This document shows, piece by piece, positions 1 to 64,000 of a DNA stretch of 64,000 bases. Source of the DNA: Chryseolinea sp. Its GTDB lineage: Bacteria; Bacteroidota; Bacteroidia; Cytophagales; Cyclobacteriaceae. Position numbers and translations under genes: made by a program. The number at the start of each line of letters is the position of its first letter. The first letter of the stretch is position 1. The stretch spans positions 139,253 through 203,252 of the forward strand of contig JBGSQQ010000030.1 in assembly GCA_041737945.1 (NCBI GenBank), written 5' to 3'. Below the pieces are notes generated by a model that made no database searches, was not told where the DNA came from, and worked only from the letters and a program-made list of their open reading frames with translations.

Positions 1-319
1 TATAGGTTTTAAACTTTTTTAACTCCGCTTCATCAATAACTCCACCCTGATTGCTGAACGATAATCTTAAATCCTCTGTCTCTACCTGCAGCGTGGATTT
101 TACTCCTTTAACCGCGGCAGAGAGTTCGCCAAAGGTGGCAGCCAGCGTACTGTCATTAAGTTCTATCTTCCGGGGAGCAGTTTCTGCCATGGACTCTTTC
201 GGCGACTCGATAGGTATCGGTGTTTGTTCTACGGGTTGAGGTGGTGGGGAGAAAAAGTAAAAATACCCGAGTAATAGTACGGCAATGAGGGTGAGGCCAA
301 TGGCTGAATTTCTATCCAT
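1..319 (-). CDS. yidC: Membrane protein insertase YidC, N-terminal part (runs off window start)
   Basis: Manual translation from the ATG at 319: MDRNSAIGLTLIAVLLLGYFYFFSPPP...FSNQGGVIDEAELKKFKTY. This is a typical Bacteroidota YidC N-terminus, directly downstream of pyrG. Not in the ORF track because it is truncated. Confidence 0.85.
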   Translation of the reverse strand, partial: MDRNSAIGLTLIAVLLLGYFYFFSPPPQPVEQTPIPIESPKESMAETAPRKIELNDSTLAATFGELSAAVKGVKSTLQVETEDLRLSFSNQGGVIDEAELKKFKTY

Positions 320-334
320 TATCGAAAACTTATG

Positions 335-1957
335 CTAATTTTTATTTAATGATTTTTTATGTTCTAATGCTGCTTCAACAAACCTCACAAACAGCGGATG
401 GGGATTGAGCACGGTGCTCTTCAGTTCAGGGTGATATTGAACGCCTACGTACCAGGGATGGTCTTTCAACTCTACCACTTCAACCAGGTTTGATTCAGGA
501 TTAATACCTACAGCTTTGAGGCCGGCATGCTCGAGTTGATCGAGGTATTTGTTATTCAATTCGTAACGATGCCGATGGCGTTCATGTATCAGGCTCTCAC
601 CGTAGGCGGCATATGTCTTGCTACCTTTCTTGAGTTTACAATAGTAGGCCCCCAGTCGCATGGTACCTCCCTTGATGGTAATCTTTTTCTGTTCTTCCAT
701 CATATCAATGACCGGTTGCCGGGTCTTAGGATTCAACTCCGTTGAACTGGCATCGAGGCCCAGTACGTTTCTCGCGAATTCTACCACAGCACACTGCATA
801 CCGAGGCAGATTCCGAAGAAGGGGATCTTATTTTCTCTTACGTACCGGATAGTCTCAATCTTACCTTCAAGACCCCGTTCACCGAAGCCCGGAGCAACGA
901 GCACGCCATCGACGGACGACAAGATGGGAGCAACGGAATCTTTTGTGACATCTTCCGAGGAAATCCATTTCAGATTCACTTTACAATCATTCTCAGCGCC
1001 CGCATGAACGAACGCCTCAGCGATTGACTTATACGCGTCGGGCAACGACACATATTTTCCTACCAGTGCAATGTTGACTTCATTCGTCGGGTTTTTCAGT
1101 TTACCCAGGAAAGTCTTCCATTGCTCAAGATGAGGTTCTATTTTGGATTGTACTTTCAATTTGGCAAGAACCCGCTCGTCCAGTTTTTCTTTACGCATCA
1201 GGATCGGCACATCATATATAGTCTCCGCGTCGATTGCTTCAATTACCGAATTGATATGAACGTTGCAGAAAAGGGCCAGTTTCTTGCGTATGTCCATGGG
1301 CAAGGGCATTTCAGTCCGGCAGACCAGAATATCCGGTTGAATACCTGCCTCCAGTAATTCTTTTACAGAGTGCTGAGTAGGTTTTGTCTTCAGTTCTTTG
1401 GCCGCTTTCAGGTAGGGGATAAGCGTCAGGTGAATCACCATCGAACTGCTTGGTGGCAGATCCCACTTCACCTGTCTGACGGTCTCAATAAAAGGGAGGG
1501 ACTCGATATCGCCGACGCACCCACCGATCTCCGTAATAATAAAATCGTATTCGCCGGTTTCCCCCAGCAAGAAAATGTTGCGCTTGATTTCATCGGTAAT
1601 GTGAGGGATTACCTGAACGGTCTTGCCCAGGTATTCTCCTTTGCGTTCTTTGGTAATAACGTTATTATAGATTCGTCCGGTGGTAACGTTGTTTGCCTGT
1701 GATGTGCGGACATTCAGGAACCGTTCATAGTGGCCCAGGTCCAGGTCTGTTTCCGCACCGTCGTCCGTAACATAACATTCCCCGTGTTCATAGGGATTAA
1801 GGGTTCCGGGGTCAATATTGAGGTAAGGATCAAATTTCTGGATAGTCACCTTAAAGCCGCGGGCTTGCAGCAATTGAGCCAGCGAAGCTGCGATAATACC
1901 TTTTCCAAGGGAAGATGTGACACCTCCTGTTACGAAAATATACTTTGTAGATGACAT
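335..1957 (-). CDS. pyrG: CTP synthase
   Basis: [17 protein letters not shown]-terminus, [19 protein letters not shown] glutaminase Cys motif, RHRHRYE and QYHPE. Confidence 0.99.
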
Positions 1958-1988
1958 AATTTAAAAAACAGCCTCGGTAAATCGGGGG

Positions 1989-2018
1989 CAAAGGTAGGGT
2001 TCTGGGCTTAAAGTTCAA
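1989..2018 (-). promoter_or_regulatory. Bacteroidota primary-sigma promoter for pyrG-yidC
   Basis: Minus-strand TACCTTTG (-7 box TAnnTTTG, 1989-1996) with TTG 19 bp upstream (2016-2018). Confidence 0.6.
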
Positions 2019-2406
2019 GGGCTACCGTTTAAACTTGCTCGTTTTCGCAATGATCGAATTTCTATGCCCAAAACCCACCGATCCATGCCCTGAAAAGCTA
2101 CCCGGTACCAACAAGTCGGGTATTATGGAGCCGAATTACGAGGGTGGCACTTAATTTCTTACCATGATTTTGGTATTACGCTGGCGAAAAGGTCATTGTG
2201 GAGCTGGATTCGTGTCCGTTCATCTGCTGTATTGCCAATCTGGCAAATGAATCGTAGCTTTAACAGCAATACAGCATTTTTTGAGCTAATTAGTACGGTT
2301 ACTAATATTTTTTGCCACGGATACAGCTATGTCTATAGTGGCCAAAAGCTGGCAGTTTGTAATAACGCCAAATTCTGTATTCCATCATTTTTAAACGCTT
2401 GCGCGC

Positions 2407-5400
2407 ATGCTTATACGTTTACGTATATATTTTTTTCGGCTTCTTATTTTGTTTTCCGTGTTAGGAACCGGAGAACTGCTGGCGCAAGTTGGGTGCGGTG
2501 GCTTTAATGGTGCACCTACACCTTTAGGTGGCCCGTTGAGTGTTGATAATGGTCAAATTTGTTTAAATAAGCCAGGAGCACCTGCAGAAATCACATTTAG
2601 GGCCACGAATGTTGCAGATGGTAATGACCCAAATAATTTTGCAATAGATATAGATTGGGATGACGGATCTCCTCGGCAAACCGTCTCTTTTGGCGGAGCA
2701 ATTCCGGTAAACATCATAGGTCCGCACGCCTATGAAATACCCTCTATTACACACGTCTTCCTGCCTAGACCTTGTGCTGCCCGGCCAGGTGCAGAATGTT
2801 CTTATAGGCCAAGAGTTTTTTTAAGAATAGCGGGTAATCCCTGCCCGGCTCAGTTTGGTACGTCTCCTGACTTTTTCCGATTTAATACCGACGATGAATG
2901 TTCCGGTGACATGGAACTTAGTGAAACCGTTTCAGGGGCACCGGTCTTTGAAGTTTGTGCCGGAGCCTCCACGGTTGTTACGTTTACGGACCGCACAACT
3001 TTGAACTGTTTACCGCCTGAAGAACTCACCGGCAAAAACTTTACCAAACGGTGGAGAAGATTTGTTTATGGTACTCCTGGGAGTAATATCACAGGGCCTG
3101 TATTAATTGGAGGGGTTCCGGTTGGTTTTCCATTTACACCGCCCGGTATGCCTGAGGTATCAGGCGAACCATTAGACATTTCAACGCCACCATTTGCCAA
3201 CAATAATACACTAAATATTAGCATTCCTGCAACCGCTCAGGTCGGCGAAGAATTTCATATCCGTATGGAGTACTGGAATTTTTGTAACCAATTCACCGAC
3301 GGAGACCCGGCCGTTTTCCGTGAAGGCATTATCCGGATCGTCGGACAACCCGCTGCGCCTACCCCAGTTAACCAGGAAGTTTGTAATGGAGTCTCTCCAT
3401 TACCTAATTTTCGAATCAATTTTGCCGCAGCAAGTTCTGCAGTAGTGTGGTATCGGGATAATGCCGGTGTACCGGGTACGGAGGTTGTCAATCCAAATGG
3501 TAGCAACAACAATACATTTCCATCCTCAGCATTTCCCGGAGGTATTACCAATACAAGTCCAGGGGTTTATCGGATGTGGGCAAGCTACCGCGCCCAGGTG
3601 AACGTTGCTGGATTATTATGCGAAAGTATTCAGGTTCCGATCACCATTACTATACGAGATGCCGTGTTAACGCCTGGTCCGATCGCAGGAACCGCGGCCG
3701 TTTGTAACGGAGCATCCGGCGTCGGGTATGGAGTCGCTGGCCCGGCCGGGGTATTGACGCCTGGCGGTCCTACAGAGTTTGTCTGGGATGTTGTAGATGC
3801 GGGGAATGCGGTGGTCGCTGATGTGACGCTGACACCTACCTCAGGCCAAAATGCGATCGCGCAAAACATTACTGCTGCATTTAATATTGCCAACGGTACA
3901 TTTGGTGCGGCGGCATCGGTGGTCCGTAAAATCAGGGTGAGACGACGGTTTGTTAATGCACCTAATTGTGAATCGCCAGTAGTTGAGTTTCCCGTTACGA
4001 TCAGCCGGAATACCGATGACGGTACTATAACTGGCGGTGGCCCATTTTGCCAGGGAGCAAATTTGGGGAATGTTACCTGGAATACTCCGGGATGGGGCGC
4101 CATACAAAGTTGGGAGATTGCCCCTGCTATCGGGGGACCCTATGCGCCCATTGCCTCCTTTGGTACTACGAACCCTGTTGCACCAACCTCATTATCGTTG
4201 GCACCAGGCAATTATTTTATCAGGGCCCGTGTGAGAAATGGCGTGTGTCCCGAAATACCTACCGATGCTGCTGCTTTTGTAATCAATGGCAATCCTGATA
4301 TTGCAGATGCAGGTCTCGATTTTGCAACATGTGTTCCGATTGCCAGCCCATTGGTTTATACACTTGACGGAAATGCACCAGGAGTGGGAGTTACTGGTGA
4401 CTGGGATCAGGTTAGTGGTCCTGGTACCTCCGCATTTGCCGATCAAACTTTGTTTAATTCTGGAGTAACGGTAACACTTCCCGGCATATATGTATTCAGG
4501 TGGACACTCGACAACGCCTCCTGCTTAAGCCAGGATGATGTACAAATTTCTTTTGGACGCGACCCTGCCATTCCTGCGCCAACATCCAATGGTTTTTGTG
4601 GTTTGTCAGGTACACTATCGGCTACCGCACCAGTGGGAGGGGAAATCATTGCATGGACTCTTACGGGGGTGAACCCTGGTACGGCAGTGATTACAAATGC
4701 GAATCAGATACCGGCCACGGTCGCAGTAAGTGCGTTCGGAACATACACTTTTAGGTTAACATTCAGCAGCGGTTCGTGTACCCCACAATTTACCGATGTT
4801 AATATTACTTTTTTCCAGCCAGCGACATCCGTACCAGAGCCTGACAAAACAGTCTGCGTTGATGGCAACGTCCTTCCGGCTCCCATTGCTCCATTTCCTG
4901 TTACCGGTACCGTTGGTGGAGGTGCGTCAGGTGGTCGTTGGGAAATTGCCGTGGGTTCGGGAACGTTCGTATCATCCGGCGCTGCGGTGGGCAGCGTCCT
5001 GGCTGCTGGTGTAGTTAATGATGATTTTATTCCCTCTGCAGCGGCTTTTGCCGCTGGTACCGTTACCCTGCGCCTGGTAGGTGTACATCCGCAGGCTGTG
5101 TGTGGTAATGTCAGTAACACAGTAGTTATAACCTTTGATAAGAAACCAGATTTAGCGGCTGTAATAGGATCGCCTTTTGACGTATGCGGAACAACGGCTA
5201 ACCTAAATGCCGTAGTACCTACGGAAGGAGGAACGGGAGTATGGTCCGCGATAACAGCCGGACCAAGTATTGCTGACCCAACGAACATAGCCACGGCAGT
5301 AAGCAATCTGCAATTTGGACCCAATGTCTTTCGCTGGACAGTAACCAGTGCGCAAGGTACGTGCGCACCGTCAACCGCGGATTTCACAATCAATCGCACC

Positions 5401-8400
5401 ACGGCACCGGTAGTGGTAAACATTTCTCCAACTGACCTTTGTGAAAGTGTTGCCAACACCGGAATCGCTCAAGGGGTGGATCTTGCCGCCAGCTATGACA
5501 ATCTGGTAAACGGTGGTTTTGCCACGGTGGTAACGTGGTTCAGGAATCCGGCCCGGACCATTGCTGTTGCTAATGTTAATAATGAAGACGTTGCCAATGG
5601 AGAAATATTCTATGTCCGGGTCAGCACAACCGGCATACCGGTGTGTTCTTCTGACGGCGTTGTGAACTTCACGATCAATCCAAAACCATTTGTGGCCAAC
5701 TTAACACCTTCCCTGTGCGAGGATGTACCTGGCGGTGGCGTAGTTAATAATTTTGTTCTTACCGATTTCAGCGATGACGTTTCATTAAATGCGGCCAATC
5801 GTACCGTTAGCTGGTTTACAGATAGCAATGTGACGGTTCCTGTTCCTGATCCAACCGATGTAGATAATATCTCTGATGGTGCTACTTTTTACGCCCGTGT
5901 TGTTAATACTACAACGGGTTGTTTTAACGTGGCTACTGTAACCTACTTCATCAATGCCATTCCTGCGGATAACCCTATTGTCGGGCCAAATGCAGTTTGT
6001 CTTGATCCTACCGATGTCATATTTTTCAAGGTAGATCAGCTCAAGCCCAACCACACCTATCAATGGACAATTCCGCCCACGGTGACTGTTATCGGACCTA
6101 CCACTGATTTTTATGTTCTATTACAGTTTCCAAATGCAGTACCCGGGGGAATAACGATCGGCGTACAGGAGACTTCTCCGGAAGGTTGTCCCGGTAATCC
6201 TCAGCAGTTGAATATTTCCATTGAGGATAACCCTGGCGCATTGGCAATTACTGGTCCCGGGGAGGTCTGCGAGTTCGACACGGACGTTGTATTTACAGTC
6301 CCGCTTTTTGCAAATCTCACCTACGCCTGGAGTGTACCTCCCGGAGCATCAATCATTCTGGGCCAGGGAACAGAGGAGATTCGTGTTAATTTTGGCAACA
6401 TACCCGGTGATGTAATTGTCACTCCCTCTACGTCTGTTGGATGCGTTGGTCCGACGGCAACGCAGGCAGTAACCATTAACAGGCGACCCGTCATGGAGAC
6501 CCTGGATAAGGCTATCTGTAGCCAGGAAGACGCAGCAATAACCCTTGCGGTTGCAGGCGGAAGTGAACCAGCAACCGACTATAATTTTATTGCGAGAGTG
6601 CTGGACGGAGGTCTGTTCATTCTGAATGCACCAACTACCCCTCCGCAAAATCCTATCAGTGACAATGCTTTGTTTACCGATCGGTTTGAGAACAAGACAG
6701 TCACTCCGTTGAATGTGCGTTATACGGTTTCCGGGATAAGTGCGAAGGGCTGTGAAGGATCAACGGGTTTTATTACGGTAAGGGTGAATCCAGAGCCGCA
6801 GTTGAATCCTGCACTGGGAAGAAGCGTTTGTAGCGGCGCAGAGACAGAAATTGCATTGATTTCTGCGGAGAACACATTTCCTGTTGACAAATTTATAATT
6901 AACAGCATCATATTCCCTGGCGGTGTAACCGCAGTGGTACCAGGTGATATTCCCGTTGCGGATGGTATAACCTTGTACGATGATAATGTATTATATAGCA
7001 ACCGGTGGGATAATATAACAGGTGTAAATCAGGTCGTGTCTTATCAAATAATTCCCTATAGTACATTGATCGGTTGCGCAGGTTTGCCTTCTACGTTGAA
7101 TGTAACAGTTTACCCGCGTACCGATGTCCTTCCGGTTAACCCAATCATTTGTAATGGTGACTTACTGAACGTGACTTTCAGTTCTGCCAACAATCCAGAT
7201 GCAGATTTCCTGTGGCTTGTAAAAAGTTATGATTCATTTGTTACCATTAATAGCCCGGCTGCCGGAATGGGCAACATCGTTGATATGATCATTACCAATA
7301 CTTCTACTACGCAGGATGGTATCATAACATTCGAAGTAACGGGAAAAAATCAGCCTGGCGAAGAAGGCCCGGGAGGGTGTAGTAACCCCATTCAGACCTT
7401 TGTAGTAACGATTTTAAAATCGCCAGTAGCAAATGCGCAGAACCTTACGGCATGTTCGGACGTCCCGGGTGGAAGTACCTTTACCGCTGACCTTAAAGTC
7501 CTCGAGCCGAATATTTCTCCAAATGCCGGGACGCCAGACACCAGAATTACCTGGTACCTCACCGACCCAAGGTTAGGACCAGCAACAGTTATTCTTGATG
7601 CCAGTCTCAATGCTTTTGTCATGACAGACGCGGTTCCGGTTTTTGTTGAGGTTGAATATTTGCCAACCTCGTGTAAGAAAGTTATAGCGGTTCGATACAC
7701 GGTCAATCCGAATGTTTCTATAACAAACACAATCAGCAACTTCAATGGCTTCAATCTTAATTGTAACTCCGACAACTCGGGTGAAATCAGAATAGATGTT
7801 TTAACGGGGACGCCGGTGTATGCTTACCGTATTGATGGTGGTCCATTTATCAATGCAGGCGTCGTTACCTACAATTTCAGTTCATTGGCTGCCGGTTCAC
7901 ACACGATCGAAGTCCAGGATGCGAGAGGGTGTACCATATCACAAACAATAGATCTAATAGAACCTCCGGCACTTACGACTACATTAAACATCCAAAAGGA
8001 AATCACCTGCTTTCTTGGGAAGGATGGAGAAATCAGCACCACCGTGGGTGGTGGAACCGGGACGTATATTTCGTACTTGTTACTTCAAACCAACAATACG
8101 GATGCTAATAATGACGGCATTTTTGAAAACCTTGGTGCCGGTTCTTATAATGTGCGCGTAACGGATTCGAATAATTGCCGGATTGATTCGAACCCGGTTG
8201 ATTTAGCCCAACCTACTCAAGTGGAAATCAACAGCATGACGGTAGCAACGGATGCAAACGGATTCAACTTAAGTTGCCGGGATGCACTGGATGGCGAAAT
8301 TGAAGTAACGTTTTCCGGGGGTAATGTTCCTCCCGACTACACCCTTACATTAACCAAAGCATCTGATCCGCTAAATCCCGGCATTATTAATACAGCAGCG

Positions 8401-10809
8401 TTTGATGCGACTTTCACAAATCTCGGCTTTGGAAACTATACGGCTGTAGCCCGAGATGGTAAAGGTTGTGAATCTCTTCCTGCTTCTGCTATCATTGTCA
8501 ATCCACCACCTTTCAGTCCTGGCTTCGTTGGTATTAACCAGTCGATTTGCCTTGGCGATGACGCCACTGAAATTGAAGAATTGGTGCCCGCTTTCGGAGG
8601 TGTAGGAAACTATCAGTACCAGTGGCAACAATCCCTGACTGGCTCCAACAACGATGCGGAATGGATCGATATTCCGGGCGCAACCAGCATTACGTTTGAT
8701 CCAATCGTACTTGCTCAAACAACGTATTTCCGCAGAATTGTACGCAGTGTTTCTGAGCGAACGGGAGTTGCCTGCGAGATTCTGGGCAAGGACAATATTG
8801 TTCAGGTGCTGATTAACCCGATTCCGGTGGCTTCATTCAACGCGCCTTCGGAAGTATGTCAGGGAGAGGCGTTCACCTTGCAGTTAGGAATCAGTTCCGG
8901 CACCGCACCTATCGAATATGACTACTCCGCTGGCGCAACCACGTTTCAAAACCTTATCGGAACAGAGAATACGGCAATACCCATAAGCAACTTTCAGGAG
9001 CCTACAACCTATACGTTACTGCGCGTAAAAGACTTGAATGGCTGCGTCGCCCTCAATGTACCGCAGGTAGTCAATGTTGATATCATAAAAATCAATCCTG
9101 AGTTTACAGTTCTGGCACCGGTTGCCCAGTGTTCCGGTGGAACATTTACCTTTCAATGGGTAGCGGAGCAAGGTGTCGGGTATACATGGATATGGTCGGA
9201 CGGACAACAGAACGTTATTAATCCAGGTGATATTCCGCTCGGACTAAATACCATTACGCACGTGTTTACATCAGGGTCAACATCAAGTTCCACTATTTAT
9301 CCCGTTACCCTGCAAGCCGAAAATGCTTTATGCGCACCGAAGTCTGCGACACATCCGATTGAAGTGTATCCAACTATTGTTCTCAATATTTCTCCCGGGA
9401 ATCCGGTTCTCTGTAGCGGAGAAGCTATCAGTTTCATAGACCAATCGGAAGGGGTTGATGTAGGAACATGGTATTATCAGGAGGTAGGAACCACGAACCA
9501 GCAAGATGTACGACCTGGGCCTGTGCCGGTTATAAATTATACGATGGTAAACAATACGACTACCAATCCAATTCTGTATGAAGTAATCTATGAGGCATCG
9601 AACAATGAAGGATGTACGGATGTTTACACAAAAGAAGTGAAGGTGTACCGTGGCATTACCGCGTCAATTGTAAATACGCCCGATCCGCCCCAACCGTTCA
9701 CTGGAGGGATATCAACCGTTGAGTTTACAAACAATTCAACTCCTTTAGATGCCGCAGACTTTGACTATACCTGGGATTTCGGAGATGTCAGAGCCGTGCC
9801 TTCAACGGGCACAGGAATCGCACCTATCACAGTGGATTATTTCTCACCTGGCATTAAAGATGTGGTACTTACTGCAATCAATATTGATGCGCTGGCAATA
9901 GATAATAAAACCTGCCAGAGCGTAGCTGTCAAGAATATCAACATTTCATTACCCGTGGTAGGCGCGGCGTTCAGAGCCACACCGTTGGCGTCCTGTTTCC
10001 CGGTTGATATTGTCATTGAAAACCTGTCACCCGGTGCGGACACGTTCCTATGGGAAGTATACAGTCAGTCAGGGTTGGTAACGACATCAAATTTGAGGAA
10101 CCCTGTGTTCAGGATACTGAATCCTGGTACGTATGATATCTATTTGACTGCAAGTTTCTATGCGACTGGCCAGACGGCGACGGCACAACAAACAGGAATT
10201 GAGGTATTTGATGTGCCTACAGCACTGTTCGAAATGCGTCCGAATCCGCTGTACGTTCCCGATACCGAACTGCAAACCTTTAATCAATCTGCACGGGCAA
10301 GCCTGTACTTCTGGGATTTTGATGATGGCACGACTTCAACAGAATTCCAGCCAACGCATCTCTACAAACTGGAGGGTAAGTACACCATAACCCTGGTCGC
10401 TGGCTTTGATAACGGCAACAAGGATATAGACGGTGATGGTATCCTCGATGGAAATGTTATCTGCTATGACACGGTGCGGAATGTGTTGAACGCATTGGAC
10501 GGAGGGTTCATAAAATTGCCGAATGCATTTACGCCAAATCCCAATGGCTCCACGGGTGGGGTACCCGGTAACGGAACATTCAATGATGTTTTCTTGCCTA
10601 TCGCCCGGGGTATTGAGGAGTTTAATATGCAGATGTTCGACAGGTGGGGGAATCTTATTTTTGAAAGTCGCGATCGCAACATCGGATGGGATGGATATGA
10701 CCGCAACGGACGGCTCATGCCTGCGGGAGTATACGTATACAAACTGGTGTTACGATTATCAGACGGGCAACGAACTACGCGGATCGGCGATGTAACGCTA
10801 ATACGATGA
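2407..10809 (+). CDS. Giant T9SS type-B sorting domain (gliding motility-associated C-terminal) surface protein with Ig-like, PKD and SprB-like repeats
   Basis: 2800 aa with a signal peptide, many beta-rich Cys-paired modules, SprB-like repeats (YRIDGG..FSSLAAGSHTIEVQDARGC) and PKD WDFGD/WDFDD motifs. C-terminus PNAFTPN..NDVF..FDRWGNLIFES..GWDG..PAGVYVY matches a type-B CTD. Confidence 0.9.
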   Translation: MLIRLRIYFFRLLILFSVLGTGELLAQVGCGGFNGAPTPLGGPLSVDNGQICLNKPGAPAEITFRATNVADGNDPNNFAIDIDWDDGSPRQTVSFGGAIPVNIIGPHAYEIPSITHVFLPRPCAARPGAECSYRPRVFLRIAGNPCPAQFGTSPDFFRFNTDDECSGDMELSETVSGAPVFEVCAGASTVVTFTDRTTLNCLPPEELTGKNFTKRWRRFVYGTPGSNITGPVLIGGVPVGFPFTPPGMPEVSGEPLDISTPPFANNNTLNISIPATAQVGEEFHIRMEYWNFCNQFTDGDPAVFREGIIRIVGQPAAPTPVNQEVCNGVSPLPNFRINFAAASSAVVWYRDNAGVPGTEVVNPNGSNNNTFPSSAFPGGITNTSPGVYRMWASYRAQVNVAGLLCESIQVPITITIRDAVLTPGPIAGTAAVCNGASGVGYGVAGPAGVLTPGGPTEFVWDVVDAGNAVVADVTLTPTSGQNAIAQNITAAFNIANGTFGAAASVVRKIRVRRRFVNAPNCESPVVEFPVTISRNTDDGTITGGGPFCQGANLGNVTWNTPGWGAIQSWEIAPAIGGPYAPIASFGTTNPVAPTSLSLAPGNYFIRARVRNGVCPEIPTDAAAFVINGNPDIADAGLDFATCVPIASPLVYTLDGNAPGVGVTGDWDQVSGPGTSAFADQTLFNSGVTVTLPGIYVFRWTLDNASCLSQDDVQISFGRDPAIPAPTSNGFCGLSGTLSATAPVGGEIIAWTLTGVNPGTAVITNANQIPATVAVSAFGTYTFRLTFSSGSCTPQFTDVNITFFQPATSVPEPDKTVCVDGNVLPAPIAPFPVTGTVGGGASGGRWEIAVGSGTFVSSGAAVGSVLAAGVVNDDFIPSAAAFAAGTVTLRLVGVHPQAVCGNVSNTVVITFDKKPDLAAVIGSPFDVCGTTANLNAVVPTEGGTGVWSAITAGPSIADPTNIATAVSNLQFGPNVFRWTVTSAQGTCAPSTADFTINRTTAPVVVNISPTDLCESVANTGIAQGVDLAASYDNLVNGGFATVVTWFRNPARTIAVANVNNEDVANGEIFYVRVSTTGIPVCSSDGVVNFTINPKPFVANLTPSLCEDVPGGGVVNNFVLTDFSDDVSLNAANRTVSWFTDSNVTVPVPDPTDVDNISDGATFYARVVNTTTGCFNVATVTYFINAIPADNPIVGPNAVCLDPTDVIFFKVDQLKPNHTYQWTIPPTVTVIGPTTDFYVLLQFPNAVPGGITIGVQETSPEGCPGNPQQLNISIEDNPGALAITGPGEVCEFDTDVVFTVPLFANLTYAWSVPPGASIILGQGTEEIRVNFGNIPGDVIVTPSTSVGCVGPTATQAVTINRRPVMETLDKAICSQEDAAITLAVAGGSEPATDYNFIARVLDGGLFILNAPTTPPQNPISDNALFTDRFENKTVTPLNVRYTVSGISAKGCEGSTGFITVRVNPEPQLNPALGRSVCSGAETEIALISAENTFPVDKFIINSIIFPGGVTAVVPGDIPVADGITLYDDNVLYSNRWDNITGVNQVVSYQIIPYSTLIGCAGLPSTLNVTVYPRTDVLPVNPIICNGDLLNVTFSSANNPDADFLWLVKSYDSFVTINSPAAGMGNIVDMIITNTSTTQDGIITFEVTGKNQPGEEGPGGCSNPIQTFVVTILKSPVANAQNLTACSDVPGGSTFTADLKVLEPNISPNAGTPDTRITWYLTDPRLGPATVILDASLNAFVMTDAVPVFVEVEYLPTSCKKVIAVRYTVNPNVSITNTISNFNGFNLNCNSDNSGEIRIDVLTGTPVYAYRIDGGPFINAGVVTYNFSSLAAGSHTIEVQDARGCTISQTIDLIEPPALTTTLNIQKEITCFLGKDGEISTTVGGGTGTYISYLLLQTNNTDANNDGIFENLGAGSYNVRVTDSNNCRIDSNPVDLAQPTQVEINSMTVATDANGFNLSCRDALDGEIEVTFSGGNVPPDYTLTLTKASDPLNPGIINTAAFDATFTNLGFGNYTAVARDGKGCESLPASAIIVNPPPFSPGFVGINQSICLGDDATEIEELVPAFGGVGNYQYQWQQSLTGSNNDAEWIDIPGATSITFDPIVLAQTTYFRRIVRSVSERTGVACEILGKDNIVQVLINPIPVASFNAPSEVCQGEAFTLQLGISSGTAPIEYDYSAGATTFQNLIGTENTAIPISNFQEPTTYTLLRVKDLNGCVALNVPQVVNVDIIKINPEFTVLAPVAQCSGGTFTFQWVAEQGVGYTWIWSDGQQNVINPGDIPLGLNTITHVFTSGSTSSSTIYPVTLQAENALCAPKSATHPIEVYPTIVLNISPGNPVLCSGEAISFIDQSEGVDVGTWYYQEVGTTNQQDVRPGPVPVINYTMVNNTTTNPILYEVIYEASNNEGCTDVYTKEVKVYRGITASIVNTPDPPQPFTGGISTVEFTNNSTPLDAADFDYTWDFGDVRAVPSTGTGIAPITVDYFSPGIKDVVLTAINIDALAIDNKTCQSVAVKNINISLPVVGAAFRATPLASCFPVDIVIENLSPGADTFLWEVYSQSGLVTTSNLRNPVFRILNPGTYDIYLTASFYATGQTATAQQTGIEVFDVPTALFEMRPNPLYVPDTELQTFNQSARASLYFWDFDDGTTSTEFQPTHLYKLEGKYTITLVAGFDNGNKDIDGDGILDGNVICYDTVRNVLNALDGGFIKLPNAFTPNPNGSTGGVPGNGTFNDVFLPIARGIEEFNMQMFDRWGNLIFESRDRNIGWDGYDRNGRLMPAGVYVYKLVLRLSDGQRTTRIGDVTLIR

Positions 10810-10859
10810 TGAACACCATTGGGGAGATGAAATAAGGGGTAACTTTAAACGGGAGGAAG

Positions 10860-11885
10860 ATGAAAAAACTTTTACTTTTTATTTTGATAGTTACCGGTTG
10901 GGGAGCCGTTGCCCAGGATCCCCAGTTTTCACAGTATTATCAGGCCCCGCTTTATCTAAATCCGGGATTTGCGGGCATTACCCCGCAACAGCGACTAGTG
11001 TTAAACCACAGAGTGCAATGGCCCAATCTTCCACAGGCCTTTTCCACATATGCATTTTCATACGATATTTTTATAAATGAACTGAGGAGCGGTGTTGGGT
11101 TCCTGTTTACGACCGACAAGATGGGATCCGCCGGCTGGCGCACAACAAATGCGAGTTTGCTCTATTCGTATAAAGTAAAGCTTTCTGAAAAGATTGTTTT
11201 TTCTCCGGGCTTATCCTTTGGTTATGGAACGAATGGTCTGGACCGGTCAAAATTGATAATGGGCGATGGCCTCGAGTATGATGGAATCTCGCTTGACCCG
11301 GAATTAAATAAACTCGGTCGGCAAGGTTACTTTGATTTTGGCTCTGGCTTTTTGGTTTATAGCAGGAAATGGTGGGTAGGAGGGTCGTTCATGCATATGA
11401 ACAGGCCTAATCTTTCCGTGCTAAATGATGTAAGCCGGCTGGATATGAAGACTGCCATCCATGGTGGTATCCGATTAACGCTCAACAATGGTCTTCGCGA
11501 CCGGGCAAGGGCTTCTTACCTGACTCCATCGGCCATATACCGTATGCAGGGTAAGTCATTTTCTCAATTGGATATCGGGTTGAACTACCATATTGATCCG
11601 ATTTCGGTTGGCGTCTGGTACCGGGGCAAACCATTTCAGAAAACGGTTATCAACAGTGTTACACAAGATGCGTTCATTGTGTTCCTGGGATTATATCTGA
11701 AAACATTAACCATTGGTTATAGCTATGATTTCACGATTTCAGAGCTGCAAACTACTTCAGGCGGTGCTCACGAGATCTCCATTGTCTACGAATTTAATAC
11801 AAGGTCCACCCGAAAAGATATCAAGAAAAAATACAAGCTCATTCCTTGTCCGACGTTTAACAGCAAGGAAGGATTCTGGAACTAG
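10860..11885 (+). CDS. PorP/SprF family type IX secretion system membrane protein
   Basis: AQDPQFSQYYQAPLYLNPGFAG, LNHRVQWP and IGYSYDFTISEL...GAHEISI motifs; immediately downstream of a type-B CTD gene. Confidence 0.93.
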   Translation: MKKLLLFILIVTGWGAVAQDPQFSQYYQAPLYLNPGFAGITPQQRLVLNHRVQWPNLPQAFSTYAFSYDIFINELRSGVGFLFTTDKMGSAGWRTTNASLLYSYKVKLSEKIVFSPGLSFGYGTNGLDRSKLIMGDGLEYDGISLDPELNKLGRQGYFDFGSGFLVYSRKWWVGGSFMHMNRPNLSVLNDVSRLDMKTAIHGGIRLTLNNGLRDRARASYLTPSAIYRMQGKSFSQLDIGLNYHIDPISVGVWYRGKPFQKTVINSVTQDAFIVFLGLYLKTLTIGYSYDFTISELQTTSGGAHEISIVYEFNTRSTRKDIKKKYKLIPCPTFNSKEGFWN

Positions 11886-11913
11886 GGACTTTTGTCCGTT
11901 AATCGTTATCCGT

Positions 11914-12181
11914 TAATCCTACTTTGTCAAGTTACGTTTTAACTGATTCTGAATTTGCTTTTGGTATCGAGTTATGTCATTAATAATTTTAGTTTCACGC
12001 AAAGGCGCCATGGCGCAAAAAAAAGCATTCAGTAAGCTTCAATTTTCGGAGACTCCCTGGGCGTTAATTTATTGAATATTGGACAGATTTGCGCCATGGC
12101 GCCATTGCGTGCTTCCTTCTCCTTCACTTTTCACAAAATCTCCTATCATGCCTCTGTATAAAACTTGACAAAGTAGGATTA
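11914..12181. mobile_element. MITE-like non-autonomous element, possibly IS4-family derived
   Basis: Perfect 20-bp terminal inverted repeats TAATCCTACTTTGTCAAGTT (11914-11933 and 12162-12181). Flanked by a 12-bp near-direct repeat ATCGTTATCCGT / ATAGTTATCCGT. No transposase ORF inside. Confidence 0.7.
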
Positions 12182-12303
12182 ATAGTTATCCGTTGGATGG
12201 AGTTGCGCTTCAGAAGTAGATTTGACGATCGCGTAACCTCCGATTTTCTATTTTCATTTAATAATGTAATCTGTCGCATCTGTTACGGATAGCGGGTAAT
12301 GGT

Positions 12304-12311
12304 TAACTTTG
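12304..12311 (+). promoter_or_regulatory. -7 promoter box TAACTTTG upstream of the nucleotidyltransferase gene
   Basis: Matches the Bacteroidota TAnnTTTG consensus 20 bp before the ATG at 12331. Confidence 0.55.
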
Positions 12312-12330
12312 CGGAGAAAAATACCCGGTA

Positions 12331-13752
12331 ATGAATTTAGCGTCGTCCTTAAGCCACCCAATTTTCAAAATAATAGGTTCTGTGGCCGATGAGCATCATC
12401 TCGAAACCTACGTGGTGGGCGGATACCCGCGCGACCTTATTTTGAACAGGGCTTCAAAAGATATTGACTTCGTTTGTGTAGGGAGTGGCATTCAGCTGGC
12501 GCAGCGCGTTGCAAATGCGCTGGGACCCGATGTACATGTAACGGTGTATAAGAATTTTGGAACCGCCCAGATCCGTTTCGACGATCTTGACCTCGAATTT
12601 GTGGGAGCAAGGAAAGAATCGTATCGCGGGGACTCCAGAAAACCAATTGTTGAAGACGGAACTCTTGAGGATGATCAGAAACGCCGTGATTTTACCATGA
12701 ATGCATTGGCGATAAGCCTAAACCGGGCTACGTTTGGAAATCTCATTGATCCGTTTGATGGATTGGTGGACATGAAGAGTAAAATCATCCGGACACCGCT
12801 TGATCCATCAATCACTTTTTCTGACGACCCCTTACGCATGATGCGGGCTATACGGTTTGCGTCCCAGTTAAAGTATGATATTGAAGCAGACACATACGAC
12901 GCAATTGTCAAACAGGCTGATAGACTAAAGATTGTTTCACAGGAACGTGTAACCGATGAATTAAACAAGATTATTCTGAGCCCTCTTCCGTCATACGGAT
13001 TCAAACTCCTTTTCCACAGTGGACTATTGGTTCAGTTTTTTCCCGAGCTCGTGGCCCTTCACGGTGTCGAGTACGTTGGAAACCGGGCCCACAAAGACAA
13101 CTTCTTTCACACCTTGCAGGTCCTGGACAATGTTTCAAAAGTATCGAATGACCTGTGGCTGCGCTGGGCTGCGATTCTTCATGATATCGCAAAGCCCCTT
13201 ACAAAACGATATGATAAGGAACATGGATGGACGTTCCATGGGCATGAAGACAAGGGAGCCAGAATGACACCGGGAATATTTAAAAAGTTGAAACTTCCAT
13301 TGAATGAAAAAATGGTCTTTGTCCAGAATCTTGTCCGCCTACACCTTCGTCCAATTCCACTCGCGTATGAAGTAACGGATGCGGCTATAAGACGACTTCT
13401 CTTTGATGCCGGCGATGATATTGATGCACTGATGAAACTTTGCCGGGCAGATATTACCTCCAAGAATTTTGACAAGGTGAACAAATACCTTAAAAACTTT
13501 GATATCGTTGAGCAAAAGATCGTCGAGGTAGAGCAGAAAGATCATATCCGCAATTTCCAGCCTCCTGTTACCGGTGATGAGATTATGTTGATGTTCCAGC
13601 TCCCTCCTGGAAGAATCATCGGAGACATTAAAGAGCAGATCAAAGAGGCCATTCTGGATGGGGAAATCCGGAATGACCGGGAACAGGCAATGGAATTGCT
13701 GATGAAAATTGCCCGGGAAAAGGGACTGATATCAAGTTTCAGGCAAGCGTAG
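12331..13752 (+). CDS. CCA tRNA nucleotidyltransferase / poly(A) polymerase family protein with HD domain
   Basis: YVVGGYPRD...DIDF, RRDFTMNA and DDPLRMMRAIRFA motifs; HD motif in LHDIAK. Confidence 0.93.
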   Translation: MNLASSLSHPIFKIIGSVADEHHLETYVVGGYPRDLILNRASKDIDFVCVGSGIQLAQRVANALGPDVHVTVYKNFGTAQIRFDDLDLEFVGARKESYRGDSRKPIVEDGTLEDDQKRRDFTMNALAISLNRATFGNLIDPFDGLVDMKSKIIRTPLDPSITFSDDPLRMMRAIRFASQLKYDIEADTYDAIVKQADRLKIVSQERVTDELNKIILSPLPSYGFKLLFHSGLLVQFFPELVALHGVEYVGNRAHKDNFFHTLQVLDNVSKVSNDLWLRWAAILHDIAKPLTKRYDKEHGWTFHGHEDKGARMTPGIFKKLKLPLNEKMVFVQNLVRLHLRPIPLAYEVTDAAIRRLLFDAGDDIDALMKLCRADITSKNFDKVNKYLKNFDIVEQKIVEVEQKDHIRNFQPPVTGDEIMLMFQLPPGRIIGDIKEQIKEAILDGEIRNDREQAMELLMKIAREKGLISSFRQA

Positions 13753-13846
13753 GATTGCCAGATCGGGATGGAAAGGCCCATAATCATCGATTGGGGCGAT
13801 GGAGACGCAACCCTTTGAATTCTAATTTGTCTTTTGCTGTATAGAG

Positions 13847-14410
13847 TTGGAACGTAGCTTGGATCAACCGGTTTTGAACATGCAGGATGAGCTGATCGCG
13901 CGCTGTAAAGCGGGTGATCGGCTTGCGTATTATAGCCTGTACAAGCTCTATTCCAAGGCCATGTACAATGTCGGGTACCGGATTACCCGAAGCGAGGAAG
14001 AAGCCGAGGATGTATTGCAGGAGGCGTTTGTGAATGCATTCAAAAACATTGGCAGCTACCGGGGTGATGCCACCTTCGGCGCCTGGCTCAAACGCATTGT
14101 TGTGAATAAGGCCATCAATGCGCTGTCAAAGAAAAAGCATGAATCTATTCCAGATGATGAGAATTGGGACATTGCTGAAGAAGAAGCATCGGCCGATTAT
14201 GGTGACGGATTGACTGTTGAACGTGTTAAGACGTGTATTGAACAACTGCCGGACGGATACCGGTCTGTGTTGTCGTTATATTTACTGGAGGGATACGATC
14301 ACCAGGAAATTGCCGAGATAATGGGGATTACCGAGTCGACGTCAAAATCGCAACTCAACCGGGCTAAAAGCAAGTTAAGAGAATTGTTAACCAGAAAGGC
14401 CTCTTCCTGA
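13847..14410 (+). CDS. ECF-family RNA polymerase sigma-70 factor (start may be ATG 13880)
   Basis: AEDVLQEAFVNAF, FGAWLKRIVVN (region 2) and LPDGYR..L..LEGYDHQEIAEIMGITESTSKSQLNRAK (region 4). Confidence 0.93.
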   Translation: MERSLDQPVLNMQDELIARCKAGDRLAYYSLYKLYSKAMYNVGYRITRSEEEAEDVLQEAFVNAFKNIGSYRGDATFGAWLKRIVVNKAINALSKKKHESIPDDENWDIAEEEASADYGDGLTVERVKTCIEQLPDGYRSVLSLYLLEGYDHQEIAEIMGITESTSKSQLNRAKSKLRELLTRKASS

Positions 14411-14442
14411 GATATCCGGTAAGGAAACGCCTGTAAACCAAG

Positions 14443-14970
14443 TTGAAGAAAATGAAAGATCCACTGGAAGAATTTGTACGTCAGAATCGGGCTGATTTTG
14501 ATGACAAGGTGCCGTCGGAGAAGGCATGGGGGCGTATTGAAAGAACCATGGGTTTTAAATCCTTCAGATTGTGGGATTCCGTAGTTTTGTGGCGGGCTGC
14601 GGCTGTAGTTTTTATGGCCCTTTCAGGTTATCTGCTAATCCCCGAAAGCAAAACCAGCATACAGGGTTCCTCAGCACAAAACGAATTCAAGGATGTGGAA
14701 GAGTTCTATTTCAAGCAGATATCCGAAAAGGTTGGAATGATTGATGAGTTTCAGAAAAGCGAGGGTTTGAACGGATTTACACAGGATTTTCAGCGACTTG
14801 ACGCGATGTACATGGTTCTTAAGGAAGAGATGAAATCCAGTCCAAGCCAAAAGGTACAGGATGCATTGGTGCTTAACCTGCTGGTCAGGATTGATTTGCT
14901 GAACCAGCAACTGTACAAACTGGAAAAAGCGTACTCGAATGAACGAAAGTCAGAAGAAGACTCAGTTTGA
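14443..14970 (+). CDS. Putative anti-sigma-factor-like single-pass membrane protein
   Basis: Follows the ECF sigma; DPLEEFVRQNRADFDD..W..I N-terminus, one TM segment (WRAAAVVFMALSGYLLI) and a helical C-terminus. Confidence 0.65.
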   Translation: MKKMKDPLEEFVRQNRADFDDKVPSEKAWGRIERTMGFKSFRLWDSVVLWRAAAVVFMALSGYLLIPESKTSIQGSSAQNEFKDVEEFYFKQISEKVGMIDEFQKSEGLNGFTQDFQRLDAMYMVLKEEMKSSPSQKVQDALVLNLLVRIDLLNQQLYKLEKAYSNERKSEEDSV

Positions 14971-14989
14971 ATAAAAAGTCCTGAAATGC

Positions 14990-15018
14990 AAAAAAGCCCA
15001 GCGTCTCTGGGCTTTTTT
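14990..15018. terminator. Bidirectional rho-independent terminator
   Basis: AAAAAAGCCCAG-CGTCT-CTGGGCTTTTTT between the convergent anti-sigma and msrA genes. Confidence 0.85.
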
Positions 15019-15112
15019 GTTTACCTAAACCTAAACCTATGAGAAGAATTACTCCGCTCAAGGAATATTAACGGACCTACCGGGCATAGGTTTCGTCTGC
15101 GGAAAAAAAAGT

Positions 15113-15673
15113 CTAAGATTTTTTTACTTCAGGAGAAAAAATCTTTTTAAACTTATCCAGCTTAGGCAGGATAATAAAGGTGCAGTAAGGAGCGTTACTG
15201 TTGCTATTAAAATAGTTCTGATGATAATCTTCAGCGCGATAGAAGTCTGTCAGCGGAGAAATTTCAGTAACGATTGGCCGGTCAAAGACACCCTCCTCAG
15301 TGAGCCTTTTTTTGTACTCCTCAGCGATTTGTTTCTGCTCATCCGTGTGGTAGAAAATGACAGACCTGTATTGAGTCCCCACATCATTGCCCTGACGGTT
15401 CAATGTGGTAGGATCATGGGTCTTCCAGAATGCTTCCAGTAACATCTCAAAACTTACTGTTCCCGGATCGTAGGTTACTTGTATGACCTCCGCATGCCCG
15501 GTGAGTCCGCTGCATATTTCCTTATAGGTTGGATTTTTAACTTTTCCTCCGGAATAGCCGGATTCAACTTTTCCCACTCCTTTTATTCGTTGAAATATGG
15601 CTTCGGTACACCAGAAGCACCCCGATCCAAAAGTGGCGAGATGCAGATTGTCTTTATTTAGATGGTCGGACAT
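15113..15673 (-). CDS. msrA: Peptide-methionine (S)-S-oxide reductase
   Basis: GCFWC active site, GHAEVIQVTYDP and AEDYHQNY motifs. Probable start MSDHLN at 15673 (ORF extends to 15757). Confidence 0.97.
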   Translation of the reverse strand: MSDHLNKDNLHLATFGSGCFWCTEAIFQRIKGVGKVESGYSGGKVKNPTYKEICSGLTGHAEVIQVTYDPGTVSFEMLLEAFWKTHDPTTLNRQGNDVGTQYRSVIFYHTDEQKQIAEEYKKRLTEEGVFDRPIVTEISPLTDFYRAEDYHQNYFNSNSNAPYCTFIILPKLDKFKKIFSPEVKKS

Positions 15674-15882
15674 TTTGGAATGTTGGTATTTTAGTTGAGC
15701 TAATACAAAGCAGGCAGCAAAACGATATCGCCTTTGCTGTCCGATAGCATTAACCATTTTGTTGGCAATAAAGTTTGAATCACCTGAAATTCATTTGCCG
15801 TGAAAATTCTCTCAATGAAGTACGTGAGTAGAATCAGGTTTTCGTATTGAAACGTCCAGGCTATGTGAACCTGGAAACTTCG

Positions 15883-17022
15883 TTAGTAGTTTTGGTAGAA
15901 TCCCTTTATGGCAGGAATGAGCTGGTTGTAAATGGGCCGTGTAAATTCCAGAAACAGATCTTGCGGGTTTGGCGGCTGTTGTTCGCGGAGTTTGCAAAGA
16001 TTCAGCTGTTGGTCAGAAAGCGCCCGTTCATCTCCATTGAATCGTGCCCACTGACTGACCCAAACGTATTCACCGGTGAATTTTCGGTGTGTCAAGACAC
16101 CGTTGCTTTTGGCATCCACAACAATCATACTTAACAGTCCATTGGAGGTAAGCTCTTTGCGATACGTTGTAAACTTGGCTTTCACTGTATTGTACACCGA
16201 GATTACTTTTCCATCAACCTTGGTTTCACCGACCCGAACGCTGTCTTTCGTTACGGTTTCTTCTTTTTCTCTCAGCACTGAATTTCCCACTGAAAAATCA
16301 TCAAACTGAATCCTGACGATCTGGTCTACATAAGCAAGGTTAATGGCCTTGGCTTCTGTTGGTGTATAAAACTGAATGAATGTATTCTCGGTGTAGTTCG
16401 AATGTAAAAAACTTTCAACTTTATCCTGAAAGAAACCACCGCTGAGATTATAACGTGCAGGCACAGGAATCTGCTCAACAATTACCTTTAGCGTTGCCTC
16501 AAATTTTGATTTATCCAGGTATTCAACCACATCTTTATAACCGGGAACATACGCCTGGGCATCTGCAAAATTGAAGTAAGCCTTTTTTGCATCATTTCGG
16601 TTCCCTTTCATTAGGGCATTGATTCCTGCATTGTAACTTTCATCGGCTGCTTTTTCTTTTAGCGGTCCGATTTCAGCATAGTAATTTTTCGGATTAGGAA
16701 CAGCCTGCTTACAACCCGGACATTGCCTGATGGCTTCATATAAATTGTTGATGTATCCATAGGATTGAATGGCACTTTTCCATTTAAATTCCGTGTTAGA
16801 GGCGATTTGGTTATTCGCTTCATTTTCATAGTACTCTACGGCAAGCGGGTAAGCACTTTTCAACGCTTCCAGAGACTTTTCATGATCCGGATTTTGCCGT
16901 AGCCGTGCCACAGATTTCATTACGGCTTCATAATAATTACCCTGCTCATAAGCCTTCTTGCCCGAACTGCAGGCCAACATGAATAGGAGAAAAAAAAACG
17001 AGAGTAGATGTCCTGGCTTCAT
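15883..17022 (-). CDS. Hypothetical lipoprotein with TPR-like N-terminal helices
   Basis: Lipobox MLAC followed by SSGKKAYEQGNYYEA and helical repeats; 379 aa. Confidence 0.7.
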   Translation of the reverse strand: MKPGHLLSFFFLLFMLACSSGKKAYEQGNYYEAVMKSVARLRQNPDHEKSLEALKSAYPLAVEYYENEANNQIASNTEFKWKSAIQSYGYINNLYEAIRQCPGCKQAVPNPKNYYAEIGPLKEKAADESYNAGINALMKGNRNDAKKAYFNFADAQAYVPGYKDVVEYLDKSKFEATLKVIVEQIPVPARYNLSGGFFQDKVESFLHSNYTENTFIQFYTPTEAKAINLAYVDQIVRIQFDDFSVGNSVLREKEETVTKDSVRVGETKVDGKVISVYNTVKAKFTTYRKELTSNGLLSMIVVDAKSNGVLTHRKFTGEYVWVSQWARFNGDERALSDQQLNLCKLREQQPPNPQDLFLEFTRPIYNQLIPAIKGFYQNY

Positions 17023-17137
17023 AGTATTGTTATTGATCCCAAAAAAATCACATAAAAAGATAAAAAGTTGCGTCTAAAAAATAAACCTGAATCCAAGAAT
17101 CAAAAATACAGCAAATTCCTGAATTGCCATAAGGTCT

Positions 17138-18487
17138 TCAGGCCTTTACGACATCATCTTTATCATCAACAAACCTTACGCAGAAAGCTGCAATTAGCAG
17201 GAAGACACCAGCCATCACCAGGCTGTAGACCGCCTGTGACCCATAGAGGTGTTTTACAATCGGGCCTCCAATAACACCGTTGACGATTTGTGGCAGGGTA
17301 ATAAAGAAATTAAATACCCCCATGTAGATACCCATTTTATAAGCCGGTATGGCTCCGGCAAGCATGGCATACGGCATCGCCAGAATACTTGCCCATGCGA
17401 TCCCTATGCCAACCATGGGAAAAATCAATACCATAGGATCGTGAATAAAGTAAATGGAGATTAATCCTATTCCACCAGCTGTAAGCGAAACCGCGTGAGT
17501 AAGTTTCCGGCCAATTTTCAGAGCAATAGCCGGAAGGAGAAGAGCATAAACAGCAGAGATACCGTTGTAAATTCCAAACAAACCGCTTACCCAGTTGCCG
17601 GCATCCTGGTATGCTTCTGAAAGATTGTCGCCGGCAGCTAACCCATAAACGTGCGTAGCGATGGCTGGCGTAGAAAATACCCACATGGAGAACAGCGCAA
17701 ACCAGGAAAAAAACTGAACAATACCAAGTTGTTTCATGGTCTTTGGCATGTTAGCAAAATCACTAATGATCTGAGCGATACCCTTTTTTGAAGGCTCTTT
17801 ATCATAATCACCCTTTGCATATTCATCCGGAGGAAATTCTTTTGTCGTTACCACCGTCCAGAGTATAGCGATGAGGAAAATGACGGCGCCGACGTAGAAG
17901 GAAAGTGTAACATTAAAGGGAACCTCTCCGGCAGGCGCACTCTTGGCGACGCCAAAAAATTCAGCAAAAATATAGGGCAACCAGGAACCTACTACAGCTC
18001 CCAATCCGATGAGGAAAGTTTGAATGGCAAATCCGAGTGTACGCTGATCAGAAGGCAACAAATCGGCAACGAGGGCGCGAAAGGGTTCCATCGCAACATT
18101 GAAGGAGGCGTCCATGATCATGAGTATACCTGCGCCTACATAGAGTGGCGGCAGCACGGTTACCAATAAATTTGCGTTAGGCATAAACATTAGTGCCGCT
18201 GAAGCCAGGATGGCACCTGCCAGAAAGTAGGGCCTTCTCCGGCCCAACGAAGTCCAGGTGTGGTCACTGTAATAGCCGATGATTGGCTGTATGATCATAC
18301 CAGTCAATGGAGCCGCAAGCCAGAACCATGACAGATGTTCAACATCGGCGCCAAAGATTCCCAGTATACGCGAGGCATTACCGTTCTGCAATGCAAACCC
18401 AAACTGAATTCCTAAGAATCCAAAACTCATGTTCCAGATTTGCCAACGCGATAGGCGTGGTTTTTGAAAAGTAGATGTCGCGCTCAT
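17138..18487 (-). CDS. MFS sugar transporter (SLC45/SUC-like, maltose/sucrose type)
   Basis: IWNMSFGFLGIQFGFALQ, QPIIGYYSD..WT.LGRRRPY and about 12 TM segments; adjacent to GH31. Confidence 0.9.
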   Translation of the reverse strand: MSATSTFQKPRLSRWQIWNMSFGFLGIQFGFALQNGNASRILGIFGADVEHLSWFWLAAPLTGMIIQPIIGYYSDHTWTSLGRRRPYFLAGAILASAALMFMPNANLLVTVLPPLYVGAGILMIMDASFNVAMEPFRALVADLLPSDQRTLGFAIQTFLIGLGAVVGSWLPYIFAEFFGVAKSAPAGEVPFNVTLSFYVGAVIFLIAILWTVVTTKEFPPDEYAKGDYDKEPSKKGIAQIISDFANMPKTMKQLGIVQFFSWFALFSMWVFSTPAIATHVYGLAAGDNLSEAYQDAGNWVSGLFGIYNGISAVYALLLPAIALKIGRKLTHAVSLTAGGIGLISIYFIHDPMVLIFPMVGIGIAWASILAMPYAMLAGAIPAYKMGIYMGVFNFFITLPQIVNGVIGGPIVKHLYGSQAVYSLVMAGVFLLIAAFCVRFVDDKDDVVKA

Positions 18488-18697
18488 GTTAACTCTGCTT
18501 AGTCGATTTTTCTAAAACCACGTTTCTGTACGAAAATTTACCTGTCATTGAACTCCGATGAGGAAGATTAGTTTTCTAAAGCTTCAAATTTATTTGTCAA
18601 TTAACAACATTCATCTTCTGGAATGAAAGAAAGCGAAACCATATTAATCCTGCTTTGCAAACTTTCAACATATGCTGAATTTGTCTTCGCCAATTTT

Positions 18698-18746
18698 CCC
18701 CTTTAGGGGTCGGGGGTGGTGAAGACATTTCGGTCGGGGGTGGTGA
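18698..18746. repeat. CCCCTTTAGGGG palindrome plus 15-bp direct repeat
   Basis: GGTCGGGGGTGGTGA at 18708-18722 and 18732-18746, just past the GH31 stop codon. Confidence 0.6.
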
Positions 18747-18754
18747 TGGAGTAT

Positions 18755-21163
18755 TTACCACTGCAGAACTATTTGTTCCCGGGTATACGGTATTTCAATT
18801 ACATGCACATCTTCATGCGGGGCCGGTTCGGGGTCATAGATCGGGTCAAACTTTTCAAGTGAGGAAAAGAACATGTTTCTATCCGGGTTGAGGCGATGGG
18901 AAGCACCATTTATCCGGATGTTTTGAGTTGAAGCAGCCAGGCCATGGAAAACCACTTTTAATACCTTTCGTGAAGTGACGTATTCGCCTTCAACAACAGA
19001 AAGCTGTACTTCCTGAAGATCAGCCCGATAGATAATGTCTCTTTTGCTAAACTGACCATCCAGGTAATCAAAGGTGGATCCGTCGTCTTCGTAGTATGTA
19101 AAGGAAGAGCTTTCTCCCAGGTATACATGCAGAATAAGTATATCGGAAATTTCCTTCGTGTGCGAGGTTACCGGCTGCATGGGGATAAGTGCTCCCGCTT
19201 TTACAAACACGGGAAGTTTGTGAATTGGGCACTCGAGTATTACTTCAGCGTTACCTCCGTATTTATGACCGTTGTAAAGTGAGTACCATTCGCCTGGCGG
19301 AAAATATACTTTTACAAAAGCCTTGTTACTTTCTACAGGTGCTACGAGAAAGTATGGGCCGAAGAGATACTGGTTGTAGAATTGTCCGTCGTATATTTTG
19401 TAATTGTGAGGATAGTCAATGACCAAAGAACGCTGAACAGGGAGTCCGGTCTTGCTGGCATCATAAAACAACGAATAGATATACGGAAGAATCTGGTACC
19501 TGAATTTGATGTAGTTTCTTGAAATCTGTTCCACTTCCTCACCGTACGCCCAGGGTTCTGAGTCACGGGAGTTGATCATCGAATGCCCTCTGAAGAAAGG
19601 AGAAAAAGCGCCAAGTGAAACCCATCGGGCAAAAAGCTTCGTGGTCGCGTCGCCTACAAATCCACCGACGTCATATCCGGCAAACGCAATTCCTCCGAGC
19701 CCTATATTAGATACCATTCTAACTCCCAGCATCATATGTTCATCATAGGCTACGTTATCACCTGTCCAGACAGCAGAATATCGTTGAATGCCCGAATAAC
19801 TTGATCTCGTTAAATTAAATGGGCGCTTGCCTCCCAGCAGGGCTTTAGTTCCTTCATAGGTGCTTCTTGCCATCTGAAATCCATAAATATTTCTGCCCCT
19901 TCTCAGCGTGGATTTCTGGCCTTCGAAATCCATCTCGATATTCTCCGGCAGCATATTACCCCACGTGGCAATTTCATTCATATCATTCCAATAGCCCTTG
20001 ACGCCTAGATTCACATATTCCTGGAATTGTTCTTTCCACCATTTCCGTGTTTTCGGGTTAGTGAAGTCAGGGAAGTGACACCAGCCAGGCCAGACTTGTC
20101 CGGAGTAATTGGAGCCGTCAGGATACTTGATAAAAACATCCTCCCTAATGCCGTCCTCGTAGGCTTGATAACCGTTCTCGATTTTTATTCCCGGGTCACA
20201 CATTACCACCACGTCGAAACCCATCGCCTTTAGCTGTTCAAACAGGCCTTTCGGGTCAGAGAAATCTTTTTTATTCCATGTAAATATTTTGTACTGCTCC
20301 ATGTAGTGGATGTCAAAAACAATTACATCAGACGGAATATCTTTATCTCGAAACGTCTTCGCCAGGGTCAGCACTTCTTTGTCGGGATAATAGCTGTAGC
20401 GGCATTGCTGGTATCCGATACTCCACAAGGGTGGAATTTCCATCCTGCCAGTGAGGTGAGTGTATTCCCGCAAAATTTCAGCAACAGAGTTGCCGTAGAT
20501 AAAGTAATAATTCATTTCTCCCGTGTCAGCAGAGAAACTCGAAAACCGGTTGTTTGAGGCGCCAAAGTTGAAGAACGACTTATGGGTGTTATCAAAAAAG
20601 ATTCCGTATTGAAGGTCGTGATGAATACCCAGATAAAAGGGTATCGAACTATATAGCGGATCCGTTGCAGGACCGTATGCATAACTGTCGGTATTCCAGT
20701 TTTGGTATCCGGATCCCTTTCGATCGACCGGCCCCGTTTTTTCACCGAGTCCGACAAATCGTTCACCATCCTGAAGCTTCTTGTACGTTGTTACCTGTTC
20801 TCCGTTCCAGCTGGTGCCAAAGGAAGGATCATCCTCATTTATGATTCGATGGTCCGTCGTTTTAAAGATAAACCTGACCGGACTTCTTGTGACAGTAAGC
20901 AACAGGTCTTCGGTCCGAACTTCAATCGCGTGGGGTTGCTCATCAATGGAAAAGCTTGCGGGCAAAGGTGTCGCGATTACGGCATAGGAAAAATCCTCGA
21001 AGAATGATTCCTGTGTTACACGGATCCGGATGATACGATCATTATAAACCTCAACATTGAACCTGCCCAGGTCTGTTTCCCCGATTAAACCGTGGGGTTG
21101 TCTTGACCATTTGGTGAGGTTACCAAGGCTTTTGCTGAGAGAGGAATTGAAAGAGCTGTTCAT
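18755..21163 (-). CDS. Glycoside hydrolase family 31 alpha-glucosidase
   Basis: WNDMNE nucleophile motif, WTGDN acid/base motif, FDIHYM, GAFSPFFRGH and QYLFG. Confidence 0.95.
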   Translation of the reverse strand: MNSSFNSSLSKSLGNLTKWSRQPHGLIGETDLGRFNVEVYNDRIIRIRVTQESFFEDFSYAVIATPLPASFSIDEQPHAIEVRTEDLLLTVTRSPVRFIFKTTDHRIINEDDPSFGTSWNGEQVTTYKKLQDGERFVGLGEKTGPVDRKGSGYQNWNTDSYAYGPATDPLYSSIPFYLGIHHDLQYGIFFDNTHKSFFNFGASNNRFSSFSADTGEMNYYFIYGNSVAEILREYTHLTGRMEIPPLWSIGYQQCRYSYYPDKEVLTLAKTFRDKDIPSDVIVFDIHYMEQYKIFTWNKKDFSDPKGLFEQLKAMGFDVVVMCDPGIKIENGYQAYEDGIREDVFIKYPDGSNYSGQVWPGWCHFPDFTNPKTRKWWKEQFQEYVNLGVKGYWNDMNEIATWGNMLPENIEMDFEGQKSTLRRGRNIYGFQMARSTYEGTKALLGGKRPFNLTRSSYSGIQRYSAVWTGDNVAYDEHMMLGVRMVSNIGLGGIAFAGYDVGGFVGDATTKLFARWVSLGAFSPFFRGHSMINSRDSEPWAYGEEVEQISRNYIKFRYQILPYIYSLFYDASKTGLPVQRSLVIDYPHNYKIYDGQFYNQYLFGPYFLVAPVESNKAFVKVYFPPGEWYSLYNGHKYGGNAEVILECPIHKLPVFVKAGALIPMQPVTSHTKEISDILILHVYLGESSSFTYYEDDGSTFDYLDGQFSKRDIIYRADLQEVQLSVVEGEYVTSRKVLKVVFHGLAASTQNIRINGASHRLNPDRNMFFSSLEKFDPIYDPEPAPHEDVHVIEIPYTREQIVLQW

Positions 21164-21238
21164 GACCGGGGCGAATTATCTTTTGAATTAAAGGATAATT
21201 ACCCACATTAATCCTAATCAGGGCAGCCACAAAAATCA

Positions 21239-21250
21239 GGAATCGATTGC
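21239..21250. promoter_or_regulatory. Candidate LacI-family operator upstream of GH31
   Basis: GGAATCGATTGC, a CG-centred AANCGNTT palindrome; similar sites lie at 22408 and 22520. Confidence 0.5.
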
Positions 21251-21261
21251 GGGAACAGGAT

Positions 21262-21297
21262 AAAAAATAAGCAGGGAGCGCCTGCCTATTTTTTTTA
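21262..21297 (-). terminator. Probable terminator of the lacI-type gene
   Basis: AAAAAATAAGCAGG-GAGCG-CCTGCCTATTTTTT hairpin at the stop codon. Confidence 0.6.
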
Positions 21298-22344
21298 CTT
21301 CTTGGCTTTGCCTTTTCGAAGAGAGGACTCACGGACAATCAGCCTGGTTTTCAGGATTTTTGTTTCGGGTGTCGGGTCTTCGTTATCCTTTGACTTGAAT
21401 TCGATTTGGCGGATGAGAAGTTTCGCTGCTTCCTGTCCCATTTCAAATCCGGGCTGATCGACCGAGGTCAGTGGTGGATCAAGCAAGGCACTGAAAAACC
21501 AGTTACTGAATCCAACAACGGCGATATCTTTTGGAATTTTCAAGTCAGCTTCTTTTATCGCTTGCATGGCGCCCATCGCTGCCGGATCGTTGGTTGCAAA
21601 AATAGCATCCGGCGGGTTTGACATTTTTAATAATTGCTCCGTTGCCGACTTACCTTCTTCAATAGTTCCCAGTGGGCAGGAGACGATAAGTTCTTTAAGG
21701 ACAGGTATCTGGTTTTCATTCAGCGCCTGAAGGTATCCTTCAAGGCGTTGTTTGGTGATGCCAAGGTTTGGAGGTCCTTCAAGATGGGCTATTCTTTTGC
21801 ATCCCTGATCAATAAGATGTTGGGTAGCCTCCTTCGCACCGCTGAGGTCGTCAACGATGACCATACTGGAGTTGGCATTTTCATACACCCGATCGAAAAA
21901 AACCATAGGCACTCCCTTCGCCAGGATACCTTCGATATGCTCGAAGCTATTGGTTTCGCGGGAAAGGGAAATTAACATACCATCTACCCTGCTATTAAAG
22001 AGAGTCTTTATGTTCATCTTCTCGCGTTGAAGGGATTCATTCGATTGAGTAATGATCACGTTGTAGCCAGCACCGTTGGCAACATCTTCGATACCGCTGA
22101 TTACGGTAGAAAAGAAAAAGTGAACCAATTCAGGAATAATAATACCGAGCGTGTTGGTTTTACTCTGCCTGAGACTGAGCGCCACGATGTTCGGTTGATA
22201 GTTCAGTTTGTCGGCCAGTTCATTTACGGCTTTCTTAGTCTGAGGGCTGATGTCGGGGTGATCCTTTAAGGCCCTGGAAACAGTAGACGGTGAGATCCCC
22301 AATTCACGGGCGATATCTTTGATGGTTACTTGATTGTACTTCAT
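21295..22344 (-). CDS. LacI/GalR-family transcriptional regulator
   Basis: VTIKDIARELGISPSTVSRAL HTH, YQPN..ALSL hinge and a periplasmic-binding-like effector domain. Probable start MKYNQ at 22344. Confidence 0.96.
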   Translation of the reverse strand: MKYNQVTIKDIARELGISPSTVSRALKDHPDISPQTKKAVNELADKLNYQPNIVALSLRQSKTNTLGIIIPELVHFFFSTVISGIEDVANGAGYNVIITQSNESLQREKMNIKTLFNSRVDGMLISLSRETNSFEHIEGILAKGVPMVFFDRVYENANSSMVIVDDLSGAKEATQHLIDQGCKRIAHLEGPPNLGITKQRLEGYLQALNENQIPVLKELIVSCPLGTIEEGKSATEQLLKMSNPPDAIFATNDPAAMGAMQAIKEADLKIPKDIAVVGFSNWFFSALLDPPLTSVDQPGFEMGQEAAKLLIRQIEFKSKDNEDPTPETKILKTRLIVRESSLRKGKAKK

Positions 22345-22407
22345 GCTGCAAGATTGAAAAAACAAATGATAATCACCGCAACGAGTCCGCAATTTATTTA
22401 AAAGAAT

Positions 22408-22543
22408 CGCAAACGATTGCGTAAGGGAAATAAGCTCGGAAGTAACCAAGCTGGTGCCAAACGGCGGATTTAGGGGTAATTTGAGCCTATGGTGTTATAA
22501 ATGGTACTAGTTAGTTACCGGAAACGTTTGCGACATCGATTCC
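22408..22543. promoter_or_regulatory. Candidate LacI operators in the lacI/susC divergent promoter
   Basis: CGCAAACGATTGCG (22408-22421), GGAAACGTTTGC (22520-22531) and GACATCGATTCC (22532-22543). Confidence 0.5.
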
Positions 22544-22671
22544 TGCAATAATAACTGGTTTTTTTTAGGTAGAGTTACAGAAGTTATTCCTACTTTGAGA
22601 GTTGAATTGCAAACGTGTGTTTAGTACACGCGGGAGATTCGAGTAAATTAATTTAACCCAAACTAAACCGT

Positions 22672-25665
22672 ATGAGAAAATTTTATCTGTCATTAAGCAG
22701 GTATGCAACGGTCCTACTTGTCCTTGTTTCCAGCGCAGCCTGGTCGCAAAGTAAGACCGTGACCGGAAAAGTGACGTCGGCGGACGATGATTCGGCGATT
22801 CCAGGTGTAAACATCCTGGAAAAAGGAACAAGTAATGGAACGGTCACTGATGCTGAAGGAAATTACAGTATTGCAGTCGGGACCAATTCAACCCTTGTTT
22901 TTTCATTTGTGGGCTATGCTTCGACTGAAGTGGTTGTTGGAAACCAGTCTACTGTCAATGTAACCCTGAATCTGGATGTGACGTCACTTTCTGAAATTGT
23001 GGTAACCGGTTACGGTACACAGGAAAAGAAAGAACTTACGAGTTCGGTGACCAGTATCAAGTCGAAGGACTTTAACGTGGGTACGGTGAACGACCCGGCA
23101 CAATTACTTCAGGGTAAAGTTGCGGGCCTTAACATTGTAAAGCCTGGTAATGACCCCAACGGAACCTATAACATCCGCCTTCGAGGTATTGCCAGCTTTG
23201 GTGCCAATACGGAGCCACTAATTGTAATTGACGGAGTTATCGGGGGATCCCTTAATACGGTTGACCCCAATGATATAGCTTCTATCGATGTTTTGAAAGA
23301 TGGATCTGCTGCTGCGATTTACGGTTCAAGAGGAGGTAGCGGTGTAATCCTGGTCACGACGAAGACCGGTAAGTCAGGAAAAATGGTCGTGGACTACAAC
23401 GGATCGTTTGCTGTTGAGCAGGTCGCCAACACGATTGATATCATGTCGGCAGAGGAATACAGAGCATTACCTTTTGCTGCTGATATTAGGGATTTCGGAG
23501 CGAGCACAGACTGGTTTAAAGAGGTGACAGGAACTGGTAGTTACCAGGTTCATAACATATCACTGGCAGGGGGTGCTGGAGGTACTACGTATCGGGGTTC
23601 ATTTAACATCCGTGATGCGCAGGGTATTGCCATCAACTCAGGCTTCAACCAAATAAACGGTCGTTTCAACCTTACCCAGAAAGCACTAAACGACAAGGCA
23701 ACGTTCACGGTTAACTTGTCAACGACAAGAAAAGAAGCAGAGTATGGCTTCCTCGAGTCGCTTAGGTATGCCGTTATCTCCAACCCTACCTTACCAGTAT
23801 TTGCTACTCCTGATACAGAAGTTGGAAATTTTGGCGGGTACGCTGAACGCGGTATTTTTGATTACTTTAATCCTGTATCGATCGCCCAACAAAATAAGAG
23901 TGATGGAACGGATTCACGGCTGCTTTATAGCCTGAGGGCAGAATATGATTTTAGCGACCTACTTCCAGGTTTACGGGCTGCTGCTTTTTACTCGCAACAA
24001 AATGAATCAGAAATTCGTGGCCAATACTTTGCGAAAACTTCCAAGTGGACTGGCTCCAACCGAAATGGACTAGCAAACCGTCTCACGGAACAGAAGAACA
24101 ACGAACTTTTTGAAGTTACGGTCGACTACGATAAAGACCTTGGATCTACAAACATACACGTCCTGGGTGGATATTCGTATCAGTATTTCTTCAACGAGGG
24201 CTTTGGTTTGCAGGGAGGTAACTTCCTGACGGATGCATTCACCTATAATAATATTGCTGCCGCACAAGACTTCAATAATGGTTTAGGTCAGACTGTCAGC
24301 TATGCCAATTCGAATACTTTAGTGGCCTTCTTTGGAAGAGTAAATGCTAATATTGGCAACAACTACTTTGTGTCTGCAAGTGCCCGTTATGAAGGTTCAT
24401 CCCGCTTTGGCGAAAATGAAAAGTGGGGACTCTTCCCTGCCGTCAGTGCCGGCGTTACCCTAAGTAATTTGGTAGAGATCCCTACCGTTAATTCACTGAA
24501 ATTGCGTGCCAGTTATGGTGTGACAGGAAATCAGCCGCGTGATTCCTATATATCGCTGCAGCGGTTTGGTCAGACCGGAAATTTCTTCTATAACGGCGCA
24601 TACGGACCAAGCTACGGACCGGTTAGTAATGCTAACCCGGATTTGAGATGGGAGACAAAAGCAGAATTTGACTTTGGGGTCGATTGGTCAATGCTGGATA
24701 ACCGGCTTACTGGTACCATGGATTATTATGTCCGGGACACCAGGGACTTGTTGTTGGAGGTTGATGTTCCTGTTCCGCCAAATTTATTCGGACGGACCCT
24801 TGTTAACATCGGTGAACTGAGGAACACAGGTTTTGAATTTGCGGCTAGTTATCTGGCGATCAACAAACCAAACCTGACATGGACAACGTCTGCCAATTTT
24901 GCAACGATGGCCAGCAAGGTAGTTAGTTTGAGCAAAGGTGATTTGAGTGTTGGAGAGGCTGGCGTGTTATACCGGGCGAACATGGGTTCTCCAGGTCAAA
25001 ACACCACAAACCTTGTACGCGTGAAGGAAGGTGACAAGCTGGGCCAGATCTGGAGTGTTGTCGTAGAGGAGATTAATCCAAACGGAACACTGAAGCTTAA
25101 GGACCTTAACGGAGACGGCAGCTTCTGTACCTGCGACGATGACAGGCAGGTAAACGGAAACGGTCTTCCGGACTTTACTATTGGATGGAATAACCAATTC
25201 ACCTTTGGTAACTGGGATGCGACGATCTTCCTGAGAGGTTCTTTTGGACATGACTTGTTCAATAGCTACAGAGGTTTCTATGAAAACACCGAACCGACGA
25301 CAGTGATTAATTACAACGTTGTCAATACAAAGCACTTTGACCCTGCTGTAAGAAACGCGTTAGCAAATGATACCCATGTCGAGGATGCCAGCTTTGTTAA
25401 GTTGGATAACATGTCAATTGGTTATACTTTTCCTTTGCAGAGTAAAGCGGTTAGCAGATTCAGAGTTTATGCGGCAGCGCAGAACTTGTTCGTAATAACG
25501 GACTATACGGGTGTGGATCCTGAAGTACGGTATGTTGATACACAGGACGTGGATCCAAACGGGTTTTTCACTGCTGACCCTGATCCTCTTTCCTCCGGTA
25601 TAGAGAGACGGTCAACTTATTTCACAGCGCGGACGTTTACCTTTGGCGTAAACCTTTCCTTTTAA
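22672..25665 (+). CDS. SusC/RagA family TonB-dependent transporter
   Basis: CarboxypepD_reg-like N-domain, EIVVTGYGTQ, PLIVIDG, IDVLKDGSAAAIYGSRGGSGVILVTTK, and a C-terminal F. Confidence 0.97.
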   Translation: MRKFYLSLSRYATVLLVLVSSAAWSQSKTVTGKVTSADDDSAIPGVNILEKGTSNGTVTDAEGNYSIAVGTNSTLVFSFVGYASTEVVVGNQSTVNVTLNLDVTSLSEIVVTGYGTQEKKELTSSVTSIKSKDFNVGTVNDPAQLLQGKVAGLNIVKPGNDPNGTYNIRLRGIASFGANTEPLIVIDGVIGGSLNTVDPNDIASIDVLKDGSAAAIYGSRGGSGVILVTTKTGKSGKMVVDYNGSFAVEQVANTIDIMSAEEYRALPFAADIRDFGASTDWFKEVTGTGSYQVHNISLAGGAGGTTYRGSFNIRDAQGIAINSGFNQINGRFNLTQKALNDKATFTVNLSTTRKEAEYGFLESLRYAVISNPTLPVFATPDTEVGNFGGYAERGIFDYFNPVSIAQQNKSDGTDSRLLYSLRAEYDFSDLLPGLRAAAFYSQQNESEIRGQYFAKTSKWTGSNRNGLANRLTEQKNNELFEVTVDYDKDLGSTNIHVLGGYSYQYFFNEGFGLQGGNFLTDAFTYNNIAAAQDFNNGLGQTVSYANSNTLVAFFGRVNANIGNNYFVSASARYEGSSRFGENEKWGLFPAVSAGVTLSNLVEIPTVNSLKLRASYGVTGNQPRDSYISLQRFGQTGNFFYNGAYGPSYGPVSNANPDLRWETKAEFDFGVDWSMLDNRLTGTMDYYVRDTRDLLLEVDVPVPPNLFGRTLVNIGELRNTGFEFAASYLAINKPNLTWTTSANFATMASKVVSLSKGDLSVGEAGVLYRANMGSPGQNTTNLVRVKEGDKLGQIWSVVVEEINPNGTLKLKDLNGDGSFCTCDDDRQVNGNGLPDFTIGWNNQFTFGNWDATIFLRGSFGHDLFNSYRGFYENTEPTTVINYNVVNTKHFDPAVRNALANDTHVEDASFVKLDNMSIGYTFPLQSKAVSRFRVYAAAQNLFVITDYTGVDPEVRYVDTQDVDPNGFFTADPDPLSSGIERRSTYFTARTFTFGVNLSF

Positions 25666-25672
25666 TTAATTA

Positions 25673-27313
25673 ATGATACAGAATATGAAAAAATCACGTA
25701 TAAGACGAATACTGATGGTAGGGATGGGCATAATGTTCTTCTCCTTATCGTGTACAGATCTTGAAGAGGAACTGTACAGTACCGTGACGGCTGATAACTT
25801 CTTTAAAACGCCGGATGAATTTATTGCTGCCCTGGGGCAGGCATACTCTTCTTTAGGAGGCATTGGAGGCCACACGGGGTTATGGTCATTGAATGAAGTT
25901 GCTTCTGATCAGCTGGTCATTTGTCAAAAAGGCGGCGACTGGTTTGATGGTGGATTGCCCATACAGGCGCATCAGCATAAATGGGATATAGCATTCGGAT
26001 GGTGTAACAATGCATGGGGTTTTATCTACGGCGGTATAAATACTTGCAACCGTCTCATCTTTCAATTCGAGTCATTGGGAACCCCAGAGGCTGAAGCTTT
26101 TATCGCAGAGCTTAGAGCCGTTCGTGCCCTGTATTACTATTGGGGAGTGGACGCTTTTGGAAATATACCGCTTGTGGTTGATTTTACGGATACCAGCAAG
26201 CCTTCAACTACGTTGAATTCGCGCAAGCAGATTTACGATTTTATCGAAGCCGAGTTGACTGAAATAATTCCAATTCTTCCTACTCAGAGAGATGCTTCGA
26301 CGTATGGTCGTATGACGAAATGGTCGGCGTTGGCTATCCGTGCTAAACTTTACCTGAATGCTGAAGTGTTTACCGGAACTCAACAGTGGCAGAAGGCTGC
26401 TGATGATGCAAAGAATATCATTGACAACGGAGGGTATACACTGGAAACCAGTTACAAGGCAAATTTTGCTGCCAACAACATTGGGTCAAAGGAAAACATA
26501 TTTGTCTATCCCTTTGACAAAGTTTTTGCGCGGGGATTTAACTGGATTGCCATGACGCTTTCGGTTGCCAGCAGGCCTACCTACAACCTTACTTTCCAAC
26601 CCTGGAACGGATATCAGACCGTGGAAGAGTTCTACAATTCTTATATAGACCCTGTCAAGAACCCTGGCCCGCAAGGTCCGGTTTGGAAGGGGTTGACAAA
26701 GGACACTGCTCCTGCCGACGGAATTTCTGACGACATTGGTACAGTAGATGCCAGGTTATCGAATTTCCTTTTAGGTCCTCAATACAATCAGGACGGAACC
26801 CGAACGCTGGATGGCGGTGCTGAAGCGACTGATTTCGATGGACCGCCGGTCACATTTACGCCGCAACTTAACGAGATCCAACCAAATGGATTGCGTCAGG
26901 CCGGGGGCCGCATTGGAAAGTATGAGTTTGAGGTGGGATCTACCGAGAACATGAGTAATGACTTTGTTATTTTCCGATTGGCAGATATCATTCTTACCCG
27001 GGCCGAAGCATTGCATCGGCTGACTCCGGGGTCCCCTGAGGCTCTGGTATTGGTGAACACCTTACGTGACCGCGCCGGAGTGGATCCTTTTGTTGCGCTC
27101 ACGGATGATTTGTTGTATGAGGAACGCGGAAGAGAAATGTATGCGGAGATGACGCGTCGCCAGGATCAGATCAGGTTCGGCAAGTGGGACGATGCATGGT
27201 GGGAAAAACCAGCCAGCACAGATACACAAAAGCTGTTTCCGATTCCTAAAGCACAGCGTGATATAAATGAAGGTCTGATCCAGAATCCTGGATACCCTGG
27301 ATCTGGTGGATAA
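25673..27313 (+). CDS. SusD/RagB family glycan-binding outer-membrane lipoprotein
   Basis: Lipobox LSC, EL...RALYY, GNIPL, FRLADIILTRAEA, ERGREMYAE..RRQDQIRFG and QNPGY. Confidence 0.96.
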   Translation: MIQNMKKSRIRRILMVGMGIMFFSLSCTDLEEELYSTVTADNFFKTPDEFIAALGQAYSSLGGIGGHTGLWSLNEVASDQLVICQKGGDWFDGGLPIQAHQHKWDIAFGWCNNAWGFIYGGINTCNRLIFQFESLGTPEAEAFIAELRAVRALYYYWGVDAFGNIPLVVDFTDTSKPSTTLNSRKQIYDFIEAELTEIIPILPTQRDASTYGRMTKWSALAIRAKLYLNAEVFTGTQQWQKAADDAKNIIDNGGYTLETSYKANFAANNIGSKENIFVYPFDKVFARGFNWIAMTLSVASRPTYNLTFQPWNGYQTVEEFYNSYIDPVKNPGPQGPVWKGLTKDTAPADGISDDIGTVDARLSNFLLGPQYNQDGTRTLDGGAEATDFDGPPVTFTPQLNEIQPNGLRQAGGRIGKYEFEVGSTENMSNDFVIFRLADIILTRAEALHRLTPGSPEALVLVNTLRDRAGVDPFVALTDDLLYEERGREMYAEMTRRQDQIRFGKWDDAWWEKPASTDTQKLFPIPKAQRDINEGLIQNPGYPGSGG

Positions 27314-27330
27314 GTATATTTAACTCTAAC

Positions 27331-27364
27331 AAAAAAGCAAATAGCGAAGGCTATTTGCTTTTTT
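27331..27364 (+). terminator. Rho-independent terminator after susD
   Basis: AAAAAAGCAAATAGC-GAAG-GCTATTTGCTTTTTT perfect hairpin. Confidence 0.9.
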
Positions 27365-27413
27365 GTTTCTGGACGTTTGTCGGGATGAGCTAGCCTCACC
27401 CCTGCCTACCGGC

Positions 27414-28988
27414 CATAGCCGTCAGGCTAATTTGTTAAGTAATTGATGATGAGGAGGAAAAAAGAGTTTAGTGCGTAGAATCCCGTTTGGGATTCAATGT
27501 CTTTCTTCCCATTTTTATATAGTTTTTATTTTTAGAAGGGGCGGGGTTTTTCAACCATTCCAATCCGCCCTTTCTTTCTCTTCAAAGATACAATCGATTA
27601 GCGGAGAAGTCGACAGAACCCAAGGATTTTACAACAAAAAATGCCTCTAGTTTGGCTCTGGCTCTTGTCAAATTTTTTGATCGTAAAACAATTTGGGAGT
27701 TAGCGCGGGCGACCAAATTCATTCAACGTAAATCCAAACTTTGTGCGGTGAAATTCCTTACCACATTGATGTTTGTACACCAACAAGGCAAAGATTTGAG
27801 TTTGCTCGACATCTGTGGTGACTTTTACACCCAACATGGTTTGCAGGTGAGAAAGCAATCTGTTCAGGAGCGGTTTAATGAACGCGCAGTTGCTTTTATG
27901 AAATCCATGTTGTGTAAACTGATGGAGAGCCAGCTTAACCTCACTGGCAAAGAAGAAAGGTTATCGTTTTTCAATCGGGTAAGGATTAAAGACTCCACAC
28001 GTTTTACATTACCTGCTGCTTATACCCAGTCCTATTCGGGAATGGGTGGTGCCCTTCTTAACAATGAATCAATGATTAGTATTCAATATGAATACGATCT
28101 GTTATCGGGTTCTACACTGGACTTGCGGTTAACCAATGGTACACGAAACGATCAACGTGATGCAAAAGAAAACACCCATGACATTGCTGAAAATGATTTG
28201 TTCATAAGAGATCTTGGTTACTCAACTACGAGCTATTTAAAACAGATTGTTGTTGGTAAAGCATATTTCTTAAATCGTTTGGGCCCACAACTGAATGTAT
28301 ATGAGGTAGGAAGGAAGGGCGAAGAGATAGACTTTTCAAAATGCAGGAAGAAAATAAAGAAACACAAGCTTCCCTATCTACATTACAATGTTGTTGTTGG
28401 CAAGGAGGCCCTGATACCTTGCCGATTAATTATCTATCCGGTAGACCAGGCTACCTATGAAAAGAGAGTACGTAAAACCACAAAACAAGCCAATGGCTAT
28501 GGATATCAAGTGTCCGATAACTTTAAATGCCGGGCTCAATTAAATCTTTATATCACCAACGTACCTGAAGAGAATTTGCCTTCCCATGTCGTCAAGAAAA
28601 CCTATGGCTTACGCTGGCAAATAGAATTGTTCTTTAAAGTATGGAAGACGCAAGCCAGGATAGATACGGTCAAGGGAATGAAAATCCACAGATTTGAATG
28701 CCAGTTGATCGCCAAATTATTATGGCTGGTGATCCAATGGAAAATATTTCGATTTGCCACAAAAAGTATAAGTGACACGCATCGTGGAGAATCCTGCAGT
28801 ATATGGAAATACTTCAAGCATGCATACAGGATAAATTCAATATTCAGAACTATATTAACAAAACCCCAAAAATTGATATGTTTGTTACTAGACGTAGCTA
28901 GGATAGCTCTTACCCAGTTTAAACTAGAAGAAAGGGATTGTAAGACTTCGCATCATAAAGCACTTCAAGTCTTAGCCTGACGGCTATG
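27414..28988 (+). mobile_element. IS4-family insertion sequence, 1575 bp (CAT-starting ends, IS231/ISH8-like)
   Basis: Perfect 17-bp inverted repeats CATAGCCGTCAGGCTAA (27414-27430 and 28972-28988) enclosing a DDE transposase. Confidence 0.92.
27652..28980 (+). CDS. IS4-family DDE transposase
   Basis: RIKDSTRF (D), FIRDLGY (D) and YGLRWQIELFFKVWK (YREK motif). The stop codon lies inside the right IR; the start codon is uncertain (TTG). Confidence 0.93.
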   Translation: MALALVKFFDRKTIWELARATKFIQRKSKLCAVKFLTTLMFVHQQGKDLSLLDICGDFYTQHGLQVRKQSVQERFNERAVAFMKSMLCKLMESQLNLTGKEERLSFFNRVRIKDSTRFTLPAAYTQSYSGMGGALLNNESMISIQYEYDLLSGSTLDLRLTNGTRNDQRDAKENTHDIAENDLFIRDLGYSTTSYLKQIVVGKAYFLNRLGPQLNVYEVGRKGEEIDFSKCRKKIKKHKLPYLHYNVVVGKEALIPCRLIIYPVDQATYEKRVRKTTKQANGYGYQVSDNFKCRAQLNLYITNVPEENLPSHVVKKTYGLRWQIELFFKVWKTQARIDTVKGMKIHRFECQLIAKLLWLVIQWKIFRFATKSISDTHRGESCSIWKYFKHAYRINSIFRTILTKPQKLICLLLDVARIALTQFKLEERDCKTSHHKALQVLA

Positions 28989-29205
28989 ACCTGGCGGTAG
29001 GCAGGCTTCACGCTCACGCACGACACCACGCTTCAGTTCGCAATGACGTTCCTTCCGTCATTGCGTGAAATGGTCAACGTACACGGAATCTCGACAAATC
29101 ATCATGTATAATTTCTATACATGAGAACCTTATCATGTATACTATTTATCATCATATTTACATGATAGCCTATCACGGACTCCCATAATTGCACCGTTAT
29201 GTCAC

Positions 29206-30225
29206 TCAATCTTCTATCTCGACCAGGTAAAGTGAATTCGAACCAATGAGGTAGACAATAGCTGTTTCATTGCGTATGAACGTTACATCCGTGAAGAGTA
29301 GTAGTTGAGGACTATGGATAAGATCTTTTTCTATTTTAGTAGTTATATCCAGAACCGATCCGAAAAACTGAAACTGGGGACAGTTACCATTCTGAGCAGG
29401 ATCTGTGCATCGCTGTTCCATAACCATTACCTTGTTGCCTGACTGGCTGACATAACGTATACCGAACCATTTCTGCCATCGGGCAATTCTCTGTTTTGTC
29501 GATTCATTGATTACTTCGAAACCATTGTCAGACAATGAGTACGAAAGAATACCTTCCGGACGCCAGCGCATAGTTCTAGGAGGAGCACCAAATGTGGGGG
29601 GGACAACCTCTGTAACTAATTCAACACTCTGCGTCTTAAGGTCGTAACTATAAAAATTGGCGTCTCGGATGAAAAGCAGCTTGCTGCCATCAGGTGAAAA
29701 TTGACAAGGCATGCCTTTAGTCAATGGCTTCTCTGTACCAGTGGCATATTCATACAGGTACATTGTATCTGAATCCCACGACAAATATTTTGCATAGGCA
29801 AAATGCTTTGAATTTATGGCCATGCGGCCTTGCTCACTTTTGATGCTATCAACAATGGCAGTTTTGAACGTCATGGTGGAAAGATTCAGCGCTGAGAGCA
29901 CACTAAAGTAGTCTACAAAATATAGGTTTGAATCCAAAACCATTCCACTCGAACCAATGCCTTGGGTGATTGAAAATTCCCTGCTATTTTTTGTCACCGG
30001 ATCAATCATTATTATGCCTGTTTCAGTGGCTAGAATGATTTCCGCAGTTTGCTCCGACCAGGTCATGAACCTGAACTCCTTAATATCTGAGCGAATCAGT
30101 GTTCCGTAATATGATGGAGGTGGAGGCTCAGGATTAGGCTGTTCGCTGCTGCATGAGTTAAGAAGTGCAATGCCAAGGATTGAGAGTAATAATAGACTGG
30201 ATGGTTGGGTGCTGAACTTCTTCAT
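29206..30225 (-). CDS. Hypothetical lipoprotein, probable beta-propeller (TolB/WD40-like)
   Basis: Lipobox LNSC; beta-rich, with a FSPDGSKLLF blade motif. Confidence 0.65.
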   Translation of the reverse strand: MKKFSTQPSSLLLLSILGIALLNSCSSEQPNPEPPPPSYYGTLIRSDIKEFRFMTWSEQTAEIILATETGIIMIDPVTKNSREFSITQGIGSSGMVLDSNLYFVDYFSVLSALNLSTMTFKTAIVDSIKSEQGRMAINSKHFAYAKYLSWDSDTMYLYEYATGTEKPLTKGMPCQFSPDGSKLLFIRDANFYSYDLKTQSVELVTEVVPPTFGAPPRTMRWRPEGILSYSLSDNGFEVINESTKQRIARWQKWFGIRYVSQSGNKVMVMEQRCTDPAQNGNCPQFQFFGSVLDITTKIEKDLIHSPQLLLFTDVTFIRNETAIVYLIGSNSLYLVEIED

Positions 30226-30318
30226 GGTTGCCTGTCAGCAAAAGTATTTCTTTTGTCAATAACAGATTAGTTCAATTTTTTCATTTATTGACAAAATTCC
30301 GTCATGGATCGCGAATCT

Positions 30319-30424
30319 GCGTGAGGGATAGTAGCGGAAAGCCCCCGATAGCCCTGGCGTAGGGTCGTGCGCATCGGGGACTTGTAGCGAATAGCCCGAC
30401 CCGAGCCTCGAGGGGCACGCCCAA
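30319..30424 (+). ncRNA. Flavo-1-like structured RNA motif
   Basis: GCGTGAGGGATAG.AGCGG...TAGCG..TAGCCCGACCC...GGGGCACGCCCAA, with pairings GCGTG/CACGC and CCCCGAT/ATCGGGG. It resembles the Bacteroidota Flavo-1 motif as recalled; not searched. Confidence 0.55.
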
Positions 30425-30515
30425 TGTCATCGTTGCGCTGGTGTACTATCTCAACAAACGATATATTCGTATCATTAATTAACCTGCTTTACCCGACGAC
30501 AAAAACATTTTCAAA

Positions 30516-32171
30516 ATGAAATATTCGCTCGCAGTGCTCTTCTTATTTTCAAGTCTAATCATGACTTTAGGTCAGACCAAAAGCCCGCTTGAAGATGTAG
30601 TGATAACATCCACAAAGAAAACAACCCTGGTGAGTACCAATGAAAAGGGTGAATTGCAGGTAAATGTGGCCCTTAAGGATGTCACCAAATTTAAAACCAG
30701 GGGATGGGTTCGCTATAGTGACTTTGGTGCCAAAGGCGACAGCAAAACGGATGATATCGATGCTATCGCTGCAACCCATGCATTTGCCAATCAGGAAAAT
30801 CTTTTGGTGAAAGCCGACGATGGAGCAACCTACTACATTGGAGGAAAGGAGCGAACGGCAGTCATCCGCACCGACACGGATTTCGGCAAGGCAGCTTTCA
30901 TCATTGACGATACCCAAGTCCAGGTCGAGAAGCGAACTGCACCTGTATTCAAGGTCAGTTCCAGCTTGATACCATTCAACCTTACGGGCATCACCTCCCT
31001 GAAAAGGAATCAGGAGAAAATCTCTGCCTCCTTGCCGGGAACCTGTCTGATTACGGTCACCAATGCCAACGTAAAGCGTTATATCCGCTTTGGACTGAAC
31101 CAAAATAATGGCGCTTCCCAAACCGATATTTTTGTGGTGGATAAAAACGGGAATGTGGATATGAACGCTCCCATCATCTGGGACTTCGACGAGATCACCG
31201 AAATCACCGCGCTACCCATGGACGCAAAGACGCTGAACATCAGCGGGGGCCGGTTCACCACAATCGCCAACAACGCAGAATCGAAGTACACGTATTATAG
31301 CAGAAACATTGAAATCAGGCGTTCGAATGTTATTGTAAACGGACTTGAACATCGCGTCACCGGCGAAGGAGATCATGGTGCTCCCTATGGCGGCTTCATC
31401 ACTATTCGTGACTGCTCTTATGTGACGGTTCAGAACACCGTCCTGACCGGGCACAAAACATACACTACCATCGGCGCAGCAGGGAAGCCAGTCACCATGG
31501 GCACGTACGACCTTTCAGTGAACCGTGCCCTCAATGTATCGTTCGTGAACTGCACGCAGACCAATGATATCAACGACAAAACATACTGGGGAATCCTGGG
31601 TTCCAACTATTGCAAAAATCTGCTGTATGACAAATGCATCTTGTCCCGGTTCGATGCCCACATGGGGGTTGCCAATGCCGCCATCCGCAACTCGACCCTT
31701 GGACATATGGGAATCAATGCCATAGGCAGCGGAGTATTCACGGTAGAGAATTCCACCATCAACGGCAGAAGCCTCATCAATCTGCGCAGCGATTATGGTA
31801 GTACCTGGCAGGGAGAATTTATTATCCGCAACTGCATCTTCGTGCCTGCAGGAGGAAGCTCGGCCAGTGCCAGCCTGATCAATGCTTCTAATTCCGGGCA
31901 GCATGATTTTGGATATACCTGTTATATGCCTGAACGGATCACTATCGAAAACCTTCGTATCGATGACGCCAATCATCCGGATGATTATAAGGGTCCTGCT
32001 ATTTTTTCAAATTTTAATCCGGAAATGACCGACGAATCCTATCAGGAGAAGTTTCCGCTTGTAAGAACGAGGGAAGTCATTCTCAGGAACGTGACCACTA
32101 CCAGTGGCAAGGAGTTGAGGCTGAGTGATAATCCTTTCCTGTTTAAGGATGTGAAGGTAGTCACTGATTAA
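30516..32171 (+). CDS. Secreted right-handed beta-helix (pectin-lyase-like) protein
   Basis: Signal peptide, YSDFGAKGDSKTDDI motif typical of Pectate_lyase_3-type N-termini, and Asn-rich beta-helix rungs. Confidence 0.7.
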   Translation: MKYSLAVLFLFSSLIMTLGQTKSPLEDVVITSTKKTTLVSTNEKGELQVNVALKDVTKFKTRGWVRYSDFGAKGDSKTDDIDAIAATHAFANQENLLVKADDGATYYIGGKERTAVIRTDTDFGKAAFIIDDTQVQVEKRTAPVFKVSSSLIPFNLTGITSLKRNQEKISASLPGTCLITVTNANVKRYIRFGLNQNNGASQTDIFVVDKNGNVDMNAPIIWDFDEITEITALPMDAKTLNISGGRFTTIANNAESKYTYYSRNIEIRRSNVIVNGLEHRVTGEGDHGAPYGGFITIRDCSYVTVQNTVLTGHKTYTTIGAAGKPVTMGTYDLSVNRALNVSFVNCTQTNDINDKTYWGILGSNYCKNLLYDKCILSRFDAHMGVANAAIRNSTLGHMGINAIGSGVFTVENSTINGRSLINLRSDYGSTWQGEFIIRNCIFVPAGGSSASASLINASNSGQHDFGYTCYMPERITIENLRIDDANHPDDYKGPAIFSNFNPEMTDESYQEKFPLVRTREVILRNVTTTSGKELRLSDNPFLFKDVKVVTD

Positions 32172-32232
32172 CGTTCGTCGCTTTTACCGGGTGGTTGTTG
32201 CAAATAAATCAAGCTGGTTTTAATTCTAACAG

Positions 32233-32842
32233 TATTGCAACTGAAGCCCTACCCAAATCAGTGTGTATCGTGGCGCGCCAAATGACATATGCTCATCCAT
32301 CTGAATTTTCCATGGCGCGCGGGCTCATGTTATTCTTTAGCGCCGGGTTTTACCCGGCGCTACCATATTTCGCCCCGATGGGGCTTTGCCTGCGCAGTAA
32401 TTGAAAGATGCTGAACCAGATGAGTTGATCATCTCGCCCAATCTTTGACAATTCCGGAAAAGATAGAATGATGAATTATAGTCGACTGATGAATAGCCCT
32501 CTCCTCCGGAGAGGGTTGGGTGAGGCCTCATTCGCATAAGCTCCGGCATATTACAGCTGAAACCCTACCCGAATCAGCGCGTATCGTTGCGCGCCAAATG
32601 ACATATGCTCATCCATCTGAATTTTCGATGGCGCGCGGGCTCATGTTATTCTTTAGCGCCGGGTTTTACCCGGCGCTACCATATTTCGCCCCGATGGGGC
32701 TTTGCCTGCGCAGTAATTGAAAGATGCTGAACCCGATGTGCTGATCATCTCGCCCAATCTTTGACAAATCCGGAAAAGACAGAATAATGAATTATAGTCG
32801 ACTGACGAATAGCCCTCTCCTCCGGAGAGGGTTGGGTGAGGC
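32233..32842 (+). repeat. Tandem duplication (316-bp period) of a 150-bp three-hairpin unit plus a 36-bp repeat
   Basis: Near-identical blocks start at 32233 and 32549; the 36-mers lie at 32491-32526 and 32807-32842. Confidence 0.92.
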
Positions 32843-32890
32843 TGGGCTGTTAGCCTTCAAAATCAGTGCGTATCGCTGCTGGATACTAAT

Positions 32891-32920
32891 AAAAAGTAAG
32901 GGCAGGTGTTTCACCTGCCC
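32891..32920 (-). terminator. Terminator of the T9SS peptidase gene
   Basis: Minus strand GGGCAGGTG-AAA-CACCTGCCC followed by TTACTTTTT. Confidence 0.8.
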
Positions 32921-32965
32921 AATGCTTAATGCTCAATGCCATTTGATCTAAACGGCCTAGCTGTT

Positions 32966-35900
32966 CTACTTCTTAATAAACTTCACAAGCCGCTGAGACC
33001 CATCGCGACTTACGACCTGAAGGACGTACACACCAGATTTGAGATCAACGGTACTAATACGTAACGACTGTGAATAAGTTCCTCTATAGACACTTTGTCC
33101 CTGTATGGTTTGAATATACAACATAGCATCTTTTGCGATCGTATCATCCATTTTAACGAACAGCTCATTTTCTACCGGCACTGGATAGATGGTTAAGCCT
33201 GACGTCTGTACTACAGAACCATCCTCTTCTGAAGTGGTTGCCAACATTCGGGCTGCGCTATTGTTGTTATCGCCAATGGTAAAGTGTATGGTGAGCGGCC
33301 GACCAACGTCTCCACCAGCTTCTGTGTCGGAATACGGGATGGCCTGAAGGGTGTACGCGCCAGCCTGGGGCATCCAGGGTTCGAAATAGGTTCCATAGTT
33401 ATCACCGGTGAGTGTATACGGGGCCGCATTTTGCAGACTGGTAAATTTGGTGTTTATGGAAAAAGTTACGCTACCTACCTGTCCCGTTGTATTGGCAACA
33501 ATCGTCTGACCGCTTGACCTCAGATCATCCGCATGGAGGATATCACCATCATGTAAACGACGCAGGACTTTCCCCGACGTATTGACGATATCATAACTGA
33601 CTACTGCACGCACACTTTCTTTAACGGTTAGATGTATCGTAAGGGACTTACCAGCGCCTCCACCGGCATCCGATGCTGAATACGGCGTAGCCGTAAGGGT
33701 GTAAGAGCCGGCCTCGGGTATCCATGGCTCGAAATAGGTTCCATAGTTGTCACCGGTGAGTGTATACGGGGACTCATTTTGCATTTTGAAAAAAGTACCA
33801 TTTACAAAAAACTCCACACTCCCTGGCTGTCCCGTTGTATTAGCAACAATGGTCTGGCCTGTCGCTTTCAAATCGTCCAATTCAAGGACATCACCTTCAT
33901 TTAAACGACGAAGAACCGTTCCGGAGGTATTGACGATATCATAACTGAGAACGGAAGTTTCGGGCATAACGGTAAAGCGTATGGTGAGCGACCCACCAGC
34001 GTCTCCACCGCCATCTGATTCGGAGTACGGCGTAGCGTTGATTGTGTAGGAGCCGGCGTCGGGTATCCATGGCTCGAAGTATGTACCATAGTTGTCACCC
34101 GTGAGTGTATACGGAGACTCATTTTGCATTTTGAAAAAAGTATCATTTAAGAAAAACTCCACGCTGCCGGGCTGTCCCGTTGTATTCGCAACAATGGTCT
34201 GTCCTGTGGCTTTCAGATCATCCAACTGGAGAACATCCCCTTCATTCAAATGACGAAGAACCGTTCCGGAAGTATTGACGATATCATAACTGAGAACAGA
34301 AGTTTCTGGCATAACAGTAATGTGTAAGGTTAGCGGCCCACCAGCGTCTCCACTGCCATCTGATTTGGAATACGGTGTGGCGCTGATTGTATAGGATCCG
34401 GCATCGGGTATCCATGGCTCGAAATAGGTTCCATTATTATCCCCGGTGAGTGTATACGGGGACTCATTTTGTATTTTAAAAAAAGTAGTATTTACAAAAA
34501 ACTCCACGCTCCCTGGCTGCCCCGTTGTATTCGCAACAATGGTCTGGCCTGTAGCCTTCATATCTTCCAACTGGAGAACATCGCCTTCATTTAAACGACG
34601 CAAAACCTGGCCGGAAGTATTTACGAGGTCATAACTGACCACGGCTAAAGAATTTGTTCCGGTTTCCTGAAGCTCAGCAATCCAGTAGTCATAGTCGCCC
34701 TTACTATTCTCACTTTTATCTCCGGAGGCATCAGAACGAGAATATCCTGCCAGCAGATAACCACCAGTGGGGGTGAGAATGGTACTTGTTAGAAAATCTA
34801 AAGAACTTCCTCCGATTGTCTTATCCCATACTTTGTTGCCCTGGTCATCAATTTTTAAAGCCCAGTAGTCTTCAACACCTTTGCTAGCCTCACTCTTATC
34901 TCCGGAGGTACCCGAGTTTGAATAACCCGCCAACAGATAGCCTCCGTCAGGGGCAGATACGACGCTGGCACAAACGTCAGAAGCATTTCCCCCATAAGTT
35001 TTATCCCATACTTTATTGCCGGTAGCATCTATTTTTACGACCCAAAAATCATTTTCGCCTTTCCTATTTTCGCTTTTATCTCCGGAAGCATCGGAAAAAG
35101 AATATCCTGCGAGCAGATAACCGCCGTCAGCGGTGAGAAGGGTGGCGGAAAGTTGATCATCACTAATTCCTCCCAGGGTTTTATCCCATACTTTGTTTCC
35201 CTGGTTGTCAAGTTTCACTACCCAGTAGTCCGTTCCACCTTTGTTATTCTCACTCTTATCACCTGAAATACCGGATCTGGAATATCCGCCCACCAGGCAG
35301 CCCCCGTCAGCGGAAGGCGATACACTTCGAAGTTCATCTTCTCTATTCCCGCCGATAGTTCTATCCCAAATTTTATTGCCTTGTCCATCAATTCTCACGA
35401 CCCAGTAGTCTATAATACCTTTGTTGTTTTCGCTCTTATCTCCGGAGGCACTGGATTCTGAGTAACCCGCCAACAGATAACCTCCACCGGGCATGGCGAT
35501 TCCACTAAAAAGTAAATCACCTCTATTCCCGCCATAGGTTTTGTCCCAAAGCTTATTACCCTGGTCGTCAATTTTTACTACCCAATAGTCAAAGAAACCT
35601 TTTCTATTTTCACTCTTATCGCCAGAGGCATTAGATTGCGAATAGCCTGCCAGCAGATAACCTCCACCAGGAGCGTGGATTACACTTCGAAGTTCGTCCG
35701 AATCAGCCCCTCCAAAGGTCTTGTCCCACAGCCTGTTTTTCTGAGCATCAACTTTTACAATCCAATAGTCGGATGCACCTCGGGTGTCCTCACTTTTATC
35801 TCCCGAAGCGTTCGAATTCGAGTGTCCTGCCAGCAAATAACCTCCATCGGCAGTCGCGATAACACTTCTAAGTTGGTCAGTACCCGCCCCTCCAAGGGTT

Positions 35901-37849
35901 TTGTTAGACAGTGTACCACTTATGCTTACCTGAAAGGATACAGTACGTGCGACGCCAACTTCGGAAGCATAAAAAGGTGTCGCGGTTAACGTGTATTCGC
36001 CAGGCAACAACGTTCTACCAATAAAATCGCCGTCGGAATCCCCAAACAGCCCATAGGGAGGTTCACTGTCCACCTGATGATGGGCTATCGGACCTTCGAG
36101 GCTGAACTCTACCCGCTCTATTATTCCAGACGATGTATTGGCACGAACACTGAATGTTTTTCCTTCCCATGCTGGCGGGTGGATAACCAGACCATCCGGT
36201 AATTCAGCAACGGCTTCATCTTTGTCGGCATCAATCAGTGTAAAACTTTCAACCGTAATTTTCTTTTCGCCAGGAATGTTGACACTTACGGCAGTAGAAA
36301 TAGTCTGAGCACCTGTTGGGTCCGTCAACTTAAGTCTGATCAGATAATTGCCCGGACTTGCATATTGATGCTGTACTGTCTTGTTCGTACTGGGTTCTGT
36401 ATCGAACTCGCCGTCGTTGTCTACATCCCAGGATGCCAGTAGTGATGACTGATTTTGATCCACGTCATATGACAGCGAAGCGTCCAACTCAATCGGCTGG
36501 TTCATTGCCGGAAATGCAGGATTAATTCTGATAAAGGGAACGGGCGCCTGGTTGTTTCCAACCGGCACATTAAACTGCACATCCACGCCGGTTTTGTTGC
36601 CCTGCATGTCCAGCACAAAGACCGTATACCGGTTGATTTCGCCTTGGGTGAAGTATGGAACGGCAAACGTGGCGTTCAATGCCGTAGTGCCTTTCAATAA
36701 CATTTCAGCGGCCATGTTTCCTCCGTGTGTCAGATAAGCGAAACTAAACCCATCAGGATCCGAAGCTTGAAACGAAATGCGAACAAGTCCCTGTTGGGGA
36801 GTAACAGATGGTTGAACAACAGGGGAAACAGAAGGGCCATCCGTTACCATTTTGTCGCTGTTAAAATAGTGACTCACGTTGAGATACAGCGCTGAGGCGT
36901 ATTCCAACCGGGTGAAGTCCTGCGGATACGTCTCCGGGAAAAGACTTCCCCGTGTTCCGCGTAATCCGTTGCCCATCAAATTGCCGTGGAAATTATCATC
37001 GTTCCGGTAGTCGTGTGACAGGCCGAAGCCATGGCCTGTCTCATGCCATAAGGCGCCTAGCCAGGACGATGCTACTGAACTAAAGGTCGTTCCTTCAAAC
37101 CAGGCAAATGTCACATCCTGTTTCATAGGATAAGGCCCAAGTTCGGGGAGCACTTTCCCATCGTACTGAGTTTCATCCGTGATTATTTCCGGGCGCAGGA
37201 AAGGCAAGGCATTACTGCTGATCATTGACAAACCAGGACTGTTACCTGAGCCTTCACCGGAACCCAACGCCACTCCTCCTGTCAAACTTCCATCGGGCAG
37301 CATCAAATGAGCTTCAGGAATTAGCACCCACACTTCGCCAGGGGCCCACAGTGAAATACCGGCATTACTAGCTGCCTGCTGGGCTCTTCCCCAAAGATCG
37401 CCACGCAAGTACTCATCGGTTTCGCTGACTTGTACCACGTGAATCAACGGGGTTACACCATCAGCTTCCGTTTCATACTTGTAGGTCTTCGGCCCAAAGC
37501 CATTCTGCTCCATTTGTTCTTTAAAGAATTGTTGTCCCGCTTTAATGGCATATTGCAAATTGGCCACACCATTAGGTTGGGGTGTGCGGTTTGACGGAAT
37601 CACATAGGCCACCCGTAGCATGGCTCCTGCGCTAGCTGCTCTCCTCACAAATGATGTCTGCTGAGGCGGTCGGACTTGACACGAGTCGGACGATGACAAG
37701 AAAACGGATGACTTCTGAGAGAAGGAAGCAAATACCACATGGGTTAAAAGAATTCCTGTCAGCAGTATTTTCTTTAGTGGAGCGAGTCGACATGCATGGC
37801 CAAAAGCAATTTCAAAAAGGCTCATTCGTGTGTGGATGGTAGGATTCAT
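32966..37849 (-). CDS. Multidomain T9SS type-A cargo: metzincin-like Zn peptidase, PKD, beta-propeller, Ig-like repeats and CTD
   Basis: HETGHGFGLSH (HExxHxxGxxH); PKD-like SWDVDNDGEFD...YASPGNY; eight ~51-aa WDKT.GG..D repeats; four ~114-aa repeats; C-terminal IYPVPVEN...LKSGVYVLQV...VKFIKK. Confidence 0.88.
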   Translation of the reverse strand: MNPTIHTRMSLFEIAFGHACRLAPLKKILLTGILLTHVVFASFSQKSSVFLSSSDSCQVRPPQQTSFVRRAASAGAMLRVAYVIPSNRTPQPNGVANLQYAIKAGQQFFKEQMEQNGFGPKTYKYETEADGVTPLIHVVQVSETDEYLRGDLWGRAQQAASNAGISLWAPGEVWVLIPEAHLMLPDGSLTGGVALGSGEGSGNSPGLSMISSNALPFLRPEIITDETQYDGKVLPELGPYPMKQDVTFAWFEGTTFSSVASSWLGALWHETGHGFGLSHDYRNDDNFHGNLMGNGLRGTRGSLFPETYPQDFTRLEYASALYLNVSHYFNSDKMVTDGPSVSPVVQPSVTPQQGLVRISFQASDPDGFSFAYLTHGGNMAAEMLLKGTTALNATFAVPYFTQGEINRYTVFVLDMQGNKTGVDVQFNVPVGNNQAPVPFIRINPAFPAMNQPIELDASLSYDVDQNQSSLLASWDVDNDGEFDTEPSTNKTVQHQYASPGNYLIRLKLTDPTGAQTISTAVSVNIPGEKKITVESFTLIDADKDEAVAELPDGLVIHPPAWEGKTFSVRANTSSGIIERVEFSLEGPIAHHQVDSEPPYGLFGDSDGDFIGRTLLPGEYTLTATPFYASEVGVARTVSFQVSISGTLSNKTLGGAGTDQLRSVIATADGGYLLAGHSNSNASGDKSEDTRGASDYWIVKVDAQKNRLWDKTFGGADSDELRSVIHAPGGGYLLAGYSQSNASGDKSENRKGFFDYWVVKIDDQGNKLWDKTYGGNRGDLLFSGIAMPGGGYLLAGYSESSASGDKSENNKGIIDYWVVRIDGQGNKIWDRTIGGNREDELRSVSPSADGGCLVGGYSRSGISGDKSENNKGGTDYWVVKLDNQGNKVWDKTLGGISDDQLSATLLTADGGYLLAGYSFSDASGDKSENRKGENDFWVVKIDATGNKVWDKTYGGNASDVCASVVSAPDGGYLLAGYSNSGTSGDKSEASKGVEDYWALKIDDQGNKVWDKTIGGSSLDFLTSTILTPTGGYLLAGYSRSDASGDKSENSKGDYDYWIAELQETGTNSLAVVSYDLVNTSGQVLRRLNEGDVLQLEDMKATGQTIVANTTGQPGSVEFFVNTTFFKIQNESPYTLTGDNNGTYFEPWIPDAGSYTISATPYSKSDGSGDAGGPLTLHITVMPETSVLSYDIVNTSGTVLRHLNEGDVLQLDDLKATGQTIVANTTGQPGSVEFFLNDTFFKMQNESPYTLTGDNYGTYFEPWIPDAGSYTINATPYSESDGGGDAGGSLTIRFTVMPETSVLSYDIVNTSGTVLRRLNEGDVLELDDLKATGQTIVANTTGQPGSVEFFVNGTFFKMQNESPYTLTGDNYGTYFEPWIPEAGSYTLTATPYSASDAGGGAGKSLTIHLTVKESVRAVVSYDIVNTSGKVLRRLHDGDILHADDLRSSGQTIVANTTGQVGSVTFSINTKFTSLQNAAPYTLTGDNYGTYFEPWMPQAGAYTLQAIPYSDTEAGGDVGRPLTIHFTIGDNNNSAARMLATTSEEDGSVVQTSGLTIYPVPVENELFVKMDDTIAKDAMLYIQTIQGQSVYRGTYSQSLRISTVDLKSGVYVLQVVSRDGSQRLVKFIKK

Positions 37850-38159
37850 ATAGACAGTTTGTTATTGTTGCCGGTAATTGATAGCATAGGTGATTTCCAG
37901 CAAGGCCTCCATTGGGGGTCTGATGTTCTTTTAGCGCGAATATTTACTTTAAAACTGCGTTGATCAGGTCATGATATCAATGAGGGTTCTCATTCTGTAG
38001 TGATGAAGTTTATCACGCGTATGTTGGCCGGAAGGTGAGAAACGTCATAGTTTGTGTGCTATATCCGTATTACATTGATTTATCCACGAAGACCTCGATT
38101 TTCTTATGATATCACTGGCGTCTGAAATGACGAGTGTGCTAATAAGAGATGTAGACGAT

Positions 38160-38296
38160 TTTGGCGTGCCCTCGTACAACCTTTCGCAGCCATTCATCAT
38201 GCTTGCTCGGGCCGGGCTTTCGGCACTCGCCAATCAACCCACGTGCTCCCGATAGCTATCGGGAGGGGCTCAGACAAATGCCTCAATCCCTCACGC
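38160..38296 (-). ncRNA. Second Flavo-1-like structured RNA motif
   Basis: Minus strand GCGTGAGGGATTGAGGC...GCCGAAAGCCCGGCCC...GGGCACGCCAAA. Its variable stem is the 20-bp palindrome CTCCCGATAGCTATCGGGAG (38246-38265). Confidence 0.5.
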
Positions 38297-38333
38297 GATT
38301 TGTTGGCAGGTGTTGCCAGTGCATGATTTTTGA

Positions 38334-38373
38334 GCCTGCCTGCCGGAGGTAGGGCCTGCCTGCCGGAGGTAGG
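38334..38373 (+). repeat. Tandem 20-bp GCCTGCCTGCCGGAGGTAGG repeat (CCTGCC..GGCAGG-type palindromic repeat)
   Basis: Exact copies at 38334-38353 and 38354-38373; related motifs at 38767, 39425 and in the IS4 flanks. Confidence 0.85.
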
Positions 38374-38399
38374 TGGGAGTGTGTTGCTATCTTGTGCTG

Positions 38400-39785
38400 A
38401 CGATGATTGTAGTTTCTCTTGGCCTACGTCTCCTTCTTACTTGCATCTAATTTTCCGCCGTCGAACTTGTAGGTCACACAGCCGTAGGTATATTGCAAAT
38501 GAATCCCCACCCGAATCAGTGTGCCATGTTACGCGCCAAACACCCAGAAAACACCTATTGACTTTTTCCTGGCGCGTGGGCCCATGCTTTTTGCTGGCGC
38601 CGGGTTGAAACCCGGCGCTACAATAGTGCCGCCCCGCTGGGGCTTGTCTTAGCTGGTGGACGTTCTTTTCAAAATCGTCATTGCGAGGTTGCTTACTTGC
38701 GCAGCAAGTATATGCAACCGTGGCAATCCCCGTTCTACGTAGCGCGCACGTTGTAGTTCGGGGTTGGCCTGCCGGCAGGCTTTACGCTTACGCACAAGAC
38801 CAACGCTCCAGTTCGCAATGACGTGGACTTCCAACAGACCCGGCGCTACTTACCACTAACTTCTACCTTCAAACTTGTAGACGAGATAGCTTTGTTATTT
38901 TGCAAATGAACCCCCACCCGAATCAGTGTGCAAGGTTACGCGCCAAACATCCAACGAACATCAATTGACTTTTTCCTGGCGCGTGGGCTCGTGCAATTTG
39001 ATAGCGCCGGGTTGAAACCCGGCGCTACAATAATGTCGCCCCGCCGGGGCTGTCTGAACTGGTGGATGCTCTTTTTAAAATCGTCATTGCGAGGTTGCTT
39101 ACTTGCGCAGCAAGTATTCCGATAACTCCCGATAGCCAGTATGTTTGAAAATGCATAGGTCTTGCGAACTTTAATTAACCACAATTAAAGGCGTAAACCA
39201 CAAAAACCTATGCAAGAGAAAATTAACGAAAAGACATTTGAGGGTCAATCAATTTATGTTGGAATTGATGTTCACAAAAAGGACTGGAAAGTGACAATCA
39301 TGACAGCCGAGCTATCATACAAGACATTTTCATCTGTTCCCAAGGCAGAAAAGTTAGCTATCGGGACGGGAGCAACCGTGGCAATCCCCGTACTACATAG
39401 TGCGCACGTTGTAGTCCGGGGTTGGCCTGCCGGCAGGGTAGGGTGGTGAGTGGGTTGCTCACTTAGGATTTTTGCCGTCTGATCTGGCTTACGTGGCTAC
39501 TTCCTTACTTACTGTCTAATTCTATCTTCGAACTTTTAAGGCACACAGCTTTGGCATATTACAAATGAACCCCACCCGAATCAGTGTGCAAGGTTACGCG
39601 CCAAACATCCATGGAACATCTATTGACTTTTTCCTGGCGCGTGTGCCCATGCTATTTGTTGACGCCGGGTTGAAACCCGGCGCTACAATAGTGTCGCCCC
39701 GCTGGGGCTTTGCCTGACCTGGCGCAGGTTTCAAACGAGATCAAATGACGAATAGCCCTCTCCTCCGGAGAGGGTTGGGTGAGGC
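38400..39785 (+). repeat. Degenerate tandem triplication of a mosaic repeat unit
   Basis: Three-hairpin units at 38491-38643, 38898-39050 and 39557-39708, each preceded by a CTTCTAA/CTTCGAA-type leader. The first two are followed by GTCATTGCGAGG elements, the third by a 36-mer (39750-39785). Confidence 0.85.
39137..39358 (+). mobile_element. Truncated IS110-family element (left end plus about 49 codons of transposase)
   Basis: The ORF from 39210 reads MQEKINEKTFEGQSIYVGIDVHKKDWKVTIM, the IS110 DEDD N-terminal GIDVHK motif. It is flanked by CTCCCGA-TAGC and TAGC-TATCGGGA. Confidence 0.8.
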
Positions 39786-39825
39786 CTATGTCGCAACCTA
39801 ATTGCGCCAGGAGCCAACACGTTCA

Positions 39826-41007
39826 TCAAAGCTTTAACCGGAACTTCATTTTTTCAAGCAGCACGGGCAACCCAATGCCCATCACCACCGCCCACACAAC
39901 GGATCCGAGGATGACCAGCCCCGGCATCGGTAAATGTTTGTAGAAAAGAAAAGGCAGACTGAATTGCCAGATGATATAGTAGAACATGTCCGGCACGAGG
40001 TAAATGGTAAGTGAATTGGCACCTGCCGGCTGTAGAAAACGACTCCAGTTTACTTTTTTCAAAATATCAATGATCCAGAATAGCAAAGCAAATAGTAGCA
40101 TGGTGATGCCGTTGCAAATGAGCGCCCAGGTGTGTGTTGCCTGAATCTTGGAGATAATGAACCACGGCCGAAAAATGAAACCGGCAGCAATGCTCACCAT
40201 ACCCAACCCGGCAATAACCAAGGCAGTCCGTATAGCATTTTCGGTGGCATATTTTCTCAGGATAATGGTAATGAGCATTCCCGAAAGCACAATGAAAGTA
40301 GCGTTGCCATTGATAATGATGCCAAAGATGGGTCGTACCGGACTAAGAAAATCGAGCAGATGCAATTTTGAAAGCATATTCAGGATGAGGAAGAATAAAA
40401 CGCATACCAGGGTTTTCGAAATGTTGTCGCGGAACCACATGTATACAAAGGCTGCGACCCCGAAACCCCAACCGATTGTCCCAAGAATGCCCCAGGAATT
40501 GAATCGGAAAATTTGATCTTCGGCAGACCTGAAAATATACACCATGGGTAGTATCATCAGAACACCCAGCAGCTGAAGGCCGTAAACGATGTATTTATTC
40601 GTTGACTTGTCGTACGTATACCAAATCAGAAATACGCCGGTATACATGATCATCGACCACAAGCTCTTGGATATTCCGGTGTATGCTGCATCGACACTTC
40701 TCGAGTTGGACATCAGCACGCCGATGATAAGAAGACTTACCATGCGCACAAGAATATGTTTGATCAGCTCTTGTTGATTTTCTCCTTTGGATATCCGGTT
40801 CCCCACGGAATAGGGAATCGACATTCCCACCATAAACATAAATCCGGGGAATACCCAATCAGCCAGACCCATGCCATCGACGTCACCGTCCATATGACCC
40901 AGCCAGGCCGGTACACCGGGCATGTATAGATCATTGACGGATAACATAAGAACCAGATTAAATCCTCTCAGTATGTCGATAGATAGAATGCGGTTACTCT
41001 TTTGCAT
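39826..41007 (-). CDS. DUF5009 / heparan-alpha-glucosaminide N-acetyltransferase-like membrane protein
   Basis: RILSIDILRG..MLSVND, ADWVFPGFMFMVGMSIP and multiple TM segments. Probable start MQKSN at 41007. Confidence 0.85.
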   Translation of the reverse strand: MQKSNRILSIDILRGFNLVLMLSVNDLYMPGVPAWLGHMDGDVDGMGLADWVFPGFMFMVGMSIPYSVGNRISKGENQQELIKHILVRMVSLLIIGVLMSNSRSVDAAYTGISKSLWSMIMYTGVFLIWYTYDKSTNKYIVYGLQLLGVLMILPMVYIFRSAEDQIFRFNSWGILGTIGWGFGVAAFVYMWFRDNISKTLVCVLFFLILNMLSKLHLLDFLSPVRPIFGIIINGNATFIVLSGMLITIILRKYATENAIRTALVIAGLGMVSIAAGFIFRPWFIISKIQATHTWALICNGITMLLFALLFWIIDILKKVNWSRFLQPAGANSLTIYLVPDMFYYIIWQFSLPFLFYKHLPMPGLVILGSVVWAVVMGIGLPVLLEKMKFRLKL

Positions 41008-41157
41008 ATGAAAATGAAGTGACGAATAGCCATCTTCCACTCAGAGGGTTGGGTGAGGCTTAGACCTCTAATTTACTAAACTGGTCTACGTCTTGTCCTT
41101 TGCAGGCGGGTTTATTTTATACTTTCAAGATTGTGACCCTTTCACATAGCGCCGGCA

Positions 41158-41443
41158 TCTTACAGGCGAAACCTACCCCGAATCAGTCTGCCTCGTTGCG
41201 CGCCAGGACGCATACAGATCAAATTGATTTTCCGATGGCGCGCGGACTTGTTTCGTTATTAAGCGCCGGGTTTTACCCGGCGCTACCATATGTCGCCCCG
41301 ACGGGGCTTTGATTGAGTAATTTTGAATTTAGAGACTCTGAACAAGATGGCACTAACCATCTGGATACACGGTAATAAATCCGGAAGAATAAAAAAATAA
41401 AAATGACAAATAGCCCTCTCCTCCGGAGAGGGTTGGGTGAGGC
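41158..41443 (+). repeat. Three-hairpin unit (41158-41307) plus 36-bp repeat (41408-41443); degenerate 36-mer at 41024-41059
   Basis: Same motifs as the 32233 and 39557 copies. The 36-mer abuts the stop codon of the RraA-like gene. Confidence 0.88.
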
Positions 41444-42373
41444 CTAATGATCTTGTTTGGCTATATACGCTTCAATATCCTTTGACGTAATAGCTGTCTT
41501 CTTCGGATATTTTGCGAACCATGCCCGGAACTCATCTTTCATTTTGTCATTCCAATCACCATGCACATCTCCGGATGGATATTTTCCTAACTGCAGTATG
41601 TAGCGCTCAAATTCATCCCGCAAGCCGGTCATTTCTGAAGCGGTGACAAGGCCGTCAACCAGGTAAGCCGGAATAAACATGACGCCATAGTCGTTGGCAA
41701 ACACCACATCGCCCGGGAAAACTGTTACCATGCCAACGCGGATGGGCGCATTAATTGTAGTAGGCGTCATATCCTTAATAGCGGAAGGGTCGTTGCCTTT
41801 TATCCACGCATTAAAACCTTTCGTATCCCGTAACTCTTGCATGTCCCGTATGGAGCCATAAAAAACAACGCCCTTTCCGGTCTTTCCATAAATCGCATTT
41901 CCCAGACTTGAACCAATCAGCGTTCCATCCTTTACTTTTCCAAAACCATCCGCTACATAGATGTCTCCCTTGGTGAGTATATCAATGGGCCAGATGTTAA
42001 TTCCTCCCCGTTGATTGCGTCCTTCCGTTTTGCCTTGAGCTCTCACGTAGGTATCGAGGTCAGGTCTCGTGGGCATGAACTGGACCGTCACGGCGCGGCC
42101 TACCATGGTTTCGCCCGCTTTTAAAATGATCCAGTTATTCTCAAACTGATTATGAAAACCATTCTTTCCCAAATAGCTCCATATCTGTTCGAGTGTACAA
42201 TTCTGCAACCGCTCCAACGTATTGTCCGACACTTTTGGCCGACCATCCGCATAGCGTTCACCCTCCCACTTGGGCGTTAGTGCTTTAACATATTCTGGTG
42301 GAGCCCCAATATGCTGAGCCTGGGCACTCAGGCCCAATAAAACGACGAGGATAATCAACAATGTATTTTTCAT
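41444..42373 (-). CDS. RraA/HMG-aldolase (demethylmenaquinone methyltransferase-like) family protein with signal peptide
   Basis: MVGRAVTVQF, GDIYVADG...G.LIGSSLG, GVVFYGSIRD and VFPGDVVFANDYGVMFIP; N-terminal SPI (LSAQAQ). Confidence 0.8.
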   Translation of the reverse strand: MKNTLLIILVVLLGLSAQAQHIGAPPEYVKALTPKWEGERYADGRPKVSDNTLERLQNCTLEQIWSYLGKNGFHNQFENNWIILKAGETMVGRAVTVQFMPTRPDLDTYVRAQGKTEGRNQRGGINIWPIDILTKGDIYVADGFGKVKDGTLIGSSLGNAIYGKTGKGVVFYGSIRDMQELRDTKGFNAWIKGNDPSAIKDMTPTTINAPIRVGMVTVFPGDVVFANDYGVMFIPAYLVDGLVTASEMTGLRDEFERYILQLGKYPSGDVHGDWNDKMKDEFRAWFAKYPKKTAITSKDIEAYIAKQDH

Positions 42374-42644
42374 AGTGAATTAAGGTTTGTAAAGTCTGAT
42401 ATGCTGACCCTAAACCATATGATTACATATGGTTAGGGATTGGGCAATGGATTCAATTAAACCCAAGCCGCAAACGTTTTAAAGATAGTAAAAGTAATGA
42501 GGATACCTAACGCCGTCTATGTACAAACCTGCCGCCGTTGTGGCAAGTTGACTCGTCATTTAAATTCCAAATTAACAGGATGCTTTGCTTCGTCTCTTAG
42601 AAAAATGTGAAGACGTCGGACATTTCTACCATCGGCCTATGAAT

Positions 42645-42680
42645 GAATAGCCCTCTCCTCCGGAGAGGATTGGGTGAGGC
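42645..42680 (+). repeat. 36-bp repeat copy
   Basis: GAATAGCCCTCTCCTCCGGAGAGGATTGGGTGAGGC, one substitution from the consensus. Confidence 0.9.
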
Positions 42681-42750
42681 AAAGAACGCCAACACGTGAA
42701 CCAGTTCACTACGTATACGGATGTCGGGAAATCAGAATGGCAATTTTTCT

Positions 42751-43155
42751 TTAAAACGTGATTCCGGGAGTACCAGCCCCACTTACTGCTATTACAATGG
42801 CGATGGGAACAAGAATGGCAATCGTTGTTTTCATCGGATCAATTTTCCGCTCTGATATTTTCACAACATTCTTTGCGATATTTTCAATATCGTCCGTAAA
42901 GGTAATTTTGTTTTTCTTGTTGTAACCATTTGGATAAAGGTAACCTACTACACAATCATCATCAACAGCAGTCACGTAAATACGCTGAATTTGCCCCATC
43001 GACAATTCAAATTCATACCGCTTTCCGGTTTCTAATGCTGCCACGAAATCCCGCGTAATTGGCTTATTCCTGGTAATGTCTTTGGTGGAATAGCACGAAG
43101 TGAAAAGTGGCGAAAGGAGTATCAGTATAAATACCAGCCTGATATTTGATTTCAT
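42751..43155 (-). CDS. Hypothetical lipoprotein with C-terminal TM anchor
   Basis: MKSNIRLVFILILLSPLFTSC lipobox; hydrophobic C-terminus. Probable start at 43155. Confidence 0.7.
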   Translation of the reverse strand: MKSNIRLVFILILLSPLFTSCYSTKDITRNKPITRDFVAALETGKRYEFELSMGQIQRIYVTAVDDDCVVGYLYPNGYNKKNKITFTDDIENIAKNVVKISERKIDPMKTTIAILVPIAIVIAVSGAGTPGITF

Positions 43156-43253
43156 GGTGTTTGATTTTAACCGACATAAAAATACAGTCATTGTCATTAT
43201 TCGGCTGACACAAATCATTCATCCATTATCTCAATTCAGTCATGGTTTTTGCC

Positions 43254-43421
43254 GCCTTTGCGAACCGAAGCGGAGCTATGCGGGTACGTGTGAAGCAATC
43301 CCCGCACTACAACGTGCGAACCCTATAGTACGGGGATTGCCACGGTTGCTCCCGGTACCATCGGGATACTTGCCAGGCAAGTAAGCAACCTCGCAAAGAC
43401 GGACAACTCGCCTTTGCGAAC
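43254..43421 (-). repeat. GTC(A/T)TTGCGAGG-type palindromic element, inverted copy
   Basis: The reverse complement matches 38676-38770 (GCGAGGTTGCTTACTTGC..GCAAGTA..GCAACCGTGGCAATCCCCG..GCACGTTGTAGT). Confidence 0.85.
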
Positions 43422-43498
43422 TTATGCCACTATTACCAAATCCATGTTGAATACTCCTCTGAATGGTCTACTTTTGTACTTCACTAATCGCACTGGAT

Positions 43499-43771
43499 AT
43501 GGCCGTCTTAAACATGCAGCAAATAAAAGAAGTCAATGAGGTTATAGCCGAGATCGGGAAATCCGTAAAACCAAAATCTGAGATCGGAGCACACGATAAA
43601 CCATCACTGGTATCCTTGTTAAAAGCGCAGAAACTAAAAAATGAAGTTGTCTATTTTAAATGCAACAGAGAATACTCGGATTCCATCGTTAACCATTTCG
43701 TCAAGGAAAAAGGAGTAATCAAAAACCGGTTTCACAGGAATAGCCAGTCCCATATTTTCATTCTGAAGTAA
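43499..43771 (+). CDS. Small hypothetical protein
   Basis: ORF MAVLNMQQIKEVNEVIAEI..., preceded by a TACTTTTG -7 box (43469-43476), which favours the ATG at 43499. Confidence 0.65.
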   Translation: MAVLNMQQIKEVNEVIAEIGKSVKPKSEIGAHDKPSLVSLLKAQKLKNEVVYFKCNREYSDSIVNHFVKEKGVIKNRFHRNSQSHIFILK

Positions 43772-43791
43772 GCACGTTATACCTCATCCGT

Positions 43792-44598
43792 TTATGAGGG
43801 TGACTTTGACAGATACTCATAGCCGCGGAACAGCACCAGGATCTCCACCACAACGGCCGGCACGAGAATTACATAGCTGATGAAAAACAGCACTACCGTG
43901 ATAAGGGTGCAACCCATCGCAATTTCCAACATACCGGCTATTCGCGACATTTCTCCCATGCCATCCTGCAGACGCATCAGCGCGATACCAAAGATTATGG
44001 ATAATACACCGCCAATGACCGCAGCAGCCGAGTAGGGTATCCATAACATTTCCACATCGTCGGTGGAAAGCGAAGATATATCCAAAATCGCTAGACCGGT
44101 TACCACCCCGATCATCAGGTAGCTTCCGATTTTCAGCAGTGGATTTTCAAAAACAGAACTCAGGATTATAAATCCCCTGGCAAAAAGAATGTAGGCCACA
44201 ACCATCACCAGGGTAAGCGCGATATACACGAGGTTGGTCCATAGCTCCCAGTGTTTTTCGCCGGTAAACCAGGCTACATCCATCGCCCCTAAAATAATTT
44301 CGGCTACCAGGTAAATAGCTCCGGCCACCGCCGCGACCAGCAGGGTATTCGGATTCGCACTGATTGAACTTGTTTTTGTTTTCATAGTGTTCGTGGGATT
44401 GGTGAAAAATGATTCATGACTTTCCCCCAGGGCTGCGAGCAATATTTTTACCGTTGACATGCGCGGTACTATCTGACCCGCCTCAATACGCTGAATGGTT
44501 CGTACACTTACGTGGCTTTTTTCTGCCAGTTCTTCTTGAGTCAGGTTTTTCTCCTTTCGCAAGGCGGTCAGGCGCTTGCCCAGTTCAGGTTGGTGCAT
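43792..44598 (-). CDS. XRE-family HTH protein fused to a multi-TM domain
   Basis: LGKRLTALRKEKNLTQEELAEKSHVSVRTIQRIEAG followed by about 5 hydrophobic segments. Probable start MHQPE at 44598. Confidence 0.85.
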   Translation of the reverse strand: MHQPELGKRLTALRKEKNLTQEELAEKSHVSVRTIQRIEAGQIVPRMSTVKILLAALGESHESFFTNPTNTMKTKTSSISANPNTLLVAAVAGAIYLVAEIILGAMDVAWFTGEKHWELWTNLVYIALTLVMVVAYILFARGFIILSSVFENPLLKIGSYLMIGVVTGLAILDISSLSTDDVEMLWIPYSAAAVIGGVLSIIFGIALMRLQDGMGEMSRIAGMLEIAMGCTLITVVLFFISYVILVPAVVVEILVLFRGYEYLSKSPS

Positions 44599-44800
44599 GG
44601 TGGGTGGTTTTTCTTGGATGTGCAATTTTACGGGTTTAACGTGTTCATGTTGATGGGTGACCGTGCATTTCACCCGTCACTTACCCGCCATTTGAAGACA
44701 TAGGGTATAAATTGAATCATTTCGTGCCTCCTGAGGTGGAAAATTTCCAATTCGATTGCTTTTGTATAATTTGAAGGGCTTTACATAGCGACGATTCCTT

Positions 44801-45361
44801 ATGGCCAATCTGATCTACGCAGGTATTGTATCACTGGATGGCTACTTTGCCGACGCGAATGACAAGTTTGACTGGGCGATGCCCAGCGAAGAGGTACATA
44901 GCTTCATCAATGATCTGGAAAGGAAGATTGGTACACACCTTTACGGTCGCCGTTTGTATGAGATTATGGTAGCCTGGGAAACTATGGATACCCTTGCCGG
45001 CCAATCACCTATTGTCCTGGACTATGCGAACATTTGGAGAGCTGCCGATAAAATTGTGTTCTCAAAGTCTTTAAAGACGGTGTCCAGCGCGAGGACTACC
45101 ATAGAACGTGAATTCAATGGAGAGGCCGTCAGGAATCTGAAAAACAATTCCAGGGCTGATCTGAGCGTTGGTGGACCTGATCTGGCAGCCCATGCGATTA
45201 AAGCCGGAGTGGTTGATGCGTATCACCTTTTTATCACCCCGGTTTTAGTGGGAGGGGGCAAGCCGTTCTTTCCGGCTGATATCCATCTGAACCTCAAATT
45301 AGTGGGCGAATGCCGTTTCGACAATGGTATGGTTCACCTGCATTACAAAACAGTGACGTAA
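44801..45361 (+). CDS. Dihydrofolate reductase-like (RibD C-terminal) protein
   Basis: IVSLDGYFAD, LYGRRLYE, SVGGPDLA and ITPVLVGGGKPFF. Confidence 0.9.
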   Translation: MANLIYAGIVSLDGYFADANDKFDWAMPSEEVHSFINDLERKIGTHLYGRRLYEIMVAWETMDTLAGQSPIVLDYANIWRAADKIVFSKSLKTVSSARTTIEREFNGEAVRNLKNNSRADLSVGGPDLAAHAIKAGVVDAYHLFITPVLVGGGKPFFPADIHLNLKLVGECRFDNGMVHLHYKTVT

Positions 45362-45464
45362 AAAACCTGAAATATTGCGCTATTTTACATCGGTATGATC
45401 GATCACTGACAGTGCCATACCAATGATAATCAAACAACAAAGACAACCAAGACAATAAAACACT

Positions 45465-46622
45465 ATGCTACCTATCAGAACCTTCCACGCACTAAGAAAG
45501 ACAATCGCGATCATTACACTCACCGGCCTCATAACATCCTGTACCACCCGGGAGAAGGAATTTTTTATCATCGAAAGCGAAGGCGCCAAACTGAAAGTGG
45601 AAACGGTTACCGATAGCATCACCATTCCCTTCGGTATGGATTTTCTTCCCGATGGTCGGTTGCTGGTGACTGACAGAGTCGTTGGGAACATGGTGGTGGT
45701 GAACACAGAAACAGGAGCGAAGGAACTGGTGCAAGGTGTTCCTGCCGTATTGGGCCAGGGTGACTGCGGCCTGCTCGACGTACTCGTTCACCCGGACTAT
45801 CAAACTAACGGTTGGATTTACTTTTCTTATACCGAAGGAGACACAACCTCCAATACCATGGTGGTTGATCGCGCCAAACTGGACGGACTGAAACTGGTGC
45901 AGCGGGAAAGATTGTTTACTGCGCTTCCTTATTATAGGAGACCGCTTCATCATGGCACGCGACTGGTGCTCAAAGATGGTTACCTGTTCTTCGGCATGGG
46001 TGAAAAAACGGACCTGAAAGATTCTGCACAAACATTGAGCAATCATCTGGGTAAAATAATTCGCATCCATGAAGACGGACGAGTGCCTGATGACAACCCG
46101 TTCGTGAATACCCCAAACGCCAAACCGGAAATCTGGAGCTATGGACATCGCAATCCCAATGGGTTAACAATAAACCCATCAACCGGCGAACTGTGGGAAC
46201 ACGAGCACGGCCCCAAGGGTGGCGATGAAATAAATATAATCAAACCGACATTGAATTATGGATGGCCCGTAGTAACGTATGGGGTAAACTACGACGACAC
46301 ACCCGTTGGTGAAGGTCTCACGGAGAAGGAAGGGATGGAGCAACCTTTTTATTATTACAAACCTTCTATTGCACCCAGCGGCATGCAGTTTTATACGTCT
46401 GATGTTATTCCCGCCTGGAAAGGCAACTTATTTATTGGTGCCATGGTGCTGAAGCATCTGAACAGACTGGTAATTGAAAACAACAAAGTGGTGAAGGAAG
46501 AACGATTACTCACCGACAAAAACTGGCGGGTACGATCTGTGAAGCAGGGCCCTGATGGCTATTTGTATCTCGGAGTGGATGGTGGAAAGATTTTGCGGAT
46601 TATGCCCATACAATTAAATTGA
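45465..46622 (+). CDS. PQQ-dependent sugar dehydrogenase (glucose/sorbosone type) lipoprotein
   Basis: Lipobox ITSC, GLLDVLVHPDY, IWSYGHRNPNG, EHGPKGGDEIN, NYGWP and IAPSGM. Confidence 0.92.
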   Translation: MLPIRTFHALRKTIAIITLTGLITSCTTREKEFFIIESEGAKLKVETVTDSITIPFGMDFLPDGRLLVTDRVVGNMVVVNTETGAKELVQGVPAVLGQGDCGLLDVLVHPDYQTNGWIYFSYTEGDTTSNTMVVDRAKLDGLKLVQRERLFTALPYYRRPLHHGTRLVLKDGYLFFGMGEKTDLKDSAQTLSNHLGKIIRIHEDGRVPDDNPFVNTPNAKPEIWSYGHRNPNGLTINPSTGELWEHEHGPKGGDEINIIKPTLNYGWPVVTYGVNYDDTPVGEGLTEKEGMEQPFYYYKPSIAPSGMQFYTSDVIPAWKGNLFIGAMVLKHLNRLVIENNKVVKEERLLTDKNWRVRSVKQGPDGYLYLGVDGGKILRIMPIQLN

Positions 46623-46699
46623 TAGTAGCAGGAGTCTTTTACCAGAGTCTTCGTATTTGACTGGGTTGATGATCCCTATTCGTTTTCATTTCCGCAACT

Positions 46700-47125
46700 A
46701 TGAAAGCTTCCCCTAAAAAAACACAGCCAGTTTCCGATCAGGAGCAAGTAACGTCGCATATCCAAAAGTTAGACCCGCAGGTGGGCAAGATCGTTCAGTA
46801 TATAAGGAACGTAATACTGAGCACGGATAAGGAGATTGGTGAACGAATCAAATGGAATAATCCCAGCTTCTATTACACGGGAGAAATGGAAGCATTTGAC
46901 CCAAAAGAATACAAGAGAGATATTATCGTGTTCAACCTTTTTAAAGGCAGAATACTGCTCGTTTTCCCCAGTGGCGCAAAAGTCAACGACTCATCCGGAT
47001 TATTGGAGGGTGATTACAAGGATGGAAGGAGGACGGCGATCTTTACGGATATGGACGATGTAAAATCCAAAGAAAAAGCACTGCAAAAAGTGATAAAAGC
47101 GTGGCTGAAAACAGTAGACGAATAA
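46700..47125 (+). CDS. DUF1801 (YdhG-like) domain protein
   Basis: IGERIKWNNPSFYY, LVFPSGAKVNDSSGLLEGDYKDGRR. Confidence 0.85.
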   Translation: MKASPKKTQPVSDQEQVTSHIQKLDPQVGKIVQYIRNVILSTDKEIGERIKWNNPSFYYTGEMEAFDPKEYKRDIIVFNLFKGRILLVFPSGAKVNDSSGLLEGDYKDGRRTAIFTDMDDVKSKEKALQKVIKAWLKTVDE

Positions 47126-47128
47126 TTC

Positions 47129-47752
47129 CTAGTTAAGATACGAGGCCGATGTTTGGCTGGTTCGTATTGTTTTAGACGTAAATACAAGCGCCTGGAGTAC
47201 CACTAAAATAATTAGGATAATAGCAGACGCGAATTGCAACGATATTTTACCAGAAATGTACAGCATCTTTGCCCGGTCCATGATGAGTTTGGATTCCTCT
47301 AACTGAATGGAAGATAATTCATTCAACAGGACAAGTGCCTGATTTGCGTTTTGTGATTTAGACTGAACACTCTGATGATGTGCCGGTCCGAATTCGTTTA
47401 GAAGTCTTACGAATGAAGTAAACTTTATGTCCTCACTTTTTGTCAGCCTGGTTTTTTGATACGCATCACTGACTTTAGTGATATCGGAAAGCAGGTGGGC
47501 AATGCGGCCATCTGCCTCCTCGCCATTTGAAGGGGAGGCATTCAATGCTTCCTTTATTTGATAGATATCATTTGTCATTTTCAGAATATATCCTTCGGCA
47601 ATTAACCTGTCTTCATACAGAGTACTTATAGAATTCTGGACATGGTCGGTATGATCCCTGTCGATATAGTTGCTAAATAAGACCAACAGACAAAGTGAAA
47701 AGAGCGCCCCTGAGGCTACCATTTTATTGCTTACACTGTATGTCCATTTCAT
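47129..47752 (-). CDS. Stand-alone MCP four-helix-bundle (4HB_MCP-like) membrane protein
   Basis: TM, then SISTLYEDRLIAEGYI helical domain, then TM; no cytoplasmic signalling domain. Confidence 0.75.
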   Translation of the reverse strand: MKWTYSVSNKMVASGALFSLCLLVLFSNYIDRDHTDHVQNSISTLYEDRLIAEGYILKMTNDIYQIKEALNASPSNGEEADGRIAHLLSDITKVSDAYQKTRLTKSEDIKFTSFVRLLNEFGPAHHQSVQSKSQNANQALVLLNELSSIQLEESKLIMDRAKMLYISGKISLQFASAIILIILVVLQALVFTSKTIRTSQTSASYLN

Positions 47753-48264
47753 AATCCGGGGATAAGGTTGGAACTATCTTTTTGTCAAATGTCCTTCTCG
47801 GAAATTGCTTTTTCCTTTAAATCTTCCTGAAAATAGAGTTGATTCTCTACAGCAATTTGCCCAAAATGTATACCAACATAAATCCTGCAACGAGTGCTGA
47901 TTCGGTACTTCGTTGCCTTATATAGTGGCGAGATTTTACCCAGTGGAACTTTGTTCCCCATTAGAGTTGTGGACAGAGGGTGTTTTCCTGGCGCAGCTTC
48001 CATAAATCCACAGTTTTAAGGTTCTTTTCTCTGGCACCTCGCCGGATAGACTGGCCCATTGATTGCACGTCGTTTGCGTCTGGCTCCGATTTTAATAAGT
48101 TCATCGAAAAACGAAGCAGATTATACAAAGGGGTTAAACTTCTCGATGAGCCGATACGTGCTAGGAATAGCAGACGACGGGCCTTTCAGAGGCACGGATT
48201 TGGACAACGGCTTAAATTGGGATGTAACACGGAAATAACTTTCACAATATTAAATGGCGAATTT

Positions 48265-48531
48265 ATGGAAGTAACAGTGCATCAATTGAAAGAGGCGATT
48301 CGAAATGAAACGCGCGGGGTTGAAGAAATGATTGCGATGGCAAAGGACAAATACCGGATTGAAAGGGATGAGAAATACCTTAAGCGCATCAATGCATTGG
48401 AGCTCTTTCGTGAATCTAACGAACAGGTATTGAACCTGAATTGGGATGAGGTGTCACAAAAAGATATTCAGTCGTACTATTACACGTTGATAAGCCATCA
48501 GAATAAGTTTCAAACTTCGAACGGAGTGTAA
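48265..48531 (+). CDS. Small hypothetical protein
   Basis: MEVTVHQLKEAIRNETRGVEEMI... (88 aa), followed by a terminator. The longer upstream ORF extension looks non-coding. Confidence 0.55.
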   Translation: MEVTVHQLKEAIRNETRGVEEMIAMAKDKYRIERDEKYLKRINALELFRESNEQVLNLNWDEVSQKDIQSYYYTLISHQNKFQTSNGV

Positions 48532-48550
48532 AGCAGAAACACGACAAAAT

Positions 48551-48579
48551 AAAGGTCGGGCACATGCCTGACCTTTTTT
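48551..48579 (+). terminator. Rho-independent terminator
   Basis: AAAGGTCGGGCA-CA-TGCCTGACCTTTTTT. Confidence 0.75.
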
Positions 48580-48639
48580 CTTTTCCATACATCATTGGCG
48601 TGTTGAATGTGTTTCTTTACTTTTATAAAAACGTTCGCT

Positions 48640-48813
48640 ATGGCACTCTCCAAACTTACGAAGGCAACACTGTTGGCCAGGATGGACGAAAAGATTCAAA
48701 ACCTTAACCTTCTCAAAGCCGCGTTGCAGACGGAGACCCATATCAAGCAGGCTGATTTACTGGCCTACAAAAGTAAGTTTGAAGCAGAGCTGAAGCCTTC
48801 AGGCAAGAAATAA
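48640..48813 (+). CDS. Small helical hypothetical protein (57 aa)
   Basis: MALSKLTKATLLARMDEKIQNLNLLK..., amphipathic helical pattern. Confidence 0.5.
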   Translation: MALSKLTKATLLARMDEKIQNLNLLKAALQTETHIKQADLLAYKSKFEAELKPSGKK

Positions 48814-48865
48814 AGTCAGAGTAGCTGGCAATTGGTAGTCAGGTCGTATGGTTTAAACTCAGACA

Positions 48866-49357
48866 ATGACAAAGCACGTTTTACTAATTGCACTCTTAAC
48901 TGGATTGCTGGGAATGTTGAGTTGTAACTCCAGGACAAGTAAGGAGGGTATACAGACTCAAAACAACCATCAAGATATGAACGTTACAGACGAAACTTTA
49001 AAACAAATCCTCGAGGCATTCAACCGACACGACCTTGATGCCATAATGGAATTTTTCTCCGATGATTGCTCATTTGATTTTCCACGAGGTCCTGAATCCT
49101 TTGGTCAACGTTTCATTGGCAAGGCAAAGGTGCGCGAAGCACTTGCAGGTCGGTTCAAAGGTATTCCTGATGTTCATTATGGCGACGACCGTCATTGGAC
49201 TTCAACCGATGGGAGCAGAGGAGTCTCGGAATGGACCCTTACCGGGACTACTACTTCCGGACAAAAAATCGAAGTCCGAGGTTGTGACCTTTGGGAGTTT
49301 CACAATGGCAATGTTTCCCGAAAAGATTCCTACTGGAAGATCGTTGAGCCTAAATAA
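48866..49357 (+). CDS. SnoaL/NTF2-like fold protein with lipoprotein-like leader
   Basis: EAFNRHDLDAIMEFFSDD, GVSEWTLTGT...EVRGCDLWEF..G.VSRKDSYWK; LLSC lipobox. Confidence 0.85.
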   Translation: MTKHVLLIALLTGLLGMLSCNSRTSKEGIQTQNNHQDMNVTDETLKQILEAFNRHDLDAIMEFFSDDCSFDFPRGPESFGQRFIGKAKVREALAGRFKGIPDVHYGDDRHWTSTDGSRGVSEWTLTGTTTSGQKIEVRGCDLWEFHNGNVSRKDSYWKIVEPK

Positions 49358-49389
49358 ACAGATCGGAGTTGAATTTCCAGCCCGCCACT

Positions 49390-49444
49390 CATAACTCAAC
49401 ACTTTAATACCTATTCCCTATTCCCTATTCCCTATTCCTTATTC
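49390..49444 (+). repeat. Heptamer tandem repeat (CCTATTC)5
   Basis: CCTATTC x4 plus CTTATTC at 49410-49444, preceded by CATAACT. Confidence 0.9.
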
Positions 49445-49597
49445 CCCCGATCAATCGTGTAAAAAATTCCACAGATCGAATAAAGAATTCCACTTTTCAA
49501 TTCGAATGAGCGGCCATTAACCGTTAAACGAGGAGGCAAAAATCTGGCACCTTTCTTTATTGGCATTCCATTATAATTCACTTTACCCCAGAATAAT

Positions 49598-50062
49598 ATG
49601 GATAACAAAAAATCAATTGACGTATTGAACACACTCATCGAAATTAACAATGATCGGATTGAAGGGTATGAAACCGCTTCAAAGGAAACGGACGAACCGG
49701 ATTTGATAAAGCTGTTCACTCAGTTGGTGGCATCCAGCGATGAATGTAACGCCGAACTTATTGAAGAGGTAGAAAACATGGGAGGCACCCCGGCCGAAAA
49801 TACGAGAACCACGGGGAAATTCTTCAAAACCTGGACGGACTTCAAAATCGCACTGGCAAGTAAGGATCGGAGAGCTATTCTTGATTCCTGTGAGTATGGC
49901 GAGGACGTTGCCGTAAACACCTACAAAAGAGTTTTGGACAATTGCTCCGAGGACTTAAGCCTGGAACACGTATCCATGATAAGAGATCAATGTGCCTGGT
50001 TAACGGTGGATCGTGACACGGTAAAGGCGATGAGGGGCTCGCTGGTGGAGTCCAGATCGTAG
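49598..50062 (+). CDS. PA2169/DUF2383 family four-helix-bundle (ferritin-like) protein
   Basis: LNTLIEINNDRIEGYE.A, ILDSCEYGED.A..TY. Confidence 0.9.
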   Translation: MDNKKSIDVLNTLIEINNDRIEGYETASKETDEPDLIKLFTQLVASSDECNAELIEEVENMGGTPAENTRTTGKFFKTWTDFKIALASKDRRAILDSCEYGEDVAVNTYKRVLDNCSEDLSLEHVSMIRDQCAWLTVDRDTVKAMRGSLVESRS

Positions 50063-50066
50063 TCAC

Positions 50067-50103
50067 AAAAAAACGGAAGAGATTTATTTCTTCCGTTTTT
50101 TTT
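50067..50103. terminator. Bidirectional terminator
   Basis: AAAAAAACGGAAGA...TCTTCCGTTTTTTT between convergent genes. Confidence 0.88.
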
Positions 50104-50126
50104 ATTCGTAGTGTGTAAAAGGTATT

Positions 50127-50543
50127 TTAATCTGTTTTGTCTGCCAGAGACCGAAAGACCTGCCTGTCACCTTCTCCGGTTTGTTCTCCGGTCCAACGAA
50201 TAGCCTGTACGATTTTGTCGTACGTAAATGCCTTGAACTCACCGGGAACAACTTTTCTAAAAGCCTCAGTTACCCAAATCACTTCACTGGAGTCTGCAAC
50301 CACCGCCACGCGATTCCATTTGTCCTGGGTGTTTAGCTTAACCAGCGCGTCATTCATCAACTCCGGGATGGTGATATGCCTGATCGGCGTACAAAGCACA
50401 AAAAGATAATTCAGTCTATCGGTGCGTTGTACAAATTCAGATACTGCCGGTAGCACAATTTTATCGAATTCGTCATTGGTGACCTCTGCCGTAGCCAGGA
50501 ATCCCACCATCGTATTTGGCGTATTTTTAAGCTCTCGTATCAT
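50127..50543 (-). CDS. SpoIIAA-like (STAS/SEC14) domain protein
   Basis: VGFLATAEVTNDEFD..VLP, WNRVAVV.D, FKAF. Probable start MIREL at 50543. Confidence 0.85.
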   Translation of the reverse strand: MIRELKNTPNTMVGFLATAEVTNDEFDKIVLPAVSEFVQRTDRLNYLFVLCTPIRHITIPELMNDALVKLNTQDKWNRVAVVADSSEVIWVTEAFRKVVPGEFKAFTYDKIVQAIRWTGEQTGEGDRQVFRSLADKTD

Positions 50544-50571
50544 CTGATCGATCGGTTGGTGGTTTTGGTAA

Positions 50572-50994
50572 TTAATACTCTGATCCGGCATTCTGACCCA
50601 TAAAACCTCCCCAATAATTCCGGGTCTTTTCCATGGATTGTGAGTTGGTTTCCGGCCAGTGTTCTTTGTCAAATCCGGGCGCATTTTCCAGTACTTCCTT
50701 TTCCTGATCCAAAATAAAGGCGTGACGGGAAGTATCCAGCTTCAGCACATTAAACGGAACGGCGAATAATTTTTCTCCGATACCCAGAAACCCTCCGTAC
50801 TCAATAACCATATATTCAATTCTACCGTCGTTAAGATTTAGCATCACATCCTTAATATCTCCTAACTTCTCATCGGTAGTATTGTAAACCGTATTGCCAA
50901 TAAGGGTCAAGGCTGTTAGATACTTTACGGGCGTGTTTGCCAGATTTCCACTGTCATTTACGCCGGTGATGTTGTCATTCTCCAGGTTTTTCAT
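50572..50994 (-). CDS. PRC-barrel domain protein
   Basis: LIGNTVYN..DEKLGDIKDVML....GRIEYMVIEYGGFLGIGEKLFAVPF. Confidence 0.93.
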   Translation of the reverse strand: MKNLENDNITGVNDSGNLANTPVKYLTALTLIGNTVYNTTDEKLGDIKDVMLNLNDGRIEYMVIEYGGFLGIGEKLFAVPFNVLKLDTSRHAFILDQEKEVLENAPGFDKEHWPETNSQSMEKTRNYWGGFMGQNAGSEY

Positions 50995-51204
50995 AGTTAG
51001 TTTTTTTTTAGATTTCCGAAGTTATTTTAGCACATTCTTCCAAATCCTTTAATGAAATCTAGTGCCAGATTTTAATGCTGCGAATGTCCGTTATTTTATA
51101 GGAAAACGGCTTGTTCGTGCAGCAGGTGTGTAATAAAGTTCACGCTCGGACATTGTCTGTGTACATTCATACCCGCATCTATTGTTATCCATTGTTTATG
51201 CAGG

Positions 51205-52101
51205 CTATTTTGCGAAGGCATCGTCATAAGTGACCTTTGCCTGTTGAGTTTGCGCAACCGGTATTTTTGTTATTAAGAATCTCACCAGGTCAGCATTCAG
51301 CTTTTCCTTTTCTGTATAGAATAAACCATGCGGCGCTCCTTCATAAACAATAAGTGTATTGTTCGGGATTGACTTAGCGGATTGTTTCGCTGTTGCTTCA
51401 ATTGGCACTGTCTTATCCGCGTCGCCGTGAATGATTAATGTGGGTACATTAATCAACTTCATTTCGCTTCTGAAATCTGTGCCGGAGAATGCTTTTACAC
51501 ATTCTGACGTTGCCCGTGGAGAGGCGACAGCGCACAAACTGCGATAGTATTCCAATAATGGCTTGCTTATCGGACTATTTATCAAAGTCACTCCAAAAAA
51601 AGTCTGTCCGAACTCTTCAAGAAATCCAATCCGGTCCTCTGCCAGTTCATTTCTCTTAGAATCAAACACGTCCTCTGGCACGCCATCGGGATTGCTGTCA
51701 GTTTTTAACATATAAGGCGTTATGGCGGATATCAGAACAACTTTAGAAATATGAACACCGCCATGGCGGCTAAAATACCGAACTACTTCACCACCACCCA
51801 TTGAGAAGCCAATCAGGGTAACATCTTCGAGTTCGAGTTGATCGATCAAAGCCTTCAAATCATCGGAAAGGGTATTGTAATCATATCCATCCCACGGTTG
51901 AGAGGATCTGCCAAAACCACGTCTGTCATATGCAATGACCCGATGACCACTGTTGACGAGCGCGTTGAGTTGGTATTCCCACATTTCTTTACTCAACGGC
52001 CATCCTGAGATAAGGATCACAGGTTTTCCTGTTCCGTAGTCACTATAGTTGATGTGCACCGGCTTGCCGGAAGAATCAGTACTGGTTTGTATGAAATTCA
52101 T
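51205..52101 (-). CDS. Alpha/beta hydrolase (non-heme haloperoxidase/arylesterase type)
   Basis: GWPLS..MWEYQ, YDRRGFGRS, GFSMGGG nucleophile, IHGDADKTVP and GAPHG. Probable start at 52101. Confidence 0.93.
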   Translation of the reverse strand: MNFIQTSTDSSGKPVHINYSDYGTGKPVILISGWPLSKEMWEYQLNALVNSGHRVIAYDRRGFGRSSQPWDGYDYNTLSDDLKALIDQLELEDVTLIGFSMGGGEVVRYFSRHGGVHISKVVLISAITPYMLKTDSNPDGVPEDVFDSKRNELAEDRIGFLEEFGQTFFGVTLINSPISKPLLEYYRSLCAVASPRATSECVKAFSGTDFRSEMKLINVPTLIIHGDADKTVPIEATAKQSAKSIPNNTLIVYEGAPHGLFYTEKEKLNADLVRFLITKIPVAQTQQAKVTYDDAFAK

Positions 52102-52303
52102 AAGTTTTATTTTAAAGATGTTATTCAAGAGAACCCAGAAACGTACCAATGCCATCAGACATTCAAATCGGCCGTAGGCTGGCTAAGATTAATTTGCGCT
52201 GTAGACATTAACGGAATGGTGTGGAGTATTCTCTACCACGATACCTCGTATCCTTAGGTTGAGCTCACTTCAAGGTCCATTCATCAACCCAAGCATTGCT
52301 GGC

Positions 52304-52390
52304 CATAAGCCATAACCCATAACCCATAACCCATAACTCATAACTCATAACTTTCTCCCTATACCCTATACCTCTATCCCCCCATACCCA
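52304..52390 (+). repeat. Heptamer tandem repeats (CATAACY)7 then (CCCTATA)n
   Basis: Seven CATAA(G/C)(C/T) units at 52304-52352; CCCTATA x2 at 52357-52370 plus degenerate copies. Confidence 0.9.
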
Positions 52391-52489
52391 ACCTCCGGAC
52401 CCTAAATTTCCCCCTATCCGTCATGCCAGAATCTTAAATATTAGTAGTAAATATGGACCTTGAAAATTATGACCAAATAAAACGCTCCT

Positions 52490-53728
52490 ATGACGATCAA
52501 ACCATTCAAAGGATTCCGTCCCGTTGAAGACAAAGTGAAAGCAGTAGCCTCGCGTCCGTACGATGTATTAAATTCCGAGGAAGCTCGTGAGGAGGCAAAA
52601 GGAAATCCATGGTCGTTTCTGAATGTTGTTAAACCGGAGATAACCCTTCCGCTGGAGACCGACCATTACAGCATGGCTGTTTATGAAGCGGGTAGGAATA
52701 ATTTTCAAAAGCTGGTGAAGGAAGGCGTGTTCATTCAGGATAAGGAAGAATGCCTTTATATATATGAGCTGATCATGGATGGCCGGCCGCAAAACGGCAT
52801 TGTTGCCTGTGCCTCCGTGGAGGATTATATGGAGGGTAGAATTAAGAAACACGAACTTACCCGGCCGGACAAAGAAACTGACCGCAAGAATCATGTTCGC
52901 GTCTCCATGATGCATGCTGAACCGGTGTTCTTCGCGTACCCGGCTAATAAAACACTTGATGAGCTTGTTGAGGCGATCAAACAAGCCAGGCCGGATTATT
53001 CGTTTGTTGCTGATGATAATATTGAACACCGTTTCTGGGTGGTCAGCAATGTTGATCAAATCAAGAGTATTGTTACAGCATTCGAAAAAATGCCGGCCAC
53101 ATATGTCGCGGATGGGCACCACCGTACCGCGGCTGCAGCGCTAGTGGGAAATGATCTGAAAAAGGAAAACCCAAACCACACCGGAAGTGAATCGTATAAT
53201 TATTTCCTGGCCGTTCACTTCCCGGACAATCAGCTGGCCATATTGGATTACAACCGCGTAGTAAAAGACCTCAATGGCAATACGGCGCAAGCATTCCTAA
53301 ACGGACTAGCCAGTTCTTTTGTGGTTGAGAAAAAAGGGAAAGACGCATACCGGCCATCGCGCCTCCACGAATTCAGCATGTATCTGGAGGGAGACTGGTA
53401 TGCGCTGATGGCAAAGCCCGGCATGTACAATGACCAGGATTCTATCGGTGTGCTCGACGTAACCATACTTTCGGAAAAAGTTTTAAAGCCCCTTCTCAAT
53501 ATTCATGACCTGCGCACGGATAAGCGAATTGATTTCGTTGGTGGTATGCGAGGTCTCAAAGAACTGGAACGACGAGTGGATAGCGGTGAGATGGCTGTAG
53601 CCTTTGCCCTTTACCCGGTTTCTATGAAACAATTGACAGACATTGCCGACAGTGGTGAGATCATGCCACCCAAGACCACCTGGTTTGAACCCAAATTACG
53701 AAGCGGGTTGGTTGTCCATACGTTTTAA
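52490..53728 (+). CDS. DUF1015 family protein
   Basis: IKPFKGFRP, SRPYDV, IKKHELTRPDKE.DR, YVADGHHR and MPPKTTWFEPKLRSGL. Confidence 0.93.
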   Translation: MTIKPFKGFRPVEDKVKAVASRPYDVLNSEEAREEAKGNPWSFLNVVKPEITLPLETDHYSMAVYEAGRNNFQKLVKEGVFIQDKEECLYIYELIMDGRPQNGIVACASVEDYMEGRIKKHELTRPDKETDRKNHVRVSMMHAEPVFFAYPANKTLDELVEAIKQARPDYSFVADDNIEHRFWVVSNVDQIKSIVTAFEKMPATYVADGHHRTAAAALVGNDLKKENPNHTGSESYNYFLAVHFPDNQLAILDYNRVVKDLNGNTAQAFLNGLASSFVVEKKGKDAYRPSRLHEFSMYLEGDWYALMAKPGMYNDQDSIGVLDVTILSEKVLKPLLNIHDLRTDKRIDFVGGMRGLKELERRVDSGEMAVAFALYPVSMKQLTDIADSGEIMPPKTTWFEPKLRSGLVVHTF

Positions 53729-53788
53729 ATAAACACGAAAACAGTATCGTCGCATATGAATGCCGGTCGCAACGATCGCTCCTTCCAG

Positions 53789-54481
53789 CTAGTTCGTACT
53801 TAGCTGGGCGTCCAGGGCGTTGGTGTTGCCTGACGGTGGATTGACAAATCCCCAGACTATAATATTATAGAACCAGCCGCTCTGAAGCTGAGCATTAGGA
53901 ATTTCATCGACAACAATCCCTCCGCTAACGATCTCAAAATGATAGGCCTTTCCTTCAATGTCCATGAAGCTTGAGGCATCGGTAAAGGATTGACCAACCG
54001 TTAACGGAAGTGCTACGTCTTTTATCTTGAGCTGGATAGGGTTGCTGTCGGGCGAAAGATTAATAAAGCGGATCTTGGCATTGCCTGCAGCGGGAGGGCT
54101 CGGGTCATCAAACAGCGTCATAACGCGGGCACTTTCAAAGTCATCGATGACAAAAAGGGAAAAATTTTCGTCCGGCTCGAAAGTGAGCATAGTATCAATT
54201 GGCGTTGAGGTTCCTCCGAAAAGCCTGAATTTCAAATTTCGGGTGCCCGCGGAAAATAGCAGGTATCCGGTATTTAAGCCGTACTTAAACGGCACCGTAT
54301 TTATCTTTTTGTCATCCACAAGAATATCCAGGTCAGGCGTATCGGGTGAAGAATGATACAGGGATACACGGGAAAGTGGACCCGTATCAACAGAATCGTC
54401 ATCTATTTTACAACTGATGCAAAAATTCACTAAAATAAAAGCCATCAACGTCGCAACACCTATCCTGTACATTCTCTTCAT
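53789..54481 (-). CDS. DUF4397 domain lipoprotein
   Basis: Lipobox CISC, RVSLYHSSPDTPDLDI and AKIRFINLSPDS. Confidence 0.88.
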   Translation of the reverse strand: MKRMYRIGVATLMAFILVNFCISCKIDDDSVDTGPLSRVSLYHSSPDTPDLDILVDDKKINTVPFKYGLNTGYLLFSAGTRNLKFRLFGGTSTPIDTMLTFEPDENFSLFVIDDFESARVMTLFDDPSPPAAGNAKIRFINLSPDSNPIQLKIKDVALPLTVGQSFTDASSFMDIEGKAYHFEIVSGGIVVDEIPNAQLQSGWFYNIIVWGFVNPPSGNTNALDAQLSTN

Positions 54482-54818
54482 GGTACCTTAATATTTTACT
54501 AATTCCCTATAACGAGGATAAGTTCCCCGCAGTATGGTTTCGGCCGAAATTTACCAATCGGAAATGCAATTGACAATACATGGAGCAAAGATGATTTGGA
54601 GCCAAATTTCGGATCAGGCTATTTAACACCGGGCTCGTTGAATATTATAAAACGATCCGTTTTCAGGGTACCCTGACTTTCGTGCACCAGTCACTTAAAT
54701 TTGAACCGATCCACGGTCAGGCGATTGAAGTGATGGGTATCTGATGTATCTTATATCCGATTCATTTGACTTATTTGAATCACAAGGGTTAATTTCGACG
54801 AAAAGAGAGCGTGCACGT

Positions 54819-55664
54819 ATGAAAAAAATATTCTGGCTGCTGTTGATAATTGGTTTTGGCTGTGAGCAGTCAACTAACAAGGATGCTGAGGAGTGGATCA
54901 AACTTTTTAATGGCCGTGATCTGGAAGATTGGCACGTGAAGATCAGCAATTTTGAACTTGATGATAATTTCGGAAATACCTTTCGGGTAGAAGATAGTCT
55001 CTTAAAAGTGCGCTATGATGCCTATGATTCTTTCCGCAATCAGTTCGGCCACCTGTTTTATAAGCAGAAATTTTCTCATTACAAGCTTGTTATTGAATAC
55101 CGTTTCACGGGTGACCAATGCCCGGGTGGACCAGGTTGGGCACGTCGCAACAGTGGAGTAATGTATCATTGCCAGGACCCAACAACGATGTTTAAGGAGC
55201 AGGACTTTCCGATTAGCCTGGAAGGGCAATTTCTCGGCGGACTAGGGGAGGGCCCCAGATCTACGGCCAACTTGTGTACTCCGGGAACAAACGTGCATAT
55301 GGCCGATACGCTTTTTACACCGCATTGTATTAATTCGAAATCGAAAACCTACGACGGAGATACCTGGGTGAGCGTGGAATTTTTGGTGCTTGGCGATTCT
55401 GTTGTCAGGCATTATGTAGAGTCAGACAACGTATTGGAATTTACCAGACCGGAGATCGGCGGTGGCAATGTGGACAGCTATGATTCGCTCATCAAATTGG
55501 ACGGAACGTCGCTTGCGGAGGGATTTATTGCTTTACAAAGTGAGTCGCATCCCATTGAATTCAGAAAAGTGGAGTTGCTTAATCTGAGGGGATGCAAAGA
55601 CCCTAAGGCAAAGAACTTCAAGTCCTATTATGTGGTAAACGACAGTGAATCTTGCACGTACTAA
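54819..55664 (+). CDS. DUF1080 (3-keto-disaccharide hydrolase-like) lipoprotein
   Basis: WIKLFNGRDLEDW, NSGVMYH and GFIALQSESHPIEFRKV. Probable start MKKIFW at 54819. Confidence 0.92.
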   Translation: MKKIFWLLLIIGFGCEQSTNKDAEEWIKLFNGRDLEDWHVKISNFELDDNFGNTFRVEDSLLKVRYDAYDSFRNQFGHLFYKQKFSHYKLVIEYRFTGDQCPGGPGWARRNSGVMYHCQDPTTMFKEQDFPISLEGQFLGGLGEGPRSTANLCTPGTNVHMADTLFTPHCINSKSKTYDGDTWVSVEFLVLGDSVVRHYVESDNVLEFTRPEIGGGNVDSYDSLIKLDGTSLAEGFIALQSESHPIEFRKVELLNLRGCKDPKAKNFKSYYVVNDSESCTY

Positions 55665-55899
55665 TCCCCGATTGATACCGTTTTTCCGCGTCCTCTGCGT
55701 GCATTCTTCCGCGCCCTTTGGGTGAACACTCCCACACCCACACTCACTCTCACCTTTTTCTGAAGATGTTGAAGGTCGATGAGTCGTACCCCGAATTTTT
55801 AAACGCAAAGTACACAGCGAAAAACCACGCAGATACCGCAGAGGTTTCAGGATCATCTGCATTGAAAAAAAAATCGTATGATTGTTTAAAAGTAATTGA

Positions 55900-57462
55900 A
55901 TGAATCCGACCAAAAGAATAGGCATGATCCTGGCGGTTATCTTTCTGATACCGGCACTATTCTTTTCAGTCTACGAAATTTCTTCGTTAAACAAAGACGA
56001 GGAAATGATAACCGAAATTTATCAGAAACAACTCGAAACTATCCTCTTCTCCGTCAACCAGTATTCCGACGATGCACTAAACAGCTGGATATCAAAAACA
56101 CAAGCCTATTTTGATACAGGTGATGATTCAAGCAGGAATGAAGCGCTTCAAAATTTAATGCTTCTCAACTCACCCATCCAGGTGATCTTTATCGTCGATA
56201 GCATTGACGGAAATCCGGAAATACAGGTGTTCACGTTAGACAGCACTTTACACGACGCTACTTTGCCTGCGCTTGAAGAAGCTCTGAAACCAATCCATAC
56301 CGAAATACTTCAGCTCATCAAGTACAAGAAAAGCGGCTTTCAAAAGCCAATGGCACTTGAACCAATGGATAATACGCTAACCGATCGACAGACCCTCATA
56401 TTTATCACCGAAAATTCTTTGCGAGCATATAGGGTAACCGGATTTATTCTTTATCCCGAAGCGTTTGTTGAAGACTTTGTAGGCCCCCGACTTCAAACAA
56501 TTGCCAAAGATCAATTTATTATTTCAGTCAACCGGAAATCCTCCGGAGCACGTGTTTACTCTACCCTTTCTGGAGACACAGTCCGGTCTTCCGGGCTAGC
56601 GAAGGACTTGTGGATATTTCCGGATTACTCCCTTGGAATTCGCACGCAAGGGGCCTCTCTTCAGGAATTAGTCCGACAACGCACGCGCACCAATTTATAC
56701 TTGCTACTCGGCCTGGATGCTATTCTGATTATTGCGGTAGCATTGGCATTCAGAAATATTAAACGGGAGGTGCAGCTCGCTCAGAATAAAGCAGATTTTG
56801 TGTCCAACGTTTCACACGAAATCCGAACACCCTTAGCCTTAATAAGCATGTTTGCAGAAACACTGGAACTCGACAGGGTGAAGTCGGAGGAAAAGAAACA
56901 TGAGTATTATTCCATCATCAACAAGGAGACTCAACGGCTCACCGGAATCGTAAACAAAATATTGAATTTCAGTCAGACGGAAGCAAATAAAAAACCCCTT
57001 CAACCAAAGCCAGTTGGCCTGTCCACTCAGATTAACGAAGTTCTCAAAACCTATGACTTTCATTTGAAAAATAAAGGCTTCCAATACACCTTGGAGATTC
57101 CCGGTGAAGTAAAAGTCCTCGCGGATAGTGAAGCGCTCACGGAAATTATTGTCAACCTGCTCGAAAATGCTATTAAGTATAGCCCTGATCGCAAAGAGAT
57201 TACGATTACAACAGGCACAGATAACCAGATGGGATGGATGGCCATCGAGGACTATGGTATCGGGATTAGCAAAAGCGATCAGAAGCATATTTTTGACAAG
57301 TTTTATCGCGTCTCGAGTGGAAATCTTGCCAAGAGTCCCGGCACCGGACTGGGATTGTCGTTGGTGAAACAACTTGTAGAAAAACTTAATGGAAAAATTT
57401 CCGTTACTAGCGAAGTCGGTAAAGGCTCAAAATTCACTGTCTGTTTTCCACTGGCAAAGTAA
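55900..57462 (+). CDS. Two-component sensor histidine kinase
   Basis: Two TM segments around a periplasmic domain, H-box FVSNVSHEIRTPL, NLLENAIKYS, DYGIGI and GTGLGLSLV. Confidence 0.96.
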   Translation: MNPTKRIGMILAVIFLIPALFFSVYEISSLNKDEEMITEIYQKQLETILFSVNQYSDDALNSWISKTQAYFDTGDDSSRNEALQNLMLLNSPIQVIFIVDSIDGNPEIQVFTLDSTLHDATLPALEEALKPIHTEILQLIKYKKSGFQKPMALEPMDNTLTDRQTLIFITENSLRAYRVTGFILYPEAFVEDFVGPRLQTIAKDQFIISVNRKSSGARVYSTLSGDTVRSSGLAKDLWIFPDYSLGIRTQGASLQELVRQRTRTNLYLLLGLDAILIIAVALAFRNIKREVQLAQNKADFVSNVSHEIRTPLALISMFAETLELDRVKSEEKKHEYYSIINKETQRLTGIVNKILNFSQTEANKKPLQPKPVGLSTQINEVLKTYDFHLKNKGFQYTLEIPGEVKVLADSEALTEIIVNLLENAIKYSPDRKEITITTGTDNQMGWMAIEDYGIGISKSDQKHIFDKFYRVSSGNLAKSPGTGLGLSLVKQLVEKLNGKISVTSEVGKGSKFTVCFPLAK

Positions 57463-57465
57463 CCT

Positions 57466-58146
57466 ATGGCGCACATCCTATTGGTCGAAGACGAACCATC
57501 CATGCAACTTGGGTTAAAAGATAATCTGGAGTTGGAGTCGTATCAGGTGGATATTGCCGTCGATGGTGAAATCGGTCTTCAAAAAATTATCAGCAGCTCC
57601 TATGATCTCGTCTTGTTAGATGTAATGCTTCCGAAGCTTTCAGGGTTTGATGTCTGCAAAAACGCACGGGCGGCTGGCATCACCACACCCATCATTCTAC
57701 TTACAGCCCGTGGTGAAGAGATTGACAAGATTTTAGGATTGGAGTTAGGTGCGGATGACTACATCACAAAACCCTTTAGCGTTCGGGAATTGCTCGCCCG
57801 TGTAAAGGCCCTGCTGCGCAGAGCCAGCAGTTCCGCTCCAAAGGAGTCCGCTATTGCTATTGGCAGATTAAAAATTGAATTCAATACATTTCAGGCCTTT
57901 GAAAATGGAATTGAAATCAGGTTGTCGCACAAAGAGTTTGAAATCCTTTCCTACTTGTATCAAAACAAGAACAAAGTAGTCAGTCGATACAACCTTCTGG
58001 AGAAAGTGTGGGGCTATGATGAACAACCCACGACCCGCACCGTCGACAATTTTGTGGTGCGTCTTCGTCAAAAGATAGAAGTCAACTCCAATCAGCCCAA
58101 AATAATCCTCACGGTGCATGGGTTGGGTTACAAGATGGTAGTCTGA
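57466..58146 (+). CDS. OmpR/PhoB-family response regulator
   Basis: ILLVEDE, LLDVMLP, GADDYITKPF and winged-helix RTVDNFVVRLRQKIE...TVHGLGY. Confidence 0.96.
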   Translation: MAHILLVEDEPSMQLGLKDNLELESYQVDIAVDGEIGLQKIISSSYDLVLLDVMLPKLSGFDVCKNARAAGITTPIILLTARGEEIDKILGLELGADDYITKPFSVRELLARVKALLRRASSSAPKESAIAIGRLKIEFNTFQAFENGIEIRLSHKEFEILSYLYQNKNKVVSRYNLLEKVWGYDEQPTTRTVDNFVVRLRQKIEVNSNQPKIILTVHGLGYKMVV

Positions 58147-58192
58147 CGTAACTCGTGGAGTGGGTAAGTCCTCCCATACGCGGGTAAGAAAA

Positions 58193-58221
58193 TCTTGTTA
58201 CATCTTGTTACAAACCTTTAC
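58193..58221 (+). promoter_or_regulatory. Candidate OmpR-type direct-repeat binding site
   Basis: TCTTGTTACA twice in tandem plus a third TTAC, at an exact 10-bp period (58198, 58208, 58218). Confidence 0.55.
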
Positions 58222-58301
58222 TGTGCTGTGACATCCCTGCCTGGTTACGCCGCGTTCTTTGTACTGTAACGAAGTCAACAAAACCTTCAAACAAAATTGT
58301 T

Positions 58302-58709
58302 ATGAAAACTAAAACGCTAATTCTTGGTGTGGTGATCGCAATCATCAGTGCATTTACAGTAAGTCATGCAAAGGCTCAGGATGGTCAACTTCCTGCAGTG
58401 AAGATTATCCCAACCGATGAGGTGGATGTAGTTAAAATAATTTACGCATATGATTCTCGTGAATCAGTTACCGTGAGCTTTCTGGATGAGGATGGAATTT
58501 TCTTTGAGGACAGAATACAGGGCGAAAACCTGGCAAATGGGTTCATCAAAAAGTACAAATTGAGCCCAATCTACGGTAGGGAAGTCAGGGTTGAACTCAG
58601 TAGCCTCGATTTGACGGTTACCTACCGTCTTAGGGTAACGAAGAATGGCACATGGAGCGCCCAGCTACATACAACCACCTACAATTATCCTGTCGTTGCA
58701 ATGAAATAG
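58302..58709 (+). CDS. Small secreted beta-sandwich hypothetical protein
   Basis: Signal peptide MKTKTLILG...HAKAQ and a beta-rich mature region. Confidence 0.7.
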   Translation: MKTKTLILGVVIAIISAFTVSHAKAQDGQLPAVKIIPTDEVDVVKIIYAYDSRESVTVSFLDEDGIFFEDRIQGENLANGFIKKYKLSPIYGREVRVELSSLDLTVTYRLRVTKNGTWSAQLHTTTYNYPVVAMK

Positions 58710-58795
58710 CATTTTTATGGGGAGGTGAGGTAAGCTGATTTGAGTTACCTCCCTTCTCCATAGTTTTGTATTTTTGAACCTAAACCGAATTTTTT

Positions 58796-59788
58796 GTGAA
58801 ACCTGCTTCGCTGGTCATACTGCTATTGTTGTTAAGTGTTCTTGCCAGCGCCCAAGTAATTAATTTGAGGGGCAGCTGGAAATTTCAAATTGGCGATAAG
58901 AACTCCTGGTCTGCTGCCACGTTCGATGACCGGAGTTGGGAGTCGATCCGTGCGCCATCACCCTGGGAGGACGAGGGATTTAATGGATATGACGGATTTG
59001 CCTGGTATCGTAAAAAATTTGATGGCAGATCGCTTTCAAAGAACGACACCTACTATCTCAACCTGGGTTTTATAGATGACTGTGATGAAGTGTACCTCAA
59101 CGGCGTATTGATTGGGTTTTCCGGGTCTATGCCTCCAAAATTTAAGACAGCATATAATAATGAGCGAAGATATCCCTTGTCGAATGAGATGATAAACTTT
59201 GAAGGCATGAATACATTGGCCATCCGGGTTTTTGATGTTACGCTGGGAGGTGGAATCATCGACGGCGACCTGGGGATTTACAAGTCGCCCAAAAGTCGGA
59301 TGTTGGTGGATTTACAAGGGATGTGGCAATTCCATAAAACCTGGAGCGACAAGCCGGTTCCGCAAGGTAATGATTGGGAAAAAATTCTGGTGCCATCGCC
59401 GTGGGAGCATCAGGGATTTCCAAAATATGATGGCAACGCATGGTATAGGCGTACTTTTACTGTTTCTGAAAGTGTGCTGCAGAAAGGAGAAGACCTCATC
59501 CTGCTGATGGGGAAGGTAGATGATTTTGACCGGACTTACATAAACGGAAAACTGATAGGAAACACGAATGATGGCCGACCTTACGGAAGGAGTCAGTCGT
59601 TCGACAAACTACGGGTATACACCATCCCTCGGGGACTATTGAAAAACGGATCAAATACCGTGGAAGTTTTTGTCGTGGATATGGGTAATTTTGGTGGAAT
59701 TTACGAAGGCCCCGTTGGTATAACCACGCGCGCCGTGTATGAGCGGTACTACAAATCTGAATATGGTTTCTTTTGGGAAAATGAATAG
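58796..59788 (+). CDS. Secreted protein with two tandem galactose-binding jelly-roll (GH2 sugar-binding-like) domains
   Basis: Repeated LxGxWxF...W..I..PSPWE..GF..YDG.AWYR..F...L.G.(I/V)DD.D..Y.NG.LIG pattern occurs twice. Confidence 0.82.
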   Translation: MKPASLVILLLLLSVLASAQVINLRGSWKFQIGDKNSWSAATFDDRSWESIRAPSPWEDEGFNGYDGFAWYRKKFDGRSLSKNDTYYLNLGFIDDCDEVYLNGVLIGFSGSMPPKFKTAYNNERRYPLSNEMINFEGMNTLAIRVFDVTLGGGIIDGDLGIYKSPKSRMLVDLQGMWQFHKTWSDKPVPQGNDWEKILVPSPWEHQGFPKYDGNAWYRRTFTVSESVLQKGEDLILLMGKVDDFDRTYINGKLIGNTNDGRPYGRSQSFDKLRVYTIPRGLLKNGSNTVEVFVVDMGNFGGIYEGPVGITTRAVYERYYKSEYGFFWENE

Positions 59789-60121
59789 CGCGTTTCCGTA
59801 TTTTTTTCTGGCGCCGGACTAATCCTTTGGTCTGAGAAAGTACTAGAGTTGGGTAATACGGCAGGAGCGGGGATCGAATTCCACGTGGCATTAAACAAAC
59901 TTAAGCAGAGTAATCAAACGCCCGAAATTACCAACAATCCCTCGGCCTATATATTCTATAACCTGTATTATTGAGTGCAGTATACCGCCGAAGGAAAACT
60001 TAGGGCAGTTCTGCAACCCACCCTCAACTACTCATTGTATATTGATCAGAATTTGAATGCACCATTTTATGTAAAACCGTATGGGCTGGGGTTAAACATT
60101 GGTTGTACGTATAACTTCTGA
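59789..60121 (+). pseudogene. C-terminal remnant of an outer-membrane beta-barrel gene with an internal stop
   Basis: The frame reads ...AGAGIEFH...YNLYY*VQY...LQPTLNYSL...APFYVKPYGLGLNIGCTYNF*. It shows alternating beta-strands and a terminal YxF, with no start codon or signal peptide and a TGA at 59972. Confidence 0.65.
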
Positions 60122-60139
60122 TGCTATGGCACGGTCTTT

Positions 60140-60484
60140 TTAAGACTTGATCATCGTCAACAACATCTTAAACGGACTGATCGCAATGAGGGCGTGAGGT
60201 ACGTTGGCCGGCAGGAGGATCATTTGACCTTTTTTTACAACATGGACCTTTTCGGCAACGGTAATTTCTGCTTCTCCATCAACGAGATAAACAATTGCCT
60301 CAAACGGAGCCGTATGTTCACTTAGCCCTTGCCCTTTATCAAACGCAAACAACGTAACGGTGCCTGTCTGTTTTTTAATGATGGTTTTACTCACGACTGA
60401 GTCCTTCTGGTACGAGATGATATTTTCCAGGTTGCCGGGCTGTCCGGAGAGGATATCGTTCGTGGGTTGTTTTTCGTCTGCCAT
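60140..60484 (-). CDS. Cupin domain protein (DUF1971/AraC-ligand-like small cupin)
   Basis: GTVTLFAFDKGQGLSEHTAPF, GEAEITV and LPANVPHAL. Confidence 0.9.
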   Translation of the reverse strand: MADEKQPTNDILSGQPGNLENIISYQKDSVVSKTIIKKQTGTVTLFAFDKGQGLSEHTAPFEAIVYLVDGEAEITVAEKVHVVKKGQMILLPANVPHALIAISPFKMLLTMIKS

Positions 60485-60540
60485 GGATTTCTGTATTGAC
60501 GTTCCTCAATATAAGCATTCAAATGGTGAGGTGATGAACG

Positions 60541-62565
60541 TCACTCAACGACTATCATCCGATGAATATCCAATACCGGCAGGTTAATTACGATCTTGCC
60601 GTTCTTATATGAATAGGGCAGTGTTTTATTATCAGGTTGCAGAACAACACGTTTCGGTTTCGGCCGATCGATGGCGACGGTCAGGGGACCAATAGCCGGC
60701 ACTTCATCATAGGCATAAACATTTTTATCCGTATGTGGCCCGCCGACGTTGATCAGGTGGATTATCGTGGCGTCTTTCAGTTTGCTTACTGCTACGTGTA
60801 CCAGATGCGATCCTTCCACTGTTACTATCGGCTTTTTAAATAACGTGTTGGCCAGTTGATTTAAAAAATCCCTTTCCAACGGTGACTTATTGAGTACGTA
60901 ATTCTCACCAAGGTTTAGAAAAACTGTGGCGATTTCGCCTTTGCCGTAGGCCGTGATACTTGCTGCCGGCAGGGAAGGGGTTCTGAAATCGTCCTTCAGA
61001 AAAACATGGCCAAATGCAGTTGATTTGTTTGACAAAGTTACGGGAAGTACCATTCCGGTCATCGCGGTCATGCGATTTTGGAAAGCTAGGTACTGGACCT
61101 TGTTCACCGCCGGTTTACTGCTGACTTGTATGCCCGCTTCTTTTTCAAAGAGTTGAACAGCTTCGGGTCCGATGATCATAAGTTTGCCGCCTTTCGCGGC
61201 ATAGTCCAGTAGTTCAGCCTTAAACGACGGTTGTAAATAATTCCATTCCGGAACAATGATCAACGGATAGCTATCCATCATTTGATGGAGATGGTGTTCC
61301 ATCACTACCTCTACAACCTGCTGGCCATCGAGTAGTGCATTAAGAATCCCTTTCAGTCCATCCAGTCTGTCGTTTGTGAATGCCGCTCTGCTGCTTCGCT
61401 TGTGGGCTTCATCACTGTATAACAATGCGATCTGGTGCACAGGTTCTGCATATTGGCAGTAGGGCTGGCGTGGCCGGATGAACTCACTTAGTCCTTGCAT
61501 GGTCGGGATGTGCCAGGACTTAATGGAGGCGTCGCGGTTTTGCTGAAAGTAACATTGAAAGCCCCCGCCTACTGCAATGATCTGAGCGGCTTCCTGTGTG
61601 AGTTGTACAACCGATTTTTTTGACTGCACTTCAGGTCTGTCCCAGTTAAGGGTGAACGACCAACTCATGATATCCCACGGCTTATGAAACATGTTTCCCT
61701 GCGAAGCCAGGCATCGCCCTTCAAAGGCAGCATTGTACACACTGTTGGTAGGCGAAAGATCTCCGGAGAGGAAATCGACGTCAAGGGTAACAGGTTGTGG
61801 CATGAATGAAGAGAATGCCCAGTTGCTGGCAATCTGAAAGGAGGGATTGAATAGATGAACACTATCCACATACTTATCTACATACTCCAGAAATAATTTT
61901 CTGGTAAATTCCATGAACTCAAAATAGCCAGGTTCCCCAGGCTTTGGTAGCGCGGTTGCGCCGGTAGCCTTTTTGAACTTTGCCAGTGATGCTTCACTGT
62001 AGTCCGGTTTGGTAGCCCAGCAGTCTCCATCCACCCACACACCGTCAAGGCTATACGTACTGCTCAGTTCCTTTAGTTGTGGAATCAGTAGTTTGGTTAC
62101 ATAGTCACCGTGTACGGAAGTTTTTTCAGGGTCTCGTGCTCCGTCCGCCTGTACTACAGCCCACTCGGGATGTTGGCGTACAGCCTCGATATCGTAGACA
62201 CCGGAATGATGTGCATACAACGCCACGTGGTGGGCTGCCGTTACTTTCCTGAAAATTTGAAGGGGATCCTTTACAAAACCCCGGGCAGGAATTCCAGCTT
62301 TAGTGGGATAACTGGAAAAGCCGGGATGTCCTTTGCTGTCCACTTGAATAAAGTCCGGTTTGACTGCCCGCAGAAGGGAGTCTACCATTCCTTCGGTTAC
62401 CGTATTTCCAATCAGCGTATCATCCGCCGACGCATGGAAATCAAAATGTAATCCAAAAAAACTTTCTTTCCGGGTTAGCGTGCGGATTGTTTGCTGTGCG
62501 AATACAACTTGTGTAAGTTGTAAAAATACAATCACAACTACCACAATAGGTTTCGTCATAAGCAA
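60541..62565 (-). CDS. Secreted glycoside hydrolase (GHL6/alpha-L-fucosidase-like TIM barrel plus trimerisation-like domain)
   Basis: Signal peptide, FFGLHFDFH, IQVDSKGHPG.SSYPT, DGVWVDG and a class-I glutamine-amidotransferase-like middle domain. Confidence 0.72.
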   Translation of the reverse strand: MLMTKPIVVVVIVFLQLTQVVFAQQTIRTLTRKESFFGLHFDFHASADDTLIGNTVTEGMVDSLLRAVKPDFIQVDSKGHPGFSSYPTKAGIPARGFVKDPLQIFRKVTAAHHVALYAHHSGVYDIEAVRQHPEWAVVQADGARDPEKTSVHGDYVTKLLIPQLKELSSTYSLDGVWVDGDCWATKPDYSEASLAKFKKATGATALPKPGEPGYFEFMEFTRKLFLEYVDKYVDSVHLFNPSFQIASNWAFSSFMPQPVTLDVDFLSGDLSPTNSVYNAAFEGRCLASQGNMFHKPWDIMSWSFTLNWDRPEVQSKKSVVQLTQEAAQIIAVGGGFQCYFQQNRDASIKSWHIPTMQGLSEFIRPRQPYCQYAEPVHQIALLYSDEAHKRSSRAAFTNDRLDGLKGILNALLDGQQVVEVVMEHHLHQMMDSYPLIIVPEWNYLQPSFKAELLDYAAKGGKLMIIGPEAVQLFEKEAGIQVSSKPAVNKVQYLAFQNRMTAMTGMVLPVTLSNKSTAFGHVFLKDDFRTPSLPAASITAYGKGEIATVFLNLGENYVLNKSPLERDFLNQLANTLFKKPIVTVEGSHLVHVAVSKLKDATIIHLINVGGPHTDKNVYAYDEVPAIGPLTVAIDRPKPKRVVLQPDNKTLPYSYKNGKIVINLPVLDIHRMIVVE

Positions 62566-63429
62566 TTATCTGGCTTTCAAAAAATCGGCGCTCTCCTTCA
62601 GTCCGTCTTTCATCTCGACAAAATAATTCTTCACGCCACCGACTTTCGCTGCCGCATAGAATTCTTTCCAGTTTACTTTTCCTGTTCCCAGGGGAACCAT
62701 CTCTTCTCCGGTTCCTGACCAGTCATACAGGTGAGCGGAAATAAAACGCCCCGGATATTTACGGAAGTAGTCAGCGGCTTTATAACCTTTATCGATTACG
62801 GCAACCTGAAACTGCATCTTGACCAGCGAAGGATCAAATTCTTTCAACAGCACATCATAGATCAACTCGCCTTCAAGTTTTTCAAATTCAGTATGGTGGT
62901 TGTGAAAGCCCATTTGAATGCCTGCTTTCTTCGACAGTTCACCGATCTTGTTCAACTCATTGGCAACTCTTTTCCAGTCCGACAACGTAGCGGTTTTTGG
63001 TAACCCGAAGGCTGCGACTATCATTTGCTCCAGGCCCAGTTCTTTGGCATAGGCAATACGTGCCGGGCCGTGTTCATTCAATTCACCAAATCCATAGTGG
63101 CAACTGATGCAGCTAAACCCATGTTCGTGGATGATACTTTTTAATTCAGGGGCTGTCAGTTTTTCGAGAGCACCAAATCCGGATTTGGCATACCAGGGTG
63201 GTGAACACATCTCAATGCTGTTATACCCGAGGTGAGCCATAGACTTAAGGGTGCCGGCGAAATCCTTCTCAATTTGGTCTCTGACAATCCAGCTCTGGAA
63301 ACCAATAGGTCCCTTGCCTTTAGCTATCGTGTTGCCTTCCCCGTGAAGAAGGCTTGGTGCGAGAACAGTTGCACCGGCAAGTGCAGCAGCGCTTTGGGAA
63401 ATGAATGATCTTCTGGTAAGGTGATTCAT
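62566..63429 (-). CDS. Sugar phosphate isomerase/epimerase (xylose isomerase-like TIM barrel) with Tat signal
   Basis: TRRSFI twin-arginine leader, GFHNHH.EF, SAHLYD and YFVEM. Confidence 0.9.
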   Translation of the reverse strand: MNHLTRRSFISQSAAALAGATVLAPSLLHGEGNTIAKGKGPIGFQSWIVRDQIEKDFAGTLKSMAHLGYNSIEMCSPPWYAKSGFGALEKLTAPELKSIIHEHGFSCISCHYGFGELNEHGPARIAYAKELGLEQMIVAAFGLPKTATLSDWKRVANELNKIGELSKKAGIQMGFHNHHTEFEKLEGELIYDVLLKEFDPSLVKMQFQVAVIDKGYKAADYFRKYPGRFISAHLYDWSGTGEEMVPLGTGKVNWKEFYAAAKVGGVKNYFVEMKDGLKESADFLKAR

Positions 63430-63544
63430 AGGTTTGGATTCAGTGTTATAAGTAATTCCATTAACGTTTTAATGTACAAAATTGTATTTCAAAATACGAA
63501 AGGAAAGTGATGAGCTGGTCATTGATTATTTAAACGCCAATTCA

Positions 63545-63841
63545 TTACCTGCCCGCAGACTTCTCCTTGATCAGAACAGCGTATTCCGGGTGCAACTTGA
63601 TGTACTTAGACACAAACGGACAGTACACCATAATCTTCAAGGTCTTCGCTTTGGCATATTCCAGGGCAAATTTTGCCAGGGCCGCGGAATGCCCTTTGCC
63701 CCGACCTGCCTCCGGAATGAAGGTATGCATGAATGCGATATCCCCCTGATACCAACGATACTCAAGATATCCAATGTCGTCGCCGATGTTGGTTTCAAAG
63801 CGATGCTGCTTTTCATTCATGGTAACGAAAATATCATCCAT
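63545..63841 (-). CDS. Small GNAT-family N-acetyltransferase (YjdJ-like)
   Basis: FMHTFIPEAGRGKGHSAALAKFALEYA and YCPFVSKYI..HPEY. Start uncertain (63820-63868). Confidence 0.9.
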   Translation of the reverse strand: MDDIFVTMNEKQHRFETNIGDDIGYLEYRWYQGDIAFMHTFIPEAGRGKGHSAALAKFALEYAKAKTLKIMVYCPFVSKYIKLHPEYAVLIKEKSAGR

Positions 63842-64000
63842 TGCGCAAGAGATGTTTATTGAGGTCAATTTATAAAAAATGGAGAAAAAGGTATAATACC
63901 GTTGGCGGTTCGAATAGCCGTCGTTGTGTTATTGTGCTTTGGTACCCTGGATTAATTCATTAGTTTTAGTTGTCTGCGAATACAACAACGATTAAGAACA

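Follow-up and report, generated by a model that had tools for sequence, protein, structure and literature searches.

Palindromic repeats of REP/BIME type behind the ends of four co-oriented genes in Chryseolinea sp.

Four minus-strand genes within the window, a 64-kb stretch of Chryseolinea sp. DNA, are each followed 3' of the stop codon by a copy of the same short repeat (the 36-mer), at gaps of 123, 40, 0 and 70 nt as read from the sequence. Behind three of them, which encode a T9SS protein, a DUF5009 protein and an RraA-like protein, the 36-mer is followed in turn by a unit of about 150 bp. A preliminary description, correct in these respects, offered two readings of this layout: a gene capture array with non-attC sites, or an accumulation of REPs in 3' UTRs. 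Which of the two does the locus represent? We found that the repeats between the four genes are real and belong to three families, all structured and all lying within 32233-43405 of the window. The reading as an integron-like gene-capture array fails; these are instead REP/BIME-type repeats that stand behind gene ends in a fixed direction. We consider it likely that at least three REP-like palindromic repeat families have accumulated locally in a fast-evolving part of the chromosome, where they occupy the intergenic spaces 3' of genes and are joined into BIME-like mosaics.

Genes and repeat families of the cluster

The earlier gene calls were borne out by Pfam and by N-terminal translation. 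The T9SS-secreted multidomain protein (32966-37849, minus strand) contains PKD, Big_7 and Por_Secre_tail domains and a Metallopep match just under the cut-off. Between the stop codon of its gene and the repeats lies a canonical terminator belonging to that gene, previously overlooked: an intrinsic-terminator-like hairpin at 32900-32920 on the minus strand (GGGCAGGTG AAA CACCTGCCC plus TTACTTTTTA). The remaining three genes, also on the minus strand, encode a DUF5009 / heparan-alpha-glucosaminide N-acetyltransferase-like membrane protein (39826-41007; Pfam), a secreted RraA-like protein (41444-42373; Pfam) with the signal peptide MKNTLLIILVVLLGLSAQAQ, and a small lipoprotein (42751-43155) with the lipobox LFTSC.

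The 36-mer, AATAGCCCTCTCCTCCGGAGAGGGTTGGGTGAGGC, consists of an 11-nt single-stranded head (GCCTCACCCAA), a perfect 8-bp stem, a 3-nt loop and a T/A-rich tail. Four copies are exact: copy 1 (32492-32526), whose head (the GGGTGAGGC end) points toward the minus-strand T9SS gene; copy 2 (32808-32842), 123 nt past the stop codon of that gene; copy 3 (39751-39785), 40 nt past the DUF5009 stop codon; and copy 5 (41409-41443), which adjoins the RraA stop codon directly and is the only one of the six to abut a stop codon. Copy 6 (42646-42680), 70 nt past the lipoprotein stop codon, has one mismatch, and copy 4 (41025-41059) is degenerate, with a stop-codon-like TAA at its head. No other match was found in the 64 kb, and none is expected from shuffled sequence. 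All copies are intergenic, with their heads toward the ends of minus-strand genes. Neither a GTAG nor a CGTC tag adjoins the stem; a CGTC lies 5 nt away in the lineage of the window and is missing from the Mucilaginibacter copies. In a simple scan for intrinsic terminators, which have a G+C-rich hairpin and then a T run on the gene strand, two of the six passed (41432-41414 and 42669-42651, minus strand), and their tails, CTATTTGTCA and CTATTCATTC, are weak T runs. The depth of the 36-mer in the source metagenomes is about 10-20x single-copy depth, corresponding to tens of copies rather than hundreds, and the clustering of six copies in one 11-kb stretch is unusual for a REP.

The larger unit is a mosaic of three hairpins, the second with a 10-bp and the third with a 5-bp stem. 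Read on the minus strand, hairpin 2 is a classical GTAG-tagged REP (5'-GTAG-CGCCGGGT...ACCCGGCG). Across 10 copies of the unit the stems are 99% paired, with four pairs altered on both sides. Six copies occur in the window, all on the plus strand. Subfamily A comprises copies 1 (32233-32388), 2 (32549-32704) and 6 (41148-41311). Subfamily B comprises copy 3, an extended form at 38395-38673 with its core at 38489-38644, copy 4 (38847-39079; core 38896-39051) and copy 5 (39485-39730; core 39554-39709).

The third family, famC (CGTCATTGCGAGG...), is absent from the preliminary description. It is a nested palindrome with a CGTC tag followed by a stem that starts with AT. A plus-strand copy at 38676-38779 reads CGTC-ATTGCGAGG...GGCAAT-CC and carries further hairpins (tag class from PMC3733652); a second plus-strand element is split into halves at 39082-39123 and 39367-39437. 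The remaining copy (43252-43405, minus strand), at the left edge of the variable segment that carries the lipoprotein gene, has the opposite orientation. The description of the repeats as one-directional therefore holds for the 12 copies of the 36-mer and the unit (six of six each on the plus strand), but not for the repeats of the region as a whole. Nor do these 12 copies represent 12 independent events, since the two left-hand composites (unit, spacer and 36-mer), the first of which contains unit copy 1, form a 316-bp tandem duplication whose halves are 95% identical. The complete composite, spacer included, occurs at three places in the window and also in two close relatives, L120 and L164, at 75-85% identity, and the composites fold at lower energy than shuffled sequences. 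Within the window, unit, spacer, 36-mer and famC are joined in differing orders, as in BIMEs.

Polarity of the 36-mer across genomes

We searched other genomes for the core of the 36-mer, requiring an exact match, so that conservation and taxon counts are biased accordingly, and the counts below are those among the matches listed. At least 119 loci with the core were present in genomes of other Bacteroidota and of Ignavibacteriota, Mucilaginibacter genomes having several each; blastn found no counterpart in E. coli genomes. Among these matches, 44 of 123 copies have their head 0-10 nt from the stop codon of an ORF of 100 aa or more, whereas only 3 of 123 have a stop codon within 12 nt of the tail. 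The surrounding spacers separate co-directional genes in 71 cases, convergent genes in 15 and divergent genes in 7, and an inverted partner hairpin accompanies 46 of 122 copies, again among the matches listed. The genes whose stop codons adjoin the 36-mer include secA, ribonucleotide reductase, glyA (SHMT), citrate synthase and anthranilate synthase. In four Mucilaginibacter species the 36-mer occupies the same position behind secA and is unchanged, although its flanks have diverged.

The 36-mer family thus has a built-in polarity, with the head toward the stop codon of the neighboring gene. Given this polarity, four co-oriented genes entail co-oriented repeats. Hundreds of randomly oriented copies beside core genes had been named beforehand as an outcome that would speak against gene capture; copies do lie beside core genes in many genomes, but they are not randomly oriented, and here they number tens. 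The adjacency to stop codons and the unchanged copy behind secA suggest that the 36-mer is a transcribed 3'-end element, possibly a terminator or an mRNA-stabilizing hairpin. Its hairpin may also lie so near the stop codon that it affects the terminating ribosome. In E. coli, REPs within 15 nt of a stop codon reportedly stall ribosomes and lower expression, a finding ascribed to Liang, Rudd and Deutscher in 2015. As in those REPs, a stable hairpin follows the stop codon closely, beginning about 12-17 nt beyond it (a gap of 0-5 nt plus the 11-nt head); unlike them, the 36-mer has an unrelated sequence and abuts the stop codon in only one of six window copies.

Gene turnover among relatives and competing readings

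Comparison with three close relatives, L120 (relative A), L165 (relative B) and L164, revealed that the region changes quickly through gene-sized insertions and deletions. Presence varies among them for the lipoprotein gene and its 36-mer, for the T9SS gene and its composites, and for a choice-of-anchor I gene. The T9SS gene is found in relative A and missing from relative B, where no 36-mer is left at the site and part of the T9SS 3' flank persists as a remnant, which indicates a plain deletion. In relative A, 225 unrelated bp take the place of the lipoprotein gene and its 36-mer, again with no 36-mer left, and a 2.2-kb segment carrying the choice-of-anchor I gene lies where the window has the degenerate 36-mer copy 4. 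Repeats are also gained and lost at the same sites, as with one composite copy instead of two. The 36-mer behind the DUF5009 gene is represented in relative B by a head remnant, its hairpin gone, and is absent from relative A; the gap between the RraA stop codon and the 36-mer is 0 nt in the window and 6 nt in relative A. The variable segments include upstream sequence of several hundred bp, and their ends fall at unrelated points, not at equivalent repeat positions. The precise gain or loss of single gene-plus-repeat units, proposed earlier as a check of gene capture, was not seen among the three relatives: the ends are irregular, the filler DNA is unrelated, and gene-free sites hold no 36-mer. 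The repeats mark, and probably promote, these gene-sized deletions and replacements.

Integron arrays have an IntI-type tyrosine recombinase and an adjoining attI, and CALINs are clusters of attC sites lacking an integrase. The attC sites are imperfect palindromes of 57-141 bp in which R'' (RYYYAAC) and R' (GTTRRRY) boxes pair together, and cassettes are gained and lost precisely at these sites, one of which is left at an empty position. The proposal that each gene and its downstream 36-mer form a mobile cassette, with a non-attC site and a recombinase encoded elsewhere, draws on the gene-site-gene-site order with sites after ORFs in one fixed orientation, on the motif ACCCAAC, which on the gene strand fits the R'' consensus in each 36-mer just after the stop codon, on the variation in neighboring genes among the three relatives, and on the strong clustering of the 36-mers, of which the source metagenomes contain just some 10-20 copy equivalents. 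However, no GTTRRRY partner box lies 50-140 nt downstream of any 36-mer, so that no attC-type fold is possible; all intergenic DNA of the window holds only two unrelated heptamers of this form, at 42511 and 38955, neither of which partners a 36-mer. The 36-mer is a perfect 8-bp hairpin rather than a long imperfect palindrome. Pfam searches of the 64-kb window, covering non-overlapping ORFs of at least 150 aa and smaller ORFs in the repeat region, revealed no integrase, tyrosine recombinase or Y1 transposase. The earlier remark that the window lacks any recombinase or RAYT is accurate for tyrosine recombinases and Y1 transposases, yet an IS4 DDE transposase gene came up in the same scan, and the window also contains a fragment of an IS110 element. 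The window genes have their own upstream regions, and the terminator of the T9SS gene precedes the repeats; the variable segments are not bounded by sites, and the gene-free positions (lipoprotein in relative A, T9SS in relative B) lack the 36-mer. Moreover, the extra gene of relative A is encoded on the opposite strand and comes with a terminator of its own and without a 36-mer, and in other genomes the 36-mer is dispersed in single copies behind core genes, among them secA. We regard the cassette-array reading as largely refuted and very improbable; the repeats do not act as site-specific recombination sites for gene cassettes.

Three further explanations were weighed. The units might be small RNA genes of the Acido-Lenti-1 type (RF01687; Weinberg et al. 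2010, PMC2864571) that are transcribed from the plus strand and regulate the minus-strand genes, to whose 3' ends they would be antisense. Hairpins 2-3 gave four plus-strand matches to this family and none on the minus strand: 33 bits for the last two hairpins of copy 2, a further match of 33 bits, 35.1 bits for copy 4 and, the best, 36.7 bits at 41264-41308 in copy 6. Conserved features are the two-hairpin architecture, the unpaired linker GCUAnnnUAUGnCG and the 3' CU; stem sequences vary while pairing is kept through compensatory changes, and sigma-70-like promoter matches occur on the plus strand in the spacers at 32445 and 32761. Every score is nevertheless below the gathering threshold of 37 bits, if by little for the best, and the unit occurs in Bacteroidota rather than Acidobacteria or Lentisphaerae. 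The promoter scan performed no better than on shuffled sequences, and the sigma-70-like motif is not the Bacteroidota promoter type. The stems of palindromes are maintained at the DNA level as well, and the unit plainly belongs to a multi-copy, mosaic and variously truncated repeat whose reverse strand is a GTAG-tagged REP, as expected of repeats and not of genes. We consider this explanation quite improbable.

Alternatively, the composite of about 300 bp could be a MITE moved whole by a DDE or other transposase, the single 36-mers being broken ends. Its recurrence with the same spacer within and beyond the window, some 55 nt past the head that are common to L139 and L164, and the IS4 transposase gene 3 kb away are compatible with this, as is an imperfect inverted match, seen by eye, between the 5' end of the unit (CCCTACCCGAA) and the 36-mer head (TTGGGTGAGG). 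That match extends to only about 9 of 11 nt, however, and no target-site duplication is visible at the junctions compared. The 36-mer is far commoner than the unit and stands alone in other genera; unit hairpins are also found alone, and relative B lacks just the 36-mer hairpin. The composite therefore looks assembled from modules rather than being their source, and a MITE origin appears unlikely. A misjoining of metagenome contigs across repeats might be suspected as well, as the source of the window is a metagenome with a depth of about 5x and Logan contigs break at every repeat, with cross-joints between repeat copies. Against this, the main adjacencies are reproduced in independent assemblies from other samples: RraA-36-mer-unit and DUF5009-famC-units in relative A, unit-36-mer-T9SS gene in L164, and unit-DUF5009 in relative B. 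The uncertainty is confined to whether there are two tandem composites or one, and one X3 contig joins 32175 to 32551. It is very unlikely that the array is an assembly artefact.

Kinship with REPs and growth of the cluster

The other reading offered initially, REP accumulation in 3' UTRs, fits the locus well: the repeats are short REP-type palindromes with GTAG and CGTC tags, combined into BIME-like mosaics, and the 36-mer stands directly behind core-gene stop codons elsewhere, in an orientation that depends on the gene. The tags match both REP superfamilies of Di Nocera et al. 2013 (PMC3733652), hairpin 2 being GTAG-tagged and famC being CGTC-tagged with an AT-starting stem. Like REPs and BIMEs, the window repeats are palindromes of 20-40 bp that lie outside genes and form stable hairpins, mostly behind coding regions in spacers whose flanking genes are co-directional or convergent; they occur as inverted dimers and in mosaics with additional motifs, serve as IS targets, and are gained and lost between close relatives. 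They differ in the untagged stem of the 36-mer and its conserved 11-nt unpaired head aimed at the stop codon, in their low copy number (tens) and concentration in one 11-kb stretch, and in having no RAYT beside them within the window.

The cluster has grown by the 316-bp tandem duplication. Larger composites were copied as well, as spacers shared by different loci show, and new insertions may have contributed. For the GTAG hairpin, an IS200-like Y1 (HUH) transposase would probably have worked in trans, with single-stranded hairpins as its substrate. In a REPtron, a Y1 HUH transposase gene (RAYT) has copies of the REPs of its own genome on its flanks. A search for a Y1 gene or other mobilizing enzyme linked to the 36-mer found none. 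On the related metagenome contigs L135 and L137, which amount to one independent locus, from other organisms, an IS200-like Y1 transposase gene (PF01797, NF033573) is directly followed by two inverted copies of this GTAG hairpin. The product of the gene scores as an ordinary IS200 transposase, with 27 bits against NF047646 (REP_Tyr_transpos; cut-off 80).

The repeats also attract IS elements, and REPs are known IS targets (PMC1525189). The split famC element is interrupted within its central palindrome by the remnant of an IS110-family element (39124-39366, plus strand), and relative A has famC intact at this site. The remnant comprises the upstream end of the element and 52 N-terminal codons of its transposase (39210-39365), which the preliminary description had missed.

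Repeat families and genes of the cluster

The window holds six copies of a short polar hairpin repeat, the 36-mer, and six of a three-hairpin repeat of about 150 nt, the unit, all on the plus strand, and a sequence search bore out the preliminary description of them. The 36-mer (35/36 nt, AATAGCCCTCTCCTCCGGAGAGGGTTGGGTGAGGC) has four exact copies, at 32492, 32808, 39751 and 41409, a copy with a single mismatch at 42646 and a degenerate one at 41025; no further copy was found in the rest of the 64 kb, none lies on the minus strand, and shuffled sequences are expected to give 0 matches. Units begin at 32233, 32549, 38489, 38896, 39554 and 41148. A third family, famC, starts with CGTCATTGCGAGG and has plus-strand copies at 38676, 39082 and 39367 and an inverted copy at 43252-43405, so that the uniform direction of 36-mers and units does not extend to famC. 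The preliminary description lacks famC, and also the IS110 remnant, the T9SS terminator and the tandem duplication given below.

Four genes on the minus strand have their stop codons 123 nt (T9SS gene, 32966-37849), 40 nt (DUF5009, 39826-41007), 0 nt (RraA-like, 41444-42373) and 70 nt (lipoprotein, 42751-43155) from the nearest 36-mer, exactly as first read. The gene identities were also borne out, by Pfam domains (PKD, Big_7 and Por_Secre_tail in the T9SS gene, DUF5009, RraA-like) and by the translations, in which the RraA-like protein shows a signal peptide and the small one a lipobox. The source was assigned to an uncultured member of the Chitinophagaceae; its RraA-like protein shares ~79-83% identity with proteins that bear the names Ginsengibacter and Segetibacter. 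The T9SS gene has a canonical terminator of its own at 32920-32900, ahead of the repeats, and in its interior (33274-34611 and 34682-35863) carries two sets of tandem coding repeats, four of ~345 nt and six of 180 nt, which are 62-85% identical and have the appearance of domain repeats.

Two composites, each a unit, a spacer and a 36-mer, lie near the T9SS gene and form a 316-bp tandem duplication with 95% identity; the twelve repeat copies therefore represent fewer than twelve independent events. In run X3, one low-depth contig joins 32175 straight to 32551, which suggests a population variant with one composite rather than two, as in relative A (see below). A gene-free stretch of 2 kb includes the 20-mer GCCTGCCTGCCGGAGGTAGG as a perfect tandem pair (38334-38373, plus strand), and related hairpins, GGCCTGCCGGCAGGC, come after the famC copies. 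Blastn of the composite against a plasmid collection gave no match, and a literature search with the repeat sequence found no paper describing it.

In the source metagenomes the 36-mer core reaches a summed word depth of 52-116, compared with ~5 for single-copy DNA, and adjoins at least five or six other sequence contexts. The family thus comprises tens of copies, not hundreds, and six copies in 11 kb are therefore a true local concentration. This would arise in part from the tandem duplication, in part from reuse of whole composites with shared spacers and perhaps in part from local insertion; together, these three sources can explain only part of the clustering.

The window is present at ~5x depth in hot-spring and biofilm metagenome runs. 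Outside the cluster it is ordinary chromosome, with a CTP synthase, an SprB-like adhesin with PorP/SprF, a SusC/SusD pair and two-component regulators. A long near-perfect hairpin at 11993-12114 (minus strand), between the PorP/SprF gene and a poly(A) polymerase-like gene, bears no relation to the cluster repeats and gave only a spurious miRNA match in Rfam.

Position of the 36-mer behind stop codons

One genome per species was scanned for the exact core GCCCTCTCC-NNN-GGAGAGGGTTGGGTGAGG, which yielded at least 119 loci, mostly in Mucilaginibacter; Cyclobacteriaceae, Cytophagales, Chitinophagaceae, Flavobacteriaceae and Ignavibacteriota are also represented among the matches listed, and the source genome is not. 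Polarity was counted for all 123 copies at these listed loci, set in one orientation, with ORFs of at least 100 aa called. An ORF heading to the GGTGAGG(C) end has its stop codon 0-10 nt away in 44 of the 123 copies and at 11-200 nt in only 18, and on the opposite, tail side a stop codon lies within 12 nt in only three. These counts give the 36-mer a polarity: its head, which reads GCCTCACCCAA on the gene strand, is directed at the stop codon; an 8-bp stem with a 3-nt loop (CCCTCTCC-NNN-GGAGAGGG) and a T/A-rich tail follow. Spacers in the listed matches are co-directional in 71 cases, convergent in 15 and divergent in seven, and 46 of 122 listed copies have an inverted hairpin as partner on their tail side.

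Genes ending at the head are, among the matches listed, ordinary and often essential, and include secA (3-4 genomes), the ribonucleotide reductase small chain, SHMT, citrate synthase, anthranilate synthase, aspartate-semialdehyde dehydrogenase and ABC transporters. In four Mucilaginibacter species a 33-nt repeat occupies the same position, 0-4 nt after the secA stop codon (contigs L001 ~4470, L017 ~3515, L018 ~6135 and L110 ~585). These repeats show one loop-base change only; over its final 240 nt secA varies at ~15-20% of positions, and past the repeat the four sequences are unrelated. This pattern points to retention by selection or repeated homogenisation, in a scan whose exact-core requirement favours intact copies.

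From this position, the 36-mer would form the 3' end of the mRNA of the gene before it and could act as a terminator or stabiliser; a simple scan classed only two of the six window copies as terminator-like. The hairpin begins ~12-17 nt past the stop codon, probably near enough to disturb a terminating ribosome. In E. coli, REPs that lie no more than 15 nt from a stop codon reportedly interfere with ribosomes as they terminate. A supposed resemblance of the repeat to boxC of E. coli was rejected after blastn against 5,426 E. coli genomes gave no match.

A 30-nt element common to many Bacteroidota genera and placed 0-10 nt behind stop codons appears to have no earlier description. We offer, as a proposal more doubtful than probable, that the 36-mer is an undescribed functional 3'-end element, widespread behind stop codons in Bacteroidota, whose spread or retention is tied to translation termination. 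Its hairpin could meet the terminating ribosome, the repeat could be a protein-binding site, or its G-rich template strand might halt RNA polymerase. The repeat may also be mobile, with the first nucleotides past the stop codon as its target. In the present Chitinophagaceae lineage, the 36-mer would additionally seed a gene-turnover hotspot. The stop-adjacent 36-mer is easily testable in cultured Mucilaginibacter and is the most useful lead from the cluster.

REP tags and transposase associations

The unit is a mosaic of three hairpins in which, across ten copies from the window and its relatives, 99% of cells pair. Four pairs are altered on both sides, one as a subfamily switch in stem 1 and three as compensatory pairs in hairpin 2 of relative B (L165, 5360-5385), where the stem reads GCGCCCCGAC...GTCGGGGCGC and the adjoining CTAC/GTAG tag is unchanged. 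On the minus strand, hairpin 2 has the form 5'-GTAG-CGCCGGGT-loop-ACCCGGCG and so bears GTAG, the defining tag of the larger REP superfamily; famC starts CGTC-ATTGCGAGG, with the CGTC tag and AT-starting stem that define the other (PMC3733652). In a metagenome scan for the GTAG hairpin, the 32 loci recovered had only hairpins 2-3 in common and not the whole unit, which was therefore put together from smaller modules.

Rfam gave no match in the window at gathering thresholds. At relaxed thresholds, hairpins 2-3, the last two of the unit, matched Acido-Lenti-1 (RF01687; gathering score 37) on the plus strand at 32341-32385, 32657-32701, 39005-39051 and 41264-41308, with scores of 33, 33, 35.1 and 36.7 bits. 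The linker GCUAnnnUAUGnCG is conserved between unit and motif, and the stems are changed with pairing kept. The function of the Acido-Lenti-1 motif is not known (PMC2864571); this "RNA" may itself be a GTAG-tagged REP-type repeat or module.

An inverted doublet of GTAG-CGCCGGGT hairpins lies directly 3' of an IS200-like Y1 transposase gene on two mutually related rhizosphere metagenome contigs (L135, 5202-5347 and 5366-5824; L137, 3166-3299 and 3307-3765). The protein has 152 aa and matches PF01797 (E = 1.8e-26) and, above cut-off, NF033573. This is a candidate REP-plus-HUH-transposase arrangement, at one independent locus and in other organisms, and we infer that such a Y1 HUH transposase might spread GTAG hairpins by working on them in single-stranded form. 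RAYT genes were sought by Pfam scans of 98 ORFs and by tblastn. No Y1 gene linked to the 36-mer was found; the only Y1 gene near one (locus L049) is flanked by different hairpins. Within the 64 kb of the window no integrase, tyrosine recombinase or Y1 transposase was found, in agreement with the initial reading; an IS4 gene and an IS110 fragment are present. The former, the sole IS4 gene in the window, is intact (27652-28980, plus strand; NF033592, 199 bits) and lies ~3 kb left of the cluster.

The IS110 remnant (39124-39366, plus strand) includes the first 52 codons of a transposase at 39210-39365. The 52-aa fragment alone has no match in Pfam or NCBIfam, nor by tblastn against plasmids, and was assigned through full-length relatives with DEDD_Tnp_IS110 and Transposase_20 domains. 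FamC is a single unbroken nested palindrome in L120 (5425-5543), one of the two contigs of relative A, whereas in the window its centre, CCCGATAGC / GCTATCGGG, is interrupted by the remnant. IS elements, including the IS110 family, are known to target REPs (PMC1525189). The idea that the unit is the non-coding end (bridge or seek RNA) of an IS110 element was rejected: in the one full-length relative checked, the coding N-terminus is the only part in common with the window, and there is no sign that the unit derives from IS110 because the relative's non-coding DNA has no likeness to it.

Test of gene capture, and gene turnover in close relatives

The preliminary description had offered two readings, a gene-capture or shuffling array with non-attC sites and simple REP accumulation in 3' UTRs. 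We conclude that the cluster is a REP/BIME-like mosaic and not an integron-like array. Each 36-mer includes ACCCAAC, which fits RYYYAAC, but no GTTRRRY partner was found downstream of the 36-mers, so that R''/R' pairing, the defining attC feature, is absent. REP accumulation agrees with the GTAG and CGTC tags, the mosaic structure and the 36-mers behind core-gene stop codons elsewhere. Hundreds of randomly oriented copies beside core genes had been named as the pattern that would speak against capture; core-gene neighbours were indeed found, but orientation is not random and copies in the source organism do not number hundreds. The one-way orientation in the cluster follows from a 36-mer polarity set by the gene and from the shared orientation of the four genes. 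An orderly gene-repeat-gene-repeat layout, a tempting false lead, is thus no proof of a gene-capture system, because REP-type repeats oriented by the neighbouring gene look identical.

Capture was further weighed against three lineages with ~82-92% nucleotide identity over aligned blocks, of which relative A consists of L120 and L164 from one JGI sample. Relative A keeps the RraA-36-mer-unit order, has 225 unrelated bp in place of the lipoprotein gene and its 36-mer, and has no 36-mer behind DUF5009. In place of an 80-bp stretch of the window that contains the degenerate 36-mer, it carries a 2.2-kb segment in which a choice-of-anchor I gene, with a terminator of its own, lies on the opposite strand. 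One composite rather than two precedes its T9SS gene, two extra small genes follow the 551-aa gene, and L164 lacks the window gene at 29206-30225, which flanks IS4. In relative B (L165/L166), the 551-aa gene and DUF5009 converge directly with no T9SS gene and neither composite between them, a short leftover of the T9SS 3' flank is still present, and the 36-mer behind DUF5009 is reduced to its head, TTGGGTCGAGGCC.

Gene-sized turnover in this region is therefore real and dense, and spacers dense in repeats coincide with the gain and loss of gene-sized segments between genomes that share about 90% identity. The variable segments take in hundreds of bp from upstream and stop at unrelated positions. 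Of four breakpoints mapped, only one falls on a repeat edge, and sites lacking a gene in the relatives retain no copy of the repeat; synteny is also lost to the left of 30314, in a part of the window free of repeats. These differences reflect a fluid region in which DNA is deleted and replaced, rather than exchange at specific sites. In more distant relatives, with 80-84% protein identity, the neighbours differ and no repeats lie within 10 kb; as gene order is no longer conserved between genomes so far apart, they bear little on the cassette question. Apparent circular excision was dismissed, since the "joints" in low-depth Logan contigs were cross-mapping between repeat copies. Palindromes could promote deletions, duplications and IS insertion, and the stretch may be variable partly through them. 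The cluster is a useful natural case on whether REP clusters drive local gene turnover.

Similarity to L164, L165 and L166 starts at 30314-30315, which is the start of a near-threshold match to the Rfam Flavo-1 RNA (30314-30405, plus strand; 37.9 bits, gathering score 42) directly upstream of the conserved 551-aa gene. Upstream of this gene, L164 (154-4584) carries HD-domain, AEP-like primase and AAA_13 genes with the appearance of a defence or mobile module, and a partial unit copy at 4684-4802; in the same place, the window has the SusC/SusD pair and the IS4 element.

Follow-up and report, generated by a model that had tools for sequence, protein, structure and literature searches.

The systems that come closest to the repeats considered here are a catalogued RNA motif and a class of palindromic DNA elements. 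Acido-Lenti-1 (RF01687) is a bacterial motif without known function that was described from Acidobacteria and Lentisphaerae and classed, from its covariation, as a likely small RNA (Weinberg et al. 2010, PMC2864571; Rfam); a 2026 preprint lists matches in Tannerella. REP/BIME sequences and their RAYT nucleases have been treated by Quentin et al. (2018, PMC6006769) and Di Nocera et al. (2013, PMC3733652), and the REPs beside Bacteroidetes subclass 2.6 Y1 genes include forms with GGTAG or GCTAG, an 8–9-bp GC stem, and a 3–4-nt loop (PMC6006769). RAYT/TIRYT genes or GTAG repeat families have been reported in K. versatilis, R. baltica, and G. uraniireducens, all of which hold published Acido-Lenti-1 members. 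We know of no work linking Acido-Lenti-1 to a Y1 nuclease.

The 64-kb stretch of Chryseolinea sp. DNA analysed here (the window) holds exactly six plus-strand copies, c1 to c6, of a three-hairpin intergenic element of ~156 nt (~150 nt in round terms). A profile HMM of the element matched these six and nothing else in the window (E 1e-42 to 3e-49), in agreement with the number in the preliminary description, and the core pattern has 5 exact matches against 0.00 expected from shuffles. Copy c1 (32233–32388; nhmmer E 3e-49) begins with a 5′ leader, followed by stem 1 at 32273–32320 and the module of stems 2 and 3 at 32341–32385. Stem 1 and the module lie at 32589–32636 and 32657–32701 in c2 (32549–32704), at 38531–38577 and 38598–38644 in c3 (38491–38646), where the closing pair of stem 1 is A-T, and at 38938–38984 and 39005–39051 in c4 (38898–39052). 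The corresponding positions are 39596–39642 and 39663–39709 in c5 (39557–39712), in which the ninth pair of stem 2 is an A.C mismatch, and 41198–41243 and 41264–41308 in c6 (41158–41311). Stem 1 reads GCGCGCCA/TGGCGCGC in c1, c2, and c6 and ACGCGCCA/TGGCGCGT in c3–c5, around a variable loop of 30–32 nt. Stem 2 is (A/G)GCGCCGGGT / ACCCGGCGC(T) followed by CTAC, and stem 3 is GCCCC-NNN-GGGGC; all three stems are as first described. The conserved core module is an 8-bp GC-rich hairpin with a UUU or UGAA loop, a 12-nt linker (CUAC.AUA..UCG), and a 5-bp hairpin.

The six copies represent three independent loci. Copies c1 and c2 belong to a 316-bp tandem duplication, with 294-nt units at 32233–32526 and 32549–32842 that are 95% identical. 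Copies c3, c4, and c5 share a ~407-bp tandem unit (85–88% identical), of which two run consecutively over 38491–39556 of the plus strand, from c3 to c4 and from c4 to c5, with spacings of 407 and 658. In the second, an IS110-family remnant of 253 bp at 39118–39371 brings the length to 659 bp; contigs without this insert have the joint 39123>39367, and a Y1_Tnp protein is encoded on one contig with a related IS110 remnant. The depth of the element (A) core in metagenome contigs is just 2–3x baseline, which the window's own copies account for. The family is low-copy in this genome, clustered in 9 kb, and it grew by tandem segmental duplication, not by dispersal. A separate family, Repeat B, has a plus-strand core (CCCTCTCC-TCCG-GAGAGGG TTGGGTGAGGC) at 32497–32526 and comes after A copies c1, c2, c5, and c6; further copies lie at 32813–32842, 39756–39785, 41414–41443, and 42651–42680, with a degenerate one at ~41030–41059. 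Unlike A, Repeat B is dispersed and high-copy, given its depth of 10–17x baseline in metagenome contigs. The surroundings of the copies are full of other repeats and IS debris.

Compared with RF01687, hairpins 2 and 3 and their linker, conserved unpaired bases included, score 33–36.7 bits, just below the gathering score of 37: 33.0 bits for c1 (32341–32385) and c2, 35.1 for c4, and 36.7 for c6. The Rfam search does not report c3 (at E<=10) or c5, while the element's own covariance model gives 43, 52.5, 54.4, and 52.6 bits for c1, c3, c4, and c5, respectively. The two 3′ hairpins and the linker can be aligned, column by column, to published members from Lentisphaerae, Acidobacteria, Planctomycetes, and Geobacter. 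They share with these the 8-bp hairpin, 12-nt linker, 5-bp hairpin, and final CU, and they have G-CUA/…UAU(G).CG as conserved unpaired bases. In c6 the linker is CUACCAUAUGUCG, in a Lentisphaera member CUACAUUAUGUCG, and stem 3 of c6 is that of a Geobacter member (GCCCCGACGGGGCU). Same-strand tandem clusters and the lack of a steady relation to neighbouring genes are likewise common to both. What differs is the host, here a member of the Bacteroidota, the hairpin-1 loop, which is predominantly UNAC in the published family, and the setting, since here an additional GC stem, a 30–32-nt variable loop, and a conserved leader accompany the module in a unit of ~156 nt. The middle hairpin and 5′ leader recur in just one Geobacter copy among the published members, and whale-fall sequences have a larger hairpin; the ~150-nt layout, to judge from the Geobacter copy, therefore spans phyla. 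The preliminary description had taken the element to be lineage-specific, which the near-threshold match and the members in other phyla show to be wrong, and the match to a catalogued family that it named as contrary evidence has in part been found. Because of this match, we regard the element as a longer version of a known, unexplained repeat that was duplicated locally, not as a new kind.

The hairpins are under constraint. Although the loci are just 68–77% identical overall, and loops and linkers vary at 69–74% of columns, 41 of the 44 stem columns are invariant, versus 49 of 114 elsewhere (Fisher p = 2e-9), so that the stems are under purifying constraint in this genome. The compensatory changes claimed earlier amount to a single pair (alignment columns 41/88), a G-C/A-T swap that happened once and divides the two subfamilies; the RNAalifold covariation term for the six copies is just −0.19 kcal/mol. 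When the copies are aligned together with 40 published RF01687 members, covariation is strong: pairs are formed in 95.7% of cells, 12 of the 13 pairs show changes at both positions, and the covariation score reaches 0.761. Shuffles gave 0.198, with 0/500 attaining 0.761, and sliding the partners gave at most 0.131. Both hairpins of the core module thus covary across phyla, which, with the stem invariance, supports the earlier suggestion of structural selection.

Published members form direct tandem arrays with periods of 69–200 nt, save for one whale-fall pair of modules that is inverted around a central palindrome. A 3 x 148-nt array is also present in L117. In this published family, stable loop motifs and wobble pairs occur on the strand opposite to the Rfam annotation. 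Hairpin-1 loops on the reverse strand are GNRA in 47/70 and GNNA in 60/70, and hairpin-2 loops are GNA in 56/70; the annotated strand has such motifs in 1/70 and 0/70. The seed contains 38 A.C/C.A cells versus 8 G.U cells, but a count by kinds of event instead of cells puts A.C and G.U roughly level. That same opposite strand has, as in REPs, a (G)TAG-like foot before hairpin 1. This strand evidence pertains to the published class with UNAC-type loops; the UGAA or UUU loops of the window subclass are uninformative, and its few wobble pairs mostly favour the plus strand: c3 and c5 have G.U at columns 107/130, and five copies have U.G at columns 40/89, versus one A.C.

We tentatively propose, with a probability of roughly 0.4, that the six copies are a locally amplified composite structured repeat, that is, a REP/BIME-like module. 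For such a module we infer the folding strand, the partner protein, and any activity as follows: it would act as a folded single strand, of DNA while this is replicated or repaired and perhaps of transcripts too, that a structure- and sequence-specific protein would recognise, and the most plausible candidate partner would be a Y1 HUH nuclease (RAYT/TnpA-REP-type) reading the minus-strand (G)TAG foot and hairpin. Stem 1, its variable loop, and the 5′ leader may be an upstream unit of this tandem module that has degenerated and become fixed within the ~150-nt unit, an arrangement also found in one Geobacter copy. RF01687 membership, covariation, the tandem arrays, the strand evidence from the seed, and the stem constraint all argue for this reading, as does the GTAG foot on the minus strand, correctly noted in the preliminary description and present in 6/6 copies. 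Here GTAG stands directly 5′ of a fully paired, 8–9-bp GC-rich stem with a 2–4-nt loop, so that stem 2 fits the published operational REP descriptor, and its form is like that of Bacteroidetes subclass 2.6 REPs such as GGTAGCCCGGGCAG… and GCTAGCGCGAGCG-TCC-CGCTCGTG (Quentin et al. 2018, PMC6006769). The copies are also intergenic, clustered, and in tandem, and they alternate two different hairpins, as BIMEs do. The RAYT/TIRYT genes or GTAG repeat families reported in several genomes that hold published members, and the Y1_Tnp protein on the contig with a related IS110 remnant, favour this reading too. Other features differ: about six copies, all direct and all within 9 kb, make up the family, no Y1/RAYT gene was found among ORFs of at least 150 aa in the 64-kb window, where the preliminary description had looked to one flanked by the hairpins, and the foot across the wider Acido-Lenti-1 family is NYAG in most members (GTAG in 5/70) instead of GT[AG]G. 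Canonical REPs are dispersed and abundant. They are also 20–40 nt long, whereas the ~156-nt unit has long conserved non-palindromic segments (5′ leader and linker) that exceed the known needs of RAYTs. With REPINs (Bertels & Rainey 2011, PMC3116915), the element shares being a non-coding hairpin unit of 100–150 nt selected within a lineage; a REPIN, however, is the same REP twice, inverted and mobilised by a RAYT, while here three different hairpins follow in direct order without doublet symmetry, the inverted whale-fall pair being a published Acido-Lenti-1 case. The REP-like element and the structured non-coding RNA between which the earlier proposal wavered both remain live candidates.

The main rival, which we hold possible but doubtful, is that each copy is a plus-strand gene whose product, a structured small RNA of ~150 nt, acts in trans; in this RNA the leader and stems 2 and 3 would form a protein-binding scaffold and the variable stem-1 loop would distinguish paralogues. 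This accords with the classification of the motif as a likely sRNA by Rfam and Weinberg et al. (2010, PMC2864571), and with the constrained stems and strong covariation, although Watson–Crick covariation cannot distinguish RNA from DNA, nor one strand from the other. The window's plus-strand wobble pairs at the bases of stems 1 and 2, an annotated-strand C(UUCG)G loop in 8/70 published members, and TATATTGC, common to the Geobacter copy at the same relative place, point the same way, whereas the loop motifs and mismatch types of the seed favour the opposite strand. Upstream of c3 and c4 is TTG-N18/19-TAT(A/T)TTGC, resembling the Bacteroidetes −33/−7 promoter; it is absent or degraded in c1, c2, c5, and c6, and the published periods, down to 69–74 nt, are too short to leave room for separate promoters. 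Stem 3 is followed by TTTG/TTG, flagged as weakly terminator-like in c3 and c6, but by no real U-tract, and the stem-1 loops show no complementarity within the window beyond chance 11-mers. It is unlikely, in our estimation, that the element works in cis through its reverse complement, on the minus strand that codes for all three flanking genes, as a 3′-UTR or intergenic RNA element (an exonuclease barrier, terminator helper, or insulator between genes, for example). All A and B copies are co-oriented with the minus-strand gene run 32966–37849, 39826–41040, and 41444–42373, in Koribacter a published copy is antisense to a gene on the other strand and 10 nt away from its stop, and reverse-strand GNRA loops and G.U pairs suit an RNA from that strand. 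The published flanks contain 37 opposite-strand versus 10 same-strand stops, a count confounded by flanks that cover 100 nt upstream and 300 nt downstream. Moreover, c1 and c2 are beyond the strong intrinsic terminator of gene 32966–37849 (GGGCAGGTG-AAA-CACCTGCCC and a T-rich tail, 32920–32900), a reverse-complement Repeat B with a T-rich tail already stands between gene 41444–42373 and c6, and c3–c5 are 640–1860 nt upstream of the next gene's start.

The direct copies and single genes follow the order A A [gene] A A A [gene] A [gene], which brings to mind a cassette array whose copies would be sites of recombination, of the integron attC type or similar; attC sites too are same-strand structured repeats of ~60–150 nt that bracket single genes. 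The neighbours of the DUF5009 gene differ in relatives 80–84% identical, and group II introns and IS110-family elements, both of which use attC or REP hairpins as targets, have been reported or observed close by. We nevertheless consider this the least probable of the readings: the element is three separate hairpins and not one long imperfect bottom-strand hairpin with pairing ends, RYYYAAC/GTTRRRY boxes are absent at consistent positions, one supposed cassette is a 4.9-kb gene, the 69–200-nt published periods are too short for cassettes, and no tyrosine recombinase or integrase gene was found in the window. Scarcely more credible is the notion of structured-looking but functionless remains of segmental duplication; the 316-bp and ~407-bp duplications are real, and repeats and IS debris abound, but the distribution of substitutions between stems and loops, and the covariation of the same two-hairpin module, with different stem sequences, across phyla contradict it.

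The element (repeat A), an intergenic repeat of about 156 nt, occurs six times in the window, at 32233-32388 (c1), 32549-32704 (c2), 38491-38646 (c3), 38898-39052 (c4), 39557-39712 (c5) and 41158-41311 (c6). All copies lie on the + strand, and the same six, with no others in the 64 kb, are returned by direct-repeat finding, by alignment and by a profile HMM; the core pattern has five exact matches in the window and none in 100 shuffles. Single-sequence folding and RNAalifold both return three separate hairpins, and the six three-hairpin copies of the preliminary description are confirmed. Stem 1 has 8 bp (GCGCGCCA/TGGCGCGC) and a loop of 30-32 nt, stem 2 has 9-11 bp ((TA)GCGCCGGGT/ACCCGGCGC(TA)), and stem 3 has 5 bp (GCCCC/GGGGC). 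A conserved leader of about 40 nt, TATTGCAAATGAA.CCCCACCCGAATCAGTGTGC, precedes stem 1. An outer helix pairing CCC of this leader with GGG after stem 1 was rejected, since changes in c5 and c6 break the pairing and are not compensated. The stem-1 loops have only chance 11-mers of complementarity within the window.

The copies are not independent of one another. c1 and c2 form a 316-bp tandem duplication that is 95% identical and includes repeat B, a separate hairpin repeat family; c3, c4 and c5 belong to a tandem unit of about 407 bp, in which the c4-c5 unit holds a 253-bp insertion; and c6 is solitary. Thus, the six copies represent three loci and two subfamilies. The compensatory change proposed earlier does exist, as a swap of G-C for A-T, but it concerns a single pair that divides the two subfamilies, and the RNAalifold covariation term of the six copies is negligible. 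Constraint on the stems is much clearer. In the six-copy alignment 41 of 44 stem columns are invariant, as against 49 of 114 elsewhere (p = 2e-9), with variable columns making up 69% of the stem-1 loop and 74% of the linker between stems 1 and 2. Since the stems are nearly invariant although the loci are only 68-77% identical overall, the hairpins are evidently maintained. Within this one genome, the evidence of the window is clear: the hairpins are held constant while the sequence between them drifts.

At the curated (gathering) thresholds of Rfam the element has no match. At E-value thresholds, stems 2 and 3 align end to end with Acido-Lenti-1 (RF01687) in c6 (36.7 bits), c4 (35.1 bits), and c1 and c2 (33.0 bits each), all four falling below the gathering score of 37 bits and c3 and c5 being absent from the matches. 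The preliminary description had supposed a lineage-specific element, and this near-threshold match to a catalogued family tells against that view. The cmscan alignment spans model positions 1-46, and the RF01687 architecture is present (8 bp with a 4-nt loop, a 12-nt linker, and 5 bp with a 3-nt loop), stem 2, the hairpin-1 equivalent, having a 3-nt loop in c1, c2 and c6. The conserved unpaired bases of the family are present too: GCUR follows hairpin 1, UAU lies within the linker, CG precedes hairpin 2 and CU is terminal. The published consensus is CCYAGYnCUnACGn-RCYRGGCURnnnUAURnCGUnCYUYCRGnACU (Weinberg et al. 2010, PMC2864571). The linker of a Lentisphaera member, CUACAUUAUGUCG, is nearly the same as that of c6, CUACCAUAUGUCG, whereas the stem sequences are entirely different. 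In a joint alignment of five distinct window modules (c1 and c2 being the same there), three modules from L117, a metagenome locus with a related array, and 40 published members, pairing is intact in 95.7% of cells, and both partners vary in 12 of the 13 pairs. Covariation scores 0.761, compared with 0.198 for shuffles (0 of 500 reach the observed value) and at most 0.131 for slid partners. We class the element's 3′ third as a divergent, borderline Acido-Lenti-1 member and, since the Rfam threshold is narrowly missed, do not call it a curated one. Acido-Lenti-1 has been in Rfam since 2010 without a known function, and annotators still report the motif as unexplained.

In the Bacteroidota subfamily, then, the motif of 46 nt makes up no more than the 3′ third of a three-hairpin unit of about 150 nt, which the published copy of Geobacter uraniireducens also has. 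That copy has a stem 3 identical to that of c6, a perfect hairpin, CCGUCGCG-UAC-GCGACGG, at the position of stem 1, and a leader that starts UAUAUUGCGAAU, compared with UAUAUUGCAAAU in c3. Whale-fall sequences among the published members have a larger hairpin at the stem-1 position. In most published members the linker and hairpin 2 recur about 25-50 nt upstream of hairpin 1, often in degenerate form, an arrangement that is also seen at L117. The simplest reading would be that the basic module is prone to tandem arrays and that the unit of about 150 nt is a fixed dimer with a diverged upstream member. Published members occur in arrays on one strand, repeating every 69, 74, 110, 115, 192 or 200 nt, and one pair is inverted around a central palindrome. 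The L117 array has three units with a period of 148 nt (positions 1440-1960), between an AAA_21/AAA_15 ATPase gene close upstream and a pyruvate kinase gene downstream; in each unit a two-hairpin module like stems 2 and 3 is accompanied by a degenerate stem-3-like hairpin upstream and by one more hairpin, CCCCGAGGCGGGG. A contig of about 100x depth, present in each of the four hot-spring/biofilm runs (X1-X4), matches window positions 39678-39711 over 34 nt with three mismatches. These positions comprise the 3′ half of stem 2, the linker and stem 3, and on the contig the stretch recurs after a spacer of 15 nt (AATACAAAATGCATG). The probable source is a different and much more abundant member of the community with a related array.

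The resemblance to REP sequences concerns the minus strand. There, all six copies have GTAG directly 5′ of a fully paired, GC-rich stem of 8-9 bp with a loop of 2-4 nt, as the preliminary description had noticed. An operational REP descriptor asks for a hairpin whose basal stem is fully paired over 7-20 nt and has at least three G/C among its first four bases, whose loop has 2-5 nt, and which is preceded at a distance of 0-2 nt by GTAG or GTGG (Quentin et al. 2018, PMC6006769). Stem 2 falls within this descriptor in six of six copies, as GTAG + CGCCGGGT(T) / (A)ACCCGGCG with the loop AAAA or TC. It is similar in form to the hairpins beside Y1 genes of Bacteroidetes subclass 2.6, such as GGTAG-CCCGGGCAG… and GCTAG-CGCGAGCG-TCC-CGCTCGTG (Quentin et al. 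2018, PMC6006769). K. versatilis, R. baltica and G. uraniireducens, all with published Acido-Lenti-1 members, are also among the genomes in which RAYT/TIRYT genes or GTAG repeat families are reported, an indirect link to a nuclease at most. In contrast to most REPs, however, the element is present in few copies, confined to 9 kb and not dispersed, and unlike a REPIN it consists of three separate stems, with all copies on the + strand, hairpins in direct order and no inverted doublet. Of the REP/REPIN-like idea, then, the foot and the descriptor hold, and the expected abundance, dispersal and inverted doublets do not. No Y1_Tnp or integrase domain was found among ORFs of at least 150 aa in the 64-kb window. 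A MITE was rejected as well: an alignment including the flanks has neither TIRs nor TSDs, and the copies share flanks via tandem duplication.

Which strand folds is not readable from Watson-Crick covariation, and asymmetric features were therefore examined instead, in 70 distinct published Acido-Lenti-1 sequences, many of them related copies. Non-canonical cells in the published seed are A.C or C.A in 38 cases and G.U or U.G in 8, although by kinds of event the two are about equal. An A.C on one strand is a G.U on the opposite strand. On the reverse strand, hairpin-1 loops are GNRA in 47 of 70 members and GNNA in 60 of 70, and hairpin-2 loops are GNA in 56 of 70; the corresponding counts for the annotated strand are 1 and 0 of 70, while a C(UUCG)G loop is found on that strand in 8 of 70. 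The four bases before hairpin 1 on the reverse strand are mostly NYAG (UUAG 22, AUAG 16, UCAG 14, GUAG 5). In the subclass of the window, with UGAA or UUU loops, the loops are uninformative and the few wobble pairs are mostly on the + strand; in the nearest outside relative, L117, two of three units have A.C, and the reverse-strand loops are GNNA. The loop motifs and the A.C excess of the published seed fit the strand opposite to the Rfam annotation, an argument drawn mainly from the sister subclass and not from that of the window. The orientation and extent of the Acido-Lenti-1 family may need revision. If this re-reading is true, a catalogued "sRNA" is a cross-phylum element of REP/BIME type, with a REP-like foot on the opposite strand; if it is wrong, the element stays an orphan structured RNA.

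In contigs of the four metagenomes holding the organism, the core of repeat A has 2-3x the depth of unique flanks, which the window's own copies account for. In JGI metagenomes a 21-base core pattern finds one locus, L117. The element is absent from about 115 kb of orthologous DNA at the DUF5009 loci of relatives with 80-84% amino-acid identity and from about 0.9 Mb of unrelated genomes, and plasmids and phages gave no match. A genome-contig scan with the loose pattern CCCGAATCAG-N80-110-GCTACNATA returned 116 loci, all of them chance, since the element HMM finds none there. Translated ORFs running through the element, compared with 5.8 billion proteins for spurious gene calls on other copies, had no match. 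The element is thus rare and local in this genome, unlike a typical REP family.

As a tentative reading, with a probability of about 0.4, we propose that the element is a REP/BIME-like structured repeat module. A folded single-stranded nucleic acid would be recognised, most plausibly by a putative Y1 HUH nuclease, and multiplication in this genome would have been solely by local tandem duplication. That the element is instead a small RNA of the + strand, in keeping with the Rfam classing of the family, is possible but doubtful. A promoter-like TTG-N18/19-TAnnTTGC lies upstream in c3 and c4, and in c3 and c6 stem 3 weakly resembles a terminator; however, the promoter-like motif is confined to those two copies, and family array periods of about 70 nt leave no space for a promoter in each unit, which argues against independent sRNA genes for the family overall. 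We consider it unlikely that the element acts in cis on the minus strand, in intergenic or 3′ regions of co-oriented genes. Beside published members, opposite-strand stops outnumber same-strand stops (37 versus 10), a count confounded by unequal flank lengths and of little weight, and a strong terminator stands between the gene at 32966-37849 and c1/c2.

The remaining explanations are less probable still. The stem-1 insert is 3 nt long in Geobacter, about 20 nt in the whale-fall sequences and 30-32 nt and copy-specific in the window. It is tempting to see in it a guide-like specificity segment for a putative effector encoded elsewhere, the scaffold of about 150 nt acting as RNA or ssDNA and the local array consisting of differently "programmed" paralogues, but this is very unlikely. 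Functionless debris of the duplications is likewise very unlikely, as it is contradicted by the covariation across the family and by the constraint on the stems. Recombination sites of a cassette type are also very unlikely. An integron attC is a single imperfect hairpin with boxes R″/L″-L′/R′ (RYYYAAC…GTTRRRY); the element, with three independent hairpins, unpaired ends and no integrase within the window, was rejected as such a site.

The copies fill three intergenic gaps around three consecutive minus-strand genes, for a secreted protein, a DUF5009 acyltransferase and an RraA-like protein. The first gene (32966-37849, between c2 and c3) encodes a 1627-aa secreted protein with PKD/Big domains and a C-terminal type IX secretion sorting domain (Por_Secre_tail). 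It contains in-frame tandem repeats, four of about 345 bp at 33274-34611 and at least six of about 180 bp at 34682-35863; these are protein domain repeats, unrelated to the element. The sorting domain, together with the SusC/SusD and PorP/SprF genes of the window, indicates a Bacteroidota chromosome, and the window's DNA is found only in metagenomes from hot springs, biofilms and similar settings. The DUF5009 gene (39826-41040) is 80-90% identical in relatives; as homologues have 393-394 aa, translation probably starts about 11 codons into the longest ORF. In relatives its neighbours are genes for glutaminase, GH95, glyoxalase and AraC; as these are all missing from its surroundings in the window, the locus has been rearranged.

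Repeat B, AATAG-CCCTCTCC-TCCG-GAGAGGG-TTGGGTGAGGC on the + strand, lies at 32497-32526, 32813-32842, 39756-39785, 41414-41443 and 42651-42680, with a degenerate copy at about 41030-41059. Four copies have the same 30-nt core, and ATAG forms a foot on the 5′ side of the hairpin. With 10-17x the depth of unique sequence in the metagenome contigs and many different flanks, repeat B is the truly dispersed, high-copy repeat of the genome. Its reverse complement is terminator-like and stands just after two minus-strand genes.

Among ORFs of at least 150 aa, the sole transposase in the window is a DDE_Tnp_1 gene (27652-28980, 442 aa), about 3 kb upstream of c1. An internally deleted IS110-family remnant of 253 bp (39118-39371; ORF 39210-39449) sits in the loop of a palindrome (GTCATTGCGAGGTTGC…GCAACCGTGGCAATCC) that is intact at 38675-38735. 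Searches of Pfam, PDB and plasmids did not recognise its 52-aa fragment; the match came only from a longer, frameshifted relative at another locus, L126, whose read-through translation hits NCBIfam NF033542 (IS110 family RNA-guided transposase, E = 1e-7). Several metagenome contigs have short remnants of this kind; a full-length copy was not found. That the element might be the non-coding end of this IS, or its bridge-RNA region, was rejected, since none of repeats A, B or C stands beside the related L126 remnant. On the 3.9-kb metagenome contig of protein P0124 (JGI 3300078620), a related remnant lies next to an Xre/RES toxin-antitoxin pair and 1.5 kb from a 148-aa Y1_Tnp (PF01797) gene. This contig shows that organisms with a related IS110 remnant can encode putative Y1 HUH transposases, the tie being to the remnant and not to repeat A. 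Short GC-rich repeats, a further minor family of the intergenic DNA around the element, occur at 38335-38375, 38765-38779 and 39423-39437, where GGCCTGCCTGCCGGAGGTAGG is found twice in tandem and GGCCTGCCGGCAGG recurs.
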